Positions 1 through 60,751 of a DNA stretch of 60,751 nucleotides are shown one piece after another. Each line of letters starts with the position of its first letter. The stretch's first letter is position 1. Source of the DNA: a virus (lineage: Duplodnaviria; Caudoviricetes); IMG/VR virus record IMGVR_UViG_3300047552_001108, positions 1-60,751 of that record; one strand, given 5' to 3'. Under the pieces are notes generated by a model. The model had not been told where the DNA came from. It worked only from the letters and a program-made list of their open reading frames with translations, and did no database searches. The translations under genes and the position numbers were made by a program.

Positions 1-149
1 TCCAGCCTTGTGCCGGTGGATGCCTACGACGTGCAGTGGCGCGTTTCCGGCGCGGTGAACTGGATCGAGCAGCGCTTTGCGCGCGGCACGCCGATCTTCT
101 TGTCCCCGGTGCAAGAGGGCGTCACCCACGAGGTGCGCGTCCGGGCCGT
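1..149. repeat. Terminal direct repeat, left copy (circular overlap with 60604-60751)
   Basis: 1-149 is identical to 60604-60751 except for one C missing in the right copy (gtcacccacg vs gtcaccacg). Confidence 0.97.
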
Positions 150-3100
150 CTCGACGTATCGCCAGTACAGCGACTGGTCATCGACCAGCACCCACACGGT
201 ATCGGGCAAGAACCTGCCGCCGAGCAACGTGGCTGGCCTTGTTGCCGCGATCAAACCGGGCGTGGTCGAGATCCGATGGACCGCAGCCACCGACCTCGAC
301 TACGCGGCCACAGAACTACGATACGGGGCCACCTGGGCCGCCGGCACGTTCTTGTGGAAAGGTGTTGCCAACGCCTACTCTTGGCCGCGTCCCGCAAACG
401 CGACCTACAAGATTTGGGCCGCCCATATCGACACGTCCGGCAACTACAGCGCAACGCCGGCCAGCGTCGACGTGACCGTCACCAACGCCATCGACCCTGC
501 TCGGACGATCATCCTGACGATCTACCGCAGGGCCACAACCACGCCCGCGCTTCCGTCGGTCGATGCGACCTACGACTTCAGCACCAATGCGCTGACCGGG
601 CTGAACAACGGGTGGTCGCTGACGGCTCCATCGGGCGATGAACCGCTGTGGGTCGCGACGGCCACCACCACGGGCAATGTGACCGACACCATCGCGCCCA
701 ACGAGTGGAGCACTCCGCAGCAGTTGCTCACGAGCGGCCTGACGACGGCCGTGGTCGAACTTTTCCAGCGCACGCCGACCATCACTCCGCCTTCGGTCGC
801 AACCACCGGCAGCACCACGTACACCTTCGCAACAGGAGCCGTGAGTGGGGCGCCATCGGGGTGGACCAACACCGTGCCCAGCAGCGGTGGCGGTTACCTC
901 TGGGTGATCCGTGCGACCGCAGCCGCTTCAGGAGCCACCGACGCCATCCCGAACACTGAGTGGACATCGCCCGCTCTGTTGGCGCAGGACGGGGCCACCG
1001 GCGCCACGAACGCCCTGGTCTACATCTATCAGCGTGCCGCATCGCAGCCGGCTTTGCCCACTGCGTCTGTGACCTTCACGTTTGCAACGGGCACGATTTC
1101 AGGCCTCAACAACGGCTGGTCCCCCACGGCGCCTGCCGGGAGCGACCCGCTGTGGGTCTCTGTTGCAACGGCGAATTCGAACGCATCCACAGACACGATT
1201 GCTGCGAACGAGTGGGCATCGCCCGTCGTACTCGTGCAGAACGGGGCAAATGGGGCAAACGGCCTGAACGCGGCGACGATCTACTTGTTCCAGCGCACCA
1301 CAGGCGCAACGCCAAGCCTGCCGAGTGCGAACGTGACCTACACCTTTGCAACCGGGTCAGCATCGGGTGTCAACAACGGCTGGACTCAGACGATGCCGGA
1401 CACGGGAGGTGGATATCGGTGGATGACCACTGCCACCGCCGTCTCGACCGGCAGTACCGACACCATCACGCCCGGAGAGTGGGCTTCGGTAGCGTTGATC
1501 GCCCAAGATGGGACGAACGGCACCAACGGAACGAACGGCACGAACGGCGTCGATGCCACTCAATCCGCCACGGTCACGCTCTACCAGTGGTCGCCTACGC
1601 AGCCTTCGAACCCGAACGGCCAATCGACCTACACATGGGCAACGGCCGCGCATAGCGGCTACACGGGTGGCAACGGTTGGTCCACCTCCGTGCCACCAAA
1701 CCCCGGCACCCCGGGCATCCTGTTGTGGATGGCGACAAAGACCATCACGGCAACCGCGACGGCGACATCGAGTGCTGTTTCGTGGTTGAGTGGGTACACG
1801 GTGGCTGCTCTGTCGCAGAACGGTGCGAATGGCGCCAATGGCACGAATGGGACCAACGGCACCAACGGTGCCAACGGCATTCAACGTGCCGAACCCACGG
1901 TCTACCAGTGGGCGCCGACCATCCCTGCGGGGCCATCGGGCGCTGCCACGTACACCTGGGCCAGTGGCACGTTCGGCTCGGCCCCGGCGGGTTGGTCGTT
2001 GACCCCTGGCACGTCACCTTCGGTCGGGTACACCCTGTGGGCAGCCAGCGTTCCAATCACTGACTCCGCTGCGAACACCACCACCAGCTTCAACTGGACC
2101 AGCGCTTCGATCACGGCCCGTGGGTATGCCGGCACCAACGGGGCCAACGGGACCAATGGGACCAACGGGAGCCAAGGTATCCAGGGCGCGTCGGCGCGTA
2201 TCGCCTACGCACGCATCCCGAACAATCCGTCGCCTGTCCCAGCAGTAATCACGGTGGTCGGCGACAACAGGCCGTCTTCATTCGAGTCGGCCAGTTACTG
2301 GAGCCTCAACGTCTCGTGGTCTGCATCGGACCCGGACCCGACATCGACGTCCACTCTCTACCAGACTGACGGCATCTACAACCCGGCCACCAATACCACG
2401 GCATGGTCGACGCCGTACATCAGCAGCCTGAAGGTGGGCACGCTCTCGGCGATCACGGTCAATACCGGCAACCTGACGGTGACCGGCTCGATCAACACGT
2501 CCACGACGGGCTCGATTTACGGTGGCAAGGCCAGCGCGTCGAGCGGCACGGCAGGGTATTTCCTCGGCTACGACTCGGGTGCCTATCAGTTCGCCATCGG
2601 CGATGCCACCAACTCGCTGCGGTGGAATGGGTCTGCGTTGAGCATCACCGGCAACATCACCGGGAACTCGAACCTCAACATCACTGGCACTGCCTTTTTC
2701 AACGGCACGACAAACGCCACTGTCCCAGGCATCAGTGGGAACATCATCGTTCAGGCCGCTGCGATATTCACCACCAGCTTGAGCGACACGGTTGGCCTGT
2801 ATGTCACCAACAGTTCGAGCACTCAGCCTGCGTTGCATGGGGTGAACCGCAGCAGTTCGACAACGGCTGTTGGCGTGCAGGGCACCTCAAGTTATGGCCC
2901 TGGGGTGTACGGTGGCTCAAGTTATGGCATCGGTGTTTCTGGGTGGTCATTCACTCAACCCGGCCTTTATGGGACGTCCGTCAACGGCGTCGGGGTGAAG
3001 GGGGAAGCCTTAAATACCGGCGTGGTCGGTATCTCAACGGCGAGTCACGGCGGGTACTTTGCAACGTCCGCAAGCGATGGCGCTGCTGCTGGTGTGCTGG

Positions 3101-3333
3101 CAGTCAACACCGGAAATGGCGTTGGTCTGAAGGCGTCGGCCACCGCCAGCGCGGCAGGGATCTTCGTGGCCCCCGCTACTTACCCGACCGTCATCCTGCA
3201 GCAGATCAGTTCGATCCCGAGCGTCACGTACTCAGGCGGGCTGGCGAACGTCAATGGCGCTTTGTATTTCTGTGCCGGCAACCAGTGGATGGCGGTGCAG
3301 CTTGTGAACCCGAACGGATCTGGTGGAGGTTAA
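1..3333 (+). CDS. C-terminal part of the central tail fibre / host-specificity protein J-like (continues from 58132)
   Basis: In frame with the ORF starting at 58132 across the overlap. FN3-like domains (YDVQWR..VRVRAVS, VEIRWTA..Y.LRYG), then 6-7 repeats of about 85 aa joined by G-T/A-N triplets, then a G-V-x-G beta-rich tip. Confidence 0.88.
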   Translation, partial: SSLVPVDAYDVQWRVSGAVNWIEQRFARGTPIFLSPVQEGVTHEVRVRAVSTYRQYSDWSSTSTHTVSGKNLPPSNVAGLVAAIKPGVVEIRWTAATDLDYAATELRYGATWAAGTFLWKGVANAYSWPRPANATYKIWAAHIDTSGNYSATPASVDVTVTNAIDPARTIILTIYRRATTTPALPSVDATYDFSTNALTGLNNGWSLTAPSGDEPLWVATATTTGNVTDTIAPNEWSTPQQLLTSGLTTAVVELFQRTPTITPPSVATTGSTTYTFATGAVSGAPSGWTNTVPSSGGGYLWVIRATAAASGATDAIPNTEWTSPALLAQDGATGATNALVYIYQRAASQPALPTASVTFTFATGTISGLNNGWSPTAPAGSDPLWVSVATANSNASTDTIAANEWASPVVLVQNGANGANGLNAATIYLFQRTTGATPSLPSANVTYTFATGSASGVNNGWTQTMPDTGGGYRWMTTATAVSTGSTDTITPGEWASVALIAQDGTNGTNGTNGTNGVDATQSATVTLYQWSPTQPSNPNGQSTYTWATAAHSGYTGGNGWSTSVPPNPGTPGILLWMATKTITATATATSSAVSWLSGYTVAALSQNGANGANGTNGTNGTNGANGIQRAEPTVYQWAPTIPAGPSGAATYTWASGTFGSAPAGWSLTPGTSPSVGYTLWAASVPITDSAANTTTSFNWTSASITARGYAGTNGANGTNGTNGSQGIQGASARIAYARIPNNPSPVPAVITVVGDNRPSSFESASYWSLNVSWSASDPDPTSTSTLYQTDGIYNPATNTTAWSTPYISSLKVGTLSAITVNTGNLTVTGSINTSTTGSIYGGKASASSGTAGYFLGYDSGAYQFAIGDATNSLRWNGSALSITGNITGNSNLNITGTAFFNGTTNATVPGISGNIIVQAAAIFTTSLSDTVGLYVTNSSSTQPALHGVNRSSSTTAVGVQGTSSYGPGVYGGSSYGIGVSGWSFTQPGLYGTSVNGVGVKGEALNTGVVGISTASHGGYFATSASDGAAAGVLAVNTGNGVGLKASATASAAGIFVAPATYPTVILQQISSIPSVTYSGGLANVNGALYFCAGNQWMAVQLVNPNGSGGG

Positions 3334-3337
3334 TCTC

Positions 3338-3682
3338 ATGCCCAACTACAAACAAACGACGGTCAGCGGTGAGTCCTGGCAGCGCTGTTACAGCGTCACG
3401 ATGCGCAACCCGCTGGAGGGTGCAAAGCAGGTGGTGTTCGCCGAGGAAACCGTGGTGGACGTCGGCGGCCAACAGACCCGCTTCCCGGCTACCGGATGCT
3501 TCCAGGCCTTTGATGCCGATGGCGAGTTCCCTTTGCTGGACCCGGTGACCGGGCTTCAGGTCGGCACCGCGACCCATGCCCAGGTCTACGCCCTGCTGTA
3601 CTCGCTCTACATGGACACGGCTGCCAAACGCGACGCCACGCCGGAGGTCTACTCCACCGCGCTTCCGGGGGTTCCGGGATGA
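3338..3682 (+). CDS. Small fibre-associated protein (putative fibre chaperone), paralogue of 33447-33827
   Basis: GGAGGT at 3325-3330 before ATG 3338. Shares YK.TTV.G....RC, FAEE, LDP.TGL..GT, AQVY..YS.Y and RD with 33447-33827. Confidence 0.7.
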   Translation: MPNYKQTTVSGESWQRCYSVTMRNPLEGAKQVVFAEETVVDVGGQQTRFPATGCFQAFDADGEFPLLDPVTGLQVGTATHAQVYALLYSLYMDTAAKRDATPEVYSTALPGVPG

Positions 3683-4233
3683 CGCGCACGATCATCGCCA
3701 TCATGGGCGTCGCCGGCAGCGGAAAAACGGTGGTGGCCCGCCGCCTGGAAAACTACGGGTTCCAGCGCACCCGATTCGCGGCGCCGATCAAGGCCATGCT
3801 GAAGGTCGGCCTCGGCCTGAGCGATGCGCAGCTGGAGGGCGACCAGAAGGCCACGCCCATCCACGACCTTGGCGGGGCTTCGGCCCGGATGCTCATGCAG
3901 ACCCTCGGCACGGAGTGGGGCCGACGGATGATCCACCCGGACCTGTGGGCCAGCGCCTGGAAGCGCCATGTGGCCCGGATGGATGGACCTGTGGTGGTGG
4001 ACGACCTTCGGTTCCCGAATGAGGCCGCCGCAATCCGTGAAATGGGCGGGGTGATCTGGCGCGTCTACCGTCCAGGGTTGGTGACCCTGGACCATGCGTC
4101 CGAGCGGTCGCAGAAGCACATCGATGAGGACTTGCTGCTCAACAACGCCACCACCTTGGCCGACCTCGAAAAATCGGTCGATCTGGCGATGGGGCAGTTC
4201 CTCCGGGCGCGTGGCGAAGCCACGACTCTTTGA
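3679..4233 (+). CDS. Deoxynucleoside monophosphate kinase (T4 gp1-like)
   Basis: P-loop GVAGSGKT, FAAPIK, R.LMQTLGTEWGR, VVDDLRFPNE and H.SE motifs. Confidence 0.88.
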   Translation: MTRTIIAIMGVAGSGKTVVARRLENYGFQRTRFAAPIKAMLKVGLGLSDAQLEGDQKATPIHDLGGASARMLMQTLGTEWGRRMIHPDLWASAWKRHVARMDGPVVVDDLRFPNEAAAIREMGGVIWRVYRPGLVTLDHASERSQKHIDEDLLLNNATTLADLEKSVDLAMGQFLRARGEATTL

Positions 4234-4266
4234 CACCTACCGGAAAGTTGGACACCTGAAGCACAA

Positions 4267-4287
4267 AGGCCCGGAAGACCCGGGCCT
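4267..4287 (-). terminator. Intrinsic terminator-like hairpin downstream of the tRNA 3' end in attP
   Basis: AGGCCCGG-aagac-CCGGGCCT stem, followed by TTGTG on the minus strand. Confidence 0.6.
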
Positions 4288-4311
4288 ATGTGTTTGATGC
4301 CTTAAGGGAAA

Positions 4312-4361
4312 TGGTCGGGGCGAGAAGATTCGAACTTCCGACCCCCTGCACCCCATGCAGG
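4312..4361 (-). mobile_element. attP: attP core: 3' half of tRNA-Pro(GGG)
   Basis: Minus strand reads CCTGC-ATGGGGT-GCAGG-GGGTC-GGAAG-TTCGAAT-CTTCT-CGCCCCG-A-CCA (anticodon arm GGG, T arm, acceptor 3' strand, CCA). It lies next to the integrase and has no 5' half. Confidence 0.9.
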
Positions 4362-4463
4362 ACGGCCAGCACCGCAAGCCTTTGATGCGTTGGTGGTATC
4401 TACCCCCTACGTCCAACGTTTTAAGGCCGCCACGGCCCGAATTCAGCCCTCCGTGCGGGGCAT

Positions 4464-5528
4464 TCACTCGGGCGAGTTGGACACCTTCTTGGGCAAGGCC
4501 AGCCCGAGGTCTGCCTCCTTGACCTCGAACCCGCGCAGGTAGCCCTCGGTGGTGGTCACCGAAACGTGGCCGGCAGCGTCGGCCAACTGCTGCAGGGACA
4601 GGCCCGCACGCTTGGCGTCAGAAAGTGCCTTTGGGCGAAGGTCGCGCATCCAGGCGTCTGCCACGCCTGCGCGGCTCCTGGCCCGCCTCCATGCCGACTT
4701 AACGGCCGATGCGGACAGCGGGGTGCCCTTGAGGGTGTGGAACACGTAGACCGGCGACTTCACCTTGCCCAGGCTCTTGGCCCGGTCGAGCACCTCCTGA
4801 ATGGCCGGGGTGATCTGCACGGCGATCTTGGCAGCGCTCGACTTTCGCGTCTTGGTCGGCTCAAGCAGGATTTCGGTCTTGCGAATGTCCGACCACCTGA
4901 GAAGCCGCACGTCCTTGGCTCTGGCGGCCGTGAGATAGGCCATGGCGAACAGGGCTGCGTACATCTCGCCGTTGGCGTTCTTCCAGGCCTTCCCGGTGCC
5001 GCTGTGCCGCCGGCCCGCCACGGCCGCCTCCATGACCTTCGCTGTGACCTCATGGGTCTGGTACACCCGACGAGGCCGTTCGTCGAGTTTGCGGACGTCG
5101 CGGCAAGGGTTGGCCTTCAGGATGCGCTTCTCGATGGCGTAGGTGCAGAGCACGGAAAGCAGGGCTTGGTACTTGTTCGCGCTGCGGGGCTTGTCCTTCC
5201 ACTGGTCGCGCAGGTCCATGACGTGGCCGGCGTCCAGTTCGGCGACGTCGATGTCGCGGAACGCCGCCTCGATCTTGGTGAGCATCAGCCCGTAGTCGCG
5301 CTGCGTGCAGGCCTCGTAGCCGGCAAGGCGCTCCCGCTTCCAGTCGGCGATGAGTGCCCCCCAGGAGCCTGGGCGGGCCGCCGGTGCGTCTTTGAACTTC
5401 GCCAGGGCACGCAGCATGGCCGGTTCGCCGTCAGCGATGGCGCAGAGGCGGTGCCACTTGCCTTGCCGGTCTACGAAAAAAAACGCGCCGTGGCGCGTGT
5501 AGACCCGCTTGTAGCCGGTGCTGCTCAT
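4464..5528 (-). CDS. int: Tyrosine recombinase / phage integrase
   Basis: LTAAR..DV..L.WSDI, KT.K, RDLR (in place of HxxR), AGH and terminal GY; adjacent to attP. Confidence 0.92.
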   Translation of the reverse strand: MSSTGYKRVYTRHGAFFFVDRQGKWHRLCAIADGEPAMLRALAKFKDAPAARPGSWGALIADWKRERLAGYEACTQRDYGLMLTKIEAAFRDIDVAELDAGHVMDLRDQWKDKPRSANKYQALLSVLCTYAIEKRILKANPCRDVRKLDERPRRVYQTHEVTAKVMEAAVAGRRHSGTGKAWKNANGEMYAALFAMAYLTAARAKDVRLLRWSDIRKTEILLEPTKTRKSSAAKIAVQITPAIQEVLDRAKSLGKVKSPVYVFHTLKGTPLSASAVKSAWRRARSRAGVADAWMRDLRPKALSDAKRAGLSLQQLADAAGHVSVTTTEGYLRGFEVKEADLGLALPKKVSNSPE

Positions 5529-5725
5529 GTCACCTTCCTCACTTGGCGGACGGCCTTGGCCTGCGGGGGCCGGGTGGCCGACTCAAGGTGCGCCCGGAGA
5601 ACAACCGGCTCACCGGACGCGTTGACGTAGGCAGGGATGCCGTAGTGGTCCCGAATCCAGGCCACTTGGTCCCGTGGGCGCCGGTAGCCGGTGACCATCA
5701 CCAACTCCACCTGGGTCAGAAGCAT
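5525..5725 (-). CDS. DUF4224-like protein, probable excisionase
   Basis: LT..EL...TGY.RP..Q..W....GIP......G.PVV.R pattern; overlaps the int start. Confidence 0.7.
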   Translation of the reverse strand: MLLTQVELVMVTGYRRPRDQVAWIRDHYGIPAYVNASGEPVVLRAHLESATRPPQAKAVRQVRKVT

Positions 5726-5746
5726 GGCTCTGGCCTCGAAACCCGG

Positions 5747-6103
5747 TCAAGTGAAGCCGACCATCAGCGAGGGCGGCCGGGGCAGATCGGCCCCGGTTGG
5801 GCGCCATAGGTGCAGGCAGTTCGGGTGGTTGTTGACGTAGTCGCTGCGGGGCGGGTGGTATTGCACAACGCAGTCGTCCTCGGTCCAGAACAGCGCCTTG
5901 ATCTGGCACATCTCGTCCCAGGTCGGCGACCGGTCCTTGCGCGACACGCTCACATGCTCCCAGCCCAACTGATTGCTTGCGATCACGAACACCCGTTGGC
6001 CGTGCTTGAGGGGCACCTCGAAAGCGCCGCTGCAGCCGAAGCTGGCGTCGCTCCCGAGGCGCCCATCCCGCACCCGGTACTTCTCAGGTACGCGGAACGC
6101 CAT
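5747..6103 (-). CDS. Conserved phage hypothetical protein
   Basis: GWEHVSVS..R.PTW.EM..IK.LFW...VQYHP...YVN.HP.CLHLWRP, a common phage motif; ATG at 6103. Confidence 0.75.
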   Translation of the reverse strand: MAFRVPEKYRVRDGRLGSDASFGCSGAFEVPLKHGQRVFVIASNQLGWEHVSVSRKDRSPTWDEMCQIKALFWTEDDCVVQYHPPRSDYVNNHPNCLHLWRPTGADLPRPPSLMVGFT

Positions 6104-6105
6104 GG

Positions 6106-6378
6106 TCAGGCCGCCTGCAGTGATGGGTTGAGCATGTCCACAGGCATGCCGTGCATCCGGCCCTTGCACTTGATCCACGGGCCGTCCGGGTGGTGGTTGC
6201 CATCCCAGCGCATGAGCGCGTCAGCTGCATCTTCGTGCCGTTCGAAGCAGTACCGGCGCTCGTAGCCTTTCTCGTCTAGGCCGACCATCAGGCCGACCGT
6301 GAACATGAACTGCTGCAGGCCGCACATCTGCCCGTTGATTTTGCGCAGGTGGGTGTAGCCGAGGTCGTGGAGGTTCAT
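6106..6378 (-). CDS. Hypothetical protein
   Basis: Compact ORF packed in the operon with overlapping start/stop codons. Confidence 0.7.
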   Translation of the reverse strand: MNLHDLGYTHLRKINGQMCGLQQFMFTVGLMVGLDEKGYERRYCFERHEDAADALMRWDGNHHPDGPWIKCKGRMHGMPVDMLNPSLQAA

Positions 6379-6854
6379 GCGTCCTCCCGCGTCACTGTTT
6401 CGCTCTCGTTGCCTGTGGCGAGATACCCGGAGGTCGGGCTGTAGCCGTTACCACCAGGGTGCCCATCGACAGGCTTTGCCACTTGACGCTGCACCGTCTC
6501 GCGCACCGCGTTTGGCTTGAACACCATGTTCATCGCTGCCTGCCACGTATCGGCCACCGCCTTGTGCTTCTCGGCCTCGTAGACAGCCTTCTTGCCGTCC
6601 TCGGCGGACTTCTGCATCGCTGCTATCCGAGAGTTCAGCCCTTCAATTTCCAGGCGCTGCTGGTTGAGCAAGGCTGATTGATCCCGGTTCGTCTTGAGCA
6701 GTTCGTCGTATCGCCCTCGCAGCGTGTCGCGCTCAACCGTCACGGCGTCCAGCGAATCCTTGATCTTCTTAATACCTTCCAGGGCGTCCAGCCCGAAGGT
6801 GTGCGACGCGACCAGATCGTCGATCTGGGAAAGCAGTTGCTCTTTGGTGCTCAT
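6375..6854 (-). CDS. Hypothetical coiled-coil protein
   Basis: Heptad-rich central region; ATGA overlaps with neighbours. Confidence 0.7.
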   Translation of the reverse strand: MSTKEQLLSQIDDLVASHTFGLDALEGIKKIKDSLDAVTVERDTLRGRYDELLKTNRDQSALLNQQRLEIEGLNSRIAAMQKSAEDGKKAVYEAEKHKAVADTWQAAMNMVFKPNAVRETVQRQVAKPVDGHPGGNGYSPTSGYLATGNESETVTREDA

Positions 6855-7408
6855 GCTGCCTCCCCAAATGCCCTGATCCGCTGGGCAAGGCAGCCGCTGT
6901 AGTCGTCCATGGCGGCAAGCTGTGCGAGCAATCTCACCCGCTCTTCGTTCGGAAGCTCGTGGAAGGTATTAGTGCTGGTGAAGGCCGCCAGCTTCTTGAT
7001 GCGCTCGTCCAGTTCCGCCGCCTCGGCCCGCACGCGGGTGCGGAAGTCGGGCGACTGCGCGGCCAGCCGCTCCTTGAGCGCATATCCCATCAGCGGCCAC
7101 ACCTTACTGATTGCGTTGGCCCGGGCGATCTTGCGGCCCACCTCGGCGTCGAAGTTCTCGGGGCTGGCGCACGCACTCTCACCCGTGACGGTGAATCCGT
7201 TGCGCAGCACCAGGACGCAGAAGGTCAGCAAGTTAAGTGGCTGCACCCAGCCATCCGGCAGCACACTCATGTTGCAACTGCCAGCGCACCCTTGTGCCGC
7301 AGTGAAGTAGTGCGCCGAGGCGATATTGGCCTCAATGTCCTGCGGAGTCACACGCGGGGCGGTCAGGCCCTTGGCCTGGATTTCTTGCTCGATCTGTTGG
7401 TCGTTCAT
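6851..7408 (-). CDS. Fusion of a Gp49/Gp66-family domain (Acb4-like) and a crAss001_48-like domain (Sequestin-like); putative anti-defence nucleotide sponge
   Basis: N-term PRVT..DIE..I....Y..LTFCVLVLRNGFTVTGESACASPENFD.E.G.KIAR.NA..K.W.L.GY. C-term R...E..EL.ERI.KL..F.....F..L...ER..L..Q...M..Y...L..RI..F. Confidence 0.75.
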   Translation of the reverse strand: MNDQQIEQEIQAKGLTAPRVTPQDIEANIASAHYFTAAQGCAGSCNMSVLPDGWVQPLNLLTFCVLVLRNGFTVTGESACASPENFDAEVGRKIARANAISKVWPLMGYALKERLAAQSPDFRTRVRAEAAELDERIKKLAAFTSTNTFHELPNEERVRLLAQLAAMDDYSGCLAQRIRAFGEAA

Positions 7409-7653
7409 GCGGCGTCTCCTGCGGTCTTGGCAGGCTCTGCCTTGGGCACTTCGGCCTTGGCAAGGGATTCCTTCGCTGCAGCCTCCGCTGCTTGCTTTGC
7501 CGCGTTCGCTGCGTTCATGGCGTTGATAGCCTCGTTGCCACGCTGCTGAAGCAGGGCGATGTGGTTGGCGGAGAACTCGTAGGGCATCTTCGCCAGCGCC
7601 TGGATCGCTGCGTTGACCGTTTCGAGGGGAATGGTGACGTTGATCTCGTTCAT
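7405..7653 (-). CDS. Hypothetical protein
   Basis: Packed in the operon; L.K.PYE.S...I..L..Q motif and Ala-rich tail. Confidence 0.65.
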   Translation of the reverse strand: MNEINVTIPLETVNAAIQALAKMPYEFSANHIALLQQRGNEAINAMNAANAAKQAAEAAAKESLAKAEVPKAEPAKTAGDAA

Positions 7654-7706
7654 GCTTCTAGTTCCTTGGTGCGCCGCGCATTAGGGGCTGCGCGGCATGG
7701 CCCTGA

Positions 7707-8534
7707 TCAGTTGCTGCGGGTGTACTTGCCGAGTGACACGGGAATGCCGGACTTGATGGTCGCCGACACCTTGGCCGCGAACTGCAGCGCCATCTCTTCG
7801 CCGTGCTGTTCCTGCTTCACGATACGCAGAACCGGCACCGGCTTGTCTGCCCCGGTGAGGACTCCGAATCGCATCACGAACAGCCGCTCAGGCAGGCCTG
7901 CATACGGTTCGCAGGTGAAATAGATGTGTGTCGGGATCGGGTCAGCACTCGTGGCCTGCACCGACTCGAACGTGGACTTCGATGCGGCCAGAGACTGCTC
8001 GCTGCTTTCCAGCTTGCGCATGGACTCGATGCTCAACTTGCGGATGGCCGTGATGGCCTTCTTGCCGGTCACCTTCTCGTTGTCCTTGAAGCACTCGATC
8101 ATGTCTTGCCAGTCCTCCAAGAACTCGGCCGCTGCCGCTTGAGAAAGGCCGCGACCGTTCGCGTGCTGCAGCAGGGCCTCGTAGGCGGCGGTCTTTTTCA
8201 TGGTCACGACGGCGAGGTTGTCGGCGTGTCCAGGCTCGTCCTTCGTGCCAAGGTTCAGGACTGCCGTGGCGCTCATCGATTGGGCGTCGACAAAAACTCG
8301 TGCGCCGTCGCTGGAGTGCGCGACGGTGTACTCGGCAAACGCCTCAACCGATTCGGTGCTCATCACTCCGCGTGCGCGTCGGCGAACCGCCATGTATGGC
8401 TCAAGGTCGCGCAGCTTGAAATGCTCTGGCAGCGCGGCAATGGTGTCGCCCGCGAGGGCCGACTGGACCGCATCAATAGCCTGCTGGATCGATGCGCCCT
8501 CAGAGATGGCTTCGATGGCTTCTTTGTCGAACAT
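7707..8534 (-). CDS. DUF2303 (YfdQ-like) protein
   Basis: DLE.YM..RRR.RG.M.T.S...F..Y, A.AVLNLG....PGHAD, Q...AEFLEDW and C.PY.GL..R motifs; AAAGGAAG RBS before ATG 8534. Confidence 0.8.
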   Translation of the reverse strand: MFDKEAIEAISEGASIQQAIDAVQSALAGDTIAALPEHFKLRDLEPYMAVRRRARGVMSTESVEAFAEYTVAHSSDGARVFVDAQSMSATAVLNLGTKDEPGHADNLAVVTMKKTAAYEALLQHANGRGLSQAAAAEFLEDWQDMIECFKDNEKVTGKKAITAIRKLSIESMRKLESSEQSLAASKSTFESVQATSADPIPTHIYFTCEPYAGLPERLFVMRFGVLTGADKPVPVLRIVKQEQHGEEMALQFAAKVSATIKSGIPVSLGKYTRSN

Positions 8535-8544
8535 GGTGCTTCCT

Positions 8545-8886
8545 TTATGCCGGCTCTTTGCCGAAGATCTGCAGTTGGTTTTCAGGGGCGAGGGACAGCT
8601 TCCCGTACTTGCCGACGTGCATCGGGGTCGAGCGGCTTTCTTTCTCGGTGGCTTCACCGTCCATGGTCGGGCGGCTGAATTTCAGCGTGTGCTTGATGTG
8701 AACCTGGGACGTTCCGGGGATCGCAACCACCGAGAACTCGACGGTCACCTTGCCTTGTCGGGCGTTATCGCACACGGCGGCAGCGACGGAGGACAGGGCA
8801 ATCGACAGCTTGCGTTCGAAGATGCCGCCATCGAGGTCGCTGATGAACTCAGAGACGTCGGTTGCAGCAGAGAGTGATTCAGACAT
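8545..8886 (-). CDS. YfdP-like protein (usual partner of DUF2303)
   Basis: T.V.EFI.DLDGG.F..KLS.ALS.VA..V......GKVT and TPM.VGK.G.LS..PE.Q; AAGGAG RBS. Confidence 0.75.
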   Translation of the reverse strand: MSESLSAATDVSEFISDLDGGIFERKLSIALSSVAAAVCDNARQGKVTVEFSVVAIPGTSQVHIKHTLKFSRPTMDGEATEKESRSTPMHVGKYGKLSLAPENQLQIFGKEPA

Positions 8887-8899
8887 TGGTGCTCCTTGG

Positions 8900-9343
8900 T
8901 CAAACAAATGCGGTCAGGTCGGGCGCCTTGTAGTCCTTGCCCTTGCCGATCTTTCCGCCGGGGAGGATCACCGGGCGGCCGTCCTCCAGCTTCGAGTCGT
9001 TGGAGGCGAGGACCGCCTGATCGGCCGCGTCCTTGTCGAAGCCGCTCAGGTAGGCCACGCCGTTGATCGTCACCTCGACGTCGCACAGCGCATCGAGTGC
9101 GCCGACGCGATCCTCGTCGGTGATGATCACTTGGGCCTTGCCGCTCTTGAGCAGCGTGCCGGCGCGTTCCAGGGCCTCGATGGCGAGGTTGATCACGGCG
9201 CGGGTGCCTTGCTCTCTCCCGGACAGGTGTTCGAGGAACTCGGTGAATTCCTCAATCGCGCACCCGGCCTGGACCGTGATGTTGTCGCCTGGGACTTTCC
9301 CGCAGGCCTGCAGCCACGCTGCCGTTCGTTGGTAGTTCGTCAT
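8900..9343 (-). CDS. MazG-like all-alpha NTP pyrophosphohydrolase
   Basis: IEEFTEF, ALDALCD..V...G and V..SN.SK..DG.P.....GK..KG..Y..PDL motifs. Confidence 0.8.
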   Translation of the reverse strand: MTNYQRTAAWLQACGKVPGDNITVQAGCAIEEFTEFLEHLSGREQGTRAVINLAIEALERAGTLLKSGKAQVIITDEDRVGALDALCDVEVTINGVAYLSGFDKDAADQAVLASNDSKLEDGRPVILPGGKIGKGKDYKAPDLTAFV

Positions 9344-9552
9344 GACGCAACCACTCCGACGTTGCCCTTCATGGCCTGACGCGAGGCCAAAAACGTGGTG
9401 AGGATGCGTTCCTTTGGCGTCTGGTATCCGAACGCGACGTGCTTGCCGCTGCGCCGGAGGCTTTCGCTGGCCTCCCGCTGGCGCTGCAGGGTTCGCGTCT
9501 GCAGCACCTCCAACTCGTCAGGCGGCGCTTGATTCGGTGTCTTTTGGAACAT
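9340..9552 (-). CDS. Hypothetical protein
   Basis: Short ORF packed in the operon. Confidence 0.5.
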   Translation of the reverse strand: MFQKTPNQAPPDELEVLQTRTLQRQREASESLRRSGKHVAFGYQTPKERILTTFLASRQAMKGNVGVVAS

Positions 9553-9781
9553 GGTTGGTCTTTCTCGCCACGAGGGCGTCAACGCGTGCAAGCAGGGACT
9601 GCACGCGGCTGCTAAGTTCTGCCGTCACAAGGTCACCTGCGAACAGGTCACCTTGCGCCTTGCTGGCTATTGCTGCCGCACGAGCGTCGTGCGACTTGCG
9701 CATGCACACCGGCCCGATTCCAACCTGGGTCGAAAAAAGGCCTGTCAGCTTGCGGTTGCATCGGGTACAGCGGTCTATCAC
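9518..9781 (-). CDS. DUF6011-like zinc-finger protein
   Basis: CxxC-R-LT...S...GIGP.C signature. Confidence 0.7.
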   Translation of the reverse strand: MIDRCTRCNRKLTGLFSTQVGIGPVCMRKSHDARAAAIASKAQGDLFAGDLVTAELSSRVQSLLARVDALVARKTNHVPKDTESSAA

Positions 9782-10125
9782 TTCAGCTTCTTGAACATGG
9801 CCGCCAGGATCGGCTCGGGCTTGGGGACACGATGCTTCCGGCGGTAGTTGCGCATCATTTCGGCGTTGGTCTTACCGACAGGCCTCGGCGCGTCGGTCCC
9901 GCTGCCACCGGCATACACCGGGTGCCACGGGCCTTGCTTGTGCCTTCGCTCCCATCGGTCGATGTGAACCTCGCCGTGCTTGTGCAGGTACTTGAGGTAC
10001 TCGCGGACTCGGCGAATGTGCAAGTGCGCCACCTCCTCGGCATCGTGTGCCGAGAGTTCGCGGCCAGCCTCGAACGCTGCTCGCAGCCTGCGCATGTGGC
10101 TTGTTTTTGGGATGGGTACGGTCAT
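9778..10125 (-). CDS. Winged-helix-like DNA-binding protein, paralogue of 17043-17393
   Basis: LSA.......V..YL..L...G.V.I..W ... YA.G.G.DAPRP. Confidence 0.6.
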   Translation of the reverse strand: MTVPIPKTSHMRRLRAAFEAGRELSAHDAEEVAHLHIRRVREYLKYLHKHGEVHIDRWERRHKQGPWHPVYAGGSGTDAPRPVGKTNAEMMRNYRRKHRVPKPEPILAAMFKKLK

Positions 10126-10163
10126 GGCCCTCAACAGAAAAGCGTTGCTCCATGCTTACTCCT

Positions 10164-10319
10164 TCAGCACCGATAGCCGATGCAGAACAGAAACTTCGCC
10201 AGTCTGAATGCGGCACCGACAAAGACGATGCAGCCTGCCCAGATGGCGAACAGCAAAACGAAACTGGTGAGAAGACTGATCCAGTCCTCGGGGCCTGATC
10301 GCCCCCATTTCCTCTTCAT
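10164..10319 (-). CDS. Small membrane protein
   Basis: 51 aa with a long hydrophobic stretch; overlaps the upstream stop. Confidence 0.5.
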   Translation of the reverse strand: MKRKWGRSGPEDWISLLTSFVLLFAIWAGCIVFVGAAFRLAKFLFCIGYRC

Positions 10320-10660
10320 GCCGCAGCCTCCAACGATGCAAGGCGCCACACCGGCTGTGCCCGAGAGTGGCTTCTCGCGGACCGACTGGCGCGAAGTTGT
10401 CCGGTCTTTGCGATGAGGTTGCGCTTGCTCATAGCGAGGCAAACCGCACCCCAGGCGTTGGGCGATGGCGGTTCGTCGAGTCCCTGCCGGGTGGCGAACT
10501 CGCGCACTTCCTCGAACAACGCGCCGTCGTGGCCTGCGTTGGCGAAGAATCGCAGAGCGATCTGAACGGCTTTGTCGTGCCACTCTTGCCCCGCGTTCTT
10601 GAGTGCCTTCGCAGCGCCCTCGTCGCGCAGCTGGCGGCTGAAATCAAGCGTCTGCTGCAT
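10316..10660 (-). CDS. Hypothetical protein
   Basis: P.SPNAWGAV and S..SHSR...VW motifs seen in phage hypothetical proteins. Confidence 0.7.
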   Translation of the reverse strand: MQQTLDFSRQLRDEGAAKALKNAGQEWHDKAVQIALRFFANAGHDGALFEEVREFATRQGLDEPPSPNAWGAVCLAMSKRNLIAKTGQLRASRSARSHSRAQPVWRLASLEAAA

Positions 10661-10677
10661 GCCGCTTCACCCTGATC

Positions 10678-10995
10678 CTAGAACGGGATGTCGTCGTCCA
10701 TGTCATCGAACCCCGTGTTTCTCTTCTGCTGTGGCTTCGGGGCAGGAGAGGGGGGCGGGGCCGACGATCCACCGTTCTTCTCGCGCAGATCGAACTGCGA
10801 AAGGATCACCATTTCCTTGTTGTCCGGGTTCGGAACGCCTGCCGGGTTGAACGTCCGGTTGATGGTGATGAACTTCGAGCCGTCGTCCTTCTCGAAGATC
10901 GCCCCGCAGTTGACGTAGCGGTTCTTGGTGTTTCCCTCGCGGTCGGTGTACGAGCCGGTCTTCACCGCGAGGTCATAGATTTTCTTGGTTCCCAT
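10678..10995 (-). CDS. Single-stranded DNA-binding protein-like, with acidic DDIPF tail
   Basis: Y.D..G..K.R....G core, Pro-rich linker, C-terminal FDDMDDDIPF; AAGGAG RBS. Confidence 0.75.
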   Translation of the reverse strand: MGTKKIYDLAVKTGSYTDREGNTKNRYVNCGAIFEKDDGSKFITINRTFNPAGVPNPDNKEMVILSQFDLREKNGGSSAPPPSPAPKPQQKRNTGFDDMDDDIPF

Positions 10996-11245
10996 TCGTT
11001 TCTCCTTGTGGCTGGGGGGGCATGAGTTCTTGCGGCGGAACGCCGATGATTTCTGCGGCGCGGACCAGCATGTCGGCACGCATCATTCGCGCACCGGCCT
11101 CATGCCAGCGGATCGTGTTCACGGAGCAGTCGAGGCGGCGCGACAGTTCTTTCAGCCACACCCTTTGTCGGCGTCGGACCGTTCGAAACTGTGCGCCAAG
11201 CGCCGCCTCAATCTCACCCCGGGGTTCCAGTTTCGTCACCATCAT
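10973..11245 (-). CDS. XRE-family HTH regulator
   Basis: LG...R..R......LKELS.RL.CS.NTI...E.G.R......L...A..IGV....L. Confidence 0.75.
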   Translation of the reverse strand: MMVTKLEPRGEIEAALGAQFRTVRRRQRVWLKELSRRLDCSVNTIRWHEAGARMMRADMLVRAAEIIGVPPQELMPPQPQGETNGNQENL

Positions 11246-12002
11246 TTCCCTCGGTGGTAGTGCCCTGGTTGGGCGGGTTGGCCTTCGGCGCGTCCCCGGC
11301 GAACGCATCGAGTGCCGCTTTCGAACGACGCGGTTGCTCCTGCTTGCGCACGGGGGCCGCTGTCACGTCGATGATGTCTTGCGCCTCTTCGGCGAACGAG
11401 AGGCCGCGCAGCACGTCGGCGAAGCCGGCACGCAGCGTCCAGGCCCTCGCACGCATCTGCAGCATCCTGGCGCGGTATTGCTGCCACGGCCCGGACTTTC
11501 CGAGAAGGCCGGCAGCCTTCGCGTCCTCGTCGGTGAAGGTGTGCGAGATCGGCGATTCGATGCCGCGCCGCTTGGCGGTGCAGGTGTAGCCGGTGATCAC
11601 GCCGTTGTCGTTCTTGATCGGCTCTTCGCGGAAGTCGGTCATCAGGCCGGACGCCTGAACGATTGCGAGAGCGCCGTCGCCCCAGATGCTCGGGGTGCCG
11701 TTGATCACAGCGATGGACTGCAGCGCCGCGATGGGCGTGAGGCCGAGTTCGAGGCCGTGCATGATGCCCACCACGATCTTGCTCTCGTCGTAGGCGCCGT
11801 CTTTCTGGTACGACTTCGGCGCCCAGCCGGCAATGGAGATGGCCTTTGCCATCCTGAAGGTTTCCTCGATGCTCGTCGGGACGATGGCGCGAACGGCGCT
11901 GCCGGACATGAGTTGCGGCTTGGCGGGTGCAGGGTGGGCGACTTGCTGCTGCAGCGCTGCAGCGGGGCGGGCAGTTCCCGCGAGTTCGATGGTTTCACTC
12001 AT
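11214..12002 (-). CDS. recT: RecT/Bet-like single-strand annealing protein
   Basis: I..GLELGL.P..ALQSIAVING.PS.WGD, F...DAK.AGL..K.GPW.QY..RML..RAR...LR..F.DVL.G; downstream of YqaJ. Confidence 0.8.
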   Translation of the reverse strand: MSETIELAGTARPAAALQQQVAHPAPAKPQLMSGSAVRAIVPTSIEETFRMAKAISIAGWAPKSYQKDGAYDESKIVVGIMHGLELGLTPIAALQSIAVINGTPSIWGDGALAIVQASGLMTDFREEPIKNDNGVITGYTCTAKRRGIESPISHTFTDEDAKAAGLLGKSGPWQQYRARMLQMRARAWTLRAGFADVLRGLSFAEEAQDIIDVTAAPVRKQEQPRRSKAALDAFAGDAPKANPPNQGTTTEGNDGDETGTPG

Positions 12003-13018
12003 TTCGCTTCCTCGATCTTGGTGATGGTCAGGGCGCCCCGATACGTCAGTGCGGATTGGGTGCGTGCGGGGATCAGCTTTTCCTGGCGGGTGATGCTTGG
12101 CCACGATGCGCGGTAGCGCGAACCCTTGGCCTTGGTGGCGTCACCGAACAACTCCATCAGGCGACCCTTGAGGTTGGAAGCTCGAACATCCATGCGGTCC
12201 ATGTGGCGCTTCAGGCGTGCGTACTGGCCGCACAGCACCGAGAAACGTTCGTTGTCGGAGAGGTCCACCAACTTTCCCGACTCGCCCTCGGCAAGCAGCT
12301 TCGAGACTGTCTCGGCGTCGGCAACTCGATTGGGGGATACGCCGGACCTGACCGCAGCCCAAAACGCTGCGATGGCCTCTCCGATCTTCTGCTGCGACGC
12401 CTCGTGCCGTTCGATGCGGCCCCGATGCAGTTTGTTGCCGGCAACGCAGGCGACGATCCAGCCGTGGTCGGTGCCTGCAGCGCCGATCTGGTGCTGCAAC
12501 TGCAGCAGGTAGTTCATCGGCGGCAGCATGATTTCGCCGTCGTCGACCAACCACTTGTCGCGGAACACGACGAAGTCGACGTTCTTCAACTCGACCGGGA
12601 CTCGTGTGAGGCCGTCGCCGTGAAGTTCGTAGTCAAGGCTGGCGCCCCAACCGTCAATCGTGTCGTGCTGAAGGTAGCGGTGAACCTTGCGCAGCGGCCA
12701 TTCCCACTTCTGCTTGGACCACTCGGCGATTGCCGGCTCAAGGTGGATGCCCGCTTGGATGCGCTCGTTCTCGTCGAACGAATCGGGCATCAGTTGACCG
12801 GCCTTCTCCTGCCAGAGACGGTAGCCGGTCTTGTGCGGTGAGAGGCATTCGAGAAGGTGCCAATCTTCCGGCACCTCCTCGAACATGTGGCGGACGACCT
12901 CTTCGCCGTCCGTGGTGATCCAGCGGTAGAACAGGCTGGCAACTTCAGATCCACCGATGTGGCTTTCGCGGATTGAGTGCCACGCCGCCTCATCGGGTAT
13001 CGGTACGCTTCTCGGCAT
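11999..13018 (-). CDS. YqaJ / lambda-exonuclease family recombinase nuclease
   Basis: W...R...IGGSE.A, G..LEP.I, GASLD, ELKN and Y..QLQHQ motifs. Confidence 0.88.
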   Translation of the reverse strand: MPRSVPIPDEAAWHSIRESHIGGSEVASLFYRWITTDGEEVVRHMFEEVPEDWHLLECLSPHKTGYRLWQEKAGQLMPDSFDENERIQAGIHLEPAIAEWSKQKWEWPLRKVHRYLQHDTIDGWGASLDYELHGDGLTRVPVELKNVDFVVFRDKWLVDDGEIMLPPMNYLLQLQHQIGAAGTDHGWIVACVAGNKLHRGRIERHEASQQKIGEAIAAFWAAVRSGVSPNRVADAETVSKLLAEGESGKLVDLSDNERFSVLCGQYARLKRHMDRMDVRASNLKGRLMELFGDATKAKGSRYRASWPSITRQEKLIPARTQSALTYRGALTITKIEEAK

Positions 13019-13051
13019 CTGCTTCTCCTTTGTGTTTTGAACCGCAGGAGA

Positions 13052-13080
13052 AGTATGTCATGGCCGTGATAGCGATGCAA
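13052..13080 (-). promoter_or_regulatory. Leftward sigma70-like early promoter with overlapping 16-bp operator (13056-13071)
   Basis: TTGCAT-17 bp-CATACT on the minus strand; TGTCAT-GGCC-GTGATA; extra GTGATA half sites at 13098, 13130 and 13140. Confidence 0.7.
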
Positions 13081-13148
13081 GCTAAATGCTCAGTGTGGTG
13101 ATATTTCCTCCGTCAGAAGTTACATTCTGGTGATACCGCGTGATACTC

Positions 13149-13799
13149 TCAAGCCTGGGTGATCGAAAGCACCGGATGCGCCTCTACCACCTCGACGTTT
13201 TCCATCGGAGCGGCTCCCCAAGACAGCAGCGTGAACAGGCCTGCGGTCGATCCACGTCGAATCTCGCGCACGAGCGGCTGGGTTGCCCCGCGCACGCGCA
13301 CTACGCACAACTTGCCAAGAAGTTCATCAGGCGGCTTTGCTTCCGCCGAGAAGAACAACAGCCAATCAGCAGGGATAGGATGCAAACCATCGCCATCGAT
13401 GCGGGCTGCAACAGCGTCGACGCCTTGCGGCAGGCCAACTGGCCGGTCCACCGTGACGTTCTCATCCATCGGAAACAACCTTCCATAGATGCCCACGAGC
13501 CACCGCAGCGCGACTGCGCCTTTCCCCGTGGTTTGAGAGGCGCTCACGTCCTTCTTCCGCGCCTGGGGCGCGGCACGCCCGCCCACCAACTCATCGACGG
13601 ACACACCAGCCGCTCTTGCCAGCCTTTGCAGGCTGTCGTAGGTCAGGCTGTGAGAACGCCCCGCGATGAAGTTGTAGATGGTGCTGCTTCGAAGGCCTGC
13701 GGCCTTCGCCCAGGGATGGGGCTTGAGGCCCCGTGCGTCCATGAACGCTTGCAAAGCGTCCCGGGACACGACGCCCGGGGAGGCGTCTTTGATCGTCAT
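13149..13799 (-). CDS. CI-like repressor (HTH plus degenerate S24 domain)
   Basis: N-terminal HTH (WAKAAGL.SSTIYNFI.GRS..L....L.RLA.A.GVSV.EL). C-terminal S24-like fold with GDGL and LVREI at the usual GDSM and Lys positions. Confidence 0.75.
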   Translation of the reverse strand: MTIKDASPGVVSRDALQAFMDARGLKPHPWAKAAGLRSSTIYNFIAGRSHSLTYDSLQRLARAAGVSVDELVGGRAAPQARKKDVSASQTTGKGAVALRWLVGIYGRLFPMDENVTVDRPVGLPQGVDAVAARIDGDGLHPIPADWLLFFSAEAKPPDELLGKLCVVRVRGATQPLVREIRRGSTAGLFTLLSWGAAPMENVEVVEAHPVLSITQA

Positions 13800-13864
13800 G
13801 ATATGCGCTTCTCCTTTTGTCGAATTGGCCGCTCATCGTCGGCTTATGTTTTGTCCAACGTCGC

Positions 13865-14194
13865 ATGAAATACCCAGTCAGCAAGTACAACGCGGTCCCC
13901 ACTGTGGTGGACAACATCCGTTTTGCCTCCAAGCGTGAAGCGAACCGCTACTACGAACTTAAGGTGCTGCAGAAGGCCGGTGAAATCACGGACCTAAAGT
14001 GCCAGCCGCGCTTCCCGCTGGTGGTGCGCGGCACGAAGATCTGCACCTACGTGGCCGACTTCTCGTACCGGAACAAGTCCGGCGAACTGGTCGTGGAGGA
14101 TGTGAAAAGCAAACCTACCATGACCCCGGCCTTCCGCCTCAAGGCAAAGCTACTACAAGCCGTCGAGGGGATCACCGTCAGCGTGGTGATGTGA
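13865..14194 (+). CDS. DUF1064 family PD-(D/E)XK nuclease-like protein
   Basis: SKYNA..T.VD.I.F.SK.EA.RY..LK, QPRF.L, Y.ADF.Y and VEDVK motifs. Confidence 0.85.
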   Translation: MKYPVSKYNAVPTVVDNIRFASKREANRYYELKVLQKAGEITDLKCQPRFPLVVRGTKICTYVADFSYRNKSGELVVEDVKSKPTMTPAFRLKAKLLQAVEGITVSVVM

Positions 14195-14228
14195 CGCAGA
14201 TTTTCGGCGCGACCGGACCGCGCATCTC

Positions 14229-14273
14229 TTGCCTTCTCATCGGGACGGCCCTTATCCTGTCATTGCCGTGACA
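14229..14273 (+). promoter_or_regulatory. Rightward promoter for the replication genes with operator at 14258-14273
   Basis: TTGCCT-18 bp-TATCCT; TGTCAT-TGCC-GTGACA over the predicted start site. Confidence 0.55.
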
Positions 14274-14326
14274 ATGGCGCAGTCCCCGGGGTCGGTTTGC
14301 ACGCCGCCTCCGGGTGAAGCAACGAA

Positions 14327-14414
14327 GGTGTCCTTCGGTGAGGGGGACCGGGAGCCGTAAGGCCCGGACCCCCGCACCTTCCCGGGGGGTGCATCCCCCT
14401 CACCGAAGGGCACC
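14327..14414 (+). ncRNA. Structured leader: 21-bp stem enclosing two hairpins (three-way junction)
   Basis: 14327-14347 pairs with 14394-14414 (20 Watson-Crick pairs, one U.G). Inner hairpins are ccggg-a-gcc-GTAA-ggc-ccgg and gcaccttcccggggggtgc. Confidence 0.55.
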
Positions 14415-14428
14415 GAGGAAGGAAGCGA

Positions 14429-15232
14429 ATGCACCACTACCCCTTTCACATCGGCGACTACGTCGCCCACACCCGGCACCTTTCGCCGATTGAAGACCTC
14501 GCGTACCGGAGGTTGCTCGACGCCTACTATCTGCGCGAAGGTCCGCTGCCGAATGAGGTCGCCACCACCGCCCGCCTGATCGGCCTGCGCGACAACATTC
14601 CCGAGGTCGAGGCGGTGCTGCGCGAGTTTTTCGAGAGCACGCCGGATGGCTGGTTCAATGCCAGGGCCGAGCAGGAAATCGAGGCATACAGGGCCAAGCA
14701 CGAACAGGCGTCACGCGCCGGTAAAGCGTCCGCTGAACGTCGGGCCAGCAAGCGTGCAACTCCCGATGAAGGCGTGTTGAACGCCGGTTCAACGGATGTT
14801 CAACGACCGTTGAACGGACGTGCAACCAACCAGAACCAGAACCAGAACCAGAACCAAGAACCATCTCCCCCCAAGCCCCCCAAGGGGTCCGAGTTGTTCG
14901 ACGAGTTCTGGTCGGCCTATCCACGCAAGGTCGGCAAGGACGCCGCTCTCAAGGCGTTTGAGAAACGGAAGCCCGACCGGGAACTGTTGGGCCGGATGCT
15001 GACCGCCGTCGCGCTGCAGAAGCAGTCGCCAGGGTGGCTCAAGGACGGTGGCGAGTACATCCCGCACCCGGCCACTTGGCTGAACCAGGGCCGGTGGCAA
15101 GACGAGGCCCAGGCGGTGCCCGACCGGATGGCCGGATGGTCGTCGTATGCCCGCGAGCAGGCGTTGCGGCTGTTCCCTGACGGCAACATCCCGGCCGGCT
15201 ATGTGCCGTCAGGTAGCCCCGCAGGAGGTTGA
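14429..15232 (+). CDS. Replication initiator, DUF1376/YdaU family
   Basis: M.HYPFHIGDY...T.HLS..E..AYRRLLD.YY, NQNQNQ linker, and FDEFW.AYPRK.GK..A...F..YIPHPATWLN..RW.DE. Confidence 0.88.
   Translation: MHHYPFHIGDYVAHTRHLSPIEDLAYRRLLDAYYLREGPLPNEVATTARLIGLRDNIPEVEAVLREFFESTPDGWFNARAEQEIEAYRAKHEQASRAGKASAERRASKRATPDEGVLNAGSTDVQRPLNGRATNQNQNQNQNQEPSPPKPPKGSELFDEFWSAYPRKVGKDAALKAFEKRKPDRELLGRMLTAVALQKQSPGWLKDGGEYIPHPATWLNQGRWQDEAQAVPDRMAGWSSYAREQALRLFPDGNIPAGYVPSGSPAGG
14732..14862. repeat. Probable replication origin: iterons inside the initiator gene
   Basis: GTT(G/C)AACG at 14776, 14787, 14798 and 14809 (11-bp period), variants at 14732, 14754 and 14820, followed by (AACCAG)n. Confidence 0.65.
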
Positions 15233-15234
15233 GC

Positions 15235-15579
15235 GTGGAACTCGAATCGAAGCTGCGCGAGCACGGCATCGAGGCACGCAGAATGTCCCCGGGCAACCAG
15301 TACACGGTTTGCCCTCAGTGTTCGCCGACCCGCAAGGCGGCGAATCGTAAGAAGCCCTGCTTGTCGCTGGCGATTGGCCCGTGCCAGTTGGCGAACGGTG
15401 GGCACGTAGAAGACGGTGGGGCGGTGTGGCACTGCTCCCATTGCGGTTGGTCTGGAGGTTTGAAGCAGCATGGAAACGCAGTTGTCGGTGGCGCTCACCA
15501 AGGCGCTGGAAGATCGGGGTTTGGACGTGGAAATTTGCGCCCGAATGGGCCTCCACGTTTCGCCAAACGGTGGTGGTAA
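15235..15579 (+). CDS. Primase zinc-binding domain encoded as a separate ORF
   Basis: CPQCS..RK..NRK..CLS and WHCSHCGWSG motifs; AGGAGGT RBS before GTG 15235. Confidence 0.7.
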   Translation: MELESKLREHGIEARRMSPGNQYTVCPQCSPTRKAANRKKPCLSLAIGPCQLANGGHVEDGGAVWHCSHCGWSGGLKQHGNAVVGGAHQGAGRSGFGRGNLRPNGPPRFAKRWW

Positions 15580-16921
15580 CGTCCTGGCGATCCCGTACTT
15601 CCGGGATGGGGTGGTGGTGCGGCACAAGTTCCGCACGCTGACCGGCGACAAGAAGTTCTGGCAAGACGAGGGCGGGGTGAAGTGCCTCTGGAACGAGGAC
15701 TGCCTGCGCGATGACACCCTGGTGCAGATGCCGCTGATCATCACCGAGGGCGAGATGGACGCCCTGGCCGTGATCCAGGCCGGATTCATGCGCGTGGTGT
15801 CGGTGCCGGATGGGGCGCCCAAGGAGTCGATCACCGACCCGAACACGATCAAGTACTCCTACCTTGAGGGCGTCGTTCGGCCCCTGCTGGTGAAGGATCG
15901 CGTTCCCGAGATCATCCTGGCCGTCGACGGTGACGAGCCGGGTGCCAACCTGCTGCACGACCTGTCGGTGCGCCTGGGTCGCGCCCGGTGCAAGTTCGTG
16001 ACGTACCCCAAGCACCCGGAAAACCGCAACGTGCGGCTCAAGGACTTGAACGAGGTGCTGCAGCACTACGGGCCAAAGGGCGTGCAGGAGACGCTATCCC
16101 GGGCGCAGTGGCTGCGAGTGGACGGCGTGTACCGCATGAGCGAGTTGCCGCCGGTTCCGCCCTCGACGGTCTACGAGATCAACCTGCGTGGGATGGAGCA
16201 GCACTACAAGGTCCGCCTCGGGGATCTCGCGGTCTGGACGGGGATTCCTTCTCATGGGAAGTCGTCCCTGGTGAACGACGTGTGTTGCCGGCTTGCCTAC
16301 CACCACGGCATCGCCATCGCGTTTGCCTCATTTGAGCAGGCGCCGCAGCGCGATCACAAGCGCAACCTGCGGACGTGGTTCATGGGAAAGCCGACGAACC
16401 ACGCAGAAGAAACCGATCTGCGAAAGGCCGACGCATGGATCGACAAGCACTTTGCGTTCATGGTGCCCAGCGAGGACGACGACGTGTCGCTCGATTGGGT
16501 GTTGGACCGGATGGAGGCCGCCGTCGTCCAGTTCAATTGCAAGGTGATCGTCATCGACCCGTGGAACGAGATGGACCACGCTCGGGCGCCGGGTGAAAGC
16601 CTGACTGAGTACACGGGCCGCGCCATCAAGGCACTGAAGAGGTTTGCCAAGGCGTTTGACGTCCATGTAATCGTGGTGGCTCACCCGGCCAAGCAGCAGA
16701 AGGACGAGAAGGGCGAGTACCGCGTGCCGACGCTCTACGACATCAGCGACAGCGCCCACTGGTACAACAAGTGCGACCTGGGTGTCATCGTGCACAGGTT
16801 CGCGGACTATTCCCTGATCAAGGTCGCCAAGAGTCGCTACCACGACGAAATCGGCGTGCCTGGGGAGGTGAAGGCCACTTTCAAGTTCGAGGAACGCAAG
16901 TTCGAGTGCTGGGTCGTATAG
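15470..16921 (+). CDS. TOPRIM primase + SF4 helicase (T7 gp4/Twinkle-like), lacking the zinc-binding domain
   Basis: IITEGEMDAL, SVPDGA, AVDGDEPG, KDLNE, Walker A TGIPSHGKS, VIDPWN, VVAHP and YDISDSAHW; own GGAGGT RBS. Confidence 0.9.
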   Translation: METQLSVALTKALEDRGLDVEICARMGLHVSPNGGGNVLAIPYFRDGVVVRHKFRTLTGDKKFWQDEGGVKCLWNEDCLRDDTLVQMPLIITEGEMDALAVIQAGFMRVVSVPDGAPKESITDPNTIKYSYLEGVVRPLLVKDRVPEIILAVDGDEPGANLLHDLSVRLGRARCKFVTYPKHPENRNVRLKDLNEVLQHYGPKGVQETLSRAQWLRVDGVYRMSELPPVPPSTVYEINLRGMEQHYKVRLGDLAVWTGIPSHGKSSLVNDVCCRLAYHHGIAIAFASFEQAPQRDHKRNLRTWFMGKPTNHAEETDLRKADAWIDKHFAFMVPSEDDDVSLDWVLDRMEAAVVQFNCKVIVIDPWNEMDHARAPGESLTEYTGRAIKALKRFAKAFDVHVIVVAHPAKQQKDEKGEYRVPTLYDISDSAHWYNKCDLGVIVHRFADYSLIKVAKSRYHDEIGVPGEVKATFKFEERKFECWVV

Positions 16922-16963
16922 GATTCGGCCACCGGCGCTGCCGGTTCCTTAGACGGTTGATTT

Positions 16964-16990
16964 CCCCGGCCTCGTGCCGGGGTTTCTTTT
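16964..16990 (+). terminator. Intrinsic terminator ending the replication operon
   Basis: CCCCGGC-ctcgt-GCCGGGG-TTTCTTTT. Confidence 0.85.
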
Positions 16991-16994
16991 GGGC

Positions 16995-17020
16995 AAAAGA
17001 AAAGGCCCCGCGTGGGGGCC
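16995..17020 (-). terminator. Intrinsic terminator ending the leftward island
   Basis: Minus strand GGCCCC-cacgc-GGGGCC-TTTTCTTTT. Confidence 0.85.
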
Positions 17021-17042
17021 GTGTTGGGCGCGTGTGGCTCGA

Positions 17043-17393
17043 TTACATCCGGTCCGCCCTCCGATCCATCAGTTTCGGCAAATCGAACACAGAGGCCACG
17101 CGGCCCCTGCGCTTGGCTCGCCACCTCCGGCATTTCTCTCCGGCTGACATGCTTGGCGGCCGTGGTGCATCCGCTCGGTTGCCCAAGGCGTAGATGGCAG
17201 ACAAGTTCATGCGACTGGCGCAGGACTCGTGTTGCCAGCCGCAGCGGTAAACCGTCCCAGGTTTCTCGTGGCGAATCCAGCCTATTGCGCCTTGCACCAG
17301 ACGCAGCCGCACTCCAGTCACCTGGGCGATCTCCCGTGCCGACAACTGGCCGTGCTGCTCTAGCGCCTGCAAGATCAACGCTGCGTTGCTCAT
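17043..17393 (-). CDS. Winged-helix-like protein, paralogue of 9778-10125
   Basis: IL.AL...G.LSAREIA..TG......V and YALG...DAPRP. Confidence 0.65.
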   Translation of the reverse strand: MSNAALILQALEQHGQLSAREIAQVTGVRLRLVQGAIGWIRHEKPGTVYRCGWQHESCASRMNLSAIYALGNRADAPRPPSMSAGEKCRRWRAKRRGRVASVFDLPKLMDRRADRM

Positions 17394-17575
17394 GCCTTGC
17401 TCCGCAGGGCCGGGTTCTGTCTACCGACCCCGACCGGCCTCGTCCACTTACTGTCTGCCACCATCACCGCCTCGCACTCCCTGCGGAGTCGTCGCCACGC
17501 TCCGCACTGGTAGCACCACTCGATGTACCCGCCGCAGATAAGCCAACTGCTGCGCTCGTGTCGATGCCGTGTCAT
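17390..17575 (-). CDS. Small Cys/His hypothetical protein
   Basis: WCYQCGA motif; ATGA overlaps. Confidence 0.55.
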   Translation of the reverse strand: MTRHRHERSSWLICGGYIEWCYQCGAWRRLRRECEAVMVADSKWTRPVGVGRQNPALRSKA

Positions 17576-17751
17576 TTCTGTTCTCCCTGGCCATGAATCC
17601 ACTTGGCCGGTGAGTACGCCGCGCCGGACAAGAAGGCGGCGAAAACAAACCACCATTCGCTGTGACCAAGAACGAAAACTGCGTAGCCCGTGCCCCCGAG
17701 CACCAGAGACTGGTACAAGATGATGTAGACGAGATAGGTCACGTACCGCAT
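17572..17751 (-). CDS. Small two-TM membrane protein
   Basis: Two hydrophobic segments; translationally coupled. Confidence 0.6.
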   Translation of the reverse strand: MRYVTYLVYIILYQSLVLGGTGYAVFVLGHSEWWFVFAAFLSGAAYSPAKWIHGQGEQK

Positions 17752-17969
17752 CACGCGCCTCCCTGGCCGGTGGCCACACGATGCGCAGCCCTGGTCATTC
17801 CGCGCCACCGCCACACCTCCATTGGCACGGGGACCAAAAACCCGATGCCGTCCCACTCCAGCATCCACAGGGTCAAGCGGCGCATGCCGGCCAGCCTGAC
17901 CGCGCACTCGTAGGTGCCGGGGCGAACCGGGTGGGTATGGCGAGGAAACCATATCGTGCGGCCCTTCAT
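17751..17969 (-). CDS. Hypothetical protein
   Basis: WFP....PVRPG.YE, W.G..F and WRG motifs; GGAGG RBS. Confidence 0.65.
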   Translation of the reverse strand: MKGRTIWFPRHTHPVRPGTYECAVRLAGMRRLTLWMLEWDGIGFLVPVPMEVWRWRGMTRAAHRVATGQGGA

Positions 17970-18193
17970 GCTGCACCCTCCGCTGCTATGCTTTTGGTCA
18001 GCGAGCGGGCCAACTCCGGGTGCACGAAAAGCGTGCTTCCTACCTGAAAGCATCCTGGCCGGTCGATCTCGACGCGCAACACGCGCCAGTTCCGGCGCTT
18101 CTTGTCTCTAGTCGCCCAGGTTGCAACCTTGAACTCGGTGCGGCGCTCGCGGGCCAAGTCGCTTTCGACGACCTTCAGTCCGAACAGACTCAT
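17966..18193 (-). CDS. Hypothetical protein
   Basis: Coupled ORF with GGAGG RBS. Confidence 0.6.
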   Translation of the reverse strand: MSLFGLKVVESDLARERRTEFKVATWATRDKKRRNWRVLRVEIDRPGCFQVGSTLFVHPELARSLTKSIAAEGAA

Positions 18194-18609
18194 ACCTTGC
18201 CCTCCTGGCCGGTGGCCTTGGCGATGACGGCGCGGGCTTTCCCACCCTCCAGTGATTCGTAATCGCCGAGCCCCGTTTCTACGTACCCCAGCAAGTCTTT
18301 TAGCGCCTCCAACAACTCAGGCGCGGCCTCAATCAGCCGCATATCCGGGTGGTTCACCCCGGTACACCAGCGCGATTGATGCTCGCGGCCAGGAAACGGC
18401 GCGATCCAATCCCGGCGCTCGTGCAGCTTGTGCAGCAGGTTCATGCCATCGTGCGCGGTGTCCCGAACAAAGAGCGTTGCGCTCCCCATGCCCCAGCGGA
18501 TAGGCTCAATGATCGTCAGGTCGAACTGCGGCTTTCCGCCGACGAGTTGCAGGCTCTTGGATGACTCGTTCAGTTCCCAGCGCCAAGGCCCCGGCGTGTA
18601 CGCGCTCAT
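18190..18609 (-). CDS. Hypothetical protein of the TPGPW...RLI.AAPELLEAL family
   Basis: YTPGPW N-terminus and DMRLIEAAPELLEALK. Confidence 0.7.
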   Translation of the reverse strand: MSAYTPGPWRWELNESSKSLQLVGGKPQFDLTIIEPIRWGMGSATLFVRDTAHDGMNLLHKLHERRDWIAPFPGREHQSRWCTGVNHPDMRLIEAAPELLEALKDLLGYVETGLGDYESLEGGKARAVIAKATGQEGKV

Positions 18610-18875
18610 ACCTTGCCCTCCTGCCCGGTGGCCTTGGCGATGACGGCGCGGGCTTTGTCTGCTGCGTCGGTGCCGTATGCCGGGTCTTCTTCCCAAACCG
18701 CCAGCATTGCTTTCAACGCCTCCAAAAGCTCAGGCGCGGCTGCTATCAGGCGGGCGTTGGCGTCTGATGGGTCTTCTACAAAATCACAGACGAAAGCGGT
18801 CTTGCTGATGATCGCTCCGCACACATTTCCGCTGCCTTTCTCAAACTCCCAAGACCCCTGTGTGTGCTCATTCAT
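18606..18875 (-). CDS. Hypothetical protein, paralogue of 18190-18609
   Basis: HTQGSW N-terminus and ANARLIAAAPELLEALK. Confidence 0.7.
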   Translation of the reverse strand: MNEHTQGSWEFEKGSGNVCGAIISKTAFVCDFVEDPSDANARLIAAAPELLEALKAMLAVWEEDPAYGTDAADKARAVIAKATGQEGKV

Positions 18876-19393
18876 ACCTTGCCCTCCTGCTTTACCCGGT
18901 AGGCCGCGATGACGGCGCGGGCGTAGAAAATGTTGTAGACCCCGCGCAAACTCCGGTAGGTATCTACTGCGTGTTCAAAGATGTGCTCCCGCATTGCATC
19001 TTTCGCCTGTACGGATGCCGCAAAGACCTCCTCATCCGTCAACTCCACGGGCTGCGGAGCCGGGTGGTTGTAGAGCCGATCCCCGACCTTGACCCGATGC
19101 TCATGTTTCAAATCAATGAGGCAGCCGAGTGCAGGCTTGCCGCCGTGACTACCCATGACTTTCACCGTGGCCACCGGCTCCTGCTCAGGCTCCTGGCGCT
19201 GCTCCAGTACGGCGCGGAGGGCGGCGATGACTTCCCGGTAGTCATCAAACGCCTCAACCGCAGCTTCGTCCTCTGCGGGTATCGCACCGGTCACCGGGCA
19301 CTGGTGGGACTGCAGCAGCGCATCGCAATCGTGCTGCAGCGTGGACAACGCCTGCTCAACCACCTTCCGTGGCAGGGTCAAAAATTCATTCAC
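18872..19393 (-). CDS. Hypothetical protein
   Basis: QEPVA...LY..P.P....LTDEE, a mosaic phage motif. Confidence 0.65.
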   Translation of the reverse strand: MNEFLTLPRKVVEQALSTLQHDCDALLQSHQCPVTGAIPAEDEAAVEAFDDYREVIAALRAVLEQRQEPEQEPVATVKVMGSHGGKPALGCLIDLKHEHRVKVGDRLYNHPAPQPVELTDEEVFAASVQAKDAMREHIFEHAVDTYRSLRGVYNIFYARAVIAAYRVKQEGKV

Positions 19394-19701
19394 AAAATCT
19401 CCTTGTAGGCCTTCCTGGCCTTGATCGCTGACACCATGGGTTGTGTCGTGTCGTAGTCCTTGGCAATCGTGGTGTGCGGGCGTGGGTCGCTTCGAATGGC
19501 GCGAATCTGCTCCGGCCGTAGTGCTCCGCGTTGTCCACGCTGCCTGTTCACCCGGCGGTCAACGAACTCGCCATCGCCCAAATCGACGGTGGACCACCGA
19601 TGTTCGTTTCCGCACCTGTATCGCCTGATCCTGGCGCCACTTGCCCTGGTCCGCGTGTCTTTGAGTTCGCACCAAACACCGCAGGTAGGGCAAGCATTCA
19701 T
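19390..19701 (-). CDS. Zinc-ribbon plus HTH protein (putative regulator)
   Basis: CPTCG.....DTR......RRYRC...H.WST, then L..EQIRAIR......IA..Y...Q..VS.IK.RK.Y. Confidence 0.6.
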   Translation of the reverse strand: MNACPTCGVWCELKDTRTRASGARIRRYRCGNEHRWSTVDLGDGEFVDRRVNRQRGQRGALRPEQIRAIRSDPRPHTTIAKDYDTTQPMVSAIKARKAYKEIL

Positions 19702-19707
19702 GGCTGA

Positions 19708-20064
19708 TCAGAGGTTTGCGTGGTTGGGAAAGAGTTCGTCGTCGTAGCGGCGGCGGCGAGGCGCCTGCATCCCGTACATCACGCTCCAGACGCGGCTGTA
19801 TGCGTTGTGCAGTTCGTTGTCGGCGACCGAGTCCTTGAAATTGTCGTAGGCCATCTCCATGGCCTGCTTGGTGAGGGCTTTGGCAACCTGCTCCCGTGAA
19901 ACCACAGCGCGGTAGCGGTAGTCGGTGGTGTGCGACTCACGAACCTTGGCGCGAGGGAACACGCGCTCGATGTCTCCTTGGCGCCGCGCCCGAACCAGCA
20001 ACTGGTTTGGGCGGCAGTCCTTGTGAACGATGGACAGGAAGCTGTCCGAAAGGAAAATCCACAT
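19708..20064 (-). CDS. Conserved phage hypothetical protein
   Basis: MWIF....FLSIV, LLVRAR, DY.YRA and Y.NFK.SV motifs. Confidence 0.75.
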   Translation of the reverse strand: MWIFLSDSFLSIVHKDCRPNQLLVRARRQGDIERVFPRAKVRESHTTDYRYRAVVSREQVAKALTKQAMEMAYDNFKDSVADNELHNAYSRVWSVMYGMQAPRRRRYDDELFPNHANL

Positions 20065-20065
20065 C

Positions 20066-20344
20066 TCACTTCTCCTTGCTTACGTCGACCAGCGGGCCGA
20101 ACTCTTCTTCATGTTTGCGCCGCACGTCCTCTGGCACCGGGCCGATCACATGCTGCTTTTCCGCTGCCCAGACCAGACGCGCACCTGGGAACTGCTTTCG
20201 CATTTCGTCGGCAAACGCTGTCATCTCTGGGAAGCTCTCGCGGACCTTCTTGCGCAGCGCCTCTCGGCGCCGCTCCTTCTCTTCCTCGGCGCGACGACGC
20301 TCGTCGTGAGCATCGTCGAACACCGGCTTGGGGTACTGCTTCAA
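20066..20344 (-). CDS. Hypothetical charged protein
   Basis: Probable TTG start overlapping the DUF932 stop; fills the operon gap. Confidence 0.5.
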   Translation of the reverse strand: MKQYPKPVFDDAHDERRRAEEEKERRREALRKKVRESFPEMTAFADEMRKQFPGARLVWAAEKQHVIGPVPEDVRRKHEEEFGPLVDVSKEK

Positions 20345-21501
20345 GCCTTCACCTTGTCGAGCATCCGGCCGGCGATCTGCTCCATGGCGATCCGGGCCTC
20401 TTGGTATTCCTCGGCCCGCGCCGCTGCTGTGATGCCCTGCGCGAAGTCCCACACCGAGGTGGGCAGGTGGCCTTCTTCCGCCTCGACCGTGGTGATGATC
20501 CGCTTGGCTGCCCGTTCGCTGAAACCGTAGCGGCTCAGGAAGTCCAGGCGATCCTCGTCGTTCTTGGCGACGATGGCGCCCTTGGCTGCCTGCACCCCCG
20601 CGATCAGCTTGGTCGTGCCGGCGTCGGAGAACAGTTCGAGGGCCGGGATCGCCTGTTCGATGAAGCGGTCGGGTGCCGATGCCGTGTGCTTGAAGGTCAA
20701 CTCGCTGAAGCCCTCCACCCCCCAAAGATTCCGGTTCTGGCAGACGCCGCGCAGGTACATCGACGCGAATCCGAAGGTCTTGCTGCCGACCTCGCTGTTC
20801 CAAACGTAGAAGCCCCGGAACATCAGGTCCGGGCTGCCGTCGTCCAACTTGCCCACCTCAATGGGGTTGCGGTCGTCGACCAAGAAAAGGAACACGTCGC
20901 GGTCGCTCGCGTACAGGGTGGTGTTCTGTTTGGTGATGTCGACGTTCGGGTTGTAGGTCACCCCGAACTCGCTGCGCCAGTCGATGCACCCGGGCACCTT
21001 CCACCGCGTGTCGCCTGTGCCGTTTCCGGCGATCCTGCGCACCGCCTCCACCACATCGCGGTCGAGGATGCGGCCGTACCGGGTGCTGGTGATGCCGCGA
21101 AGCGTGGTGGTGCCGTTCTGCCGGATGTAGGCGCTGACCTCCTTGGGGTCGGCGGTCTTGAGGCCGTAGTTCAGGTTCACCGCTGCCAGGGGCGCCGGCA
21201 GGCTGCGCATGTAGTTCGAGGGGGCGCTTGCTGCGCGGCAGATCGTGTCGAAGGACCAATGCGTCGGCACCACCTCCGCGCCAGCCACCTGCAGCCGCAG
21301 CGTGTCGTGGTCTTCGCCGTCGTAGAGCACCTCGATATCGGCCGGCAGGACGTTAACCGCGCTGCTTTCGTCGGCCCAGGTGGTGACCTGCTCGTGCAGG
21401 GCCGAGAGGCTGGTGAACTTCTGGTCGTCCGGGCGTGAGGCCCATTGGGCGCTGACCGTGCCGATGCACTGGCCCTTGGAAACGTCGATCTTGTGGGTCA
21501 T
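20341..21501 (-). CDS. DUF932 family protein
   Basis: QW.SRPDD.KF.SL, PTHWSF, LR..TS..YGRI.D, LYASDRDVF.FLVD, RGFYVWNSEVG and VCQNRNLWG; AAGGAG RBS. Confidence 0.8.
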   Translation of the reverse strand: MTHKIDVSKGQCIGTVSAQWASRPDDQKFTSLSALHEQVTTWADESSAVNVLPADIEVLYDGEDHDTLRLQVAGAEVVPTHWSFDTICRAASAPSNYMRSLPAPLAAVNLNYGLKTADPKEVSAYIRQNGTTTLRGITSTRYGRILDRDVVEAVRRIAGNGTGDTRWKVPGCIDWRSEFGVTYNPNVDITKQNTTLYASDRDVFLFLVDDRNPIEVGKLDDGSPDLMFRGFYVWNSEVGSKTFGFASMYLRGVCQNRNLWGVEGFSELTFKHTASAPDRFIEQAIPALELFSDAGTTKLIAGVQAAKGAIVAKNDEDRLDFLSRYGFSERAAKRIITTVEAEEGHLPTSVWDFAQGITAAARAEEYQEARIAMEQIAGRMLDKVKA

Positions 21502-21559
21502 GGCTGCTTCTCCTTGCTTGGTGCCCCTGGGCGCCGGGGCTGCGTCTTTCGATGGCTCA

Positions 21560-21588
21560 AGTATTGTCACAGTCGTGATACTTTGCAA
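21560..21588 (-). promoter_or_regulatory. Leftward early promoter with operator at 21565-21580
   Basis: TTGCAA-17 bp-AATACT; TGTCAC-AGTC-GTGATA. Confidence 0.7.
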
Positions 21589-21640
21589 GCGGTTTCTACG
21601 TTTCAGACGGAAAAAATCGCATCACGGTGACACTTGGGCC

Positions 21641-21776
21641 TTGTGCGGGGCCTGCCAGCGCGGGACAATCACATCAGCGTGATGACTCCTTCCCGGGGGC
21701 CGCAACGACTGCTTCTCCTCCCTCGCTTCCGGGTTCGTTGCGCTGCGGCGGTCTCACGGCCGCCGCCTTCTTTTCT
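21641..21776 (+). promoter_or_regulatory. Rightward promoter followed by a leader terminator before the ParB-methylase gene
   Basis: TTGTGC-17 bp-GACAAT; hairpin GCGGCGGT-ctcacg-GCCGCCGC-CTTCTTTTCT at 21745-21776. Confidence 0.5.
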
Positions 21777-21790
21777 CCGCACCGCACCAC

Positions 21791-23119
21791 ATGAGCAAGC
21801 TGCAGATCGAGTACCGCGAAACCGCCAGTCTCATTCCTTACGCGAGGAACAGCCGAACGCACTCCGACCAACAGGTCGCGCAGATCGCGGCCAGCATCAA
21901 GGAGTTCGGGTTCACCAACCCGATCCTGCTCGGCGACGACGGGGTTCTCATCGCCGGCCACGGCCGTCTGCAGGCCGCGCAGAAGCTTTCGATGGAGCAG
22001 GTGCCCACCATCACCCTGGTTGGCCTGACTGAAGCGCAGCGCCGCGCCCTGGTGATCGCCGACAATCGCATCGCGGAAAACAGCGGGTGGGATTTGGACA
22101 TGCTGCGCGTCGAGTTGGGCGACCTTCAGGTGGCCGAGTTCGACATGTCGCTCCTGGGGTTCGGCGCCGACGAACTGCAGAACCTCTTGGCCCCGACGGG
22201 CATCGAGGGCAACACCGACCCCGACGAGGCCCCGGCCGTGCCGGACCAGCCCGTCTCAGTGCTCGGCGATGTGTGGGTTCTTGGCAAGCACCGGGTGATG
22301 TGCGGTGACAGTCTGTCTGTGGACGCTGTCACGACGCTGATGGGGGGCGCCCTGGCCGACGTTCTCATCACCGACCCGCCGTACAACGTCGCCTACGAGG
22401 GCAAGACGAAGGACGCGCTGAAGATCCAGAATGACTCGATGGACGACGAGTCCTTCCGCCAGTTCTTGCGCGATGCGTTCGTGGCCGCCGACACGGTGAT
22501 GAAGCCGGGGGCGGTGTTCTACATCTGGCACGCCGACAGCGAAGGCTACAACTTCCGTGGCGCCTGCCGCGACGCCGGCTGGAAGGTCCGCCAGTGTCTC
22601 GTGTGGGAGAAGGATTCGATGGTGATGGGCCGCCAGGACTATCACTGGAAGCACGAGCCTTGCCTGTACGGGTGGAAGGACGGCGCCGGCCACCTGTGGG
22701 CCGCTGACCGCAAGCAGACCACGCTTCTGAAGTTCGACCGGCCGAAGCGGAACGACGTCCACCCCACGATGAAGCCCGTGGCGCTCATCGAGTACCAACT
22801 GCTGAACAACACCAAGGGAGGCGACGTTGTCCTCGACCTGTTCGGCGGCTCGGGCACCACGCTGATCGCGGCCGAGAAGAACGGGCGCTACGCCCGCCTG
22901 ATGGAACTGGACCCGAAGTACGTCGACGTCATCGTCACCCGGTGGCAGGCGTTTTCGGGCCTGCACGCGCACCTTGAGTCCGACGGGCGCACGTTCACCG
23001 AGGTCATGGGCGAACGCGCCCCGGGCAAACTGGTGGGCAACGAGGTGGGCAACGTCGACAAGGCCGACGCCAAAAAGGCGAAGAAGGCCAAGCCTGCGAA
23101 GGTCAGTTCAGCGGAATGA
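21791..23119 (+). CDS. ParB-like N-terminal domain fused to an N6A/N4C DNA methyltransferase
   Basis: L.PYARNSRTHS..Q...IAASI.EFGFTNPIL..IAGHGR, DPPY, HPTMKPV and DLFGGSGTTLIAA motifs. Confidence 0.93.
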   Translation: MSKLQIEYRETASLIPYARNSRTHSDQQVAQIAASIKEFGFTNPILLGDDGVLIAGHGRLQAAQKLSMEQVPTITLVGLTEAQRRALVIADNRIAENSGWDLDMLRVELGDLQVAEFDMSLLGFGADELQNLLAPTGIEGNTDPDEAPAVPDQPVSVLGDVWVLGKHRVMCGDSLSVDAVTTLMGGALADVLITDPPYNVAYEGKTKDALKIQNDSMDDESFRQFLRDAFVAADTVMKPGAVFYIWHADSEGYNFRGACRDAGWKVRQCLVWEKDSMVMGRQDYHWKHEPCLYGWKDGAGHLWAADRKQTTLLKFDRPKRNDVHPTMKPVALIEYQLLNNTKGGDVVLDLFGGSGTTLIAAEKNGRYARLMELDPKYVDVIVTRWQAFSGLHAHLESDGRTFTEVMGERAPGKLVGNEVGNVDKADAKKAKKAKPAKVSSAE

Positions 23120-23564
23120 CCTCGGGAGCGTTCGACTTCACCCGGTTCCTCAGTTTGACGATGCAGCGCTCGTAGATGGAGCGGGGCACAGATTGGCGCT
23201 GCAAATCATGGAACTCGTAAACTTCACGAAACGCCTGCAGTCCCGGGCCGGTGGTGCCCATCTTCCCTGTGCGCTCGAAGCGCTGCGTCGCCTCAAGCAA
23301 CGCCGCCTGGGCGATTTGGGTCGCCTCCAGGGCCTCCGGGCCGACGCCCGACCGAGCCATCGTTTCGCAGAGGTTGTTCATCGCATTGATGTCGTACCAG
23401 TCCTGCAGCGTCGCCACTCCGCTTCGAAACGCCTCGATGGCCGCCAGTTCCCGCATTCGCAACTTGTTCAGTTCGCTCTCGGGGAGCAGCGCGGCGCCCA
23501 TCAGTGCATGCGTCACCGGGTTGATCTCCGTCGTCCAGAACTTGCGACGTGTCCGCTTGCGCAT
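23103..23564 (-). CDS. Hypothetical protein
   Basis: Coherent 153-aa ORF ending the leftward island. Confidence 0.65.
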   Translation of the reverse strand: MRKRTRRKFWTTEINPVTHALMGAALLPESELNKLRMRELAAIEAFRSGVATLQDWYDINAMNNLCETMARSGVGPEALEATQIAQAALLEATQRFERTGKMGTTGPGLQAFREVYEFHDLQRQSVPRSIYERCIVKLRNRVKSNAPEVIPLN

Positions 23565-23566
23565 CG

Positions 23567-23821
23567 TCAGGCCCTCACGCGCTTGGGTTGGCCGGGTTCC
23601 GGTGCGGAAGGGGGCGAGTACGCCTCAACGTACAAGCCCGCGATGGTGTTGCCGTCAGGCCCCTTAACGACCGCCTCCAGGGCGTCGATCCGCACCACCG
23701 TGCCACCGCGCTTGCGCCAGTCCATCAGCAGCGCGTCAAGGTGCGCCTTTGCCTTCTCGACGGGCATGTGGCCCTTCAGCTTCTGCAGCCGGTCCTTGTC
23801 GTGAATCCAAACCGATGCCAT
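23567..23821 (-). CDS. Hypothetical protein
   Basis: Coupled ORF with GGAGG RBS. Confidence 0.55.
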   Translation of the reverse strand: MASVWIHDKDRLQKLKGHMPVEKAKAHLDALLMDWRKRGGTVVRIDALEAVVKGPDGNTIAGLYVEAYSPPSAPEPGQPKRVRA

Positions 23822-24069
23822 CACTTGCCTCCGATGTTGATCAGGCTGTCGCAAGCCGCGCTGAACAAGGCCTTGCCGCTTTCCAGGGTGTGCACCGTAT
23901 CACCGGGCGCCGCCGCGAACAGGTAGGTGGGTGCGCCGATGGTAAGGGCCAAAGCCATCTCCATCGGGGAGGCCCCCAACTCCTGGGCCTTGCTCTCGAT
24001 CACCGGGCGCAGCAGCATCCAGATCGCCTGCACCCGCTCGTGCATCGGGGAGTTCTCGTAGCCGCCCAT
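23821..24069 (-). CDS. Hypothetical protein
   Basis: Coupled ORF. Confidence 0.55.
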   Translation of the reverse strand: MGGYENSPMHERVQAIWMLLRPVIESKAQELGASPMEMALALTIGAPTYLFAAAPGDTVHTLESGKALFSAACDSLINIGGK

Positions 24070-24419
24070 CACGCAGCCCCCTTCAGGTTGTTCGCCAGGA
24101 TCTCGCGGTAGCGAGATAGCGCCCGAGCGTAGGTGTTCTTGCCGTTGATCGCGTACTCGCCCAGGCCAGCCGCATCGCGCTCCTGCCACAGCTTGTAGAG
24201 CGCCTCGGCGTGCCGGTTGTAGGTGTAGTTCACCGCGCTGGCGAACTGTAGAAGGGGAGGCTCCTTGCCGAGCGCGATCTCGCGCTCCACCACCGACAGC
24301 AACCCGCGCCGTGCAGGCTTGGCAGGCTGCGCCGACTGCTTCTTGGCGATGACCTTGTTCATCAGGGCTGCAAACCCAGGCGGCAGAACCGCCGCGCATG
24401 CCGTGTTCTTGAACTCCAT
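24069..24419 (-). CDS. Hypothetical protein
   Basis: GGAG RBS before ATG 24419. Confidence 0.6.
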   Translation of the reverse strand: MEFKNTACAAVLPPGFAALMNKVIAKKQSAQPAKPARRGLLSVVEREIALGKEPPLLQFASAVNYTYNRHAEALYKLWQERDAAGLGEYAINGKNTYARALSRYREILANNLKGAA

Positions 24420-24451
24420 GTGCTTCTCCGTAGGGTTGTGGGACGAATCGT

Positions 24452-24544
24452 TCAGACGCCTTGGGCGAAGAACCACGCGAGCATCAGTCCGAGGCCAATC
24501 GCGGTGGCTACATCGCCAAGGGTGGTTCTGCGGGGCTTTCTCAT
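24452..24544 (-). CDS. 30-aa single-TM peptide
   Basis: GGAG RBS; first ORF after the leftward promoter. Confidence 0.45.
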   Translation of the reverse strand: MRKPRRTTLGDVATAIGLGLMLAWFFAQGV

Positions 24545-24561
24545 CGGGGCTTCTCCGTTGG

Positions 24562-24629
24562 TGTTACGATGGTGACACTGTTGCTCCATTTCGGACGGAA
24601 AGCAAGCGAAATGTGTCACCGGAGTGATA
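24562..24629. promoter_or_regulatory. Divergent control region: two 16-bp operators and a leftward promoter
   Basis: TGTTAC-GATG-GTGACA (24562-24577) and TGTCAC-CGGA-GTGATA (24614-24629); minus strand TTGCTT-17 bp-AACAGT. Confidence 0.65.
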
Positions 24630-24632
24630 TTC

Positions 24633-25109
24633 ATGCCAAGTAAGCGAGAACCCAAAGTGGCCGGGGCGACCGTGTCCCCGCCGCCGGCCGTTCCCCCACG
24701 CATTAAAAGTCGACGGGCGAACGGCACCCAGGCGCCTCATGTGCCGACGGACCTTTCGCGCCGCACGGTGCAGCTGGGGATGTTCATCGGCTACACGCAC
24801 GAGCAGATCGCCCGCCTGATCGAGGTGGACGAAAAGACGCTGCGGGCGCACTACCCGGACGAGTTGGCGCGGGGTGCCGAGAAGATCGGGCAGGCGGTGG
24901 CCGGCAACCTTGTGAACATCGCTCTGCAGACGCAGGACCGGAAGGCGGCGCTGACGGCCGCGATCTTCATCTGCAAGACGCGCCTGCAGTGGCGTCAGGC
25001 TGATGCGTTCAGCGCGGAGGCAGAGGCCAAGATTAAGCGGGCAGAGGACGGCGAGGAAACCGTGACGGTCACGCTCAAGATCGGAGACCGCGAAACCACC
25101 GACGACTGA
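24633..25109 (+). CDS. terS: Terminase small subunit (putative)
   Basis: HTH (EQIA.LI.VD.KTLR.HY..EL..G) and TAAIF..KTR..W; directly upstream of TerL. Start codon uncertain. Confidence 0.75.
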   Translation: MPSKREPKVAGATVSPPPAVPPRIKSRRANGTQAPHVPTDLSRRTVQLGMFIGYTHEQIARLIEVDEKTLRAHYPDELARGAEKIGQAVAGNLVNIALQTQDRKAALTAAIFICKTRLQWRQADAFSAEAEAKIKRAEDGEETVTVTLKIGDRETTDD

Positions 25110-26371
25110 TGCACATCGTCTACGAGCGGCCCTGGTTGTACCCCGCGCAGCAGAAGGCCATCTTCGACGCAGTCGACTACGCGGGGGAACTGGCCCGCTA
25201 CGCGATCATCGAGGCCTCGACGAAGGCCGGCAAGACCGTCGGCTGTATGGCGTGGCTGACCGAGCAGGCGTTCGTTCACGGCAAGCCGGGGCGCAACTAC
25301 TGGTGGGTGGCCCCGGTGTATCCCCAGGCCAAGATCGCGTTCCGGCGGATCAAGCGCGGCTTGCCGAAGGCCGTCTACGTCGCCAACGAGACCGAACTGA
25401 CCATCACCCTGGCGAACGGCTCGGTGATGTGGTTCAAGTCCGCCGAGAAGCCCGACAACCTCTACGGTGAGGACGTCTACGCCGCCGTGGTGGACGAGGC
25501 CAGCCGGTGCCGCGAGGACTCGTGGATCGCCGTGCGTTCGACGCTGACGGCCACCCGGGGCAAGGTCCGCATCATCGGGAACGTCAAGGGCCGCACCAAC
25601 TGGCACTACCAGATGGCCCGCAAGGCCGAGGCCGGCGCCCCAGGCATGGCCTACGCCAAGCTGACCGCCTACGACGCGGTGGCAGGCGGCGTGCTGGACG
25701 CCAAGGAGATCGAGGACGCCAAGAGCCTCCTGCCGGAGAAGGTGTTCCGCGAGTTGTACCTCGCCGAGCCATCCGACGACGAGGGCAACCCCTTTGGCCT
25801 GAAGTACATCGACGCCTGCCTGCAGCCGCTCTCCGACGGCGTGCCGGTCGCCATCGGCGTGGACCTCGCCAAGTCCACCGACTGGTGCGTGGTGGTCGCC
25901 CTGGACCGCGACGGGCGCGTCTGCGGCTTCGACCGATGGCAGGGGCCGTGGGAAACCACCGAGACTCGAATCCTCAATCTCATCGGCCGGTGCCCGAGTC
26001 TCATCGACTCCACGGGCGTCGGCGACCCCATCGTCGAGCGCCTGCAGAAAAAACGCCGGAATGTCACGGGTTACACTTTCTCATCGTCGAGCAAGCAGAA
26101 GCTCATGGAGGGGTTGGCGGTTGCCATCCAGACCGGCGCGGTTGGGTTCCCAGACGGCCCAATCAAGTCGGAACTGCAGTTGTTCGAGTACCAGTACACC
26201 CGCACGGGCGTGAAGTACTCGGCTCCTGACGGCTACCACGATGACTGCGTGATGGCCCTGGCCCTGGCAGTGGAGCAATACCGGCTGGTCAACCCGTTTG
26301 TGCGCAACGCGAAGCCCGGTGGCGGTTCACGCATCAGTCCGTGGCTTGGCGCGATGGCAGGAGATGAATGA
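25109..26371 (+). CDS. terL: Terminase large subunit
   Basis: ASTKAGKT (Walker A), WVAP.Y.QA, VVDEA (Walker B), GVDLAK..D, ID.TGVGD and HDDCV.ALALA. Confidence 0.93.
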   Translation: MHIVYERPWLYPAQQKAIFDAVDYAGELARYAIIEASTKAGKTVGCMAWLTEQAFVHGKPGRNYWWVAPVYPQAKIAFRRIKRGLPKAVYVANETELTITLANGSVMWFKSAEKPDNLYGEDVYAAVVDEASRCREDSWIAVRSTLTATRGKVRIIGNVKGRTNWHYQMARKAEAGAPGMAYAKLTAYDAVAGGVLDAKEIEDAKSLLPEKVFRELYLAEPSDDEGNPFGLKYIDACLQPLSDGVPVAIGVDLAKSTDWCVVVALDRDGRVCGFDRWQGPWETTETRILNLIGRCPSLIDSTGVGDPIVERLQKKRRNVTGYTFSSSSKQKLMEGLAVAIQTGAVGFPDGPIKSELQLFEYQYTRTGVKYSAPDGYHDDCVMALALAVEQYRLVNPFVRNAKPGGGSRISPWLGAMAGDE

Positions 26372-27693
26372 TGGCGGACAACGCCTACAAGCTGAAATTC
26401 GACCCGGCCGCCATCGGCCAAACCGGCCTCCGACAGTTCGGTGGCTACGTCGTCGACGAGTTCCTGAAGGAACTGCGAGGCATGAACGCCTCGCGCATCT
26501 ACCGCGAGATGAGCGACAACGACCCCATCGTCGGGGCCGTGACCTTCGCCATTTCGATGCTGGTGCGCCAAACCAAGTGGCGCGTGCAGGCCGCCGACGA
26601 ATCCGGCGAGGCCGATGAGGCCAAGGTGTTCGTCGAGCAGGTGATGGACGACATGAGCGTGCCGTGGTCTACCGTGATCACCGAGGCCTGCTCGATGTTC
26701 GTCTACGGTTTCGCGCCGATGGAGATCATCTGGAAGAAGCGCGGCGGCACCGATGCGCGGGACGGTTCGTCCCGTTCGCGCTTCGACGACGGTCGCATCG
26801 GCATCCGCAACATCAGCCTGCGTGCCCAGAACACCATCATCAAGTGGGAGTTCGACCCCGAGGACGGTTCCGTCATGGGCATGTGGCAGCAGCCCTGGTC
26901 CGGCTCGATGGTGATGATCCCCATCGAGAAGCTGCTGCTGTTCCGCACCACCGACGAGAAGAACAACCCCGAGGGCCGCAGCGTCCTGCGCAACGCCTAC
27001 CGGGCGTGGTTTTTCAAGAAGCGCATCGAGGAAATCGAGGGCATCGGCATCGAACGCGATCTGGCCGGCCTGCCCGTGGCTATGATCCCGGGCGAGTACT
27101 TCGACCCGTCCGCAGACGCGCAGCAGAAGCAGACCCTGGCCGCGTGGCAGCGCCTCGTCACCCAGGTGCGCCGCGACATGCAGGAGGGCATCCTCCTGCC
27201 GTCCGACCGCGACCAGTCCGGCAACCTGCTGTTCGACTTCAAGCTGCTGTCCACGGGCGGCAGCCGCACGTTCGACACCACCAAGGTCATCGACCGCTAC
27301 AACCGCGCCATCGCCACCTCGGTCCTGGCCGACTTCATCTTCCTGGGCCAGCAATCCGTCGGTTCCTTCGCGCTGTCGTCCGACAAAACCGCGCTGTTCG
27401 CCACCGCCATCGGGGCGTTCCAGCAGTCCATGGCCGACGTGTTCAACCGCCACCTGTTGCCCCGCCTGTGGGCGCTCAACGGCCTCGACCCGTTGGTGAT
27501 GCCGACGCTCGTTCCGGGCGATCTGGAGAAGCAGAACCTCAGTGAGGTGTCCACGTTCATCCAGTCTCTCACCGCAGCCGGCGCAATGATGTTCCCCGAC
27601 CGCGAACTCGAAAATCACCTGCGCGAACTCGCCGGCCTGCCGCTGGCGCCCGAGGATGGCCCGGAACTCACCGTGCCCGATGCGTCGGAGTGA
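26368..27693 (+). CDS. Portal protein (DUF935 / Mu gp29-like)
   Basis: Position after TerL; YGFAP.EI.W, NPEGRS.LR.AY..W.FK...E..GIERD..GLPV and GSFAL motifs. Confidence 0.88.
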   Translation: MMADNAYKLKFDPAAIGQTGLRQFGGYVVDEFLKELRGMNASRIYREMSDNDPIVGAVTFAISMLVRQTKWRVQAADESGEADEAKVFVEQVMDDMSVPWSTVITEACSMFVYGFAPMEIIWKKRGGTDARDGSSRSRFDDGRIGIRNISLRAQNTIIKWEFDPEDGSVMGMWQQPWSGSMVMIPIEKLLLFRTTDEKNNPEGRSVLRNAYRAWFFKKRIEEIEGIGIERDLAGLPVAMIPGEYFDPSADAQQKQTLAAWQRLVTQVRRDMQEGILLPSDRDQSGNLLFDFKLLSTGGSRTFDTTKVIDRYNRAIATSVLADFIFLGQQSVGSFALSSDKTALFATAIGAFQQSMADVFNRHLLPRLWALNGLDPLVMPTLVPGDLEKQNLSEVSTFIQSLTAAGAMMFPDRELENHLRELAGLPLAPEDGPELTVPDASE

Positions 27694-27733
27694 TCGCCGT
27701 CGATGAGAATCCACGCCAAGGAGTGAACCCACG

Positions 27734-28069
27734 ATGACCACCGAGCGGATTCGACTCGTTCAGGGCGACACCGGCCCGCAAATCCGAGTTTTGCTGACCG
27801 ATGAGACGAGCGGCGACCCCATCGACTTGACGGGGGCGACCGTGACGATGCATTTCCGCGCCACCGACACCACCACGGTGCTGTTCTCACGGCAGGCATA
27901 CCTCCCGAACCCTGGCGCAGGCGAGGCCGTGTTCCAGTTTCAGACGGGCGACCTCGACCAGCCCGAGGGCAGCTACGAGGCCGAGGTTGAGGTTCACAAC
28001 ACCTCCACCGGCTTTCGGCAGACGGTCTACGACCTGCTCAAGTTCAAGCTGCGGGCGGACTTTGCGTGA
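27734..28069 (+). CDS. Virion structural protein, BppU N-terminal-like
   Basis: QGDT.P.I...L.D..G.PIDLTGATV and G.YEAEVEV; AAGGAG RBS. Confidence 0.6.
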   Translation: MTTERIRLVQGDTGPQIRVLLTDETSGDPIDLTGATVTMHFRATDTTTVLFSRQAYLPNPGAGEAVFQFQTGDLDQPEGSYEAEVEVHNTSTGFRQTVYDLLKFKLRADFA

Positions 28070-29940
28070 AGCTGTCGGCCGCATGGTCCAAGATTCGGGC
28101 CGCCGTGTCGGCCACCACGATCAACGGCGCGGTCTCCGCGTCGACGATCAGCGCCAGCGTGCGCGCCTCGGTGATCGCGCTGGTCGCCCAGGTTGGCATC
28201 TTCCTCAAGTTCATCGAACGCCAGGACGCGGCAGCAGCGTCTGACCGTTTCGCGCACGAGTTCGGCAAGAACGCTGCTGACGCCGCTGCTGCTGTCGATA
28301 GGTTCGTGGCCGAATTCGGCCTGGGCAAGTTCGACCCGGCTTCCGTCACAGAAGCGCTGCGCATGGATCTGCAGCGTGCCCTGTCCGATGCCGGGTACAC
28401 CACCGACTCGGTGGCGAATGCGCTCGGAAAGGCTCTGGCGGACGGCGGCGCTGCTGCTGATGCGTTCGCAGGTGCCGTGGGCAAGGCGCTCGTTGACGCC
28501 GCCACGGTGCTGGACGCCCAGGCGCTGTCCGCCGGCAAGAGCCTGACGGACGCTGCCGCCCTCATCGATGCGGTGCGGGCCGACTTCGCCAAGTCCCTGT
28601 TCGATGCTGCTGGCCTGTCCGACCACGTTGCCCGCGACTACGGGCTGAACAAGGCCGACACGGGCCTCGTGGTGGATCGGCTGGCCCTGCACCTCACCAA
28701 GCCCGCCATGAGCGACGCTGGGGCCTTCGCCGACGTCCTGGCCGCCGACTTCTTCAAGGCTGCCACCGAGGTGGCGCTGTTGGAGGATCAGCAGCGCCGG
28801 GACTTCGCTAAGACCCTGGTCGATGTGATCGCTGTCACAGATGACGTCGACGGCGAGGCCTCGGTTCAAGACGACCAAGAGGTGTCATTCGTCAAGGTGA
28901 TGAGCAGCGTCTCCCGTATCGGGGACGCGCTGGACCGGCAGGTGGACTACCGGCGCAGTTTCAACGAGGCTCCCTTCGCCGACGACCGCGTGGTGTTCGA
29001 CGCCACCAAGGCCCTGGTGGACGCGGCGTTCACGGCCGACCAGCTGCAGGCCGACACCATCAAGACCCTGGTTGACGTCGCGGCGGCTCTCGACGCCCAC
29101 GCGCTGGCCCTGTCGCGCTTCCTGGCGGATGGGGCTGCCACCACCGACCAGCACCGCTTCGACACGGCCAAGGTCGCCCAGGATGCGGCCTCTATGGCCG
29201 ACGCCACCGCACGAGACACCGGGAAGGCTGCGGCTGACACTGCAGGGGTCGCCGAGGCTCGCAGCATCTCGTCCACCAAGCCCCAGGCTGACGCAGCCTC
29301 CGCGCAGGACAGCCACACGCTCACGCCGGGGAAGGTGCAGCAGGACTCAGCGTCCGCAGCCGACGACAGCACGCACGAGTTCGGCAAGAACCCGAGCGAA
29401 GCGCCCGTCGCGCACGACGCCACGGCCTTCGACCTCGCAACCTCGCGTGCCGACTATGCGTTCACCTTGGACCTCGCGGCGTTTTCCTTCAGCCGTCCTG
29501 CTGTGGATGCTGCGTCGGTCGGGGACCAGCCTGTGCGCTCTATTGGCCGAGCGCCAAGCGACCAAGCGGGGACCATCGATTTCGCCTTCCGCGACACGGG
29601 AAAGGCCCTGTTCGACACGCCAAGTGTCACCGACGCGATTGCGAGGTCGCTGTCCACCACGTTCTCATCTGCCGCCGCCATCGGCGACTCGATCTTCATC
29701 TTCCTTTCTTACGTCCGTGATGCGTCCGATCTTGCCCTCGTGATAGACGGCAAAATTCTCACGGTCGCCAAGGCCCTGCTTGACGCGGCACAAGTGGGCG
29801 ACTTCTCCACTCGCGCCGATGGCAAGGGTTTGTCTCACACGGCCTCGATTTCCGACGCGGGGTCGCTGCTGGCTCAGGGGTACACCTCTGATCCGTTCTA
29901 CTTTGCGGGCGACTTCGTCGGGGCGTCCAGAACCTTTTGA
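28066..29940 (+). CDS. Ala/Asp-rich repetitive virion protein (fibre/shaft-like)
   Basis: Many short repeats of type K.L.D.A...D. Confidence 0.7.
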   Translation: MKLSAAWSKIRAAVSATTINGAVSASTISASVRASVIALVAQVGIFLKFIERQDAAAASDRFAHEFGKNAADAAAAVDRFVAEFGLGKFDPASVTEALRMDLQRALSDAGYTTDSVANALGKALADGGAAADAFAGAVGKALVDAATVLDAQALSAGKSLTDAAALIDAVRADFAKSLFDAAGLSDHVARDYGLNKADTGLVVDRLALHLTKPAMSDAGAFADVLAADFFKAATEVALLEDQQRRDFAKTLVDVIAVTDDVDGEASVQDDQEVSFVKVMSSVSRIGDALDRQVDYRRSFNEAPFADDRVVFDATKALVDAAFTADQLQADTIKTLVDVAAALDAHALALSRFLADGAATTDQHRFDTAKVAQDAASMADATARDTGKAAADTAGVAEARSISSTKPQADAASAQDSHTLTPGKVQQDSASAADDSTHEFGKNPSEAPVAHDATAFDLATSRADYAFTLDLAAFSFSRPAVDAASVGDQPVRSIGRAPSDQAGTIDFAFRDTGKALFDTPSVTDAIARSLSTTFSSAAAIGDSIFIFLSYVRDASDLALVIDGKILTVAKALLDAAQVGDFSTRADGKGLSHTASISDAGSLLAQGYTSDPFYFAGDFVGASRTF

Positions 29941-29952
29941 GGAATCATCACC

Positions 29953-30411
29953 ATGATCAATGAAAACCTGAAGCTCCGTGGCGATGTGAACATCGTCCTG
30001 CGCGACAAGGACGGCAACGTCAAGGACGAGCGCGAAATCAAGAACCTCGTGGTCAACGCGGGGCTTGCCTACATCGCCAGCCGCATGGTCGGCACTGCCA
30101 AGGCGGTCATGTCTCACATGGGCCTGGGCGCAGGCACCACAGCGGCCGGAGCCGCTCAGACTGACCTCGTGTCGATGCTCGGCGCACGCGAAGCCCTGGA
30201 CTCCACCACCATCGCTGGCGTCAACAGCGCGAAGGTCGTGTACGTCTCCTCGTTCGAGGCCGGTGATGCCACGGGCGCCGTGACTGAGGCTGGCATTTTC
30301 AACGCTGCCGTCGGCGGCGACATGCTGTGCCGCACCGTGTTCGCGGTGGTCAACAAGGCAGCGGACGACACGATGACGGTCACTTGGACCATCACCCTCA
30401 ACGCAGCCTAA
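29953..30411 (+). CDS. Virion structural protein (fibre-attachment-like)
   Basis: NLVV.AG...IA.R, G.G.GTTAA...QT.L, TEAGIFNA..G.ML.R.VF and VTWT motifs. Confidence 0.7.
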   Translation: MINENLKLRGDVNIVLRDKDGNVKDEREIKNLVVNAGLAYIASRMVGTAKAVMSHMGLGAGTTAAGAAQTDLVSMLGAREALDSTTIAGVNSAKVVYVSSFEAGDATGAVTEAGIFNAAVGGDMLCRTVFAVVNKAADDTMTVTWTITLNAA

Positions 30412-30452
30412 TTCCAGGCCCAGCGGGGGCCGCATGACCTGAGAGACTGAGC

Positions 30453-33434
30453 ATGGCAACCATCATCACTCGCGCCGGCAAAGGCTCGCCGCTGACCAAC
30501 GCGGAAGTCGATGCCAACTTCAGCAACCTCAACACAGAGTTGGGGCAGAAGCTGGTCGCCAGTGCGAACCTCTCAGACATTGCGGACCCCGCTGAAGCCC
30601 GGACAAACCTGGGGCTGAACGAAGTTCTCGCGCAGTTCCTGCAGCTGACCGGCGGCACGCTGACTGGGAACCTCGCTTTCAGCGGCACCGGCCGGCGCAT
30701 CACCGGCGACTTCTCCAACGCCACCATTTCAAACCGTCTGCTGTTTCAGAGCAGCACCACCAACGGGCAGACCCTGGTGGCGGCCATCCCGAACGGTACG
30801 GCGGTCAACTCACAGTTCCAGGCGTACAACTCGTCTGACCCGAACAACTCGTCCATTGCCGCTCTGGTGGCGAGTGCATCTCAGGTGCGGATCGTCTCTG
30901 GCTTCGTCGGCACCGGCACGCTCAACCCGATCACGTTCATCTTCGGCAACACCGAGGCAGGGCGGTTTGCCACCAGTGGCAACTTCCTTCTTGGCACCAC
31001 GACCGACGATGGCGTCAACAAGCTGCAGATCACGGGCGGCGTGGCCCTGAATAGCGGCACCCCCAACGGCCTGCTGTTCCTCAACGGCAGCAAGGTGGTC
31101 AGCAGTGGGGCGGGGTTGACGTTTGATGGGGCGAATCTTGGCATTGGTGTCGCTCCTAGTCATGTTGTTGATGTTTTCTCCGCAAACAATGGCGTTGTTC
31201 AGGTGCGCGGTGGCCCCGCCGCAAACCAAGGCGGTGCGTTCTTTGTTCGCAATGCAGCCAATACCGCCACGTTTTTCGCAATAGGCGACCGAGCACGGAT
31301 ATTTGGAGGAACGCCAGATCAAACGGTTTCCATCTTCACTTCAGGTGCGCCTCTAACACTTGACATTGCAGGCGCTACGAAAGCCACCCTCGACATCACC
31401 GGTAACCTCTTTCTGGGGGCGACGCCGAGTGGTCATTTAGCTGCTGGCTACGGCGGCCCCATGTTCCAGGTTGGAGGGCGCGCTTCAGTATTGGGTAGCG
31501 CCACAACCTCTGCGTACACCAACAACGTGTACTACGCCGCTGGATTCTTTCGCTACATCGGAGACGATGAAGCGACGATGCTGGAGCAGCTTGACGGAGT
31601 ATTCAGATGGTACAGCGCGCCATCGGGTATTACAGGCCAGCCCATCGACTTCGGCGCCGTGAAGATGTCTCTCGACACCCTCGGCGCCCTCACCGTCCTC
31701 AAGGACGTCACCGCTCACGGAGTTACTGTGGGGCGGGGTGGTGGGGCGGTGGCTACCAATACGGCGCTGGGTGTGGGTGCGCTGTCCAACAACATCAGTG
31801 GCTCTCTTAACACTGCAATTGGCTCCAACATACCTGGGTTCTCTTATGCGCCACTGCAAATCAATACGACAGGTTTCGACAATACGGCAACCGGCTCTGG
31901 CGCATTAAGCTCTAACCAAACTGGAAACGAAAACAGCGCCTTTGGCGTGCTTTCATTGTTTCTTAACTCAAGCGGGTCGCAAAACACTGCGGTTGGGGAT
32001 CGTGCTCTCTACGCCAGCACAACCGCCTCAAAAAACACCGCTGTTGGCTATCTTGCGCTTTCGGCAAACAGCACATTCCCGGAGAACACGGCTGTTGGTC
32101 ATACAGCCATGCGACTAGCGAACGGAGGCATCTACCAATCTGCGCTTGGCGCTTACGCCGGATATTCACTGACCACCGGAACGGGTAACACTTTCTTGGG
32201 AGCGGCTACGGGCTACAGCTCGACAACGGGCTCCTTCAACACATTTGTCGGGGTAAGCCAGGGCTATTACGGCGCCGGGTATTACATCACCACCGGTTCC
32301 AAGAACACCATCCTCGGGGGCTTCAGCGGCAACCAAGGCGGTCTCGACATCCGCACCGCCAACAACTACATCGTGCTGTCGGATGGGGATGGGAACCCGA
32401 GGCTGATTGGCGATGGTGCGGGGAATTGGGGGGGTGGTGTTGTGCCAGCCGCTTGGAATACTGGCCTCCGCGCAATACAAGTCGGATATTCGGCGGCTGT
32501 CGATTCTCCAACTTCCGTGGCAAATACTCGTTGGAGCAACAACGCTTTTGTGGATGCCTCCGGTGCGTTCAAGTACATCAGAGATGGCGTTGCTCAGGTT
32601 TACGAGCAAACCGCATCTGGGCAGCATGTTTGGAGAACCGCTGCCCCGGGACTCGCAGGCGCTCTGATGTCGCCTACTCAGGCGATGACGCTGGATGCTG
32701 CGGGCTATTTGTTGGTTGGAGCAGCATCCTCATCCGGTGTAGGAGCGCATCGCCTCCAGGTCGGCTCGTCAGGCGTGACCGCTCAGTTTTTGCTGAAATG
32801 TGGTGGAGGGCACGCTGCGATTTATGCAAGCGGGCCTGATGTCTACCAGACGTGGGCGTCTGGTGGATTCCTTGCGTTCGGAGCCGCCCCGGCCGATGGG
32901 TCAACTTTTGCAGAGTTTGGCCGCTTCAGTCCGGGTGGGAGTCTTTTGATCGGAACGCCAAGTGGTGCGTTTACTGGTCGTGTCGTTGCACTTCAGACTA
33001 CTTCTGCAAGTGAGGTGTATACGGTCTGGAATTCAGCCACGACAGGCGATAACTCGCTTATTGGGTTTTACACGGATGGGGGTGTTGGGCGTGGCTCCGT
33101 CACTTACAACCGCGCAGGCGGTTTGGTTTCCTACAACACCACGTCCGACTACCGCAGCAAAGACATCCTCGGGCCAGTAGCCAACTCTGGCGAGGTTATC
33201 GACGCGCTTCGGGTCTATACCGGAAGGATGAAAGGCGCAACGCTTGAGCGCCCGATGCTGATTGCTCACGAAGCCCAGGCAGTGACGCCTTACGCCGTGA
33301 CGGGCGAGAAAGACGCTCTGACGGAGGACGGTGCACCTCTGTATCAGCAGATGGACCACCAAGCGCTCGTACCGCTGCTGATCGCCGAACTCCAATCCCT
33401 CCGCGCACGGGTAGCTGCGCTCGAACTTCACTGA
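30453..33434 (+). CDS. Fibre/spike protein with C-terminal intramolecular chaperone (peptidase S74-like)
   Basis: R..KGSPLT..E.D.NF N-terminus, NTAxG repeats, and C-terminal TSD.R.K...LIAHE.Q...P.AV...D...LVPLLI..LQ.L..RV..LE. Confidence 0.85.
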   Translation: MATIITRAGKGSPLTNAEVDANFSNLNTELGQKLVASANLSDIADPAEARTNLGLNEVLAQFLQLTGGTLTGNLAFSGTGRRITGDFSNATISNRLLFQSSTTNGQTLVAAIPNGTAVNSQFQAYNSSDPNNSSIAALVASASQVRIVSGFVGTGTLNPITFIFGNTEAGRFATSGNFLLGTTTDDGVNKLQITGGVALNSGTPNGLLFLNGSKVVSSGAGLTFDGANLGIGVAPSHVVDVFSANNGVVQVRGGPAANQGGAFFVRNAANTATFFAIGDRARIFGGTPDQTVSIFTSGAPLTLDIAGATKATLDITGNLFLGATPSGHLAAGYGGPMFQVGGRASVLGSATTSAYTNNVYYAAGFFRYIGDDEATMLEQLDGVFRWYSAPSGITGQPIDFGAVKMSLDTLGALTVLKDVTAHGVTVGRGGGAVATNTALGVGALSNNISGSLNTAIGSNIPGFSYAPLQINTTGFDNTATGSGALSSNQTGNENSAFGVLSLFLNSSGSQNTAVGDRALYASTTASKNTAVGYLALSANSTFPENTAVGHTAMRLANGGIYQSALGAYAGYSLTTGTGNTFLGAATGYSSTTGSFNTFVGVSQGYYGAGYYITTGSKNTILGGFSGNQGGLDIRTANNYIVLSDGDGNPRLIGDGAGNWGGGVVPAAWNTGLRAIQVGYSAAVDSPTSVANTRWSNNAFVDASGAFKYIRDGVAQVYEQTASGQHVWRTAAPGLAGALMSPTQAMTLDAAGYLLVGAASSSGVGAHRLQVGSSGVTAQFLLKCGGGHAAIYASGPDVYQTWASGGFLAFGAAPADGSTFAEFGRFSPGGSLLIGTPSGAFTGRVVALQTTSASEVYTVWNSATTGDNSLIGFYTDGGVGRGSVTYNRAGGLVSYNTTSDYRSKDILGPVANSGEVIDALRVYTGRMKGATLERPMLIAHEAQAVTPYAVTGEKDALTEDGAPLYQQMDHQALVPLLIAELQSLRARVAALELH

Positions 33435-33446
33435 TAGGAGCCTGAC

Positions 33447-33827
33447 ATGGCCGACTACAAAGAAACGACTGTGGAGGGCACGGCCTACGTCCGGTGCCCG
33501 CAATTCATTGGCTGGAACCCGTATGGCGGGACGCCCAGCATTTCCTTCGCCGAGGAACAGGTCATCAACCTGACGGGCGGGCAGACGATTCGCCAGCCGG
33601 CATCGGGCTTCACGGCCATGCTGACACCGGAGACGGCGACCAACGAGATCCCCATCCTTGACCCCACCACCGGTTTGCCCACCGGCACCTCGGTCACCTT
33701 TGCCCAGGTCTACGGGATCATGTACTCGGTCTACATCCAACTGGCGAAGGAGCGGGACGAGGCCGCTGCGGCACCCGCACCGGCTCCTGCACCCACCCCC
33801 GAGCCTGCCCCGGCCCCTGCCGCTTGA
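33447..33827 (+). CDS. Small fibre-associated protein, paralogue of 3338-3682
   Basis: AGGAG RBS; shared motifs with 3338-3682; PA-rich tail. Confidence 0.7.
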   Translation: MADYKETTVEGTAYVRCPQFIGWNPYGGTPSISFAEEQVINLTGGQTIRQPASGFTAMLTPETATNEIPILDPTTGLPTGTSVTFAQVYGIMYSVYIQLAKERDEAAAAPAPAPAPTPEPAPAPAA

Positions 33828-33835
33828 TGTAGTCC

Positions 33836-34081
33836 ATGCGGCGCCGCGTCTTGAACCTCCTGATCGCCCTGGACCAGTTCCTGTTCTGCTGGGTGTCGTT
33901 CGGTCACTACGACCCGGACGAGACCCTGAGCGCAGCATCTTGGCGGTGGGAACTGACCGGAGCACGGCGCTGGCCACGCAGGCTCATCGACTGGCTGTTC
34001 ACCCCCATCGAGGCCGACCACTGCCGCAAGTCGTGGGAGGCTGAACGCACCCGCAGGCAACTCCCGAGAGAGTACGCATGA
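33836..34081 (+). CDS. Hypothetical protein
   Basis: N.LIALDQ, PDETLS, IDWLF and DHC..S motifs common near phage fibre genes. Confidence 0.7.
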   Translation: MRRRVLNLLIALDQFLFCWVSFGHYDPDETLSAASWRWELTGARRWPRRLIDWLFTPIEADHCRKSWEAERTRRQLPREYA

Positions 34082-34398
34082 CCACCTTCGCGTGGCAGTT
34101 CGAGTCCCTGGATGTTTTCCCGACCTACCAAACCGTGACCAACGCGGTCGAAAGCATGCACTGGCGCCTGACTGCCGACGACGGCTTGGGGCACCAAGCC
34201 ACCGCGATAGGCGAGGCCAAGGCAGGCCCCGTCGACCTGCAGAACTTCATCCCGTTCGAGCAACTGACCCTCGCCGTGGTGCAGGGCTGGTGCGAAGACG
34301 CACTCGGGCCAGAGCTCGCCGAGGTGCAGGCGTGGCTGGTGGGCCAGATCGATCAGCAGGTGGCGCCTACCGTTGTGTCCATGGCGCCCCCTTGGTGA
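34078..34398 (+). CDS. Hypothetical fibre-associated protein
   Basis: F.W....LD, V...HW.L.A, FIPFEQLT...V.GW...ALG and PW terminus. Confidence 0.7.
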   Translation: MTTFAWQFESLDVFPTYQTVTNAVESMHWRLTADDGLGHQATAIGEAKAGPVDLQNFIPFEQLTLAVVQGWCEDALGPELAEVQAWLVGQIDQQVAPTVVSMAPPW

Positions 34399-34448
34399 TC
34401 GCGTCGCGCCAATAGAATCGCGGCAACCCAACCGACGACTGAACGCCA

Positions 34449-34787
34449 GTGCAACAGCCGGTCACACCATCAAGCGCCGAACCAAAAGCATGGGACGGAA
34501 TGGCAGAGCGCAGAGCGCCCAACCAGATCACCGCCATCGCCATCGAGCAGGCCGTTGCCCGTGGCATCCAGGCGGCCGTGTCTGACCCGGCCACATGGGA
34601 GGCAGCGGGAAAAGCGATGCGCACGCAGGCAGAGCAGTCTGCGGGGGGGTGGCTCCTGGCCGGTCTGCGTGCTGCGTTCAAGAAGCTGGCCTGGGTGGTG
34701 CTTGTGTGCGTGCTCGTCTACAACCTCGGGGGTCTGCCGGCGCTGACCGCGCTGATGAAGGGCCAGGGGTTCGGGAGCGCACCGTGA
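34449..34787 (+). CDS. Membrane protein (possible holin/antiholin)
   Basis: ERR motif and C-terminal TM segment; precedes the lysis genes. Start uncertain. Confidence 0.5.
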   Translation: MQQPVTPSSAEPKAWDGMAERRAPNQITAIAIEQAVARGIQAAVSDPATWEAAGKAMRTQAEQSAGGWLLAGLRAAFKKLAWVVLVCVLVYNLGGLPALTALMKGQGFGSAP

Positions 34788-34996
34788 AGCGCGTCCGCCT
34801 GTACGACAACTGGCGCGACATCCTCAAGCACGCCTGGAGTCTGAGGTTCATCGCCCTCGCGTTTGCTTTCACCGTGGCCGAAGTCGCGCTGCCGTTTTTC
34901 TCTGACGAGTTCCCGCCGCGCCTGTTCGGCGTCCTGTCCGGCCTGAGCGCGGCAGCGGCGTTCGTTTCGCGCCTCGTGGCGCAGAGGGACGTGTGA
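34784..34996 (+). CDS. Holin-like protein with two TM segments
   Basis: L..NWR.....AWS.R, two hydrophobic helices, RLVAQ end; immediately before the endolysin. Confidence 0.65.
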   Translation: MKRVRLYDNWRDILKHAWSLRFIALAFAFTVAEVALPFFSDEFPPRLFGVLSGLSAAAAFVSRLVAQRDV

Positions 34997-35532
34997 TGCA
35001 GCAGCAGTCGAAGCAGCGGTTCAACCCCCGCGTAAAGATCGCCGCGCTCTCCCTGAGCGCCGTTGCGTTCGTCGCCACAGCCGTTCACGAGGGCTACACC
35101 GACGAGGCCGTGATCCCGGTCAAGGGTGACGTGCCGACCTTCGGCTTCGGCATGACGACGCACTCCGACGGAACCCGGGTGCAGATGGGCGACCGGACCG
35201 ACCCCGTGTCTGCACTCAAGCGCAAGCTGGAGTACGTGCAGCAGGCCGAGGGCCGCATAAAGCAGTGCGTGACCGCGCCGGTCAGTCAGACAGAGTTCGA
35301 CCTGTTGATGGATTTCTCGTACCAGTACGGGACGGGCGCCCTGTGCCGCAGCAGCATCGTCCGACACACCAATGCAGAGCGGTATGCGGATGCCTGCAAG
35401 GCGTATCTCGAGTATCGATTCGTGGCCGGCTACGACTGCTCGACCCTGGTGGGCGGCAAGCCCAACAAGCGGTGCTGGGGCGTGTGGACGCGCCAGCAAG
35501 AGCGCCACCAGAAGTGCATGGGGCAGCTGTGA
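34996..35532 (+). CDS. Endolysin, GH24 lysozyme with N-terminal SAR-like segment
   Basis: Weakly hydrophobic IAALSLSAVAFVATAV, then EG...GDVPT.GFG.T, SQ.EFD...DF.YQYG and G.W.R...R...C. Confidence 0.88.
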   Translation: MQQQSKQRFNPRVKIAALSLSAVAFVATAVHEGYTDEAVIPVKGDVPTFGFGMTTHSDGTRVQMGDRTDPVSALKRKLEYVQQAEGRIKQCVTAPVSQTEFDLLMDFSYQYGTGALCRSSIVRHTNAERYADACKAYLEYRFVAGYDCSTLVGGKPNKRCWGVWTRQQERHQKCMGQL

Positions 35533-35969
35533 TTCAAGCCACGTTGATTGCCGTGGCCGCTGCAGGCGTGATCGGCCTCGCTGCCGGTGGCACCGCTGCC
35601 TGGAAGTACCAGGGCCATCGCTACGAACGCGAAATCGCCGAGATGCGTGCCCAGGCTGAAGCTGCCGCACGCGAACAGGAGAAGCTGCATGAAGACCGGA
35701 TTCGACAGGCTTACCGTGAAGCGACGAATCGGGAGCGCCGCGCTCGCATGGACGCTGCTGCTGCTCGTGATGCTGCTGACCGGCTGCGCGACGACCTCGC
35801 CGTTGCCGTCCAGGCAGCCCGAGATACCCCAGCCTCCTGCCCTGACCGAGCCGCTGCCCTCGCTGACGTACTCCGAGCAGTGGAAACTGAAGGTCGAGGA
35901 CTGGCGGAAACGTGCGACCGGCACGTCAACGACCTCCGCACCTTGATGCAGGCGTGGCCGGGTAAGTGA
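35529..35969 (+). CDS. Rz: Inner-membrane spanin (Rz-like)
   Basis: N-terminal TM segment, coiled coil, follows the endolysin. Confidence 0.75.
   Translation: MIQATLIAVAAAGVIGLAAGGTAAWKYQGHRYEREIAEMRAQAEAAAREQEKLHEDRIRQAYREATNRERRARMDAAAARDAADRLRDDLAVAVQAARDTPASCPDRAAALADVLRAVETEGRGLAETCDRHVNDLRTLMQAWPGK
35689..35946 (+). CDS. Rz1: Outer-membrane lipoprotein spanin (Rz1-like), embedded in the +1 frame
   Basis: Signal peptide with LLTGC lipobox and a Pro-rich mature part, nested in Rz. Confidence 0.75.
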   Translation: MKTGFDRLTVKRRIGSAALAWTLLLLVMLLTGCATTSPLPSRQPEIPQPPALTEPLPSLTYSEQWKLKVEDWRKRATGTSTTSAP

Positions 35970-36150
35970 ACCCGGCCTACAGAAAGATCGCTGCGCCCGT
36001 GCAGCCGATCATCGCCAGGGAAAACACCCAGGCGAACGCACGCAGCCAACGCGGCGGATCGTAGGGCTCGGCGGGCAGACCGCACGCTTCCGGGGTGGGG
36101 CAGGTGATGCGCCCTTGATTGCAGGGTCCAGTGCAAGACATCGCTTCCTC

Positions 36151-36414
36151 CTATCGGCCGCCCTGCAGCCGCTCGATGGTGATGTTCAGAGCGCCGAGTT
36201 CGTCCAGTTTGTGAACTGACCAGATCCGGGCCTGCCCGTGGATGCCGTTGAAGCTGCCCTGGTGGCAGTCTTTGCACAGCGCCACCACGGTGTAGTGCAG
36301 GCCCTGCTTGATGTGATGCGCGTCGCTCGGCGCAGGCGCATCGCAGACCGAACAAGGCAGCAGCTTGACCCGCTGAACGTGATCGCGCTCGGCCTTGGTG
36401 TACTTCCCGTTCAT
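36151..36414 (-). CDS. DUF968/Ref-like HNH-type zinc nuclease
   Basis: V..LPC.VC....DAHH and LC..CH.G..GIH motifs. Confidence 0.7.
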   Translation of the reverse strand: MNGKYTKAERDHVQRVKLLPCSVCDAPAPSDAHHIKQGLHYTVVALCKDCHQGSFNGIHGQARIWSVHKLDELGALNITIERLQGGR

Positions 36415-36424
36415 GCGTCTGATT

Positions 36425-36733
36425 CTATGCAGGGGTCTTGCTCTCGAACGGCTCCTTGTCGGGAAACCACTCGCTGCGTGAGCGCACGTTGTCGACGGTG
36501 CCGGCCTCGCAGCACACGGTGACGGTGTGGACGTCCCTGTGGACGCCCGGGATGCCCCAGAACTCGTAGGCGCCGATGCCGTAGTCCACCGTGGTCAGTT
36601 CCGCCGGTTGGCCGCAGGCCTCGCAAAGCACATCGTCGTGCCACGCTTTGCAGTCACCACCACCCATACGGTGCGGGAAGCGGTACGACGAGCAGTGGCA
36701 GACGTGCTGCATCTGCTTGCGTTGGTGGTTCAT
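36425..36733 (-). CDS. Cys-rich hypothetical protein
   Basis: C.C..Y.FPHR.G.G.C, CEAC and DYGIG.YEFWG..G...CC. Confidence 0.6.
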   Translation of the reverse strand: MNHQRKQMQHVCHCSSYRFPHRMGGGDCKAWHDDVLCEACGQPAELTTVDYGIGAYEFWGIPGVHRDVHTVTVCCEAGTVDNVRSRSEWFPDKEPFESKTPA

Positions 36734-37083
36734 GCCGGCTCCCCCTGGTCCTCGACGTCGGCGAGGTAGATCGCATCGGTGACGCACAGCACGCTGGCGC
36801 CCGGTGTGCGCTCGATGTAGGCGTTGGCCTGGGCCATGCCGTCCTCCGTGTTCTTGAACACCGCCATGCAGCGGTAGCGCCGGCCCTGGTGGCGCACCAT
36901 GGGCGCGTCGTAGTTCACCCCGGGCGTGCCGTACAGGCTCACCAGTTCCTTTGGGTCGAGCCGACCGGCTTCTTCCGCCGCGCAGGGCGGGCAGATGCTG
37001 TAGCCGGTGTCCCGATTCCAGTGCTGCTGCCACCGGCCCGCGTAAGCCCCGCAGACGCAGCAGTTCATGTGGTGTTGGGTCAT
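36730..37083 (-). CDS. Zinc-finger hypothetical protein
   Basis: CCVCG...QHWNRDTGY.IC..C; AAGGAG RBS. Confidence 0.65.
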   Translation of the reverse strand: MTQHHMNCCVCGAYAGRWQQHWNRDTGYSICPPCAAEEAGRLDPKELVSLYGTPGVNYDAPMVRHQGRRYRCMAVFKNTEDGMAQANAYIERTPGASVLCVTDAIYLADVEDQGEPA

Positions 37084-37268
37084 TTCTTCTCCTTGCAGTG
37101 GATGCACCCACAGGGGATGCCGAGGCGGCGTTGCACGCGGCCGATGCTCCAGGCGTCGTCAGCGGCTCTTCGGCTCACACGGCTCTCCACCATCAGCCGC
37201 ACGCGAGTGGCTTGATCGTCGTGATATCCGGCGATGCGGATGTGTGCGAGGACGTCAGCACGCTTCAT
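37080..37268 (-). CDS. Hypothetical protein
   Basis: Coupled ORF ending in CGCIHC. Confidence 0.55.
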   Translation of the reverse strand: MKRADVLAHIRIAGYHDDQATRVRLMVESRVSRRAADDAWSIGRVQRRLGIPCGCIHCKEKK

Positions 37269-37597
37269 CCTGCAGCCCCCCGTGGTCCTGCCTTGTGGTG
37301 CGCAAGGAACTCCATACGGTTGGAAAACACTGTCGCGTGGTCGGCTGGCAGGCGGTGTTCCTCTGGCTGCCACTTGCATGTGTTGCGTCGGTAGATGGCT
37401 AACCCGGCGCAGCGGCTGCCTTCGTGGACGTGGCACTCCACTACTTCGTCCGAGTGGCAGAGGTTGGCGTACTGCTCTGGTGTTGCGCCGCCAAGCCACC
37501 CAGCCAGCGCGTCACGCCGCATCGGACAGTCATTGCACGGCTTGGAAAGTTGCTTAGTGGCTGGTGTGGCCTCTCCTCTGGCGATCAGCTTTCTCAT
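37265..37597 (-). CDS. Cys/His hypothetical protein (DUF6283-like)
   Basis: PC.DCP.R.D...G, CH and CAG motifs. Confidence 0.6.
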   Translation of the reverse strand: MRKLIARGEATPATKQLSKPCNDCPMRRDALAGWLGGATPEQYANLCHSDEVVECHVHEGSRCAGLAIYRRNTCKWQPEEHRLPADHATVFSNRMEFLAHHKAGPRGAAG

Positions 37598-37746
37598 ACA
37601 GCCCCCCTGACGGCCACAATCGCCGCCGAAATGCCGATGCAGGCGCAGCACACCACGACAGTGATAATCCACATGGCTGCCGTCCTGCGTTGATCGTGCC
37701 GTCGGGCACGCTCGATGTCGGCCCAGGTCTGCTTGTACTGGTTCAT
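37594..37746 (-). CDS. Small membrane protein
   Basis: Single TM segment; coupled. Confidence 0.5.
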   Translation of the reverse strand: MNQYKQTWADIERARRHDQRRTAAMWIITVVVCCACIGISAAIVAVRGAV

Positions 37747-38114
37747 TCCATCACCTCCGGCCGACCAGCCAGCCCGCAATAGCCTCGGCGGCGCGAATTG
37801 ACCAGGGCCTCGCTTTCAACCCAGCAGGCATCGCGGTCCTCGTCGGCAGGAACAAACTCCATGCCTGGGTTCATCCCTGCGGGGCGGTCCGGCTCGATTT
37901 TGGCCAACGGGTCATTGCAGACCACTCTGACGACGTACAAGGGCGGCCCCCACCATCGCCACATTGCGCACACGTTTGCGCGGCAGTTCGCCGTTTTGCC
38001 GGTGCGGTTGTACGTGACTCCAGTGAGCGCTCCGTCCCCAATGCCGTGGCCTGTGATGTGGGGCAGGCGGCTCATGGGGCACCACAGTTTGTTTGCTTGT
38101 TCGGGGGTGTGCAT
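37743..38114 (-). CDS. Cys-rich hypothetical protein
   Basis: WCP..R, C....CAMWRW and GYCGLAG motifs. Confidence 0.65.
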   Translation of the reverse strand: MHTPEQANKLWCPMSRLPHITGHGIGDGALTGVTYNRTGKTANCRANVCAMWRWWGPPLYVVRVVCNDPLAKIEPDRPAGMNPGMEFVPADEDRDACWVESEALVNSRRRGYCGLAGRPEVME

Positions 38115-38329
38115 CACGCCGACACCTCCGTGAAAGTGCAGAAGCTGCGTCGCACGGTGACCGTTTCGCCTGCCTCGCGCTCGTTGTAGTCGAGCATGGC
38201 CTGGGCCTTGCCATCGGTGATGAGAACGTCCGCCCAGGTGTCATCCACACGTTTCAGGACGCCCGTGAAGATGCCCTTGCGGCTGCTGTTGACGCGGTAC
38301 GTCGCGCCGATTCGAAGTTCTGTGGTCAT
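38114..38329 (-). CDS. Hypothetical SH3-like small protein
   Basis: Coupled beta-rich ORF. Confidence 0.6.
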   Translation of the reverse strand: MTTELRIGATYRVNSSRKGIFTGVLKRVDDTWADVLITDGKAQAMLDYNEREAGETVTVRRSFCTFTEVSA

Positions 38330-38336
38330 GGTGGTA

Positions 38337-38552
38337 TCAGCGGTACAGGGTGACGATGTGGCCGAAGTGCTTGTCGAAGGTGGCGACCAGATGCTCGTAG
38401 TCGCCTGCCTTCATCTCGTCGACGATGTTTTTGTCGTCCAGGCCGAGTTCACGCGCCAACCTCTGCGCGGTTCCAAGCAGCACGAAGGCGTTGCCATCCG
38501 GGCCAGTCAGGTCGATCTCGATGCCGCGCTGCGGCTTGCGCTTGATGACCAT
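38337..38552 (-). CDS. Conserved phage hypothetical protein
   Basis: IDLTGPDGNAF.LLG.A and EM..GDYE.L...F...FG motifs. Confidence 0.75.
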   Translation of the reverse strand: MVIKRKPQRGIEIDLTGPDGNAFVLLGTAQRLARELGLDDKNIVDEMKAGDYEHLVATFDKHFGHIVTLYR

Positions 38553-38740
38553 CACTGCCCCCTTGCGCGTTGCAAGCACGCAAGTCGGGCATCGCCGTCC
38601 AGCAGATAGATGCCGTTCCGCTTTTCCAGGCACCGCATCTCGGCCAGCGTTTGCGCGTCCTGGGGGCCGAACATCACCGCGTAGAACAACACGGCTGCCA
38701 GCACCAACAGCAGCAGGCTGATTCGCTTGGCGAAGCTCAT
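38552..38740 (-). CDS. Small membrane-anchored protein
   Basis: N-terminal TM segment and two Cys. Confidence 0.5.
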   Translation of the reverse strand: MSFAKRISLLLLVLAAVLFYAVMFGPQDAQTLAEMRCLEKRNGIYLLDGDARLACLQRARGQ

Positions 38741-39348
38741 CACGCGCTCCAGATCACGGTGAAATCGTCGGTCGCGCCCGAGGCCAGGACGTGCTCGATG
38801 GTCTCGATGACGATCATCAAAGCGGTCTCGTACCAATCGCGCTCGCCTTCAACGCGCTCCTGCTCGAACACCAAGAACACGCCCGGTCCCGACCACTTCT
38901 GTTCGCCAGCGATGGCCGCCTTCAACTTCGCGCCCTTGACCCAAAAGTGGCCGCTGCTGTTGCTGTAGGCCTCGAACGGCCGCTCCTTCTCGGCTTCGCT
39001 CGCAAACGCCGCCAGGGCTTCTCGTTCGCTCGCGCACTTGGCCGATGCCGAGATGAACGTGACGTAGTGGCCGCCGGCAGGCGACTTGAGGTGCATCCGG
39101 TACTGGTCCAGTGCGCTTTCGGCGCGGACCTTCGCTTCATGCCAGTTCGGCTTGAACTGGTAGGCGTCTTGCGGCGGCTGGAAGATCGCGTAGAGGTCGG
39201 GGCACCCGCAGCGCTCCATCACCGAGTTGAACCCGCTGCCGTTGTAGCTGCTGCGGAAATAGCCGACGCGGAAAACATGGCCCGGGTCGCTTTGCGGCAC
39301 GAGTTCGACGGTTTCGTTGTTGCGCTTGAGGTAGACATCGAGTCCCAT
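38740..39348 (-). CDS. Hypothetical protein, first gene of a leftward island
   Basis: MGLD.YL and GYFRSSYN..G motifs; AAAGGAG RBS. Confidence 0.75.
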   Translation of the reverse strand: MGLDVYLKRNNETVELVPQSDPGHVFRVGYFRSSYNGSGFNSVMERCGCPDLYAIFQPPQDAYQFKPNWHEAKVRAESALDQYRMHLKSPAGGHYVTFISASAKCASEREALAAFASEAEKERPFEAYSNSSGHFWVKGAKLKAAIAGEQKWSGPGVFLVFEQERVEGERDWYETALMIVIETIEHVLASGATDDFTVIWSA

Positions 39349-39374
39349 TTGCTTCTCCTTTGGTTGCCGGTGCG

Positions 39375-39446
39375 TATCACCGTGGTGACACTGTTACTCG
39401 GTCGGCGCCTTCTTGCAAGCTCTTTCTATCACCGCCGTGATAACCT
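39375..39446. promoter_or_regulatory. Divergent control region: two operators, a leftward promoter and a rightward extended -10
   Basis: TATCAC-CGTG-GTGACA (39375-39390) and TATCAC-CGCC-GTGATA (39427-39442); minus strand TTGCAA-17 bp-AACAGT; plus strand TGaTAACCT 6 nt before the MuF ATG. Confidence 0.7.
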
Positions 39447-39452
39447 CGGCCC

Positions 39453-40577
39453 ATGCTCGGCCGATACACCCCACTCCGTCCCTTGTGCGACCCACGGGCC
39501 ATCGTGTTCAAGTCCCGGAGCGATGACCTCTCGGAAGTCGAGGCCCTGGCCGCCAAGCTCGAACCCGGCCTTGCCAAAGCGATCCTCGACGCCCTAACGG
39601 CCCAGGGCACCGCAGTGCCGCTCGATGCGCTTGTGGCGGCCCTGGAGTCCGGCGACGTGGGGAAGGTGGTGGCGCTGCTGGACAGCCCGGAGGTGACCGC
39701 CGCTTTCGCCAAGCTGACCGCACCGCTGCAGCAGGCCGTTTATGCGGGCGGCGCGTTGGGAGCGGGGACGATTGCCACGCAGATGCGGGGCGTTTCGTTC
39801 GTGTTCGACCAACTGAACCCGCGCCTGCTGACGTGGCTGCAGACCTACAACCTGGGTCTCATCCGCGAAATCTCACAGCAGACGAAGGAAGGCATCCGCG
39901 AATACTTGTTGGCCGGCATGACGGCGGGGAGGAACCCCAAGGACGTGGCCCGGGAGGTGAAGACTGTCATTGGCCTGACGGATCGGCAGGCCAGGGCGGT
40001 CTACAACTTCCGGCGCGAACTGGAAACCTTCCACCTCCGCACCTCGGCCGGCGGGTACAAGCTGGGCGGCAAGGTCGACCGTGTGAATGGCACCCAGGTG
40101 CTGCGCCCCGATGAGGATGGGCTGCCCCAGGACGGAATCACCGAACGGCGGCTGCGCGACTTCCGCTTCGACGGCCAGCTGCAGCGCTCCATGGCGGCGG
40201 GCAAGCCGCTGTCGAAGGAGCAGATCGACAAGATGGTCGCTGCGTATCAGCGCAAGTACCTCGCCTACCGCAGCCGCACCATTGCACGCACTGAGGCCAT
40301 TCGCACCACGAACAAGGGCGTCGAGGACTCCTGGCGGCAGGCCATCGAGGCCGGGAAGGTGCCGGAGGAACTGGTGCGCAAGCGGTGGTTTGTCACCAGG
40401 GACGAGCGCCTGTGCAAGGTGTGCGGCCCGATCCCGGGCCTGAACCCGCAGCGTGGCGTGACGATGGGGGCACCGTTCAACACCACCAAGGGGCCAATGA
40501 CACTTCCGCCTGCGCACCCGAACTGCCGATGCAGCGTCGTTTTCCGGGTGTGGGAGCCAGAGCAGTTGAAGGGCTAG
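39453..40577 (+). CDS. Minor head protein, MuF / SPP1 gp7 family
   Basis: RSRTIARTEA, K.W.V..DER.C..C and PPAHPNCRC motifs. Confidence 0.88.
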   Translation: MLGRYTPLRPLCDPRAIVFKSRSDDLSEVEALAAKLEPGLAKAILDALTAQGTAVPLDALVAALESGDVGKVVALLDSPEVTAAFAKLTAPLQQAVYAGGALGAGTIATQMRGVSFVFDQLNPRLLTWLQTYNLGLIREISQQTKEGIREYLLAGMTAGRNPKDVAREVKTVIGLTDRQARAVYNFRRELETFHLRTSAGGYKLGGKVDRVNGTQVLRPDEDGLPQDGITERRLRDFRFDGQLQRSMAAGKPLSKEQIDKMVAAYQRKYLAYRSRTIARTEAIRTTNKGVEDSWRQAIEAGKVPEELVRKRWFVTRDERLCKVCGPIPGLNPQRGVTMGAPFNTTKGPMTLPPAHPNCRCSVVFRVWEPEQLKG

Positions 40578-40741
40578 TTGGAGGCTTTGAAGAACGCGCT
40601 CGCCAGCTTCCGAATCATCGCGGCTGCAGCGCGTAGGGCAGTCTCGCTGCGCGGCGATACAACCGCCTCAGCCAAGCGCAGCAACTCGCCCTCCAAGGCG
40701 ATGAGACGCCGGTATACCTGCCTGTCATCGAGCGTGCGCAT
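40574..40741 (-). CDS. Small hypothetical protein, antisense to the head cluster
   Basis: 55-aa helical ORF filling the gap between MuF and the next gene. Confidence 0.35.
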   Translation of the reverse strand: MRTLDDRQVYRRLIALEGELLRLAEAVVSPRSETALRAAAAMIRKLASAFFKASN

Positions 40742-40776
40742 CCGGCGAGAATATCGCCATTCCTGTGAGAACCGCC

Positions 40777-41412
40777 ATGACACCCGACCAGTACGTCCAA
40801 CTCCGTGACCGGATCGCGCTGCTGAAGGCGCGGACGACCACTTTGCTCATTCGAAAGGCCGATGACAACACCTTCCGGCCACCTGAATCCGTCCGATCTG
40901 CTGCGCGGCGTGGCCTCGAATTGCGTGAGAAGTGGAAGCGTGGCGGCCTCGACAACAGCGAGGCGTCCGACCAGGGCATCGGCAGCGGGGTGCAGCGTGC
41001 CGTCAACCTGAAGAACGGCGACGCGATTTCGCTGGCGACGGTGAAGCGAATGGCGGCCTTCTTCTCGCGCCACCAGAAGAACTACCGCCCTGGCGACAAG
41101 GAGTCGGACGGCGGCCCCACCGCCGGCACCATCGCGTGGCTGCTCTGGGGCGGCAACGCGGGCAAAGCCTGGGCTGAAGGCGTCCTGCGCGGCATCGAGA
41201 AGGTGAACGCCGGGTACACGCCCAGCACCGGGTGGAAGCCCAACGACGGCAAGCCGGAGTTCATGGCCTACGCGAAGGAAGGTGAGGGCGGTGGTGCACC
41301 TGCCGCGCCTGCTGGCGGCCCGGACGCGGGCGACGTTCATGTGCCGTCCACGGAGTGGGGCGGCAAGAAGCCCAAGAAGAAGGGCAACACCAACGAAGGA
41401 GTCTCGAAATGA
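40777..41412 (+). CDS. Conserved phage head-region protein
   Basis: PP..V...ARRGL, G..RA..L..G..IS..TVKRM..FF.RH and G.IAWLLWGG.AG..W motifs. Confidence 0.75.
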   Translation: MTPDQYVQLRDRIALLKARTTTLLIRKADDNTFRPPESVRSAARRGLELREKWKRGGLDNSEASDQGIGSGVQRAVNLKNGDAISLATVKRMAAFFSRHQKNYRPGDKESDGGPTAGTIAWLLWGGNAGKAWAEGVLRGIEKVNAGYTPSTGWKPNDGKPEFMAYAKEGEGGGAPAAPAGGPDAGDVHVPSTEWGGKKPKKKGNTNEGVSK

Positions 41413-41825
41413 GCGAAGAACTCGCACGCATCCGCACGCTGCGCCAGAAGCTGAACAAGGCACTCACCACCACCGGCTCGGGCGGCATGCAGGCGTTTGC
41501 CACCATGCTGTTGGAGGCCGCGCCGCTGGCGCACTTGCACCACTTTGCCGTGGAAGGCGTGGGTAGCGACGCCGCTCACCGTGCGCTGGCCGACCTGTAC
41601 GACGGGCTGCCCGATTTGGTCGATGACCTCGTCGAGTCATACCAGGGCGTCTACGGACGCATGCCTGCGCCCGCCGGAAGCCCGCTGGAGTTTGCAAAGG
41701 CGCTGCAGGCCGCTGTCCGTGCGCAGCGCTCGACGCTGCCGCAAGACAGCGAGTTGCAGAACGTCGTCGACGAGATCGCAACGCTGGTCAACCGAACCGT
41801 CTACCGACTCGAAAACCTGAAGTGA
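41409..41825 (+). CDS. Dps/ferritin-like four-helix protein (DUF5856-like)
   Basis: H..H.......AAH.AL..LY..L..LVD.LVE.YQG..G and SELQN.VDEI..L...T.Y.L..LK. Confidence 0.7.
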   Translation: MSEELARIRTLRQKLNKALTTTGSGGMQAFATMLLEAAPLAHLHHFAVEGVGSDAAHRALADLYDGLPDLVDDLVESYQGVYGRMPAPAGSPLEFAKALQAAVRAQRSTLPQDSELQNVVDEIATLVNRTVYRLENLK

Positions 41826-41853
41826 CCGGCCGCCGCCGGGTGAAGGACGCACC

Positions 41854-44800
41854 ATGAGCGAACACCTCACCGCGACGGCCATCGCCGTCAAGCTCGCGCT
41901 GCAAAAGGCGCGTCTCGAAGTTGCAAAGGCCTCGTTCGGGGCCGTCAATCGCTGGCCGGCCGGGTCGTCCAAGGGCGGGCAGTTCGCCCCCAAGGGCGCG
42001 TCCGGCAATAGCGCCCAGCAGTTGGGTCTAGGCGGCAACACTTGGAAGGAGAGCGGGTGGGCAGGCTCCGGCATGTGGAGCAAGCCGAAAACGCCGCCTC
42101 CTGGGGCCAAGCAGCACCCGCAGAAGGACGAAAAGGGCAACCCGGTCATCGTCAACTACCCGACGCCGGCCAGCCCTGCCTCGACTTGGAGCAACCCCAA
42201 GGCCGTTGCCACGTTCACTCCTGGCGGCAAGACGCCCGAGGTGCTCAACGGCGTGCCCTTCAAGTCGTGGACTCCACCGAAGGCTGGGTGGGCCGCCGTC
42301 AGTGGCACCAATGAAAAGTTCGACGAGGACTTCCCGTTCGAGCCGCACCCGACCAAGAAAACCGGGGCCGGCGTGATCATCTTGGAGCCGGACGGCCGCG
42401 TGTGGCTCACCAAGCCAACCAACGAGTTCGGCAACTACAAGCAGACCTTCCCCAAGGGAACTGCCGAGTCCGGCCTGACGCTGCAGCAGAACGCCATCAA
42501 GGAGGCCTGGGAGGAAACCGGTCTCAAGGTGCAGATCGTCGGCATCGCGGCCGACATTGAGCGCGACACCTCAAAGGCCCGGTTCTACATCGCACGCCGC
42601 GTCGGTGGCACGCCGAAGGACATGGGCTGGGAGTCTCAGGCGCTGCGGCTGGCGCCGCGCAAGCAGGCCGCAGAACTGCTGAACCGTTCGCACGACAAAG
42701 CGCTGCTGAACGACATCCTCGACGAGATGGGGGTGCGCAAGGCCAAGGACGCCGGCACGAAGGAGTCGGGCAAGCCTGGGGCATGGCAGTTCCAAGAGCG
42801 TTGGCCCGCCGGTTCGTCGTTGGGCGGACAGTGGAAGGCGATGGGCGCCGATGGCATCACCGCGCCGCCGAAGATCGCGGGCGGTCTTGATGGCGCGAAC
42901 TCGATCTACCAGAAGGCCGCCAACCTCGCGCACGAATGCACGCAAGGTTCGCCGACGCCCGACCAACTCCAGAAGATCATCGACAAGTACGCGCCGTCGG
43001 CGGCCAAGTTCGCCTCCGGTGCCAAGGCCTCGTCCCATGTGAAGTGGGGCGCCCAGGTTCACCAGTACGCCACGCAGGCCATGGCCGACTTCAAGGCCAA
43101 GGGCAGCGCAACGGCCACGGCCGACAAGCTGCAAGGCCCGCAGAAGCTGTCCGCCATGACCTACGCGGGCGGTAAGCCTGGGGGCAGCAACCCGGGCGGC
43201 ATGTACGCCGACGCCGATGGCAAGTGGCTGGTCAAGGGCAGCAACTCCGGCGACGCCACGCCGCGCAGCAAGAACGAGGTGCTGGCCTCCAAGCTGATGC
43301 TCGCCGTGGGCGCCGGTGCGCCGGACATGAAGCTGGTGGATCTCGAAGGCAAGCACGGCGGCGGCATCGGCGTGGCCTCGAAGTGGGTGAGCGGTGGCGT
43401 TGCGTTCGACGCCAAGAATCCGGCCCACTATGCGGCTGCCCAGGCCGACTTCGCTGTTCACGCTTGGCTGGCGAACTACGACGTGCTCGGCATGAGCATG
43501 GACAACACCCAGATCGTGGGCGGCAAGGCCGTCAACATCGACCCGGGCGGTGCCCTGCTGTACCGCGCCCAGGGCGCACCGAAGGGCGACACGTTCAAGA
43601 CCACCGCCGACGAGTGGGACTCGCTGCGCGACCCGACCATCAACGCCAACGGCGCCAAGGTGTACGGGTCGATGACCGCCTCGAAACTCGCGGAAAGCGC
43701 TGAGAAGCTCAAGGCCATCGACGACGCCGGCATCAAGAAGCTGGTGGACACCTATGGCCCTGGTACGCAGGCCGAGAAGGACGCACTGACCTCAAAGCTG
43801 ATCGCTCGCAAAGCCGACATCTTGGCTCGTGTGGCGAAGCTGCAGGGCACGGTGGCATCCACACCCGCGCCCGCGCCGGCAGCGGCACCTGCGCCCGTTT
43901 CAGCCCCCGCGCAGACCCAGACCATCCTGGCCGAGAAGCTGACTTTCGTTGGCGGAGGATCGGACAAGTTCTGGCAGGTCGGCGTGGTCGGCACCAAGGT
44001 CGTCACGCAGTGGGGCAAGAACGGCACCAAGGGCCAGCAGACGTTCAAGGAGATGGGCAGCGCGTCAGCCGCCGCGAAGGCCGCCAGCAAGATGTGGCTG
44101 GAGAAGAAGGAGAAGGGCTACAAGGACGCAGGCTACGTCGACATGACGGTTGATTTGCCGGCGAAGCCAGCCCCTGCGCCCGCAGCCGCTGCTCCCGCTG
44201 TTTCCGCTCCTGCTACGGCCGTCGCCAAACCTCCGCTTCCGACGTTCACGAGCATTCACAAGGAGAAGTACAAGGCCGTTGCTGAACTGATGAACCGCAT
44301 GAGCGCGGCGGAACTCGCGGGCGCCGTGCAGTCCGCGTATGGCAAGCAGGGCAGCAAGTTGGTGTTCGGCTCCGGGTCCACCACGGTGACGACCAACAAC
44401 CCGCCCAAGAGCGACGACGGCAAGGCCCTCTACAAGTTCTATCAGGGCCTCAAAAACGCGGCAGCCACCCCGCCTGCTGCCGCTCCCGCCACGTCATCTG
44501 CCGTCGTTGAGAAGCCGGCGAACTGGCCTCTGCCAGGGACCAAGAAGTTCTTCACCGGGTTGGCAGGTGAGGCCGAAAAGCTACACGCCGACGGCAATCT
44601 CGCCGACCTCAAGTTTCTTGCCACCAACTGGAACCCGAACACGGCCAACGGCAAGGTCATGTCCGCGTACCACGCCAAGCTGGTGGCCGACCTTCAGAGC
44701 AAGCAGGCCACACAGACCATGGCGACCGTGCAGGCCGCCCAGGCCGCCGTTTCGCATCCGGTGTCCGCTCCTGCCAATGGCACCGCTCCGAACGGTGTGC

Positions 44801-46164
44801 CGATGCCGGACTTCCAGAAGTTCAAGCTGCCGGCCATCAACAGCAACGCGCCGTCGCACAACGCCAAGGTCGACAAGATCGCCGACCTCGCTGGCAAGGG
44901 CGACGTGAAGGGCCTGCTGTCGCTCAACTACGGCACCAACAACTACGCCAAGAAACAGGTGCAGCTTGCGAACGATGCCCTGGCCGCGCTCGGGTCTCCG
45001 TTCGCAGTGACCGTAGGCCAGAAGCAGAACGCGCACCCGGCGCTGACAGGTGGTGTTCCGCCGCTCAAGGTCCAGCAGGCAGCCGCTGTTACGGGCCAAC
45101 AGGCGCCCGCGCCCCACCCGGCCACCCAGGGCAAGCCCGACATGACCAAGCTCGACACGAGCAAGGCAGTCGCGCCTCCAAAGCCTCACTTCGACAAGTC
45201 GTCGAAGGCATGGGTGAACGAGTCGAACAACAAGTTGGCTGCCGAAATCGCAGCCAAGTTCGCTGCGGGCGACTACCTCGCCCTGCAGACGATGAAGTAC
45301 CAAGAGGTCGACAAGGACACGGGCAAGGCCGGTGGCTTCAAGCACATGTCGGAGCACCCGGCGAAAGACCTGAAGGCGTACTTTGACGCCTCGCTGACGG
45401 TCATGCGCGAGGTGGCGTATCCGCCGAAGCCGCTCAAGGTGTTCCAGGCGCAGCACGCCAACAGCGTAAAGGCCATCGCGGCTGCGTTCCCGTCAAAACC
45501 GTTCGGCACTACGGTCGACAAGGTCGCCAGCAACGAGAAGGTCGGCTTCTGGGTGGCGCTCGGCAAGGTCGACGACATTTCGTCTATCACCCCGGGCAAG
45601 ACGATGAAGGTGTCGAGCGCGGACGAGGCCAAGGCGTACTCCGACTACCAGAGCAAGATCACGCCGCTGGCCAAGGCCTTCATCAACGGCATCCAGTCGT
45701 CCGGTTCTTACAACGACCTCTTCCGTGACGGCAAGAAGACCGTGCCGCAAGGGTTCCCGGGCGCAGGGCACACGCTGGCCGAGGTCGCTCAGGCTGCCGC
45801 CGCCTACGCCCAGACAAAACCCGCCGGCACGCGCATCACGCGGTGGCAACACATGTCGGCGGACATGGTCAAGAAACTGGAATCTGCCGGCCCAGGTACT
45901 GTGCTGCAGGCCACGGGTTCGATGTGCTGCTCGAAGTCAGACACAGCCACAAAGGCGTTCGGCCCGCACAAGATCACCATCGTCTACGCAGATGGTGCGA
46001 AGGCAGTGGACTCTTTCGGCTCTGGCAACTATTCCGGTGAGCAGGAGGTGACGACGCTGCCCAACGCCCGGTTTGTGGTGCTGAAGGTCGGCAAGCAGAC
46101 CAACGGCAATGCCGAAGTCACTCTGCTGATGCTTCCGCCCGACCTTGGCATCAAGAAGCCATGA
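41854..46164 (+). CDS. 1436-aa multidomain protein: Nudix hydrolase, PI3/4-kinase/HipA-like domain, WGR domain, C-terminal ADP-ribosyltransferase
   Basis: Nudix box PKG...AIKEAWEETG (42451-42522); GGSNPGG..VK..NE.LA..L..WLANYD..DN..IDPGG (43180-43560); SDKFW.V...V.TQWGK.G..GQ..K..KGY (43933-44130); R..GSMCCS..EQEV..P...F.V (45830-46090). Confidence 0.8.
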   Translation: MSEHLTATAIAVKLALQKARLEVAKASFGAVNRWPAGSSKGGQFAPKGASGNSAQQLGLGGNTWKESGWAGSGMWSKPKTPPPGAKQHPQKDEKGNPVIVNYPTPASPASTWSNPKAVATFTPGGKTPEVLNGVPFKSWTPPKAGWAAVSGTNEKFDEDFPFEPHPTKKTGAGVIILEPDGRVWLTKPTNEFGNYKQTFPKGTAESGLTLQQNAIKEAWEETGLKVQIVGIAADIERDTSKARFYIARRVGGTPKDMGWESQALRLAPRKQAAELLNRSHDKALLNDILDEMGVRKAKDAGTKESGKPGAWQFQERWPAGSSLGGQWKAMGADGITAPPKIAGGLDGANSIYQKAANLAHECTQGSPTPDQLQKIIDKYAPSAAKFASGAKASSHVKWGAQVHQYATQAMADFKAKGSATATADKLQGPQKLSAMTYAGGKPGGSNPGGMYADADGKWLVKGSNSGDATPRSKNEVLASKLMLAVGAGAPDMKLVDLEGKHGGGIGVASKWVSGGVAFDAKNPAHYAAAQADFAVHAWLANYDVLGMSMDNTQIVGGKAVNIDPGGALLYRAQGAPKGDTFKTTADEWDSLRDPTINANGAKVYGSMTASKLAESAEKLKAIDDAGIKKLVDTYGPGTQAEKDALTSKLIARKADILARVAKLQGTVASTPAPAPAAAPAPVSAPAQTQTILAEKLTFVGGGSDKFWQVGVVGTKVVTQWGKNGTKGQQTFKEMGSASAAAKAASKMWLEKKEKGYKDAGYVDMTVDLPAKPAPAPAAAAPAVSAPATAVAKPPLPTFTSIHKEKYKAVAELMNRMSAAELAGAVQSAYGKQGSKLVFGSGSTTVTTNNPPKSDDGKALYKFYQGLKNAAATPPAAAPATSSAVVEKPANWPLPGTKKFFTGLAGEAEKLHADGNLADLKFLATNWNPNTANGKVMSAYHAKLVADLQSKQATQTMATVQAAQAAVSHPVSAPANGTAPNGVPMPDFQKFKLPAINSNAPSHNAKVDKIADLAGKGDVKGLLSLNYGTNNYAKKQVQLANDALAALGSPFAVTVGQKQNAHPALTGGVPPLKVQQAAAVTGQQAPAPHPATQGKPDMTKLDTSKAVAPPKPHFDKSSKAWVNESNNKLAAEIAAKFAAGDYLALQTMKYQEVDKDTGKAGGFKHMSEHPAKDLKAYFDASLTVMREVAYPPKPLKVFQAQHANSVKAIAAAFPSKPFGTTVDKVASNEKVGFWVALGKVDDISSITPGKTMKVSSADEAKAYSDYQSKITPLAKAFINGIQSSGSYNDLFRDGKKTVPQGFPGAGHTLAEVAQAAAAYAQTKPAGTRITRWQHMSADMVKKLESAGPGTVLQATGSMCCSKSDTATKAFGPHKITIVYADGAKAVDSFGSGNYSGEQEVTTLPNARFVVLKVGKQTNGNAEVTLLMLPPDLGIKKP

Positions 46165-46219
46165 ACCGCCTGACGGAGAAACTGTGGCTTTTCACTTGCA
46201 CCTTGCCTAACATCGATCC

Positions 46220-46738
46220 ATGACCAAAGAATCCATCGAAGGCAGCGCGGCCCGAGCGGCGGACCGAGGGCGCGACCAGCTTTTCGGCGATGCCTTGCCG
46301 GACCACGCGCTCAACAGCCTCACGGCGGTGGAGGCGGTGGTCCGCAGCTTCGCCGAGAAGGTTGCGGACGTTCGCGCCCGGTACAACGCCGACAAGATCA
46401 CGGACGCACAGGCCCGTGACGAGGTGGAGGTATTGGCGCAGAAGTACGCGGACATGTTCATGGGCAAGAGCAGCGAGTACGCCGCTCTCCCGTGGAACAC
46501 GCCGGAGCAGCTTGGCGCTTACCTCGCCAACGTCATCGAGGGTGGAACAGCGCCGGAAACGGCGGCCCGTGACTTCCTGCTGTACGTCGCCGCACAACTG
46601 CTGCAGATCATGGTCGAGCATGAGGACGCCAAGATCGACGACGAGGTGGCGCAATTCCGCCTCGGCGCACTGATCGAGGATGCCGTTCACGCATTCCTTG
46701 GCCTGCCGAACATCGAAATGCCCGAGGACGATTCCTAG
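46220..46738 (+). CDS. Acidic helical hypothetical protein (candidate immunity/partner)
   Basis: D/E-rich 172 aa directly downstream of the ART-bearing gene. Confidence 0.65.
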   Translation: MTKESIEGSAARAADRGRDQLFGDALPDHALNSLTAVEAVVRSFAEKVADVRARYNADKITDAQARDEVEVLAQKYADMFMGKSSEYAALPWNTPEQLGAYLANVIEGGTAPETAARDFLLYVAAQLLQIMVEHEDAKIDDEVAQFRLGALIEDAVHAFLGLPNIEMPEDDS

Positions 46739-46748
46739 AATCAAGCCT

Positions 46749-46822
46749 GTGATGTTCGTCCGGTGAGAATCACGGACGAAACACTCACCAACGTGCCGCC
46801 TCCGGGCGGCGTTGTTGTTTCT
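46749..46822 (+). terminator. Tandem hairpins / terminator between the cargo cluster and the protease gene
   Basis: TTCGTCC-g-GTGA-gaa-TCAC-GGACGAA stem, then GCCGCC-tccg-GGCGGC-GTTGTTGTTTCT. Confidence 0.5.
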
Positions 46823-46856
46823 GACGCGGCACAATCCTGGAGAAACGGAGATTGCC

Positions 46857-47249
46857 GTGTTTCACATCCATTTCCAGTTCTCCAAGGCCGATACCACCGG
46901 GCGCTTTGTGCGCGGGTGGGCAAGCGTCGTCTCGACCGGCGGCGTCGCGGTGACAGATCACCAGGGCGATATCATCACCATCGATGACATTCGCAAGGCC
47001 GCGCACAAGTTCATTTCAGACGCCCGCATCGCAAAGGCGATGCACGCCGGCCAGCCTGTGGGTGAGGTCGTCGAGAGCGTGATCATCGATGACGATTTCG
47101 CCAGGGCCACGGGCATGGCGGACGAGCGGCGCGGCTGGTGGATCGGTATGGAGATCCACGATCCCAACGTCCGTGAAAACGTCCGCAAAGGCAAGCTCAA
47201 GGCATTCAGCATCGGTGGCCGAGGCCGCCGTATTCCCGTGGAGTCGTGA
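46857..47249 (+). CDS. Prohead serine protease, XkdF/S78-like (His- and Ser-containing part)
   Basis: V.GWASV, D.QGD.I, AMH.G..VG.VVES, GWWIG and G.LKAFSIGG; GGAG RBS before GTG 46857. Confidence 0.85.
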   Translation: MFHIHFQFSKADTTGRFVRGWASVVSTGGVAVTDHQGDIITIDDIRKAAHKFISDARIAKAMHAGQPVGEVVESVIIDDDFARATGMADERRGWWIGMEIHDPNVRENVRKGKLKAFSIGGRGRRIPVES

Positions 47250-48085
47250 TGCCGCAGAAACTCACAGACATGATCATCGAGGAAATTTCCCTCGTCGACG
47301 ACGGCGCCAATCAGCACGCTGACGTTGTGATCGTGAAAGCCAAGTCCGCCCCCGAGGGGCAAACCGGGTCCGAGGGTAGCTCGGGCGACAGTGAAACCGC
47401 CTCGGCGGATCAATACAAGGAGTTCCAGATGGACATGGAAAATCTGGCGAAGGCTCTCGATGACGCCGAAGCCAAGCTCGAATCGCTGGAAAAGCGCACC
47501 ACGGATGCCGAGGCAGCCCTGGCCGATGCGACCGAGGTGATCAAGGCCAAGGACGCCAAGATCGTTGAACTGGAGGCCGCCAAGGCCAAAAAGTCGGATG
47601 ACGGCAACGCGGATGACGAGGACGATGACAAGAAGGTCATGAAGTCCCTGCCCGAGTCGATCCGCAAGCGCCTGGAGGACTTCGAGAAGCGTGCGGCCGA
47701 GGCCGAGGTCACCCTCGCCAAGATGCGCGAGGAAAAGGAAACCTTCGAAGCCATCGCCAAGGCCCGCACCCTGAACTTCGGCAAGGCCGAGGAAATCGGT
47801 CCGCTGCTGATGCGTGTTGCCAAAGGCACCAGCACGGTGGCCGACGCTGAGACGCTTGAACGCCTGTTCAAGGCCGCCGGTGAGCAAGGCAAGGTTTCCC
47901 ACCTGTTCCGTGCTGTGGGCAGCGAAACGGCTGTCGATGGCGATCCCGAAGTGCTGCTGAAGGCCAAGGCTGGCGAGATCCAGAAGGCCAACAACGGCAT
48001 GACGTTCGAGCAGGCGTATGCGAAGGCGATGGACGAGAATCCGTCGCTTTACAGCGCCTTCATCGCCAAGCGTCGCGCTGGCTGA
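47249..48085 (+). CDS. Scaffolding protein with an N-terminal protease strand; probable internal start at 47429
   Basis: N-terminal EISLVD.GAN..A.V.I.K, coiled coil, C-terminal EQAY..A...NP.LY; AAGGAG before in-frame ATG 47429. Confidence 0.75.
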   Translation: MPQKLTDMIIEEISLVDDGANQHADVVIVKAKSAPEGQTGSEGSSGDSETASADQYKEFQMDMENLAKALDDAEAKLESLEKRTTDAEAALADATEVIKAKDAKIVELEAAKAKKSDDGNADDEDDDKKVMKSLPESIRKRLEDFEKRAAEAEVTLAKMREEKETFEAIAKARTLNFGKAEEIGPLLMRVAKGTSTVADAETLERLFKAAGEQGKVSHLFRAVGSETAVDGDPEVLLKAKAGEIQKANNGMTFEQAYAKAMDENPSLYSAFIAKRRAG

Positions 48086-48109
48086 ACCCCCACTGCGTAG
48101 GAGACCAAC

Positions 48110-48538
48110 ATGTCTTTCGGAAACGTCAACCACCACGTCGTCTCGCTGCCTGCGGGCGCCGACCTCACGACCAAGCAATTCCTGGCGATCAAGGTCAACA
48201 GCAGCGCCCAAGCTGTTGTTGCCGGTGCCGGCGAATTCGCCATCGGCATCCTGCAGAACAAGCCTGCGTCCGGCCAAGCCGCGACGGTGGCCTACGGCGG
48301 AATCTCCAAGGCTTTGGCCGGCGGCAATGTGACTGCTGGCATGACCGTGGCAGCGGACTCCACCGGCAAGCTGGTGAACGCTGCCGAGGCCGTTGTGAAC
48401 ACGAGCGATGCAGGCGCCGCTTCGGATGCCGTCGTCGCTTCCAACGTCATCGGCGTCGCGCTGGCCTCCGGCGTGTCTGGCGATGTGATCCCGGTGCTTG
48501 TGCTGTCGGCCGGCGCCACCCCCACGACCGCAGCCTGA
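48110..48538 (+). CDS. Capsid decoration/cement protein (DUF2190-like)
   Basis: A.ADL...F, AIGILQN.P..G..A.V...G.SK..AG and G.AL..G..GD.I.V; before the capsid gene. Confidence 0.75.
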   Translation: MSFGNVNHHVVSLPAGADLTTKQFLAIKVNSSAQAVVAGAGEFAIGILQNKPASGQAATVAYGGISKALAGGNVTAGMTVAADSTGKLVNAAEAVVNTSDAGAASDAVVASNVIGVALASGVSGDVIPVLVLSAGATPTTAA

Positions 48539-48572
48539 TCGGCAGCCCTTCTGAACTGAAAGGAGATTCGAC

Positions 48573-49559
48573 ATGAATCCGACCCCGGGTGACGTCCACG
48601 TCAACACCCCCCTCACCAACATTTCCATCGCGTACCTGCAGAACGCCGCGAACTTCGTGGCGACCCGGGTGTTCCCCAACATCCCGGTGAGCAAGCAGAG
48701 CGACCGTTACTACGTCTACGACCGTGGCGACTTCAACCGCGACGAGATGCAACTCCGCGCTCCCGCGACCGAGTCGTCCGGCGGTGGCTATCGCCTCGAC
48801 AACACGCCCACGTACTTCGCCAACCGGTTCTCCTTCCACAAGGACATCCCGGACGAAGTGCGTGCCAACGCCGATGCCGTTCTGAACCCGGACCGCGAGG
48901 CCACCGCGTTCGTCACGCACAAGGCGCTGATCAAGCGTGAAAAGCTGTTCACCGACGCCTACTTCAAGGCTGGCGTGTGGGCAACCGACATCACTGGCGT
49001 GAGCAGCAACCCATCCTCGGGCCAAGCTCTGCAGTGGAACGATTCGAACTCGACCCCCATCGAGAGCGTTCGTGCCGCCAAGCGCGCCATCGCCGAGTCC
49101 ACCGGTTTCGAGCCGAACAAGCTCGTGCTGGGCCGCGCCGTGTACGACGCGCTGCTGGACCATCCCGACATCATCGACCGTTTGAAGTACGGCCAGACCG
49201 CAGGTGGTGTTGCCAACACCTCCACCAGCGACCTCGCCACGCTGTTCAAGGTCGAGGAAATCCTCGTGATGAACGCCGTGCAGAACACCGGCAAGGAAGG
49301 ACAGGCCAACGCCCACTCCTTCATCGGCGGCAAGCACGCCATGCTGGTCCACGCCGCTTCGGCCCCCGGCCTGATGACCCCCACCGCCGGCTACACGTTC
49401 TCGTGGACCGGCCTGCTGGGCGCAGGCGCCGAGGGCAACCGCATCAAGTCGTTCCGCATGGAGAACCTGGGCGCCGACCGCGTCGAGATCGACATGTGCT
49501 TCGACATGAAGCTGGTGGCCTCCGACCTCGGCTACTTCTGGGACGGCATCGTCGCCTAA
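48573..49559 (+). CDS. Major capsid protein
   Basis: D.H...PLTNISIAY.Q....F.A..VFP..PV.K, PN.LVLG..V...L..HP.I and P..GYTF; AAAGGAG RBS. Confidence 0.88.
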   Translation: MNPTPGDVHVNTPLTNISIAYLQNAANFVATRVFPNIPVSKQSDRYYVYDRGDFNRDEMQLRAPATESSGGGYRLDNTPTYFANRFSFHKDIPDEVRANADAVLNPDREATAFVTHKALIKREKLFTDAYFKAGVWATDITGVSSNPSSGQALQWNDSNSTPIESVRAAKRAIAESTGFEPNKLVLGRAVYDALLDHPDIIDRLKYGQTAGGVANTSTSDLATLFKVEEILVMNAVQNTGKEGQANAHSFIGGKHAMLVHAASAPGLMTPTAGYTFSWTGLLGAGAEGNRIKSFRMENLGADRVEIDMCFDMKLVASDLGYFWDGIVA

Positions 49560-49580
49560 GCGGCGTTCCGCTTCACCTAT

Positions 49581-49615
49581 AACGGGGGGAGTCGGTTATG
49601 CCGCTCTCCCCGTTT
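49581..49615 (+). terminator. Hairpin terminator after the capsid gene
   Basis: AACGGGGGGAGtCGG-ttatg-CCG-CTCTCCCCGTT-T. Confidence 0.6.
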
Positions 49616-49632
49616 GCACACTCTGGAAAGCC

Positions 49633-50001
49633 ATGCAGAGATTTCAACGAGAGCCATTCAGCCCCAACGCCACATTCGAGTGCATCAAGCCATTCGTGAT
49701 GGCCGGCGTCTCTTACAACCTGGGGCAGATCGTCGACACCAACGCTATCGAGCAACGCCGCCTGCGCCAGATGTACGAAGCCCGAATGATCAGCCCTGTG
49801 GCCCCCAAGGCCGCGCTGCCGAAGCCTCCGGTGGCGCCAGTGGCCGCGCCTGCGCCTGTTGCAGCGCCGGCAGAGCCGCCCAAGGCGGGCGTGCGTCACG
49901 CAGAGCATCGTGGCTTTGGTCGTTGGTTTGTGGTGGAGCCGGACGGCACCGAAAGTGGTCCGTTCAGCAAGGAAGTGGCCGAGGCCCGCGCTGCGGGGTA
50001 A
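49633..50001 (+). CDS. Hypothetical head-region protein
   Basis: Two small domains joined by a PA-rich linker. Confidence 0.65.
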   Translation: MQRFQREPFSPNATFECIKPFVMAGVSYNLGQIVDTNAIEQRRLRQMYEARMISPVAPKAALPKPPVAPVAAPAPVAAPAEPPKAGVRHAEHRGFGRWFVVEPDGTESGPFSKEVAEARAAG

Positions 50002-50010
50002 GGACGGAAC

Positions 50011-50598
50011 ATGGCACTCAACGTCGAGAACGGCACGGGCCTCGCGGACGCAGAAAGCTACATCTCTGTGTCCGAGTTCAAGTCCTTCTGCAAGGGCCGT
50101 GGCTACACGGCCGCAGAGGACTTCGAGACCGAGGACGTCGAGTCGAAACTGCGCGATGCCACGTCGTACATCGACACGATCTTCCGGTACAAGGGAGCGC
50201 GCTCCAAAGTGGAGCAGTCCCTTGAATTCCCGCGAGTCGATTGCCTGGATTGGTCGTCGCTGCCGGTGCTCGGGGTGCCGCGTCGTGTCAAGCAGGCGTG
50301 CGCCGAGTTGGCCTACAAGGCCTTCTCGGAAACGCTGTACCAAGACCAAGACCGTGGCGGTAAGGTCATCAGCGAATCGGTCGGTCCGATCAGCGTGACC
50401 TACGCCGAGGACGCTCCGACCGGCAAGGTTTGGCAGCTTGCGCACAACCTGCTGCAGCCCTTCGTGCGCGACAAGACCCTGCGCCGTGGCCCGCAGTGGA
50501 CCGCCCCAACGCCCGACTCGACGTACTTCAACACGGGCATGCACGACAACCCGAGCCTCGGCTCGACCAACACCGACGCGCTGCTCGGCGGGGCCTGA
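50011..50598 (+). CDS. Head-tail connector/adaptor
   Basis: L.VE.GTGL.DAESY.SV, AT.YID....Y.G.R....Q.L.FPR, P..VK.A.AELA and E.VGPISV.Y. Confidence 0.8.
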   Translation: MALNVENGTGLADAESYISVSEFKSFCKGRGYTAAEDFETEDVESKLRDATSYIDTIFRYKGARSKVEQSLEFPRVDCLDWSSLPVLGVPRRVKQACAELAYKAFSETLYQDQDRGGKVISESVGPISVTYAEDAPTGKVWQLAHNLLQPFVRDKTLRRGPQWTAPTPDSTYFNTGMHDNPSLGSTNTDALLGGA

Positions 50599-50601
50599 TG
50601 C

Positions 50602-50964
50602 ATGAAGTACAGCGCTGCCGCCGCGACCGCACGCAGCCTGATTGGCCGCAAGGGTGCGCTCACTACATTCACGCGAGAGGTGGTCGGGGCCTTCAACCCG
50701 GTCACGCAAGCGTCCACCACCACGACGACCACCTTTTCGCTACCGGCCGTTGGCATTCCTCCTGGGCGCTCGGCTGAGTTCCGCATCGGCTCCTTGGAGC
50801 GCCGCAACCTCATCGAACTGCACATCGCGCCGTCCGGCGGAATGACGCCGCAGCCCGGTGACAAGGTGCGGTGGGCCGGGGCTGATTGGTCCGTGATCTG
50901 GGCCAACAACCTCGACCCGGCGGCCGACGGCGCTCCGTACTCGCTGGCCTACGCGGAGCGGTAA
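50602..50964 (+). CDS. Head closure / head-tail joining protein
   Basis: Y......A..LI...G and P.PGD.V...G..W.V motifs; synteny. Confidence 0.7.
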   Translation: MKYSAAAATARSLIGRKGALTTFTREVVGAFNPVTQASTTTTTTFSLPAVGIPPGRSAEFRIGSLERRNLIELHIAPSGGMTPQPGDKVRWAGADWSVIWANNLDPAADGAPYSLAYAER

Positions 50965-51398
50965 TGGCGAACGGGCGCACCTTCATCGCGCAGCTGCAGT
51001 CCTTCGCGCAGCGCTTCCCCGAGAAGATGGATGCGATTGCGCGGCAGACGTGCCAGCAGGTGAGCGAAAACGTCATCACCTCGACGCCGGTAGACACCGG
51101 CTTCCTGCGTTCGTCCTGGCAGCCGAGTATTGGTAAGCCACAGGCCGGCAACGGTGGCGAAGGCATGCAGGGGCAAGCCGCAGCCAAGATCTCGTTCACC
51201 GTCGCGCAGATGAAGGCCGGGGAGGTCTACTACCTCACCAACAACGCCATCTACGCAAAGCGCATCGAGTTCGGTTTCGTCGGCAAGGACGCGCTCGGGC
51301 GCAACTTCAATCAGCAGGGACGCTTCATGGTCACCGACAACGTGAAGCGATGGCCCATGGTCGTTGAGTCGGTGGTGAAAGATTTAGGGCTGAAATGA
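50964..51398 (+). CDS. Neck / tail completion protein (HK97 gp10-like)
   Basis: TPVDTG.LR.SW and Y..NN..YA..IEFG motifs. Confidence 0.8.
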   Translation: MANGRTFIAQLQSFAQRFPEKMDAIARQTCQQVSENVITSTPVDTGFLRSSWQPSIGKPQAGNGGEGMQGQAAAKISFTVAQMKAGEVYYLTNNAIYAKRIEFGFVGKDALGRNFNQQGRFMVTDNVKRWPMVVESVVKDLGLK

Positions 51399-51814
51399 CC
51401 GTCGCGACGTTCCACCCAAACCTGCGGGCGGCCATCCGCCAGAAACTTCTCACGCTGACGGGGCTGCCAGCCCAGGCGTGGGAGGGCAGGCCATACCAGC
51501 CAATCAAAGGCACGCCCTACGTCTCGGAAAACGTGCGGGCGATTGCGTCTCAGGTGCGTGCGCTCGGCCTGGGCGGGACCATCGCGCACACCATCACCGC
51601 AAACTTCACATTCCACTATCCGGCGGGCAAGGGCACCACTGACATCGAAGGCATGGCCGGCGGTGTGATGGCGCTTTTCCGCCCAGGCACGACCCTGTCA
51701 TACGACGGTGACAGCGCGGTCGTCCAGCAAGCGGAGCGAACCGCCGTCTCGCAAGAGCCGGACTGGATCAATGTCACCGTGATAATCACGGCCGTGGGAC
51801 ACACGGTCAACTGA
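51395..51814 (+). CDS. Tail terminator-like protein
   Basis: AWE...Y.P..G.PY, YP.G.G and F..G..L motifs; synteny. Confidence 0.7.
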   Translation: MTVATFHPNLRAAIRQKLLTLTGLPAQAWEGRPYQPIKGTPYVSENVRAIASQVRALGLGGTIAHTITANFTFHYPAGKGTTDIEGMAGGVMALFRPGTTLSYDGDSAVVQQAERTAVSQEPDWINVTVIITAVGHTVN

Positions 51815-51857
51815 ACCCCTGGTCCGCACAGCGCGGCAGCAACAGAAGGAGCCTCAA

Positions 51858-52781
51858 ATGCCTCTCCAGTCAAACGTCAATGTCGAACTTCGGTACGGTG
51901 CCGAGACCACGTTCGGCACTCAAAGCTCGGCCGACGGCCAAGTGCTGCGTCGCGTGTCATCGTCCCTGGCTCTGACCAAGGACGTGTTTTCGTCCAACGA
52001 GGTGCGCCCTGATCAGCAGGTGGCCGACCTTCGTCACGGCGTGAAGCGTGCGGGCGGCCAGATCAACGGCGAACTTTCGAAGGGCACCTACGACGATTTC
52101 ATCGCCGCCGCTCTTCGCAGCACCTGGGCAACCAACGAGGTCGTCAACGGGGTGCTGAAGCCCTCTTTCACCATCGAGCAGGTCTACCCGGACCTCGACA
52201 CTTCTGAGGTCTACCTCGGGATGCGTGTGGGCGAGATGAGCGTGTCGATGCCGCCCACCGGAATGGCGACCATCACGTTCGGCTTCCAGGGCAAGGATAT
52301 GACGACCGCGTCGCTGGCAAGCTCTCCGGTGTTTGCCACACCGACGGTAGCCACCACCACCAGCACCATGTCCGGTGTGAACGGCTCCATGAACATCGAT
52401 GGGGTCGGTTCGACCATCGTGACGGGCCTGGACTTCTCGCTCACCAACAACCTGAACTCGCAGCCCGTGGTCGGCTCGACGACCGTGCCGGAGATCTTCT
52501 ACGGCCGATCCATCGTGACCGGCAACGTGTCGGCCTTTTTCGACAGCGTCACCCTGCTCAACGCGTTCATCAACGAGAGCATCGTGAAGCTGGCTGTCAC
52601 CTTGACCGGCACGGACTCCACTTCGCTCACCTTCAAGATGAACAAGGTGAAGCTCACCGGCGCCGGCAAGTCCATCGGGGCCGACGGCGGCGTGATCGTG
52701 TCCTTCCCGTTCCAGGCCCTGCTTGCCACTGGCATCGCCGGGGATGCGAACGGCACCCTGGTGGTCGAGCGCAGCGCCTGA
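51858..52781 (+). CDS. Major tail tube protein
   Basis: E.TFG, S.E.R.D.Q....RHG....GG.I.GELS, SFTIEQ and G...VTG....FF motifs; AAGGAG RBS. Confidence 0.85.
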   Translation: MPLQSNVNVELRYGAETTFGTQSSADGQVLRRVSSSLALTKDVFSSNEVRPDQQVADLRHGVKRAGGQINGELSKGTYDDFIAAALRSTWATNEVVNGVLKPSFTIEQVYPDLDTSEVYLGMRVGEMSVSMPPTGMATITFGFQGKDMTTASLASSPVFATPTVATTTSTMSGVNGSMNIDGVGSTIVTGLDFSLTNNLNSQPVVGSTTVPEIFYGRSIVTGNVSAFFDSVTLLNAFINESIVKLAVTLTGTDSTSLTFKMNKVKLTGAGKSIGADGGVIVSFPFQALLATGIAGDANGTLVVERSA

Positions 52782-52794
52782 TCACCGCAAACCC

Positions 52795-52824
52795 ACGGGG
52801 CGCACATGACAGCGCCCCGTTTCT
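52795..52824 (+). terminator. Hairpin after the tail tube gene
   Basis: ACGGGGCGC-acatgaca-GCGCCCCGT-TTCT. Confidence 0.55.
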
Positions 52825-52837
52825 CATAGGAAAGCCA

Positions 52838-53269
52838 ATGCAATTCGACCTCGCTCAGATCGACACCAAGACCCTCGCGGAATCCGGCGCTCCGATGCCG
52901 GTCAAGAGCCTGGACGGCAAGCCGCTGATTGCCCGCAACGGCGATCCGGTGGTTATCCGCGTACTTGGGGCCGACAGCACCAAGTACCGTTCTCTGACCC
53001 GTGCCCAGATGCGTAAGCGCATGGAGGCTGCAGCGAACAACAAGCAGGACGCCGTTGCGGACGTGGACGAAACGGATCGTGAGGTGATCGAAATTCTCGT
53101 CGCCTGCACCGTTGGGTGGTCCGGCGTGCTCAACACGGAAGGCACGCCGATCCCGTTCACCGAGGAAAACGTGCGCAAGCTGTATGCCGCGTACCCCGTG
53201 ATCCGTGATCAGGTGGACGTCTTCATCTCCAACCGCGCCAATTTTATTCAGGCCTCGTCGCAGGCCTGA
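52838..53269 (+). CDS. Tail assembly chaperone (G-like)
   Basis: I.V.G.DS..YR, L...TVGW and YP.I..QV..F...RANF motifs; lies between tube and tape measure genes. Confidence 0.8.
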   Translation: MQFDLAQIDTKTLAESGAPMPVKSLDGKPLIARNGDPVVIRVLGADSTKYRSLTRAQMRKRMEAAANNKQDAVADVDETDREVIEILVACTVGWSGVLNTEGTPIPFTEENVRKLYAAYPVIRDQVDVFISNRANFIQASSQA

Positions 53270-53616
53270 TCGAGTTCGCCAAGCACCGCTTCAAGCAGGT
53301 GCAGGTGGTCGGTAATGCGACGGTGGCCGACCACCTCGCGGTTGTCGCCAAAATCAAGGGGCGCAAGCTCGACGAAAATGCCCCGCAGTTGCCGCGAGAG
53401 ATGCGCTACCTGTGGGGCATTTTCCTGTCGCTCCACAACAGGCGCGGATCGAACGGCTTTGGACCGACCCCTCTTGCATGGTCCGAGATGGAGGCGTTTT
53501 GTCGGTTGACCGGCACGCCGCTCGACCCGTGGGAGGTGGAGGCAATCTGCGCACTGGATGAGGCCTATCTCGACGCCTCGGAAAGTGTGACCGACGTAGG
53601 GGCTGCGCATGGCTGA
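53239..53616 (+). CDS. Tail assembly chaperone extension (GT-like), reached by a probable -1 frameshift
   Basis: -1 frame is open from C-AAT-TTT (53239-53245); hairpin TCAGGCCT/AGGCCTGA; LW..F..L...R...GFG..P....E..A......L..WEV..I..LD motif. Confidence 0.7.
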   Translation, partial: QFYSGLVAGLIEFAKHRFKQVQVVGNATVADHLAVVAKIKGRKLDENAPQLPREMRYLWGIFLSLHNRRGSNGFGPTPLAWSEMEAFCRLTGTPLDPWEVEAICALDEAYLDASESVTDVGAAHG

Positions 53617-56600
53617 AATGTTCCACCTGGGCTTTGAGATCGACACCCGCCCGCTGGCGCAGGTTTCGACCGATGCCGCCAAGGCGGTCGACGCGGTGAG
53701 CAAACTCGGCGAGGCCGAGCGAAAGCTCAACACCGAGAACCAGAAGACCGCTGACACCCAGCGGAAAGTCAACGAGGAAACCGCCAAGGGCACCAAGGTC
53801 ACTGGCGAGAATGCGAAGGCAACCGAAGAGGCCGCCAAGGCAAAGCGCCAAGCGGCCGATTCCACTGCCTCGTTCGAAGAGAAGCTCAAGACGGTTTCCG
53901 GCAGCCTGCGGGTCAATCAGCAAGACCTTCAGGGACTCGCCGCCATGCTGCGCGGTCAATCTGGCCTCGTCGGGGGCCTGGAAGGGGCCTCTGGGGCGCT
54001 CACGCGCATGGTTGGGGTGTTGGGTCCAGTTGGCGTCGCAATCGGCGCTGTGGCCGTTGGTGCGGGCGTTGCGGCGGTCGGCTTCCAGAAGTTGGTTACC
54101 CCATTGGCCGAGGCCCAGGATCAGGCCGCCCTGTTCACGGCGCGGATGCAGAACGCCCTGGGGTCGTCGTCGGCGGCTGCCGACACCATGAAGCAGTTGT
54201 ACGAGGCCACGCAAAAGACCGGCCTCGGGTTCCGAGACACTGCGGACGCGTTCTTGCGGATCGCTCGCAACGGTGATCGCCTGGGCGCCACCACCGAGCA
54301 GTTGCTGCAGTTGACGGACACGATCCAGAAGCTCGGCGCGGTTTCCGGTGCATCACGGGGCGAAATCGGCAGCGGCATGCTGCAGCTTTCGCAGGCCCTG
54401 GCCGCCGGCAAGCTCAACGGCGATGAACTGCGCTCGATCATGGAGAACATGCCCGCGCTGGCGAAGGCTATCGCCGATGGCCTCGGGGTTGGAGTGGGCC
54501 AGATGCGGGCTATGGGTGCTGCGGGCGAGTTGACCAGCAGCAAGGTGTTCACCGCCATCCTGAAGGCCAGCGAACAGGCCAACAGGGAGTTCGCTTCGCT
54601 GCCGGAAACGATGGAGCGTGCCAACCAGCGGAGCATCGATGCTTGGGACAACCTGCTGGCGACGATGGGCGAGCGGTGGAACGCAAGCAGCATGGTCCGT
54701 GGGGTCAAAAACTGGTTCACGGACCTCATCAACGGCACCGCCAAGGCCATCGAGCAGGCCCCGATGGTGGACCGCATCGCCCAACTGCAGGCGCAGCGCA
54801 ATGCCTTCGCTGCGAACCCGCTTATGTTCGGCGGGGACGTCTCGGGACGCATCAAGCAAATCGACCAAGAGATCGTGGCGCTGCGGGCCAACCTTCTGTT
54901 GCAGCAGCAGCAGAAAGAGGTGGCCGACCGCAGCGCGGAGGAAAAGCGCCTCAAGGCGCCGGTTCTTTCTGCGGCTGAACTTGGATCGAACGATTACGAC
55001 GACTACAGCAAGAAGCTGAAGAAGGCCACCGAGGACGCAGACCGTCTCCAGAAGGCGCTCGATGACGTTCGCACCAACTCTGTGTTCACGCAGGGGGAAC
55101 GAGACACCCTGATCCCGGCGCTCTCCCGGCAGCTTGGCATCGCCAGGGCGGAACTCGACGGGATGGTCGCCGGCCTGGAGAAGGTTCGCCGCGACCTGAG
55201 CGACAGCCGATTGGCAAGCCTGATTGGCGGCGGCGGTGGCGGCACCGGCATCGTCGCGCAAGCGCAGCAGCAGTTGCGTCAGGCCCGCGAGAAGGGCCTG
55301 GGCGGCAGCCTGCAAGACTTCATCGGCGTCGGTATTGCCGGTGCCGTGGACAAGGGTGGCGACCAGATCGCGGCCCTGATGCGTCAGGTCGAGTCTCAGC
55401 GCACCCTTGCGGCTGCCGTCGGGCAGTCGCGCTCGGCCGTGGTCGAGTTGGAGGTGGCGAACGATGTCTTGTCCAAGCGCTTCGACCTGTTCGGGAAGCT
55501 GACCGGGCCGGCTATCACGCAGTTCCTCAAGCAGTACGAGGCTGCGTTGCGGCAGAGCAAGGCGGCGGCGGACGACCTCGCCAACGCTCAGGCACGCCTG
55601 GGGCTGCGTGACCAGATCGACGCCGCACGCGCATCACTGGACAACGTAGGCAACCCGTATGCCGGACGGTTGGCAGCGAACGAACTACGTGCAGGGATCG
55701 CGGCGCGGCGCGACCCGGTGCAGGCTCAACTGCAGCGGGATCTGTTCGGCATCCAAGAGCAGACCAACGCCCGCAATCAGATCGACACTGCCGACCGCAA
55801 CGCGCAGTTCAACCGTTCGGTGATCGGCATGTCGCCGGCCGCCGTGCGCGACGCAGAACTGGCCCGCCGGATCGCTGATGCCCAACGCAACGCAGCACCC
55901 GATCAGCGCGACGCCATTGGGGCCGCCATTCGTGGCGAGGACGCTTCCAGCCGCGCCCGTGAGTACGACGCCCAGGAACAGGCGCTGCAGCGGCAAATGA
56001 AGCTGCTGCAGGACCGCAAAGCGCTCATGGGCCTGATGCCCGACGAGTACCGGGTGCAGAACGCCTTGCTGGAGAAGCGGAACCAGTTGGAGCAGGCCGG
56101 CGCCCCCAAGGAGGTGATCGACCGCCAGTTGCAGATCACCGAGTTGCTCGAACGGCAGACCATCGCCTACGAGAAGCAGAAGCGCGGCATCGACGGCATC
56201 GTCAACGCCTTCGTGAAGGTCGGCGACGGTATTGAGATGGCCTTCCGCGATTCCATCGAGAAGGGCCTGGGCGACGGCACCCGCGCCGGCCTGCGCCAGT
56301 TCGAGTACAGCTTCCGCAGCGCCATTCGCAAGATGGGCGCCGAGTTGACCTACGAGATCGGCGTGCGCCCGTTCGTCGAGATGATGCGAAACATGGCCCA
56401 AGCGCTCGGCAACCGGCTGATCGCTTCGCTGTTTGGATCGCTCGGCGGCGGCAGCATGCCGACCATGTCGGGCACGCCGTCCATCTCCAACTTCGCTGCG
56501 CTCGGCATGGGGTTCGATACAGGTGGTGTGCGCCGCTTCGCCACCGGCGGTGCGTTCACGAACAGCATCGTGGACTCGCCGACCATGTTCGCGTTCGCCA

Positions 56601-56902
56601 AGGGTGGTGCGCTTGGCCTAATGGGTGAGGCTGGCCCCGAGGCGATCATGCCCCTCAAGCGTGGCAGCGACGGTTCGCTCGGCGTGCGTGCGACGGGTGG
56701 CGACGTGCAGGTGGTCATCAACGACATGCGCCAAAGCACCGAGGCGCCGCCGATTCAGGTTGCCGAGTCGCGTGGGCCGGACAATCGGCGAGTGCTGCAG
56801 ATCATGGTGCGAGACGAGGTTCGTCGCGTCGTGCGCAGCGGTGAACTGGACACCGAGATGTTCAGCAACTTCGGGGTTTCGCGCTCCGTGGCGAGGAAGT
56901 AA
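53609..56902 (+). CDS. Tape measure protein
   Basis: QLSQALA.G.L.GDELRSI.EN.P.LA.AIA tape-measure motif and C-terminal FA.GG..GLMGEAGPEAIMPL. Confidence 0.92.
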   Translation: MAEMFHLGFEIDTRPLAQVSTDAAKAVDAVSKLGEAERKLNTENQKTADTQRKVNEETAKGTKVTGENAKATEEAAKAKRQAADSTASFEEKLKTVSGSLRVNQQDLQGLAAMLRGQSGLVGGLEGASGALTRMVGVLGPVGVAIGAVAVGAGVAAVGFQKLVTPLAEAQDQAALFTARMQNALGSSSAAADTMKQLYEATQKTGLGFRDTADAFLRIARNGDRLGATTEQLLQLTDTIQKLGAVSGASRGEIGSGMLQLSQALAAGKLNGDELRSIMENMPALAKAIADGLGVGVGQMRAMGAAGELTSSKVFTAILKASEQANREFASLPETMERANQRSIDAWDNLLATMGERWNASSMVRGVKNWFTDLINGTAKAIEQAPMVDRIAQLQAQRNAFAANPLMFGGDVSGRIKQIDQEIVALRANLLLQQQQKEVADRSAEEKRLKAPVLSAAELGSNDYDDYSKKLKKATEDADRLQKALDDVRTNSVFTQGERDTLIPALSRQLGIARAELDGMVAGLEKVRRDLSDSRLASLIGGGGGGTGIVAQAQQQLRQAREKGLGGSLQDFIGVGIAGAVDKGGDQIAALMRQVESQRTLAAAVGQSRSAVVELEVANDVLSKRFDLFGKLTGPAITQFLKQYEAALRQSKAAADDLANAQARLGLRDQIDAARASLDNVGNPYAGRLAANELRAGIAARRDPVQAQLQRDLFGIQEQTNARNQIDTADRNAQFNRSVIGMSPAAVRDAELARRIADAQRNAAPDQRDAIGAAIRGEDASSRAREYDAQEQALQRQMKLLQDRKALMGLMPDEYRVQNALLEKRNQLEQAGAPKEVIDRQLQITELLERQTIAYEKQKRGIDGIVNAFVKVGDGIEMAFRDSIEKGLGDGTRAGLRQFEYSFRSAIRKMGAELTYEIGVRPFVEMMRNMAQALGNRLIASLFGSLGGGSMPTMSGTPSISNFAALGMGFDTGGVRRFATGGAFTNSIVDSPTMFAFAKGGALGLMGEAGPEAIMPLKRGSDGSLGVRATGGDVQVVINDMRQSTEAPPIQVAESRGPDNRRVLQIMVRDEVRRVVRSGELDTEMFSNFGVSRSVARK

Positions 56903-57253
56903 ATGCCTGCATGGCCTTCAACACTGCCGGCCTACGTTCAGGAGGGCGGCTACCAAGAGCGGTTTCAGGACCAGAAGCTGGAGTCCAGTATGGACACCGG
57001 CCCCGCGAAGCTGCGCCGTCGGTTCACCAAGCAGATCCGGTTCATCGGCGTGCAGATGCTGATGACAGAGTCCCAGGTCACGGACTTCGAGGCGTTCTAC
57101 TTCACGACGCTCAAGGGCGGGGTGCTCCCGTTCGATTGGGTCCACCCGCGCACCCGGTCCGCCACCACGTTCCGGTTCCGCAATCCATCGCCGACCTATG
57201 GCGTGACGGGCGGGGTCAACGTGCTGGTCAATTTCACGCTTGAGGTGGTCTGA
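56903..57253 (+). CDS. Distal tail protein (lambda M-like)
   Basis: WP.TLP, MD.GP.K.RRR.T and F..FY...L.GG...F.W..P motifs. Confidence 0.75.
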   Translation: MPAWPSTLPAYVQEGGYQERFQDQKLESSMDTGPAKLRRRFTKQIRFIGVQMLMTESQVTDFEAFYFTTLKGGVLPFDWVHPRTRSATTFRFRNPSPTYGVTGGVNVLVNFTLEVV

Positions 57254-57720
57254 TGCCGCGCTCACTTTCGAACACGGCCCTGGCGTCGCTCCAGGCGCAG
57301 CAGACCGGCGAGGTTTGGCTTGTGCTGCTGACCATTACCAACCCGGGCGCTGCCACGATTCGCGTGGTCAACAACACCGAGGACGTCGTCAGCCGGGGCG
57401 CGACGTTCCAGGCTTTCCCGTTCGAGATTGAGTTACCTGGGGAAGATCCCGACAGCCCGTCGAGTGCTCGGCTGCGGATCGACAACGTCGACAAGCGCAT
57501 CGTTGAGGCCGTTCGCTCCATCGTCAGCCCGCCGCTGATCACCATCGAAGTGGTGCTCGCAAGCCAGCCCGACACGGTGGAAATCGCCTACTCGAACCTG
57601 ACGATGCGGTCGGTGGAGTACGACGCCGAGAGTGTGCGTGGCGAGTTGACCTTCGAGTCGATCTACAGCGAACCCGTGACGCTGACGATCACCCCCAACC
57701 GATTCCCCGGGCTGTTCTGA
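57253..57720 (+). CDS. Tail tip protein (DUF1833 / lambda L-like)
   Basis: LLTI..P....R.V.N, F.A.PF...LP, IDNV, VLAS.PD.VE and P..FPGLF motifs. Confidence 0.8.
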   Translation: MPRSLSNTALASLQAQQTGEVWLVLLTITNPGAATIRVVNNTEDVVSRGATFQAFPFEIELPGEDPDSPSSARLRIDNVDKRIVEAVRSIVSPPLITIEVVLASQPDTVEIAYSNLTMRSVEYDAESVRGELTFESIYSEPVTLTITPNRFPGLF

Positions 57721-58139
57721 TGTTGCCATCCGTGCCGGCCTGGGTTCAGGAGTACGTCGGCATCCCGTACCGGCCGCTTGGCCGTGACCGCAGCGGATGT
57801 GATTGCTGGGGCCTGCTCGCGATGGTGTGGCGAGAGCAGTTCGGCCGCGATCTGCCGGCCTATTCGCACGAGCGGTGGACGGATGCGGCCGACCCCAGGA
57901 CCGTCGCCACAGGCGCGACAGAATACGCATCGCAATTCGTGCCCGTTGCTCTCGGCCAAGAGGCCCTGGGCGACGGGGTGCTTCTCAGGATGAGGGGACA
58001 CCCCCTCCATGTCGGTCTGGTGCTTGCGCCCGGGTGGATGCTTCACACGCATGAGTCGGCGGATTCGTGCGTGGAATCCTACGAGCGGTTCATCTGGAAG
58101 CACCGCGTGATCGGCATCTATCGGTACAGCCATGCTTGA
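57720..58139 (+). CDS. NlpC/P60 tail tip protein (lambda K-like)
   Basis: YVGIPY...GR...G.DCWGL, HVG and LH motifs. Confidence 0.85.
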   Translation: MLPSVPAWVQEYVGIPYRPLGRDRSGCDCWGLLAMVWREQFGRDLPAYSHERWTDAADPRTVATGATEYASQFVPVALGQEALGDGVLLRMRGHPLHVGLVLAPGWMLHTHESADSCVESYERFIWKHRVIGIYRYSHA

Positions 58140-60751
58140 CGACAACACCCAGCCGAACTCCGAACTGACGCCGGTTGCCAAGCCGCTGGTCGCCTATCAG
58201 GCCCACGCGTTCTCGTCCTTCACCAAGTTCGCCCAGGCCCCACAAGGCGGCACGGTCGCCGAGATCGTGGCGTCGCTTGAGTTCCCGTCCGACTACGACG
58301 GCTACGTCCATGTGTGGCTCAACGATCTGCCGCTGGACCGCGAGGATTGGGGCCATGTGATCCCTGCCGACGGCCAGATGATCTACGTTCGGGTGGTCCC
58401 GCAAGGCGGTGGCGGCAAGGACGTGCTGCGCGTCGTGGCTTCGATTGCCATCGCGGTGGTGGCAGTTGCCACGGGCAACTATTGGGCCGCTCAACTCGGG
58501 TTCGAGGGCTTCGCTGCGACGGCCGCATCGGCGGCCATCGCTGCTGGCATCACCATCGTCGGGAACATGGCGCTCAACGCGCTGATCCCGCCGCCCAAGC
58601 TGGAACTGGACTTCGGCAACGGCCTGGGGTCGCAGAAGAACCAACTCACCGGGTCGTCGAACCGCTTTGCACCCTACGCGCCGATCCCGCGCATCTTTGG
58701 CAAGCGCCGCGTGTACCCGCTGCTGGCGGGCCGCCCTTACTCCGAAACGCAGGGTGACAACGAGTACCTGCGCATGGCGCTGCTCGTCGGGTGGGGGCCG
58801 CTGCGCATCTCCGACATCCGCATCGGTGAAACGCCGATCACTTCGTTTGCCGAGGTGGAGTTCGAGGTGCGCGAAGGGTGGGCCAACGACAACCCGCTGA
58901 CCCTCTACACCAGCACCATCACCGAGTCGTCGTACTCGATCCTGCTTGCGCCTTCGACGGCGAACATCCGCACCTCCGAGGCGGGCGTCACTGAACTCAG
59001 CGTGGACGTGACCGCGCCCTCTGGCCTTGCCAAGTTCGAGAACGACGGCAAGCGCACCTCCATCGATGTGGACGTTGAGGTCCGCTATTCGGTGGCCGGC
59101 GCCAACAACTGGCAGACGCCGACGTGGCTTAACTCATCCGACCCGGGCCTGGACGTGAGCGGCCGCATTCGCCTGAGTGGCGCCGACACATCGGCCATCC
59201 GCCGCACGGGGCGCTTCTCGGTGCCGGCCGGCCAATACGACGTCCGGCTCACTCGCACCACCAGCGAGTACGACACCACGCGGCATGTGCAGGAGGTCCG
59301 GTGGACTGTGATGCGCAACGTTCGCCCGTCGTATCCGGTCCAGCAGGGTGGCGTGGCGCTCATTGCCTTCCGCATGAAGGCCACCGGGCAATTGAACGGC
59401 ATCCCGCAGCAGATCAGCTGCCTTGCCGAGTCGTACCTGCCGGTCTACAACGGGGCCGCTTGGTCATTCCAGATCACGCGCAACCCGGCCTGGGCCTTTG
59501 CCGATGTTCTGCGCCGTCGGGGTGGGCAGACCTATCTGCCTGATGAACGGATCGATCTGGCGACCCTTCAAGCCTGGGCCACGGCCTGCGATGCCACGGC
59601 ACCAAACGCCTCCGAGCCTTACTGGACCTTCGACGGTGTGATTGAGGGCGGCGGCGTGTTCCAAGTGCTGCGCCAGATTGCTTCGAGCGCCCGAGCGAAC
59701 TACACGGTGCGCGACGGCAAGCACTCCGTGGTTCGGGACATTCAGCAGACCATCCCGATCCAGCACATCACGCCGCGCAACAGCTTCGGCTACAGCGGCA
59801 CCAAGGTGTTCCTAGACTACCCGCACGCCCTGCGGGTGGTGTTCGTCAACGCGGCCAAGAACTACGAAGAGGACGAGCGGATCGTCTACGACGACGGCTA
59901 CAACGCTGGCAACGCCACCAAGTTCGAAACTCTGGACTTGTACGGCTGCACCTCGGCCACCCAGGCATATCGTGAGGGCCGGTACTTCCTGGCGGTGGCC
60001 CGCCTGCGCCCCGAGACGCACGTTGTCTCGATGGACATCGAGAACCTGCGCTGCACCATCGGCGACCTCGTGCAGTTCCAGCACGACGTGGTTTCCATCG
60101 GCATCGCGACAGCCCGGATCGTGTCGGTCGCTGGCTCCGTGATCACGCTCGATCAGGAGATGACGTGCGACGCCGGGACAACCTACGCCCTGCGTGTTCG
60201 AACGGCCACCGGGGATTCGGTGGTGGTTTCCTTGTCGTCTCCGGGGAGCACCACCACGGCGACCTTCACCGCCACGAGTTCGACGCTGGCGATTGGTGTT
60301 GGCGATCTCGCCATGTTCGGCGTGTCCACGAGCATCTCCGCTTCGATGATCGTCAAGAAGATCGAGCCGGGGCCGGACTTCACGGCCAAGCTCTATCTGG
60401 TCGACGCGCAGAGTGGGGTCTACACGGCCGACACGGGAGCGATCCCGGCCTTCAATTCGAACATCACCAACACCACGCCGCCGGAGGAGCGGCGGCCCGA
60501 CACGCCGTCGATCCTTTCGCTGCGCTCGGACGATTCGGCAGCCATGATCCTGGCCGACGGCACCGTTCAGGTTCGCATCGCGGTGACCCTGGCGGCGCCA
60601 ACTTCCAGCCTTGTGCCGGTGGATGCCTACGACGTGCAGTGGCGCGTTTCCGGCGCGGTGAACTGGATCGAGCAGCGCTTTGCGCGCGGCACGCCGATCT
60701 TCTTGTCCCCGGTGCAAGAGGGCGTCACCACGAGGTGCGCGTCCGGGCCGT
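58132..60751 (+). CDS. N-terminal part of the central tail fibre / host-specificity protein (lambda I+J-like), continuing across the circular join
   Basis: Missing from the ORF track because no stop is reached in the window. ATG 58132 MLDDNTQ, VPQGGGGK..LR (I-like), PIPR.FG, G.GPL.I.DIRIGET, TRNPAW; in frame with 1-3333. Confidence 0.88.
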   Translation, partial: MLDDNTQPNSELTPVAKPLVAYQAHAFSSFTKFAQAPQGGTVAEIVASLEFPSDYDGYVHVWLNDLPLDREDWGHVIPADGQMIYVRVVPQGGGGKDVLRVVASIAIAVVAVATGNYWAAQLGFEGFAATAASAAIAAGITIVGNMALNALIPPPKLELDFGNGLGSQKNQLTGSSNRFAPYAPIPRIFGKRRVYPLLAGRPYSETQGDNEYLRMALLVGWGPLRISDIRIGETPITSFAEVEFEVREGWANDNPLTLYTSTITESSYSILLAPSTANIRTSEAGVTELSVDVTAPSGLAKFENDGKRTSIDVDVEVRYSVAGANNWQTPTWLNSSDPGLDVSGRIRLSGADTSAIRRTGRFSVPAGQYDVRLTRTTSEYDTTRHVQEVRWTVMRNVRPSYPVQQGGVALIAFRMKATGQLNGIPQQISCLAESYLPVYNGAAWSFQITRNPAWAFADVLRRRGGQTYLPDERIDLATLQAWATACDATAPNASEPYWTFDGVIEGGGVFQVLRQIASSARANYTVRDGKHSVVRDIQQTIPIQHITPRNSFGYSGTKVFLDYPHALRVVFVNAAKNYEEDERIVYDDGYNAGNATKFETLDLYGCTSATQAYREGRYFLAVARLRPETHVVSMDIENLRCTIGDLVQFQHDVVSIGIATARIVSVAGSVITLDQEMTCDAGTTYALRVRTATGDSVVVSLSSPGSTTTATFTATSSTLAIGVGDLAMFGVSTSISASMIVKKIEPGPDFTAKLYLVDAQSGVYTADTGAIPAFNSNITNTTPPEERRPDTPSILSLRSDDSAAMILADGTVQVRIAVTLAAPTSSLVPVDAYDVQWRVSGAVNWIEQRFARGTPIFLSPVQEGVTTRCASGP
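60604..60751. repeat. Terminal direct repeat, right copy
   Basis: Matches 1-149 with a single-base deletion near the contig end. Confidence 0.97.

Follow-up and report, generated by a model that had tools for sequence, protein, structure and literature searches.

We describe a gene on the minus strand of an uncultured temperate phage genome that probably encodes a two-domain sponge for nucleotide immune signals, of the Acb4-Sequestin type, as judged from sequence comparison and structure models. The window analyzed here comprises the whole virus record of 60,751 nucleotides (CheckV completeness 100%), and no tRNA genes were found in it. This architecture is known from other phages, in which it has also been put to experimental test, and the present protein brings nothing new in principle. 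It does offer a likely functional annotation for a gene that previously had no name.

Positions 6851..7408, minus strand: complete coding sequence of the Acb4-Sequestin fusion, 185 aa plus a TGA stop, with an ATG start (ORF list).

This open reading frame is a real gene. Its GC3 of 0.81 is similar to that of the adjoining genes (the window as a whole has a GC content of 63.6%), a Shine-Dalgarno sequence precedes the start codon, the start and the stop each share an ATGA overlap with an adjoining gene, and the first 20 residues are kept across 68 aligned homologues.

Positions 7415..7420, minus strand: Shine-Dalgarno sequence AGGAGA, 6 nt 5' of the fusion ATG (read from the sequence).
Positions 7405..7653, minus strand: upstream 82-aa ORF, whose TGA overlaps the fusion ATG as ATGA (ORF list).
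Positions 6375..6854, minus strand: downstream 159-aa ORF, helical and coiled-coil-like, whose ATG overlaps the fusion TGA as ATGA (ORF list).

Because of the ATGA overlap, translational coupling between the 82-aa ORF and the fusion is indicated. The 82-aa and 159-aa ORFs, as well as a 90-aa ORF, had no Pfam or PHROG family, the 159-aa product giving only sub-threshold Pfam matches. When the two coupled ORFs were considered as anti-defence candidates, the Atlas likewise gave only sub-threshold or non-specific matches.

Both halves of the fusion match known protein families far beyond chance. A reading made from the DNA letters without database searches had recognized the N4 Gp49/Sf6 gp66 pattern in aa 1-116 and the crAss001_48 helical hairpin pattern in aa 120-185, and HMM searches bore out both assignments.

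Positions 7064..7351, minus strand: Acb4 domain PF13876 (Phage_gp49_66), aa 20-115 (Pfam E 5e-33).
Positions 6872..7051, minus strand: Sequestin domain PF21825 (crAss001_48), a helical hairpin, aa 120-179 (Pfam E 2.3e-17).

The match to PF13876 covers the full profile (positions 1-82) at 113.9 bits, against a Pfam cut-off of 27, and that to PF21825 covers profile positions 1-60 of 61 at 63.1 bits (cut-off, 24.8). The domain borders proposed earlier differ from the Pfam envelopes by no more than the N-terminal 19 and the C-terminal 6 residues, and the motif NGFTVTGESACASPENFD corresponds to aa 70-87 of the ORF. The sequence-only reading had also stated, correctly, that the first family includes the CBASS sponge Acb4 and the second the Thoeris sponge Sequestin: the founding member of PF13876 is SPO1 Acb4, a 3'3'-cGAMP sponge (10.1101/2024.12.30.630793), and PF21825 has received the name Sequestin, for a sponge of 3'cADPR that inhibits type I Thoeris (10.1101/2025.07.12.664507).

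In an AlphaFold2 model of the fusion (mean pLDDT 86.4), the Acb4 half contains strands (aa 29-36, 61-68 and 73-79) followed by a helix (aa 88-116). This modelled beta-strand core with its long helix (aa 29-116) is three-stranded and helix-flanked, like the solved SPO1 Acb4. The SPO1 structure, PDB 9e4w, was matched by the fusion as a single sequence (phmmer, E 0.0058) and by the 68-sequence family profile (E 3.5e-06), and in a Foldseek search of the model against PDB the top ten matches were all to 9e4w (E 8.5e-04, probability 1.00, target TM 0.63-0.73). By sequence and predicted fold, the N-terminal half is homologous to SPO1 Acb4. Its core is invariant in the 68 sequences at T62, C64, G71, V74-G76, S78-C80, E84-F86 and R96.

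The residues that line the ligand are less well kept. In SPO1 Acb4, contacts are made by K36, F48, E49, V56, Y57, F62, N63, I66, T70 and K81 (10.1101/2024.12.30.630793), and the equivalents in the fusion are, in the same order, L60, F72, T73, C80, A81, F86, D87, V90, I94 and P105. Two of the ten are identical (F72 and F86, which correspond to the base-stacking F48 and F62), and V90 for I66 is a conservative change. L60 and T73 take the place of the guanine-reading K36 and E49, and P105 that of K81, which contacts the phosphate. Validated Acb4 homologues from Gram-negative phages likewise diverge from SPO1 at contact sites. Because only two contacts are identical, the base specificity of the Acb4 half cannot be read from its residues.

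This divergence is relevant to the view that only one half of the protein is effective, such that Sequestin neutralizes type I Thoeris and the Acb4 domain serves mainly as a tetramer scaffold, increasing avidity and stoichiometry, with cyclic-dinucleotide binding too weak to matter. We regard this as unlikely. It would account for the two-in-ten identity and for the lack of equivalents of K36, E49 and K81, and it finds a parallel in the Pseudomonas phage protein Ab09 gp59, which binds gcADPR very tightly and cGAMP more weakly, and antagonizes CBASS only in part. However, all eight purified Acb4 homologues in the report on this family bound 3'3'-cGAMP (10.1101/2024.12.30.630793), the Acb4 of phage N4 (41% identity) binds c-di-AMP at 111 nM (10.64898/2026.08.10.743972), and the strong conservation of the Acb4 core across 68 sequences exceeds what a scaffold would need.

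The Sequestin half was modelled as two helices, aa 122-143 and 154-183, with pLDDT of 91-99. In BFVD, it matched the structure predicted for 'Shock protein C' of crAss001 over 60 columns, with a target TM of 0.92 and an rmsd of 0.9. Searches of PDB copies by sequence, and by Foldseek in a copy to April 2026, yielded no experimental structure of a Sequestin, and for this reason the fold of the C-terminal half is set only against predicted models; a crystal structure of the Ab09 Sequestin domain has been reported (10.64898/2026.06.04.730250).

This half keeps all four residues assigned to 3'cADPR binding. The contacts described are R8, E12, 'O47' (as printed; Q47) and R61 in SequestinA and R7, E11, 'O45' (as printed; Q45) and R59 in SequestinB, and alanine changes at the E, Q or R led to loss of activity (10.1101/2025.07.12.664507). 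In the fusion, the corresponding residues are R125, E129, Q163 and R177, which are invariant in the 68 homologues (R125 in at least 90%), align with R7, E11, Q45 and R59 of T4 Y16O, and are also present at the equivalent sites of Ab09 gp59. In the same report, type I Thoeris was inhibited by 10 of the 13 PF21825 proteins tested, the other three being without inhibition (10.1101/2025.07.12.664507).

The intact Sequestin contacts argue against a protein that is no signal sponge at all, for instance one that binds nucleic acids, acts as a regulator or serves as an anti-CRISPR, and we consider such a role most improbable. It would be in keeping with the dsRBD-like fold of Acb4, whose monomer is similar to dsRNA-binding domains (10.1101/2024.12.30.630793), and with a stand-alone homologue in Pseudomonas phage vB_PaeS-D14C that GenBank labels 'Anti-CRISPR protein' without a stated basis. 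Yet the PF13876 and PF21825 literature that we found, which consisted of the sponge papers and unrelated work, held no experimental basis for this label, and for both families there is direct biochemical evidence of signal sequestration.

A model of four copies passes its controls and supports a tetramer of the fusion. It scored 0.84, compared with 0.00 for the best control. Among proteins of solved structure, this mark was attained by 20 of 30 one-chain pairs and 1 of 23 single chains. The run used a custom alignment and four copies, unlike the calibration of the tool, and the pass may reflect likeness because an Acb4 tetramer is already solved. Contact agreement in the homotetramer runs was at least 91% and partner pLDDT at least 83. 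The modelled interfaces take in nine of the ten positions equivalent to SPO1 ligand contacts, together with Q163 and R177, and residues 155-180 of two copies, including these two residues, are predicted to be in mutual contact. Residues 6-20 also fall in the predicted inter-protomer interface, at a part of the protein that characterized relatives largely lack.

Positions 7352..7408, minus strand: N-terminal extension, aa 1-19, with a helix at aa 3-13 (alignments).

This extension is missing in Ab09 gp59 and mostly missing in N4 gp49; its I10, A17 and R19 are invariant across the 68 homologues.

In the reading that we favor, with a functional sponge in each half, four copies would join through their N-terminal Acb4 domains to form a pinwheel tetramer. 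Its inter-protomer pockets would sequester adenine-containing CBASS cyclic dinucleotides, for instance 3'3'-cGAMP and, probably, molecules of the c-di-AMP type. The helical hairpins of the C-terminal half would pair into Sequestin dimers, with pockets at the dimer interface that sequester 3'cADPR (1''-3' gcADPR), the type I Thoeris signal. With these signals sequestered, CBASS and Thoeris effectors would stay inactive and the phage could replicate. That one protein might neutralize two immune signalling systems had been proposed in the sequence-only reading; the proposal matches experiments with Ab09 gp59 and is supported here by homology, conserved residues and models. The ligand identity, affinity, expression timing and effect on defence given for the fusion are what we infer.

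Between the first and second strands, the Acb4 half carries an insert.

Positions 7232..7297, minus strand: insert, aa 38-59, with C41-x3-C45 (gap relative to Ab09 gp59).

Among the 120 best homologues, 17 bear the insert signature, G-C-[AS]-G-x-C-x-M, the members besides the query being 15 stand-alone proteins and one Tad2 fusion. Cysteines C41, C45, C64 and C80 are conserved in this subclade, and the guanine-reading residues of SPO1 are absent from it; for these two reasons the subclade may bind a signal unlike those of characterized Acb4 proteins. In another reading, the ligand spectrum would be shifted, the Acb4 domains of the subclade binding, for example, a c-di-AMP-type, 2'3'-linked or trinucleotide signal in place of 3'3'-cGAMP and the fusion acting on another pair of defences. 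This seems to us quite improbable. Besides the unconserved guanine-specific residues, it draws on the position of the conserved, subclade-specific insert in the predicted protomer interface, on the binding of 3'3'-cAA by those Acb4 homologues, and only those, that came from phages of Gram-negative hosts (10.1101/2024.12.30.630793), and on the binding of 2',3'-cAA by Ab09 gp59. Nevertheless, each of the eight homologues tested bound cGAMP, the insert is modelled at lower confidence than the rest of the protein (pLDDT ~70), and nothing puts it in the pocket.

Of the 120 best homologues in the database, 91 (query counted) carry both the PF13876 and the PF21825 domain. Coverage of the query is 80% or more in 110 phage records, and both domain orders are seen among the relatives, that of the query being Acb4 followed by Sequestin. 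Longer relatives carry additional N-terminal third modules that have no Pfam family; these modules are not encoded in the window by tblastn (best E 0.073).

The Acb4 half of the query belongs to the mostly stand-alone C-x3-C subclade, which suggests an independent fusion. In a quick tree of this half, the branch that joins the query to stand-alone proteins had an SH-aLRT of 82-88, under the 95 mark, and the Tad2 fusions P0090 and P0108 were among its close relatives. It is conceivable, if on balance doubtful, that this copy is an independent and recent fusion, that temperate phages reshuffle sponge domains recurrently and at a fast pace, and that the subclade binds a different signal. The present case is of use for cataloguing and for two small leads, namely that sponge modules may have been re-fused independently and that the Pfam-less third modules of longer relatives might be further sponge families.

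The fusion gene is part of what is probably the early leftward operon of a temperate phage. The order on the minus strand is a Cro/C1-type repressor, RecE-like, RecT-like, MazG-like and DUF2303 genes, the fusion, an excisionase and an integrase, and no minus-strand terminator-like site was found between the repressor and integrase genes.

Positions 13149-13799, minus strand: Cro/C1-type repressor gene (HTH PF13443, 23.4 bits; cut-off, 22).
Positions 13124..13152, minus strand: putative leftward early promoter, between the repressor and recombination genes, on weak evidence (sigma-70-like site).

The promoter candidate is the sole sigma-70-like site in positions 5500-13900, a count of one that equals the shuffle mean of 1.0, i.e., chance level. 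We call the fusion early from its place in the leftward operon, downstream of the repressor gene, and it would be co-transcribed with the recombination and excision genes.

Twelve neighbors of the fusion (xis through RecE, except orf118 and RecT) had no matches in 80 related viral loci, and the integrase, RecT and orf118 were each matched in one of the 80. Since the neighbors are nearly absent from these loci, the neighborhood is not a conserved cassette. When 24 kb of the window were compared with cultured phages by megablast, only four small matches resulted, none covering more than 3% of the query, and no close cultured relative was found.

The Acb4-Sequestin fusion studied by experiment so far belongs to a lytic, N4-like phage of Pseudomonas; the window places such a gene also in a lambdoid-type temperate early leftward operon. 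A prophage with the fusion should overcome type I Thoeris and CBASS upon induction or infection, and should be vulnerable to systems that sense sponges, such as Panoptes and PanDA.

One of the closest known systems is Ab09 gp59. It has both domains in the same order as the query (BLASTP E 4e-26), and the two proteins share the Acb4 core motif as well as the four Sequestin contacts (R/E/Q/R). It binds 1'',3'-gcADPR tightly, 3'3'-cGAMP more weakly and also 2',3'-cAA, forms a tetramer by SEC-MALS and triggers Panoptes; its antagonism of CBASS was partial, and deletion of gp59 alone left the phage unsensitized (10.64898/2026.06.04.730250). A tetramer is also predicted for the query. The two proteins are 32-35% identical (46% over the Acb4 half) and differ in length (147 aa for gp59 and 185 aa for the query). 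The N-terminal helix of 18 residues and the insert at aa 38-59 of the query have no counterpart in gp59, which has K at the position of P105. The gp59 gene belongs to a lytic N4-like phage, where it is found in the anti-signalling hot spot; that of the query lies in a temperate leftward early operon beside xis and int.

Sequestin was itself discovered through its frequent fusion to Acb4, with 91 instances of PF13876 plus PF21825 in Pfam and a protein of Pseudomonas phage YH6 as an example (Fig. 1C legend), and Table S1 of that report contains 3,244 Sequestins from IMG/VR v4 (10.1101/2025.07.12.664507). The YH6 protein is described as having the domain pair that the query also has. The query protein may already be included in that table or in Table S3 of the Acb4 paper.

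The single-domain relatives resemble one half each. SPO1 Acb4 (9e4w) has in common with the query its Pfam family, sequence and fold matches and the stacking Phe residues, but is a 96-aa protein with ~21-24% identity in the structural alignment, and eight of ten ligand contacts differ, the guanine-reading pair included. Escherichia phage N4 gp49 (Acb4) has 41% identity over the Acb4 half and the core motif in common with the query; it is a stand-alone 123-aa protein without a Sequestin domain, has a C-terminal tail unlike that of the query, and triggers PanDA and Panoptes. T4 Y16O belongs to PF21825, is 30% identical to the query and aligns exactly at R/E/Q/R. However, T4 Y16O and SequestinA/B are stand-alone homodimers of 64-80 aa, whereas the Sequestin of the query is tethered to a partner predicted to tetramerize. 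Finally, the Acb4-Tad2 fusion of Pasteurella phage Pm86 blocks both Thoeris and CBASS (10.1101/2025.07.12.664507). Like the query, it has two sponge domains per chain, the partner of Acb4 being Tad2 (PF11195) in Pm86 and Sequestin in the query.

The open reading frame (ORF) at 6851-7408 on the minus strand is intact, starts with ATG and encodes 185 aa. The sequence-only reading had described its product as a fusion of an Acb4-like and a Sequestin-like domain, and searches against Pfam-A confirmed this architecture, with both profiles matched well over their cut-offs. PF13876 (Phage_gp49_66) aligned with aa 20-115 along its entire 82-position profile (E 5e-33; 113.9 bits, cut-off 27 bits), and PF21825 (crAss001_48) with aa 120-179 at profile positions 1-60 of 61 (E 2.3e-17; 63.1 bits, cut-off 24.8 bits). 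The motif cited in that reading corresponds to aa 70-87. In PHROGs, the protein matched phrog_322 (E 6.9e-58) and phrog_3934 (E 2.4e-42), neither with an assigned function. Several features suggest that the ORF is a genuine gene: its GC3 is 0.81 (window GC 63.6%), AGGAGA lies 6 nt ahead of the ATG, its start and stop form ATGA overlaps with the stop of an 82-aa upstream ORF and the start of a 159-aa downstream ORF, and its N-terminal residues are conserved across 68 homologues.

The papers describing the two families bear out both assignments: PF13876 is Acb4 (10.1101/2024.12.30.630793) and PF21825 is Sequestin (10.1101/2025.07.12.664507). SPO1 Acb4 was assigned to PF13876, a family of 1,331 members at the time; it is a tetrameric sponge that binds four 3'3'-cGAMP molecules at protomer interfaces, and all eight purified homologues bound this ligand (10.1101/2024.12.30.630793). 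PF21825 was selected as the commonest fusion partner (91 instances with Acb4 and 60 with Tad2); it binds 3'cADPR, was named Sequestin, and inhibited type I Thoeris in 10 of 13 members tested. The same paper lists 3,244 Sequestins and pictures a PF21825-Acb4 fusion of Pseudomonas phage YH6 in its Figure 1C (10.1101/2025.07.12.664507). The idea of one protein acting on two immune systems has also already been tested in a homologue, Ab09 gp59, an "Acb4-Sequestin" fusion (Acb4 aa 1-83, Sequestin aa 84-147) described in a 2026 preprint. This tetramer binds 1'',3'-gcADPR very tightly, 3'3'-cGAMP more weakly and also 2',3'-cAA; its anti-Thoeris I activity is strong and its anti-CBASS II-A activity partial, and it triggers Panoptes (10.64898/2026.06.04.730250).

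In a structural model of the fusion built with AlphaFold2 on the 68-homologue alignment (mean pLDDT 86.4), the Sequestin half forms a pair of long helices (aa 122-143 and 154-183, pLDDT >90). It superimposed on the crAss001 protein, the namesake of the family, in the BFVD library with a target TM of 0.92 and an rmsd of 0.9 over 60 columns. The reported 3'cADPR contacts are R8, E12, "O47" (as printed; taken as Q47) and R61 in SequestinA, and R7, E11, "O45" (as printed) and R59 in SequestinB; alanine at the E, Q or R61/R59 positions abolished activity (10.1101/2025.07.12.664507). In the fusion, E129, Q163 and R177 show no variation among the 68 homologues, and R125 is kept in at least 90% of them; an alignment of ten sequences, Ab09 gp59 among them, has no variation at any of the four. 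In a three-way alignment with the Ab09 gp59 Sequestin domain and T4 Y16O, which was validated in the Sequestin paper (10.1101/2025.07.12.664507), these residues, at domain positions 7, 11, 45 and 59, are among nine invariant columns.

The Acb4 half was linked to its family by structure as well. A phmmer search of PDB sequences matched only SPO1 Acb4 (9e4w; E 0.0058, aa 61-109), a match that the 68-homologue profile improved to E 3.5e-06, and the ten top Foldseek matches of the model in PDB were all 9e4w chains (best E 8.5e-04, prob 1.00; target TM 0.63-0.73, identity 21-24%). The ligand contacts of SPO1 Acb4, K36, F48, E49, V56, Y57, F62, N63, I66, T70 and K81 (10.1101/2024.12.30.630793), were transferred through HMMER alignments and fall on L60, F72, T73, C80, A81, F86, D87, V90, I94 and P105, respectively. 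Identity is thus confined to the two stacking Phe residues; the guanine-reading K36/E49 pair is not preserved. This divergence would suit a protein in which only the Sequestin half matters; we consider this unlikely, as the Acb4 half has nearer validated relatives in Gram-negative proteins, being 41% identical to N4 gp49 and 46% identical to the Acb4 half of Ab09 gp59. For N4 Acb4, binding of c-di-AMP at 111 nM is reported (10.64898/2026.08.10.743972). Because of these relatives, adenine-containing cyclic dinucleotides are expected as ligands of the Acb4 half. A shifted ligand spectrum would also fit the replaced contacts; the 3'3'-cGAMP binding of all eight purified homologues speaks against it, and we consider it slightly less probable still.

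A four-copy model of the fusion scored 0.84 (best control 0.00). In the calibration, which used two copies and the tool's own alignments, 20 of 30 proteins solved as same-chain pairs and 1 of 23 solved as single chains reached this mark; the fusion run used four copies and a custom alignment. Contact agreement between runs was at least 91% and partner pLDDT at least 83. In the predicted tetramer, one copy contacts three others. The first contact involves the strand region (aa 33-44 and 57-81), the second the N-terminal helix and aa 80-115, and the third aa 68-72 and 102-116 along with the Sequestin helices (aa 155-180). This predicted pattern agrees with the two kinds of interface reported for Acb4, plus a Sequestin pairing, and the pass may reflect likeness to the already solved Acb4 tetramer.

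The fusion gene lies among the following features of the window, which is a complete virus record of IMG/VR (CheckV completeness 100%).

13149-13799, minus: Cro/C1-type HTH repressor
11999-13018, minus: YqaJ/RecE-like exonuclease
11214-12104, minus: RecT-like annealing protein
between 12104 and 9343, minus: several small ORFs, unknown
8900-9343, minus: MazG-like pyrophosphatase (nucleotide pyrophosphohydrolase; PHROG 671, E 2.4e-23; no Pfam match)
8545-8907, minus: phrog_204 protein (PHROG)
7707-8657, minus: DUF2303 (E 5e-51)
7405-7653, minus: 82-aa ORF, no known family
6851-7408, minus: Acb4-Sequestin fusion (Pfam PF13876 and PF21825)
6375-6854, minus: 159-aa helical ORF, no known family
6106-6378, minus: 90-aa ORF, no known family
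5747-6178, minus: DUF7694
5525-5725, minus: excisionase
4464-5528, minus: integrase

No minus-strand terminator-like sites were found in 5500-13900. The early status that the sequence-only reading gave the protein may reasonably be inferred from this lambdoid gene order. A single promoter-like site (13124-13152) lies at the place predicted for a leftward early promoter, but chance alone would also give one site. Four successive ORFs (82 aa, fusion, 159 aa and 90 aa; 6106-7653) are linked by ATGA overlaps at 7405-7408, 6851-6854 and 6375-6378. No known family was found for the three partners; the comparison with the anti-defence island in which Ab09 gp59 lies makes them candidate counter-defence genes as well. 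The operon continues immediately upstream with the DUF2303, phrog_204 and MazG-like genes (7707-9343, minus); a nucleotide pyrophosphatase next to a nucleotide sponge may offer an extra means of manipulating signals or nucleotide pools. Beyond the integrase lies a deoxynucleoside monophosphate kinase-like gene (3679-4233, plus; phrog_139, E 2.5e-47), so the recorded phage genome does not end with the integrase; the linear record probably either is permuted or contains more than int-to-end.

A word-indexed search with the fusion scored 8000 candidates, all at E <= 0.001. Among the best 120, 91 (query included) have both domains, 27 have PF13876 alone and 2 have PF13876 with Tad2. Matches occurred in 659 cultured phage records, 110 of which covered at least 80% of the query, and at least 589 IMG/VR stretches encode a relative. 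In the best 80 IMG/VR loci, whose ranking by best segment favors the Acb4 half, the gene is fused in 7 (6 in Acb4-Sequestin order, 1 reversed), the domains occupy separate neighboring or overlapping ORFs in 4, and Acb4 stands alone within 4 kb in 69. Twelve of the window neighbors occur in none of these 80 loci, and integrase, RecT and orf118 in one each; the fusion gene therefore moves by itself, as one module.

Within the best 120 homologues, the Acb4 half is nearest to stand-alone proteins of 117-121 aa. Its identity is at most 87.8% (median 79.3%) to 29 Sequestin-less sequences, two of them Tad2 fusions, and at most 78.0% (median 70.0%) to the Acb4 halves of the other 90 Sequestin fusions; as ranking was by full-length score, weak stand-alone proteins are missing from this set, but any fusion whose Acb4 half was closer would still rank high. 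A quick maximum-likelihood tree placed the query in a 17-member group whose other members are 15 stand-alone proteins and a single Tad2 fusion, with weak support (SH-aLRT 82-88). Independently of the tree, 17 of the 120 (15 stand-alone proteins, one Tad2 fusion and the query) share a conserved G-C-[AS]-G-x-C-x-M insert, and this distribution points to an independent, fairly recent union of a stand-alone-type Acb4 with Sequestin, or to loss in all relatives. The subclade-specific insertion spans aa 38-59 (window 7232-7297) and carries a conserved C-x3-C (C41, C45); with C64 (120 of 120) and C80 (119 of 120), the Acb4 half has four conserved cysteines.

Some relatives outside the window are longer. 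Six (P0036, P0070, P0086, P0094, P0076 and P0099) carry a third, N-terminal module of ~75 aa, which precedes both Sequestin-Acb4 and Acb4-Sequestin and is 52-76% identical among five of them, P0094 being weaker. PHROG profiles join it to Acb4 alone (phrog_9467) and to Sequestin alone (phrog_32732); it had no match in Pfam at E <= 5 or in PDB sequences, and is not encoded in the window. The module may represent another sponge family, given that Sequestin itself was discovered through "guilt by fusion". In P0020 and P0024, another module of ~95 aa (85% mutual identity; phrog_2293 match; no match in Pfam or PDB sequences) stands ahead of Acb4-Sequestin.

Two Pseudomonas phage records, BK061477.1 (23060-23419) and PV173770.1, contain stand-alone Acb4 homologues labeled "Anti-CRISPR protein"; the one in the former is 69.5% identical to aa 1-116 of the fusion. 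No basis for the label was given in the BK061477.1 record or in the available portions of the Acb4 and Sequestin family papers, and it is probably an annotation error. With the label unsupported and both halves matched to sponge families, a non-sponge or anti-CRISPR function is very improbable.

Overall, the protein is quite likely a dual sponge of the Acb4-Sequestin type, judging from its domains, Sequestin contact residues and predicted assembly, the main uncertainty being the ligand spectrum and strength of the Acb4 half. The original interpretation was correct, and the fusion joins a published, experimentally supported class as a further member. It differs from Ab09 gp59 in having 18 additional residues at the N terminus, folded as a helix that is part of a predicted interface, and the aa 38-59 insert, which Ab09 gp59 lacks.

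Follow-up and report, generated by a model that had tools for sequence, protein, structure and literature searches.

A predicted polyvalent effector protein with Nudix, kinase-like, WGR and ADP-ribosyltransferase domains in the head-gene module of a temperate tailed phage

A gene in the head module of a viral DNA of 60,751 nt (the window, i.e., the whole stretch of DNA that was analyzed) probably encodes a phage "polyvalent" effector, in which several host-directed enzymes are borne on one 1436-aa chain and delivered with the DNA; we give this reading a probability of roughly 60%. The protein itself is a genuine, uncharacterized variant of the polyvalent kind. A first-pass annotation of the sequence had proposed a single large ORF, placed between the genes for MuF and the prohead protease and carrying Nudix, kinase-like, WGR and ADP-ribosyltransferase (ART) segments. 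ORF analysis confirmed the first of these points, the placement is correct and the four domain calls hold up under Pfam or fold tests (Table 1). The same annotation viewed the protein as a packaged and injected toolkit, for which packaging and injection stand as predictions that are favored by the head synteny, by lineages in which the kinase-like and ART pair is fused to MuF or minor capsid protein 2, by the labels of homologs in Yersinia phage fHe-Yen8-01 and by Acb1 inserts in relatives.

Gene, neighborhood and relatives

The reading frame opens with an ATG that has GAAGGA 7 nt on its 5' side, and its GC3 of 0.85 against a GC2 of 0.49 is shared by the adjoining genes. The interval between MuF and the protease also holds three small genes, and MuF is a separate gene in this phage, unfused to the polyvalent protein. 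The window contains an integrase gene, which indicates that the phage is temperate.

Table 1. Features of the polyvalent gene and its surroundings in the window
Feature	Position (nt)	Strand	Evidence or remark
Integrase	4464-5528	-	
MuF-like head morphogenesis protein	39453-40577	+	phrog_3517, E 1.4e-65; PF04233, E 4.3e-10
Small conserved gene, MuF-polyvalent interval	40765-41412	+	phrog_2859; homolog in the same place in 8/12 viral loci
Small gene, MuF-protease interval	41355-41825		
Predicted polyvalent effector gene (P0001)	41854-46164	+	single ORF, 1436 aa
RWPxG..GGQF motif, copy 1, residues 33-44	41950-41985	+	at least one copy in 116/120 listed relatives
Conserved extension before Nudix, residues 78-165	42085-42348	+	118/120 listed relatives
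Nudix hydrolase domain, residues 169-277	42358-42684	+	PF00293, E 4e-11; box 42457-42525
Conserved linker, residues 296-430	42739-43143	+	117/120 listed relatives; second motif RWPxG..GGQW at 42799-42834
Atypical protein-kinase-like domain, CtkA/HipA/PI4K branch, residues 431-665	43144-43848	+	AlphaFold2 (AF2) model and conserved columns
WGR domain, residues 697-759	43942-44130	+	PF05406, E 1.6e-12; PDB 2ra8, E 9e-8
Four related ~80-aa repeats	44221-45438	+	X1 44221-44493, R1 44506-44733, R2 44806-45048, R3 45181-45438
C-terminal R-S-ExE ART domain, residues 1196-1436	45439-46161	+	AF2 fold; E-x-E at 46039-46047
Small acidic protein P0121, 172 aa	46220-46738	+	proposed cognate partner of the ART domain
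Prohead serine protease, S78/XkdF type	46812-47249	+	PF14550, E 6.1e-17; head maturation protease PHROGs

At least 188 relatives, mostly on contigs of ~60 kb, share the Nudix and kinase-like core; domain counts refer to the 120 of them that were listed. Among these, the kinase-like domain is present in 120 and the Nudix domain in 118. The combination, unfamiliar at first pass, is thus common in metagenomic phages, and 27 of the 120 also have the WGR domain (23 by BLASTP), with 93 lacking it by Pfam. The variable domains in the relatives are WGR, Acb1, zeta toxin, ChaB and a second ART; the anti-CBASS domain Acb1 lies between the Nudix and kinase-like domains in 8/120 listed relatives according to Pfam, and the insert was confirmed in all three relatives that were rescanned.

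The order MuF ... polyvalent gene-small acidic gene-protease-scaffold-capsid is conserved: MuF is found on the 5' side, and protease, scaffold and capsid on the 3' side, in nine of nine viral loci that reach far enough both ways. The same head context recurs in three of four genome loci with the full architecture (L016, L017 and L024); L018 begins inside the polyvalent gene, with only its downstream side visible. Elsewhere the kinase-like and ART domains form a pair fused directly to head proteins, namely, to MuF (Thioalkalivibrio locus; P0131, P0152 and P0189) and to Phage_min_cap2, minor capsid protein 2 (Acrocarpospora locus), and Gordonia phage Sixama shows the order portal gene, kinase-like gene, ART gene.

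Domain architecture and catalytic residues

The N-terminal part combines short motifs with conserved segments flanking the Nudix domain. We propose that the RWPxG..GGQF motif might be a head-targeting or anchoring signal; split homologs, described below, carry short N-terminal motifs of similar makeup. The extension before the Nudix domain gave no match in a family search and recurs in the Nudix protein of Aeromonas phage ST4, which stands alone; the linker following the domain gave no match in family or Atlas searches. The Nudix domain scores 43.5 bits against PF00293 (cutoff 21.1) and matches the Ap4A hydrolase 3i7u (E 5e-8 with the single sequence, 2.7e-10 with a profile). Its box, G202-x5-L208-x7-K216-E217-x2-E220-E221-x-G223-L224, is noncanonical at two positions, with L replacing the first E and KE replacing RE, exactly as had been read at first pass. 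The variant is family-wide, with L in 110/117 and K in 116/117 relatives, a degree of conservation that speaks for selection and against decay, and the three Nudix glutamates are retained in 117/120 listed relatives.

Single-sequence Pfam and NCBIfam searches did not name the kinase-like segment (HipA_C reached only E 0.13, with 12.3 bits against a threshold of 30.5). Because this segment and the ART segment of the window protein both fall below every Pfam and NCBIfam threshold, the two calls depend on structural models and on profiles built from relatives. The AF2 model of the kinase-like segment (pLDDT 95.4) adopts the fold seen in the atypical kinases CtkA, CotH, PI4K and HipA and matches CtkA in Foldseek with an E value of 1.6e-6; a VIA alignment to CtkA covers 219/244 residues at a Z score of 17.5 and an rmsd of 3.2 Å. 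The best structural matches are Helicobacter pylori CtkA (Z 17.5), CotH (13.7), Legionella MavQ (13.3), PI4K type II (12.9) and HipA/HipT (11.7), with which the domain shares the element order Gly loop, Lys, Glu, catalytic Asp/Asn and metal-binding Asp at an identity of only 10-16%. Each motif listed for this segment in the first pass maps to alignment columns with little or no variation among relatives, namely, K441/G444 of the Gly loop, K461 (VK), E475 (NE), H536/W538/N541/D543, D550/N551 and D563 (IDPGG). In the relatives, K441, K461, E475, N541, D543, N551 and D563 are invariant, and the catalytic columns are invariant in sets of 105 and 67 relatives. Weak Pfam matches to HipA_C or HipA_2 are obtained with some relatives. 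The domain belongs to a large family that has no Pfam model, forms 3697 clusters in a representative library and usually adjoins an ART. The modeled fold does not discriminate between protein, lipid and nucleotide substrates.

The WGR domain, which scores above the Pfam cutoff and thus bears out the earlier call, has Pro/Ala-rich linkers on both sides. PARP-type enzymes likewise carry a WGR domain and a NAD+-using ART on one chain, but the ART of the window protein is of the R-S-E toxin type rather than the H-Y-E type of the PARP catalytic domain, the WGR domain lies ~430 residues away from it and most relatives lack the WGR domain. The four repeats that follow were related by profile-profile comparison (R1-R3 probability 96%, R2-R3 92%, R1-X1 91%, R1-R2 77%), the pairs R2-X1 (44%) and R3-X1 (18%) being weak. 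The model of R3 is a small α/β unit, and copies of the repeat are also found in the giant ART proteins of phages ST4 and fHe-Yen8-01.

The C-terminal domain belongs to the C3/VIP2 fold class of ARTs. Its AF2 model (pLDDT 94.1) matches C3bot (E 8e-10, TM 0.65 normalized by target), Tre1, Plx2a, VIP2, ExoS and CDTa, as well as many viral ARTs fused to MuF, portal or minor capsid proteins, and the family profile matches VIP2 with an E value of 3.9e-6. R1330 and S1360 are nearly invariant, and E1396 and E1398 are invariant, across 47 sequences, in agreement with the R/S/E-x-E motif and the E-x-E position recognized earlier. The E-x-E motif is typical of arginine-directed ART enzymes. Structure searches of the kind that the first-pass annotation had put forward as a test of its calls returned CtkA and HipA kinases for the kinase-like segment and ART folds for the C terminus.

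The noncanonical Nudix box and the ~400 residues taken up by repeats and Pro/Ala linkers could be accommodated by a mainly structural protein, an internal head or scaffolding-like component whose enzyme-like domains are decayed relics. We regard this as very unlikely, as all three enzymes keep their catalytic residues with little or no variation across ~50-120 relatives with 40-80% identity, and conservation extends to the L/K variant of the Nudix box. On the basis of these conserved residues, the Nudix, kinase-like and ART domains are likely to be active.

Comparison with packaged effectors of other phages

PMC5512222 and PMC9503650 predict ARTs and Nudix proteins that are packaged in the head, as well as polyvalent proteins coinjected with DNA. 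According to the former (Iyer, Burroughs, Anand, de Souza and Aravind 2017), polyvalent proteins resemble the window protein in being large and multidomain, in occurring in portal-terminase phages among late or head genes, in combining several effector enzymes and in their predicted travel with the DNA; ART is their commonest protein-modifying domain. In the text of that paper, "WGR" and "HipA" are absent and "Nudix" occurs once. The polyvalent kinases that it reports from Verrucomicrobia, Chlamydia and Bacteroidetes are of a Ser/Thr/Tyr-type clade without the C-terminal lobe, whereas the domain found here is of the CtkA/HipA/PI4K type. Family searches of the window protein found no MPTase-type or other processing peptidase and no LPD Pfam domain. 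T4 Alt, an arginine ART of the R-S-E clade, is packaged in the head and delivered with the DNA (PMC5512222 and PMC9503650). It shares the fold class of the window ART, and the NAD-arginine ART of Shigella phage SP18 is among the BFVD matches; however, Alt carries one enzyme and follows a packaging and processing route of its own, and the likeness is one of fold class.

Closer counterparts are found in ~90-kb myoviruses, which split the same parts into an ART-small protein-Nudix gene trio (Yersinia phage fHe-Yen8-01 gp129-131, Aeromonas phage ST4 gp109-107 and Pseudomonas phage Dolphis gp117-119). The ST4 proteins show identities of 43% in the kinase-like domain, 48% in the ART, 46% in the Nudix domain with its N-terminal extension and 33% in the small acidic protein, with the repeats also in common. 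Those of fHe-Yen8-01 show 39% in the kinase-like domain and 50% in the Nudix protein, and its ART domain has no alignment to the window ART among the alignments listed. P0121 is homologous to ST4_108 and fHe-Yen8-01 gp130 (hhalign probability 96.5%). Unlike the window phage, where all parts except the small protein are fused in one chain inside the MuF-protease interval, the myoviruses have three genes in another order, without WGR, located in the myovirus backbone away from that interval, and the Nudix box of ST4 is canonical. All three products of the fHe-Yen8-01 trio are annotated as "particle associated," a GenBank label on a distant myovirus behind which no paper was found.

Packaging in the window phage itself is supported indirectly, and Nudix and Acb1-type activities would also be useful late in infection. 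The protein could on these grounds be a late, unpackaged enzyme complex acting only in the producing cell, for instance, by blunting abortive-infection or NAD+-depletion responses at a late stage; its head-module location would then reflect timing only. We consider this improbable, given that the three split homologs all bear the particle label, that other lineages fuse the kinase-like and ART domains to MuF or minor capsid protein 2 and that the MuF-protease position is constant in every complete viral locus.

The exchangeable ART cassette and a proposed course of action

The small acidic gene lies directly 3' of the polyvalent gene in all but one of 12 viral loci, the exception being a locus that ends before this position. 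Its product showed no detected similarity to any family in Pfam, the library searched. The ART half of the polyvalent gene and this small gene are swapped together as one cassette: the DNAs of L006 and L008 are 97% identical as far as approximately residue 669 of the polyvalent protein and once more right after the small gene, and the stretch between these points, which holds the ART half and the small gene, has been exchanged, with both alternative C termini being ARTs. Across nine loci, which are not independent, small-protein identity tracks the ART type (37-44% versus 27-33%), and the N-terminal half stays at 57-64% identity whatever the ART type.

Exchange of a C-terminal toxin and a small gene as a cassette is described for MuF polymorphic toxins (PMC5576092), and the same pattern for Bxa, a prophage ART that is bound by its immunity protein Bsi (PMC11699363). 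Like MuF toxins and Bxa-Bsi/BAH, the window system has a head-linked, exchangeable C-terminal ART with a small neighboring gene that travels along, but here MuF is encoded separately, the constant part consists of enzyme domains and the small-protein partner is putative. These parallels, together with the temperate nature of the phage, would suit a phage-borne polymorphic toxin, with the ART as the exchangeable toxin and the small gene encoding its immunity protein, released at lysis or carried by the particle to act against competing bacteria or otherwise benefit the lysogen. Such a role appears unlikely to us: the conserved part consists of two further enzymes, Nudix and kinase, rather than a trafficking domain, Acb1 inserts are sensible only within an infected cell, strictly lytic-looking 90-kb myoviruses have the same parts and the particle label on the small protein's homolog is unusual for an immunity protein.

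On the preferred reading of a DNA-delivered polyvalent effector, the protein would be produced late, alongside the head proteins, and loaded into the prohead beside MuF and portal, possibly via the RWPxG..GGQF motifs. The adjacent S78 protease may cut it at the Pro/Ala-rich linkers, and it would enter the next host cell with the DNA. The C3/VIP2-like ART is predicted to ADP-ribosylate host targets using NAD+, and the CtkA/HipA-like kinase to phosphorylate host proteins. The Nudix domain would hydrolyze a nucleoside-diphosphate-X compound; candidates are an immune signal (a dinucleotide or one derived from ADP-ribose), an RNA cap and ADP-ribose attached to protein. The first-pass suggestion that the ART might write modifications which the Nudix domain removes stands as a hypothesis. 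The WGR domain might be an optional accessory that binds nucleic acid. The small acidic protein could act as the cognate partner of the ART, either an inhibitor or a chaperone that spares the producing cell, and may be packaged along with the polyvalent protein.

Weighing against this reading, MuF is unfused here, the protein has no recognized processing peptidase domain, the Nudix box is noncanonical and the exchangeable ART-small-gene cassette of this temperate phage resembles a polymorphic toxin-immunity pair, which also fits a role against competing bacteria.

Domain architecture of the polyvalent protein

The polyvalent gene is a single open reading frame, as the first-pass annotation had read it, running from an ATG preceded by a ribosome-binding-like GAAGGA and with a GC3 of 0.85 like that of the adjoining genes. 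Its one chain bears a Nudix domain, a kinase-like domain, a WGR domain, four repeats, and a C-terminal ADP-ribosyltransferase (ART) domain, and its three catalytic centers are apparently intact.

Features of the window discussed in the text, with nucleotide coordinates
Feature	Coordinates	Strand	Remark
dNMP kinase gene	3679-4233	+	
Integrase gene	4464-5528	-	
MazG-like nucleotide pyrophosphohydrolase gene	8900-9343	-	
Gene for ParB-like nuclease fused to DNA methyltransferase	21791-23119	+	
Small terminase, large terminase, and portal genes	24624-27693		
Portal-MuF interval	27694-39452		~11.8 kb
Tail-fiber protein genes	30453-33434		within the interval
MuF gene	39453-40577		start of head-tail module
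DUF5856 protein gene	41355-41825	+	between MuF and polyvalent genes
Polyvalent gene (P0001)	41854-46164	+	1436 aa
N-terminal motif, first copy	41950-41985		
N-terminal motif, second copy	42799-42834		
Small acidic protein gene (g46220)	46220-46738	+	172 aa
Tape measure protein gene	53609-56902		end of head-tail module

Two of the domains called at first pass, Nudix and WGR, exceed their Pfam gathering scores: PF00293 at residues 169-277 (43.5 bits versus 21.1; E = 4e-11) and PF05406 at residues 697-759 (47.8 bits versus 22; E = 1.6e-12). The canonical Nudix box follows the consensus GX5EX7REUXEEXGU. That of the window protein, G202-x5-L-x7-K-E-x2-E-E-x-G-L, retains the three metal-binding glutamates and has leucine for the first E and lysine for R, exactly the variant noted at first pass; among the 117 of the 120 listed relatives with a recognizable box, the leucine is present in 110 and the lysine in 116. 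The top sequence matches of the domain are Ap4A/Ap6A hydrolases and RNA pyrophosphohydrolases. Single-sequence searches of Pfam and NCBIfam gave only subthreshold noise for the kinase-like, repeat, and ART segments, PHROGs searched with the whole protein named the Nudix and WGR regions and nothing else, and residues 296-430 had no usable match in the ESM Atlas.

The AlphaFold2 model of the kinase-like segment (pLDDT 95.4, pTM 0.93) retrieved Helicobacter pylori CtkA from the PDB as the top Foldseek match (E = 1.6e-6, TM 0.61-0.67), followed by PI4KIIIbeta, HopBF1, CotH, and HipT. VIA-align likewise placed CtkA at Z 17.5 (rmsd 3.2 A over 219 of 244 residues), with CotH at 13.7, MavQ at 13.3, PI4KIIalpha at 12.9, and HipA at 11.7; 81 of 1000 chains reached Z >= 8. 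Of the 119 listed relatives, 67 were chosen for shortness and aligned over residues 425-668; in the resulting alignment of 68 sequences, K441 and G444 of the Gly loop, K461 at the end of strand 3, E475 in helix C, N541, D543, N551, and D563 are invariant, and H536, W538, and D550 are almost so in this and a separate alignment with 105 relatives. These folds and invariant catalytic columns uphold the kinase-like call made at first pass, and in the predicted model the residues are ordered and placed as in an active kinase. The fold, predicted to be bilobal and of the CtkA/HipA/PI4K branch, does not by itself indicate a substrate class. The Pfam HipA_C model matched the window protein below threshold (12.3 bits versus a cut-off of 30.5; E = 0.13); 31 other family members include 5 with weak matches to HipA_C or HipA_2, of which P0204 alone exceeds the cut-off.

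Residues 790-1195 contain four related repeats of ~80 aa, X1, R1, R2, and R3, linked by hhalign probabilities of 96% (R1-R3), 92% (R2-R3), 91% (R1-X1), and 77% (R1-R2), with weak pairs at 44% (R2-X1) and 18% (R3-X1). R3 is modeled by AlphaFold2 as a small alpha/beta unit packed ahead of the ART domain. Single-sequence family searches, and the ESM Atlas with residues 785-1195, returned no named family for the unit; phages ST4 and fHe-Yen8-01 have copies in their giant ART proteins as well.

The model of the ART region (pLDDT 94.1) matched 137 PDB chains at E <= 0.001, with C3bot the best (E = 8e-10, TM 0.65 normalized by target) and Tre1, Plx2a, VIP2, ExoS, Vis, and CDTa among the others, and among viral models it resembles numerous ARTs that share a chain with a MuF, portal, or minor capsid protein. 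An alignment of residues 1105-1436 with 46 relatives, drawn from 67 sharing the same C-terminal type, matched VIP2 by sequence profile (E = 3.9e-6 to 1e-5); in it E1396 and E1398 are invariant and R1330 and S1360 almost so, and the Arg, Ser, and E-x-E positions fall on strands 222-228, 254-256, and 294-296 in model numbering. PF03496 did not match the window C-terminal segment at E <= 10; relatives of the same ART type pass its cut-off of 23.4 bits (P0012, 25.9 bits; P0018, 28.0 bits). In both fold and conserved Arg, Ser, and E-x-E, the domain corresponds to the R-S-E ARTs of the C3/VIP2/Alt clade, in agreement with the C-terminal ART proposed at first pass. Its cooccurrence with WGR admits a PARP-like reading, as PARPs carry a catalytic domain beside WGR; however, the PARP domain is of the H-Y-E type, and the window protein has no PARP Pfam match. 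The toxin type of the ART led us to drop this reading. The first-pass finding and its domain calls hold.

Relatives and head-gene context

A word-based search recovered at least 188 relatives of 789-2513 aa, many on contigs of 57-68 kb; the listed set comprises 120 of them. Compared by BLASTP against this set, query included, segments of the window protein matched as follows: the kinase-like segment in all 120, the Nudix segment and its N-terminal extension in 118 each, the linker at 296-430 in 117, R2 in 113, R3 in 90, R1 in 73, the window ART type in 68, WGR in 23, and X1 in 11. Precomputed Pfam matches in the same set comprise PF05406 (WGR) in 27, PF03496 in 44, and PF23474 (Acb1) in 8, and in 106 the last 90 residues include an E-x-E with an aliphatic residue or Thr immediately after it. 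From these counts, the core consists of Nudix and kinase-like domains, almost every C terminus is an ART, with WGR and Acb1 as optional insertions. Among 11 relatives rescanned with Pfam, all 3 with Acb1 have it between the Nudix and kinase domains, and zeta toxin/AAA_33, ChaB, ART-PolyVal, and DUF5824 are found in one apiece. In the phage collection, megablast with the polyvalent gene gave no match, and none of the 21 records matched by tblastn covers >= 80% of the protein; no cultured phage with the fused form was found there. A single-protein scan of the genome collection found no relative, and a scan with a family alignment (A2) returned 15 loci.

The motif RWPxG..GGQ[FW] is present once or twice in 116 of the 120 listed relatives and occurs in the window only as the two copies in the polyvalent gene, where it reads RWPAGSSKGGQF. 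It is a candidate head-targeting or anchoring signal. The N-terminal basic-aromatic-Gly motifs of the split homologues described below are different, yet similarly placed: the myovirus Nudix proteins have a KGY.R.DG.YV-type motif and gp73 of Gordonia phage Sixama has HPRGADGRFI. Proteins with the same effector domains in three phage lineages, as compared across the window and loci L001, L002, and L031, thus carry short motifs of one general pattern: a basic/aromatic stretch, then Pro or Arg, then Gly, and farther on Gly, a basic residue or Gln, and an aromatic residue.

The IMG/VR record of 60,751 bases is a complete virus (100% by CheckV) with a G+C content of 63.6%. Its integrase, replication genes, terminase and portal genes, tail-fiber and lysis block, and head-tail module indicate a temperate siphovirus-like phage. 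The nearest cellular relatives of the polyvalent gene in the genome collection scan lie on contigs of a Hyphomicrobiales metagenome-assembled genome (MAG), and a Hyphomicrobiales host, which would fit the G+C content, is possible. As the first-pass annotation had placed it, the gene lies between MuF upstream and an S78/XkdF-type prohead protease downstream, an interval that also holds three small genes. The order MuF ... polyvalent gene, small acidic gene, protease, phrog_13547 gene, scaffold, and major capsid protein is kept in all 9 of the 12 viral loci that extend far enough on both sides. Four genome loci have the full architecture: head genes flank it on both sides in two from the Hyphomicrobiales MAG (L016 and L017) and one on a Thalassobaculaceae chromosome (L024), and the fourth, from a Gammaproteobacteria MAG (L018), begins within the gene, so that the downstream side alone is visible.

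In L018 (positions 1-3707), the polyvalent gene is interrupted; the open frame stops at ~670 aa, beyond which the segments for the repeats and the ART follow on the same strand. A frameshift, a misassembly, or division of the gene could account for this. The portal-MuF interval of the window holds a BppU_N-like protein, a 624-aa protein, tail-fiber proteins, endolysin and Rz-like lysis genes, and a minus-strand block of small genes; at viral loci L011 and L013, the same distance is just ~2.3 kb. The interval looks like a block inserted or rearranged within the head module. The DUF5856 protein (PF19174, E = 1.1e-13; phrog_858, labeled starvation-inducible regulator) is encoded by a gene overlapping the end of the preceding one by 58 nt, and in the viral locus comparison it was absent from the queries matching related loci.

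A putative ART cassette and a kinase family that travels with ARTs

The small acidic protein has no Pfam match. In 11 of 12 viral loci, the next gene after the polyvalent gene encodes a homologue, and ST4 has one between its ART and Nudix genes. Profile comparison also links the small protein to fHe-Yen8-01 gp130 (probability 96.5%, E = 8.6e-10), for which BLASTP found nothing. The DNA of viral loci L006 and L008 agrees at ~97% identity as far as about residue 669 of the polyvalent gene, and the agreement resumes just past the stop of the small gene; the stretch in between, comprising the ART half and the small gene, has been replaced. Both swapped C termini are ARTs; PF03496 is passed by those of L005, L008, L009, and L011 but not by the window type (L006). 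Identity of the small protein to that of the window is 37-44% with the window ART type (5 loci) and 27-33% with the other ART (4 loci) in this small sample of 9 nonindependent loci, for which the ART value of L018 was taken from the genome-locus comparison because its frame is interrupted. The N-terminal half of the polyvalent protein is 57-64% identical across all 9, and capsid identity is unrelated to the split by ART type. By analogy with Bxa and Bsi, as described in PMC11699363, we read the ART and the small protein as a cassette of an ART with its putative cognate partner. A complex prediction for the two scored 0.01 against a mark of 0.32, without controls, and speaks neither for nor against binding.

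A full HMMER scan with the kinase-like segment retrieved 3697 clusters (50% identity) with E <= 1e-3; tightening the threshold to 1e-10 leaves 2311, and to 1e-30, 650. The majority occur in proteins of >1000 aa. Of 31 newly found members, hand-picked for their range of lengths, 19 have an ART-type Pfam domain, 3 MuF, and 4 Nudix, and 10 have no Pfam match; an ART-type domain also occurs in 6 of 9 genome-locus frames with the kinase-like domain. Massilia and Collimonas encode kinase+ART proteins of ~645 aa, Thioalkalivibrio a MuF+kinase+ART protein, and Acrocarpospora a Phage_min_cap2+kinase+ART protein, and Gordonia phage Sixama has the order portal, kinase-like gene 73, gene 74, and ART gene 75. 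We recognize a large atypical-kinase family without a Pfam model that usually travels with an ADP-ribosyltransferase. In Streptomyces (L027, positions 1-12648) and Pseudonocardia (L028, positions 1-12072) genomes, the kinase-like domain lies within open frames that span the entire 12-kb locus (>4000 aa) and also hold Scabin-like ART, glutamine deamidase, and Nudix domains; these may be giant polymorphic or polyvalent toxins.

Relationship to known systems and possible functions

Like the polyvalent proteins of Iyer et al. (2017), the window protein combines multiple effector domains and is found in a late/packaging context in a phage with portal and terminase; it belongs to the known class of phage polyvalent or head-packaged effectors. 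Within our limited coverage of the literature, we did not find its architecture described: the texts of PMC5512222 and PMC9503650 contain neither "HipA" nor "WGR," neither Nudix nor ADP-ribosyl appears in the Mecenats66 paper, and a limited search found no paper joining HipA-like, ADP-ribosyltransferase, and MuF. MuF polymorphic toxins carry an N-terminal MuF on the same chain, whereas here MuF is a separate gene and P0001 has no PF04233 match. The ~90-kb myoviruses ST4, fHe-Yen8-01, and Dolphis encode as three genes the parts fused here, namely, a giant ART with a kinase-like domain and repeats, the small protein, and a Nudix protein that likewise has the N-terminal extension. The fHe-Yen8-01 record labels all three as particle associated, which counts as annotation only since a limited literature search found no paper on this phage.

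We infer that the polyvalent protein would be synthesized late and loaded into the prohead, where the neighboring protease may cut it at its Pro/Ala linkers, and that it would enter the recipient cell with the DNA, as suggested indirectly by MuF fusions elsewhere and the fHe-Yen8-01 annotation. Following delivery, the ART and kinase would modify host proteins, and the Nudix domain would hydrolyze an NDP-X compound. The presence of this distinct Nudix clade beside the anti-CBASS nuclease Acb1 in some relatives suggests nucleotide immune signals or caps as its substrates and hints at immune-signal degradation. A limited search for Nudix enzymes in antidefense returned papers on NAD+ reconstitution and nothing else. 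Such rebuilding of NAD+ in the manner of NARP1 was set aside because NARP1 enzymes belong to other folds.

A more ambitious proposal, to which we would give roughly one chance in eight, is that the ART, the HipA/CtkA-like kinase, and the Nudix domain constitute one obligate pathway writing a composite, host-irreversible mark and restrained by the small acidic protein as a copackaged inhibitor. Two unrelated backbones would have retained such a pathway whole, the 60-kb siphoviruses as a fusion and the 90-kb myoviruses as separate genes, and the inhibitor would be exchanged along with each ART subtype. As one possibility, the Nudix domain could trim arginine ADP-ribosylation to phosphoribose, or the kinase could phosphorylate it further. 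If true, both the modification chemistry, delivered by the phage, and the family of ART inhibitors would be new. More generally, virion-delivered enzymes act ahead of any phage gene expression and so decide passage past the first defenses of the host; to our knowledge, very few have been characterized. The window protein stands for at least 188 relatives and offers three leads past the first-pass annotation: the kinase-ART pairing, the ART-partner cassette, in which a small acidic protein is exchanged with the ART domain much as in a toxin-immunity pair, and the conserved variant Nudix clade. Elsewhere in the window, the ParB-methyltransferase, MazG-like, and dNMP kinase genes are further candidates for nucleotide-level interaction with the host.
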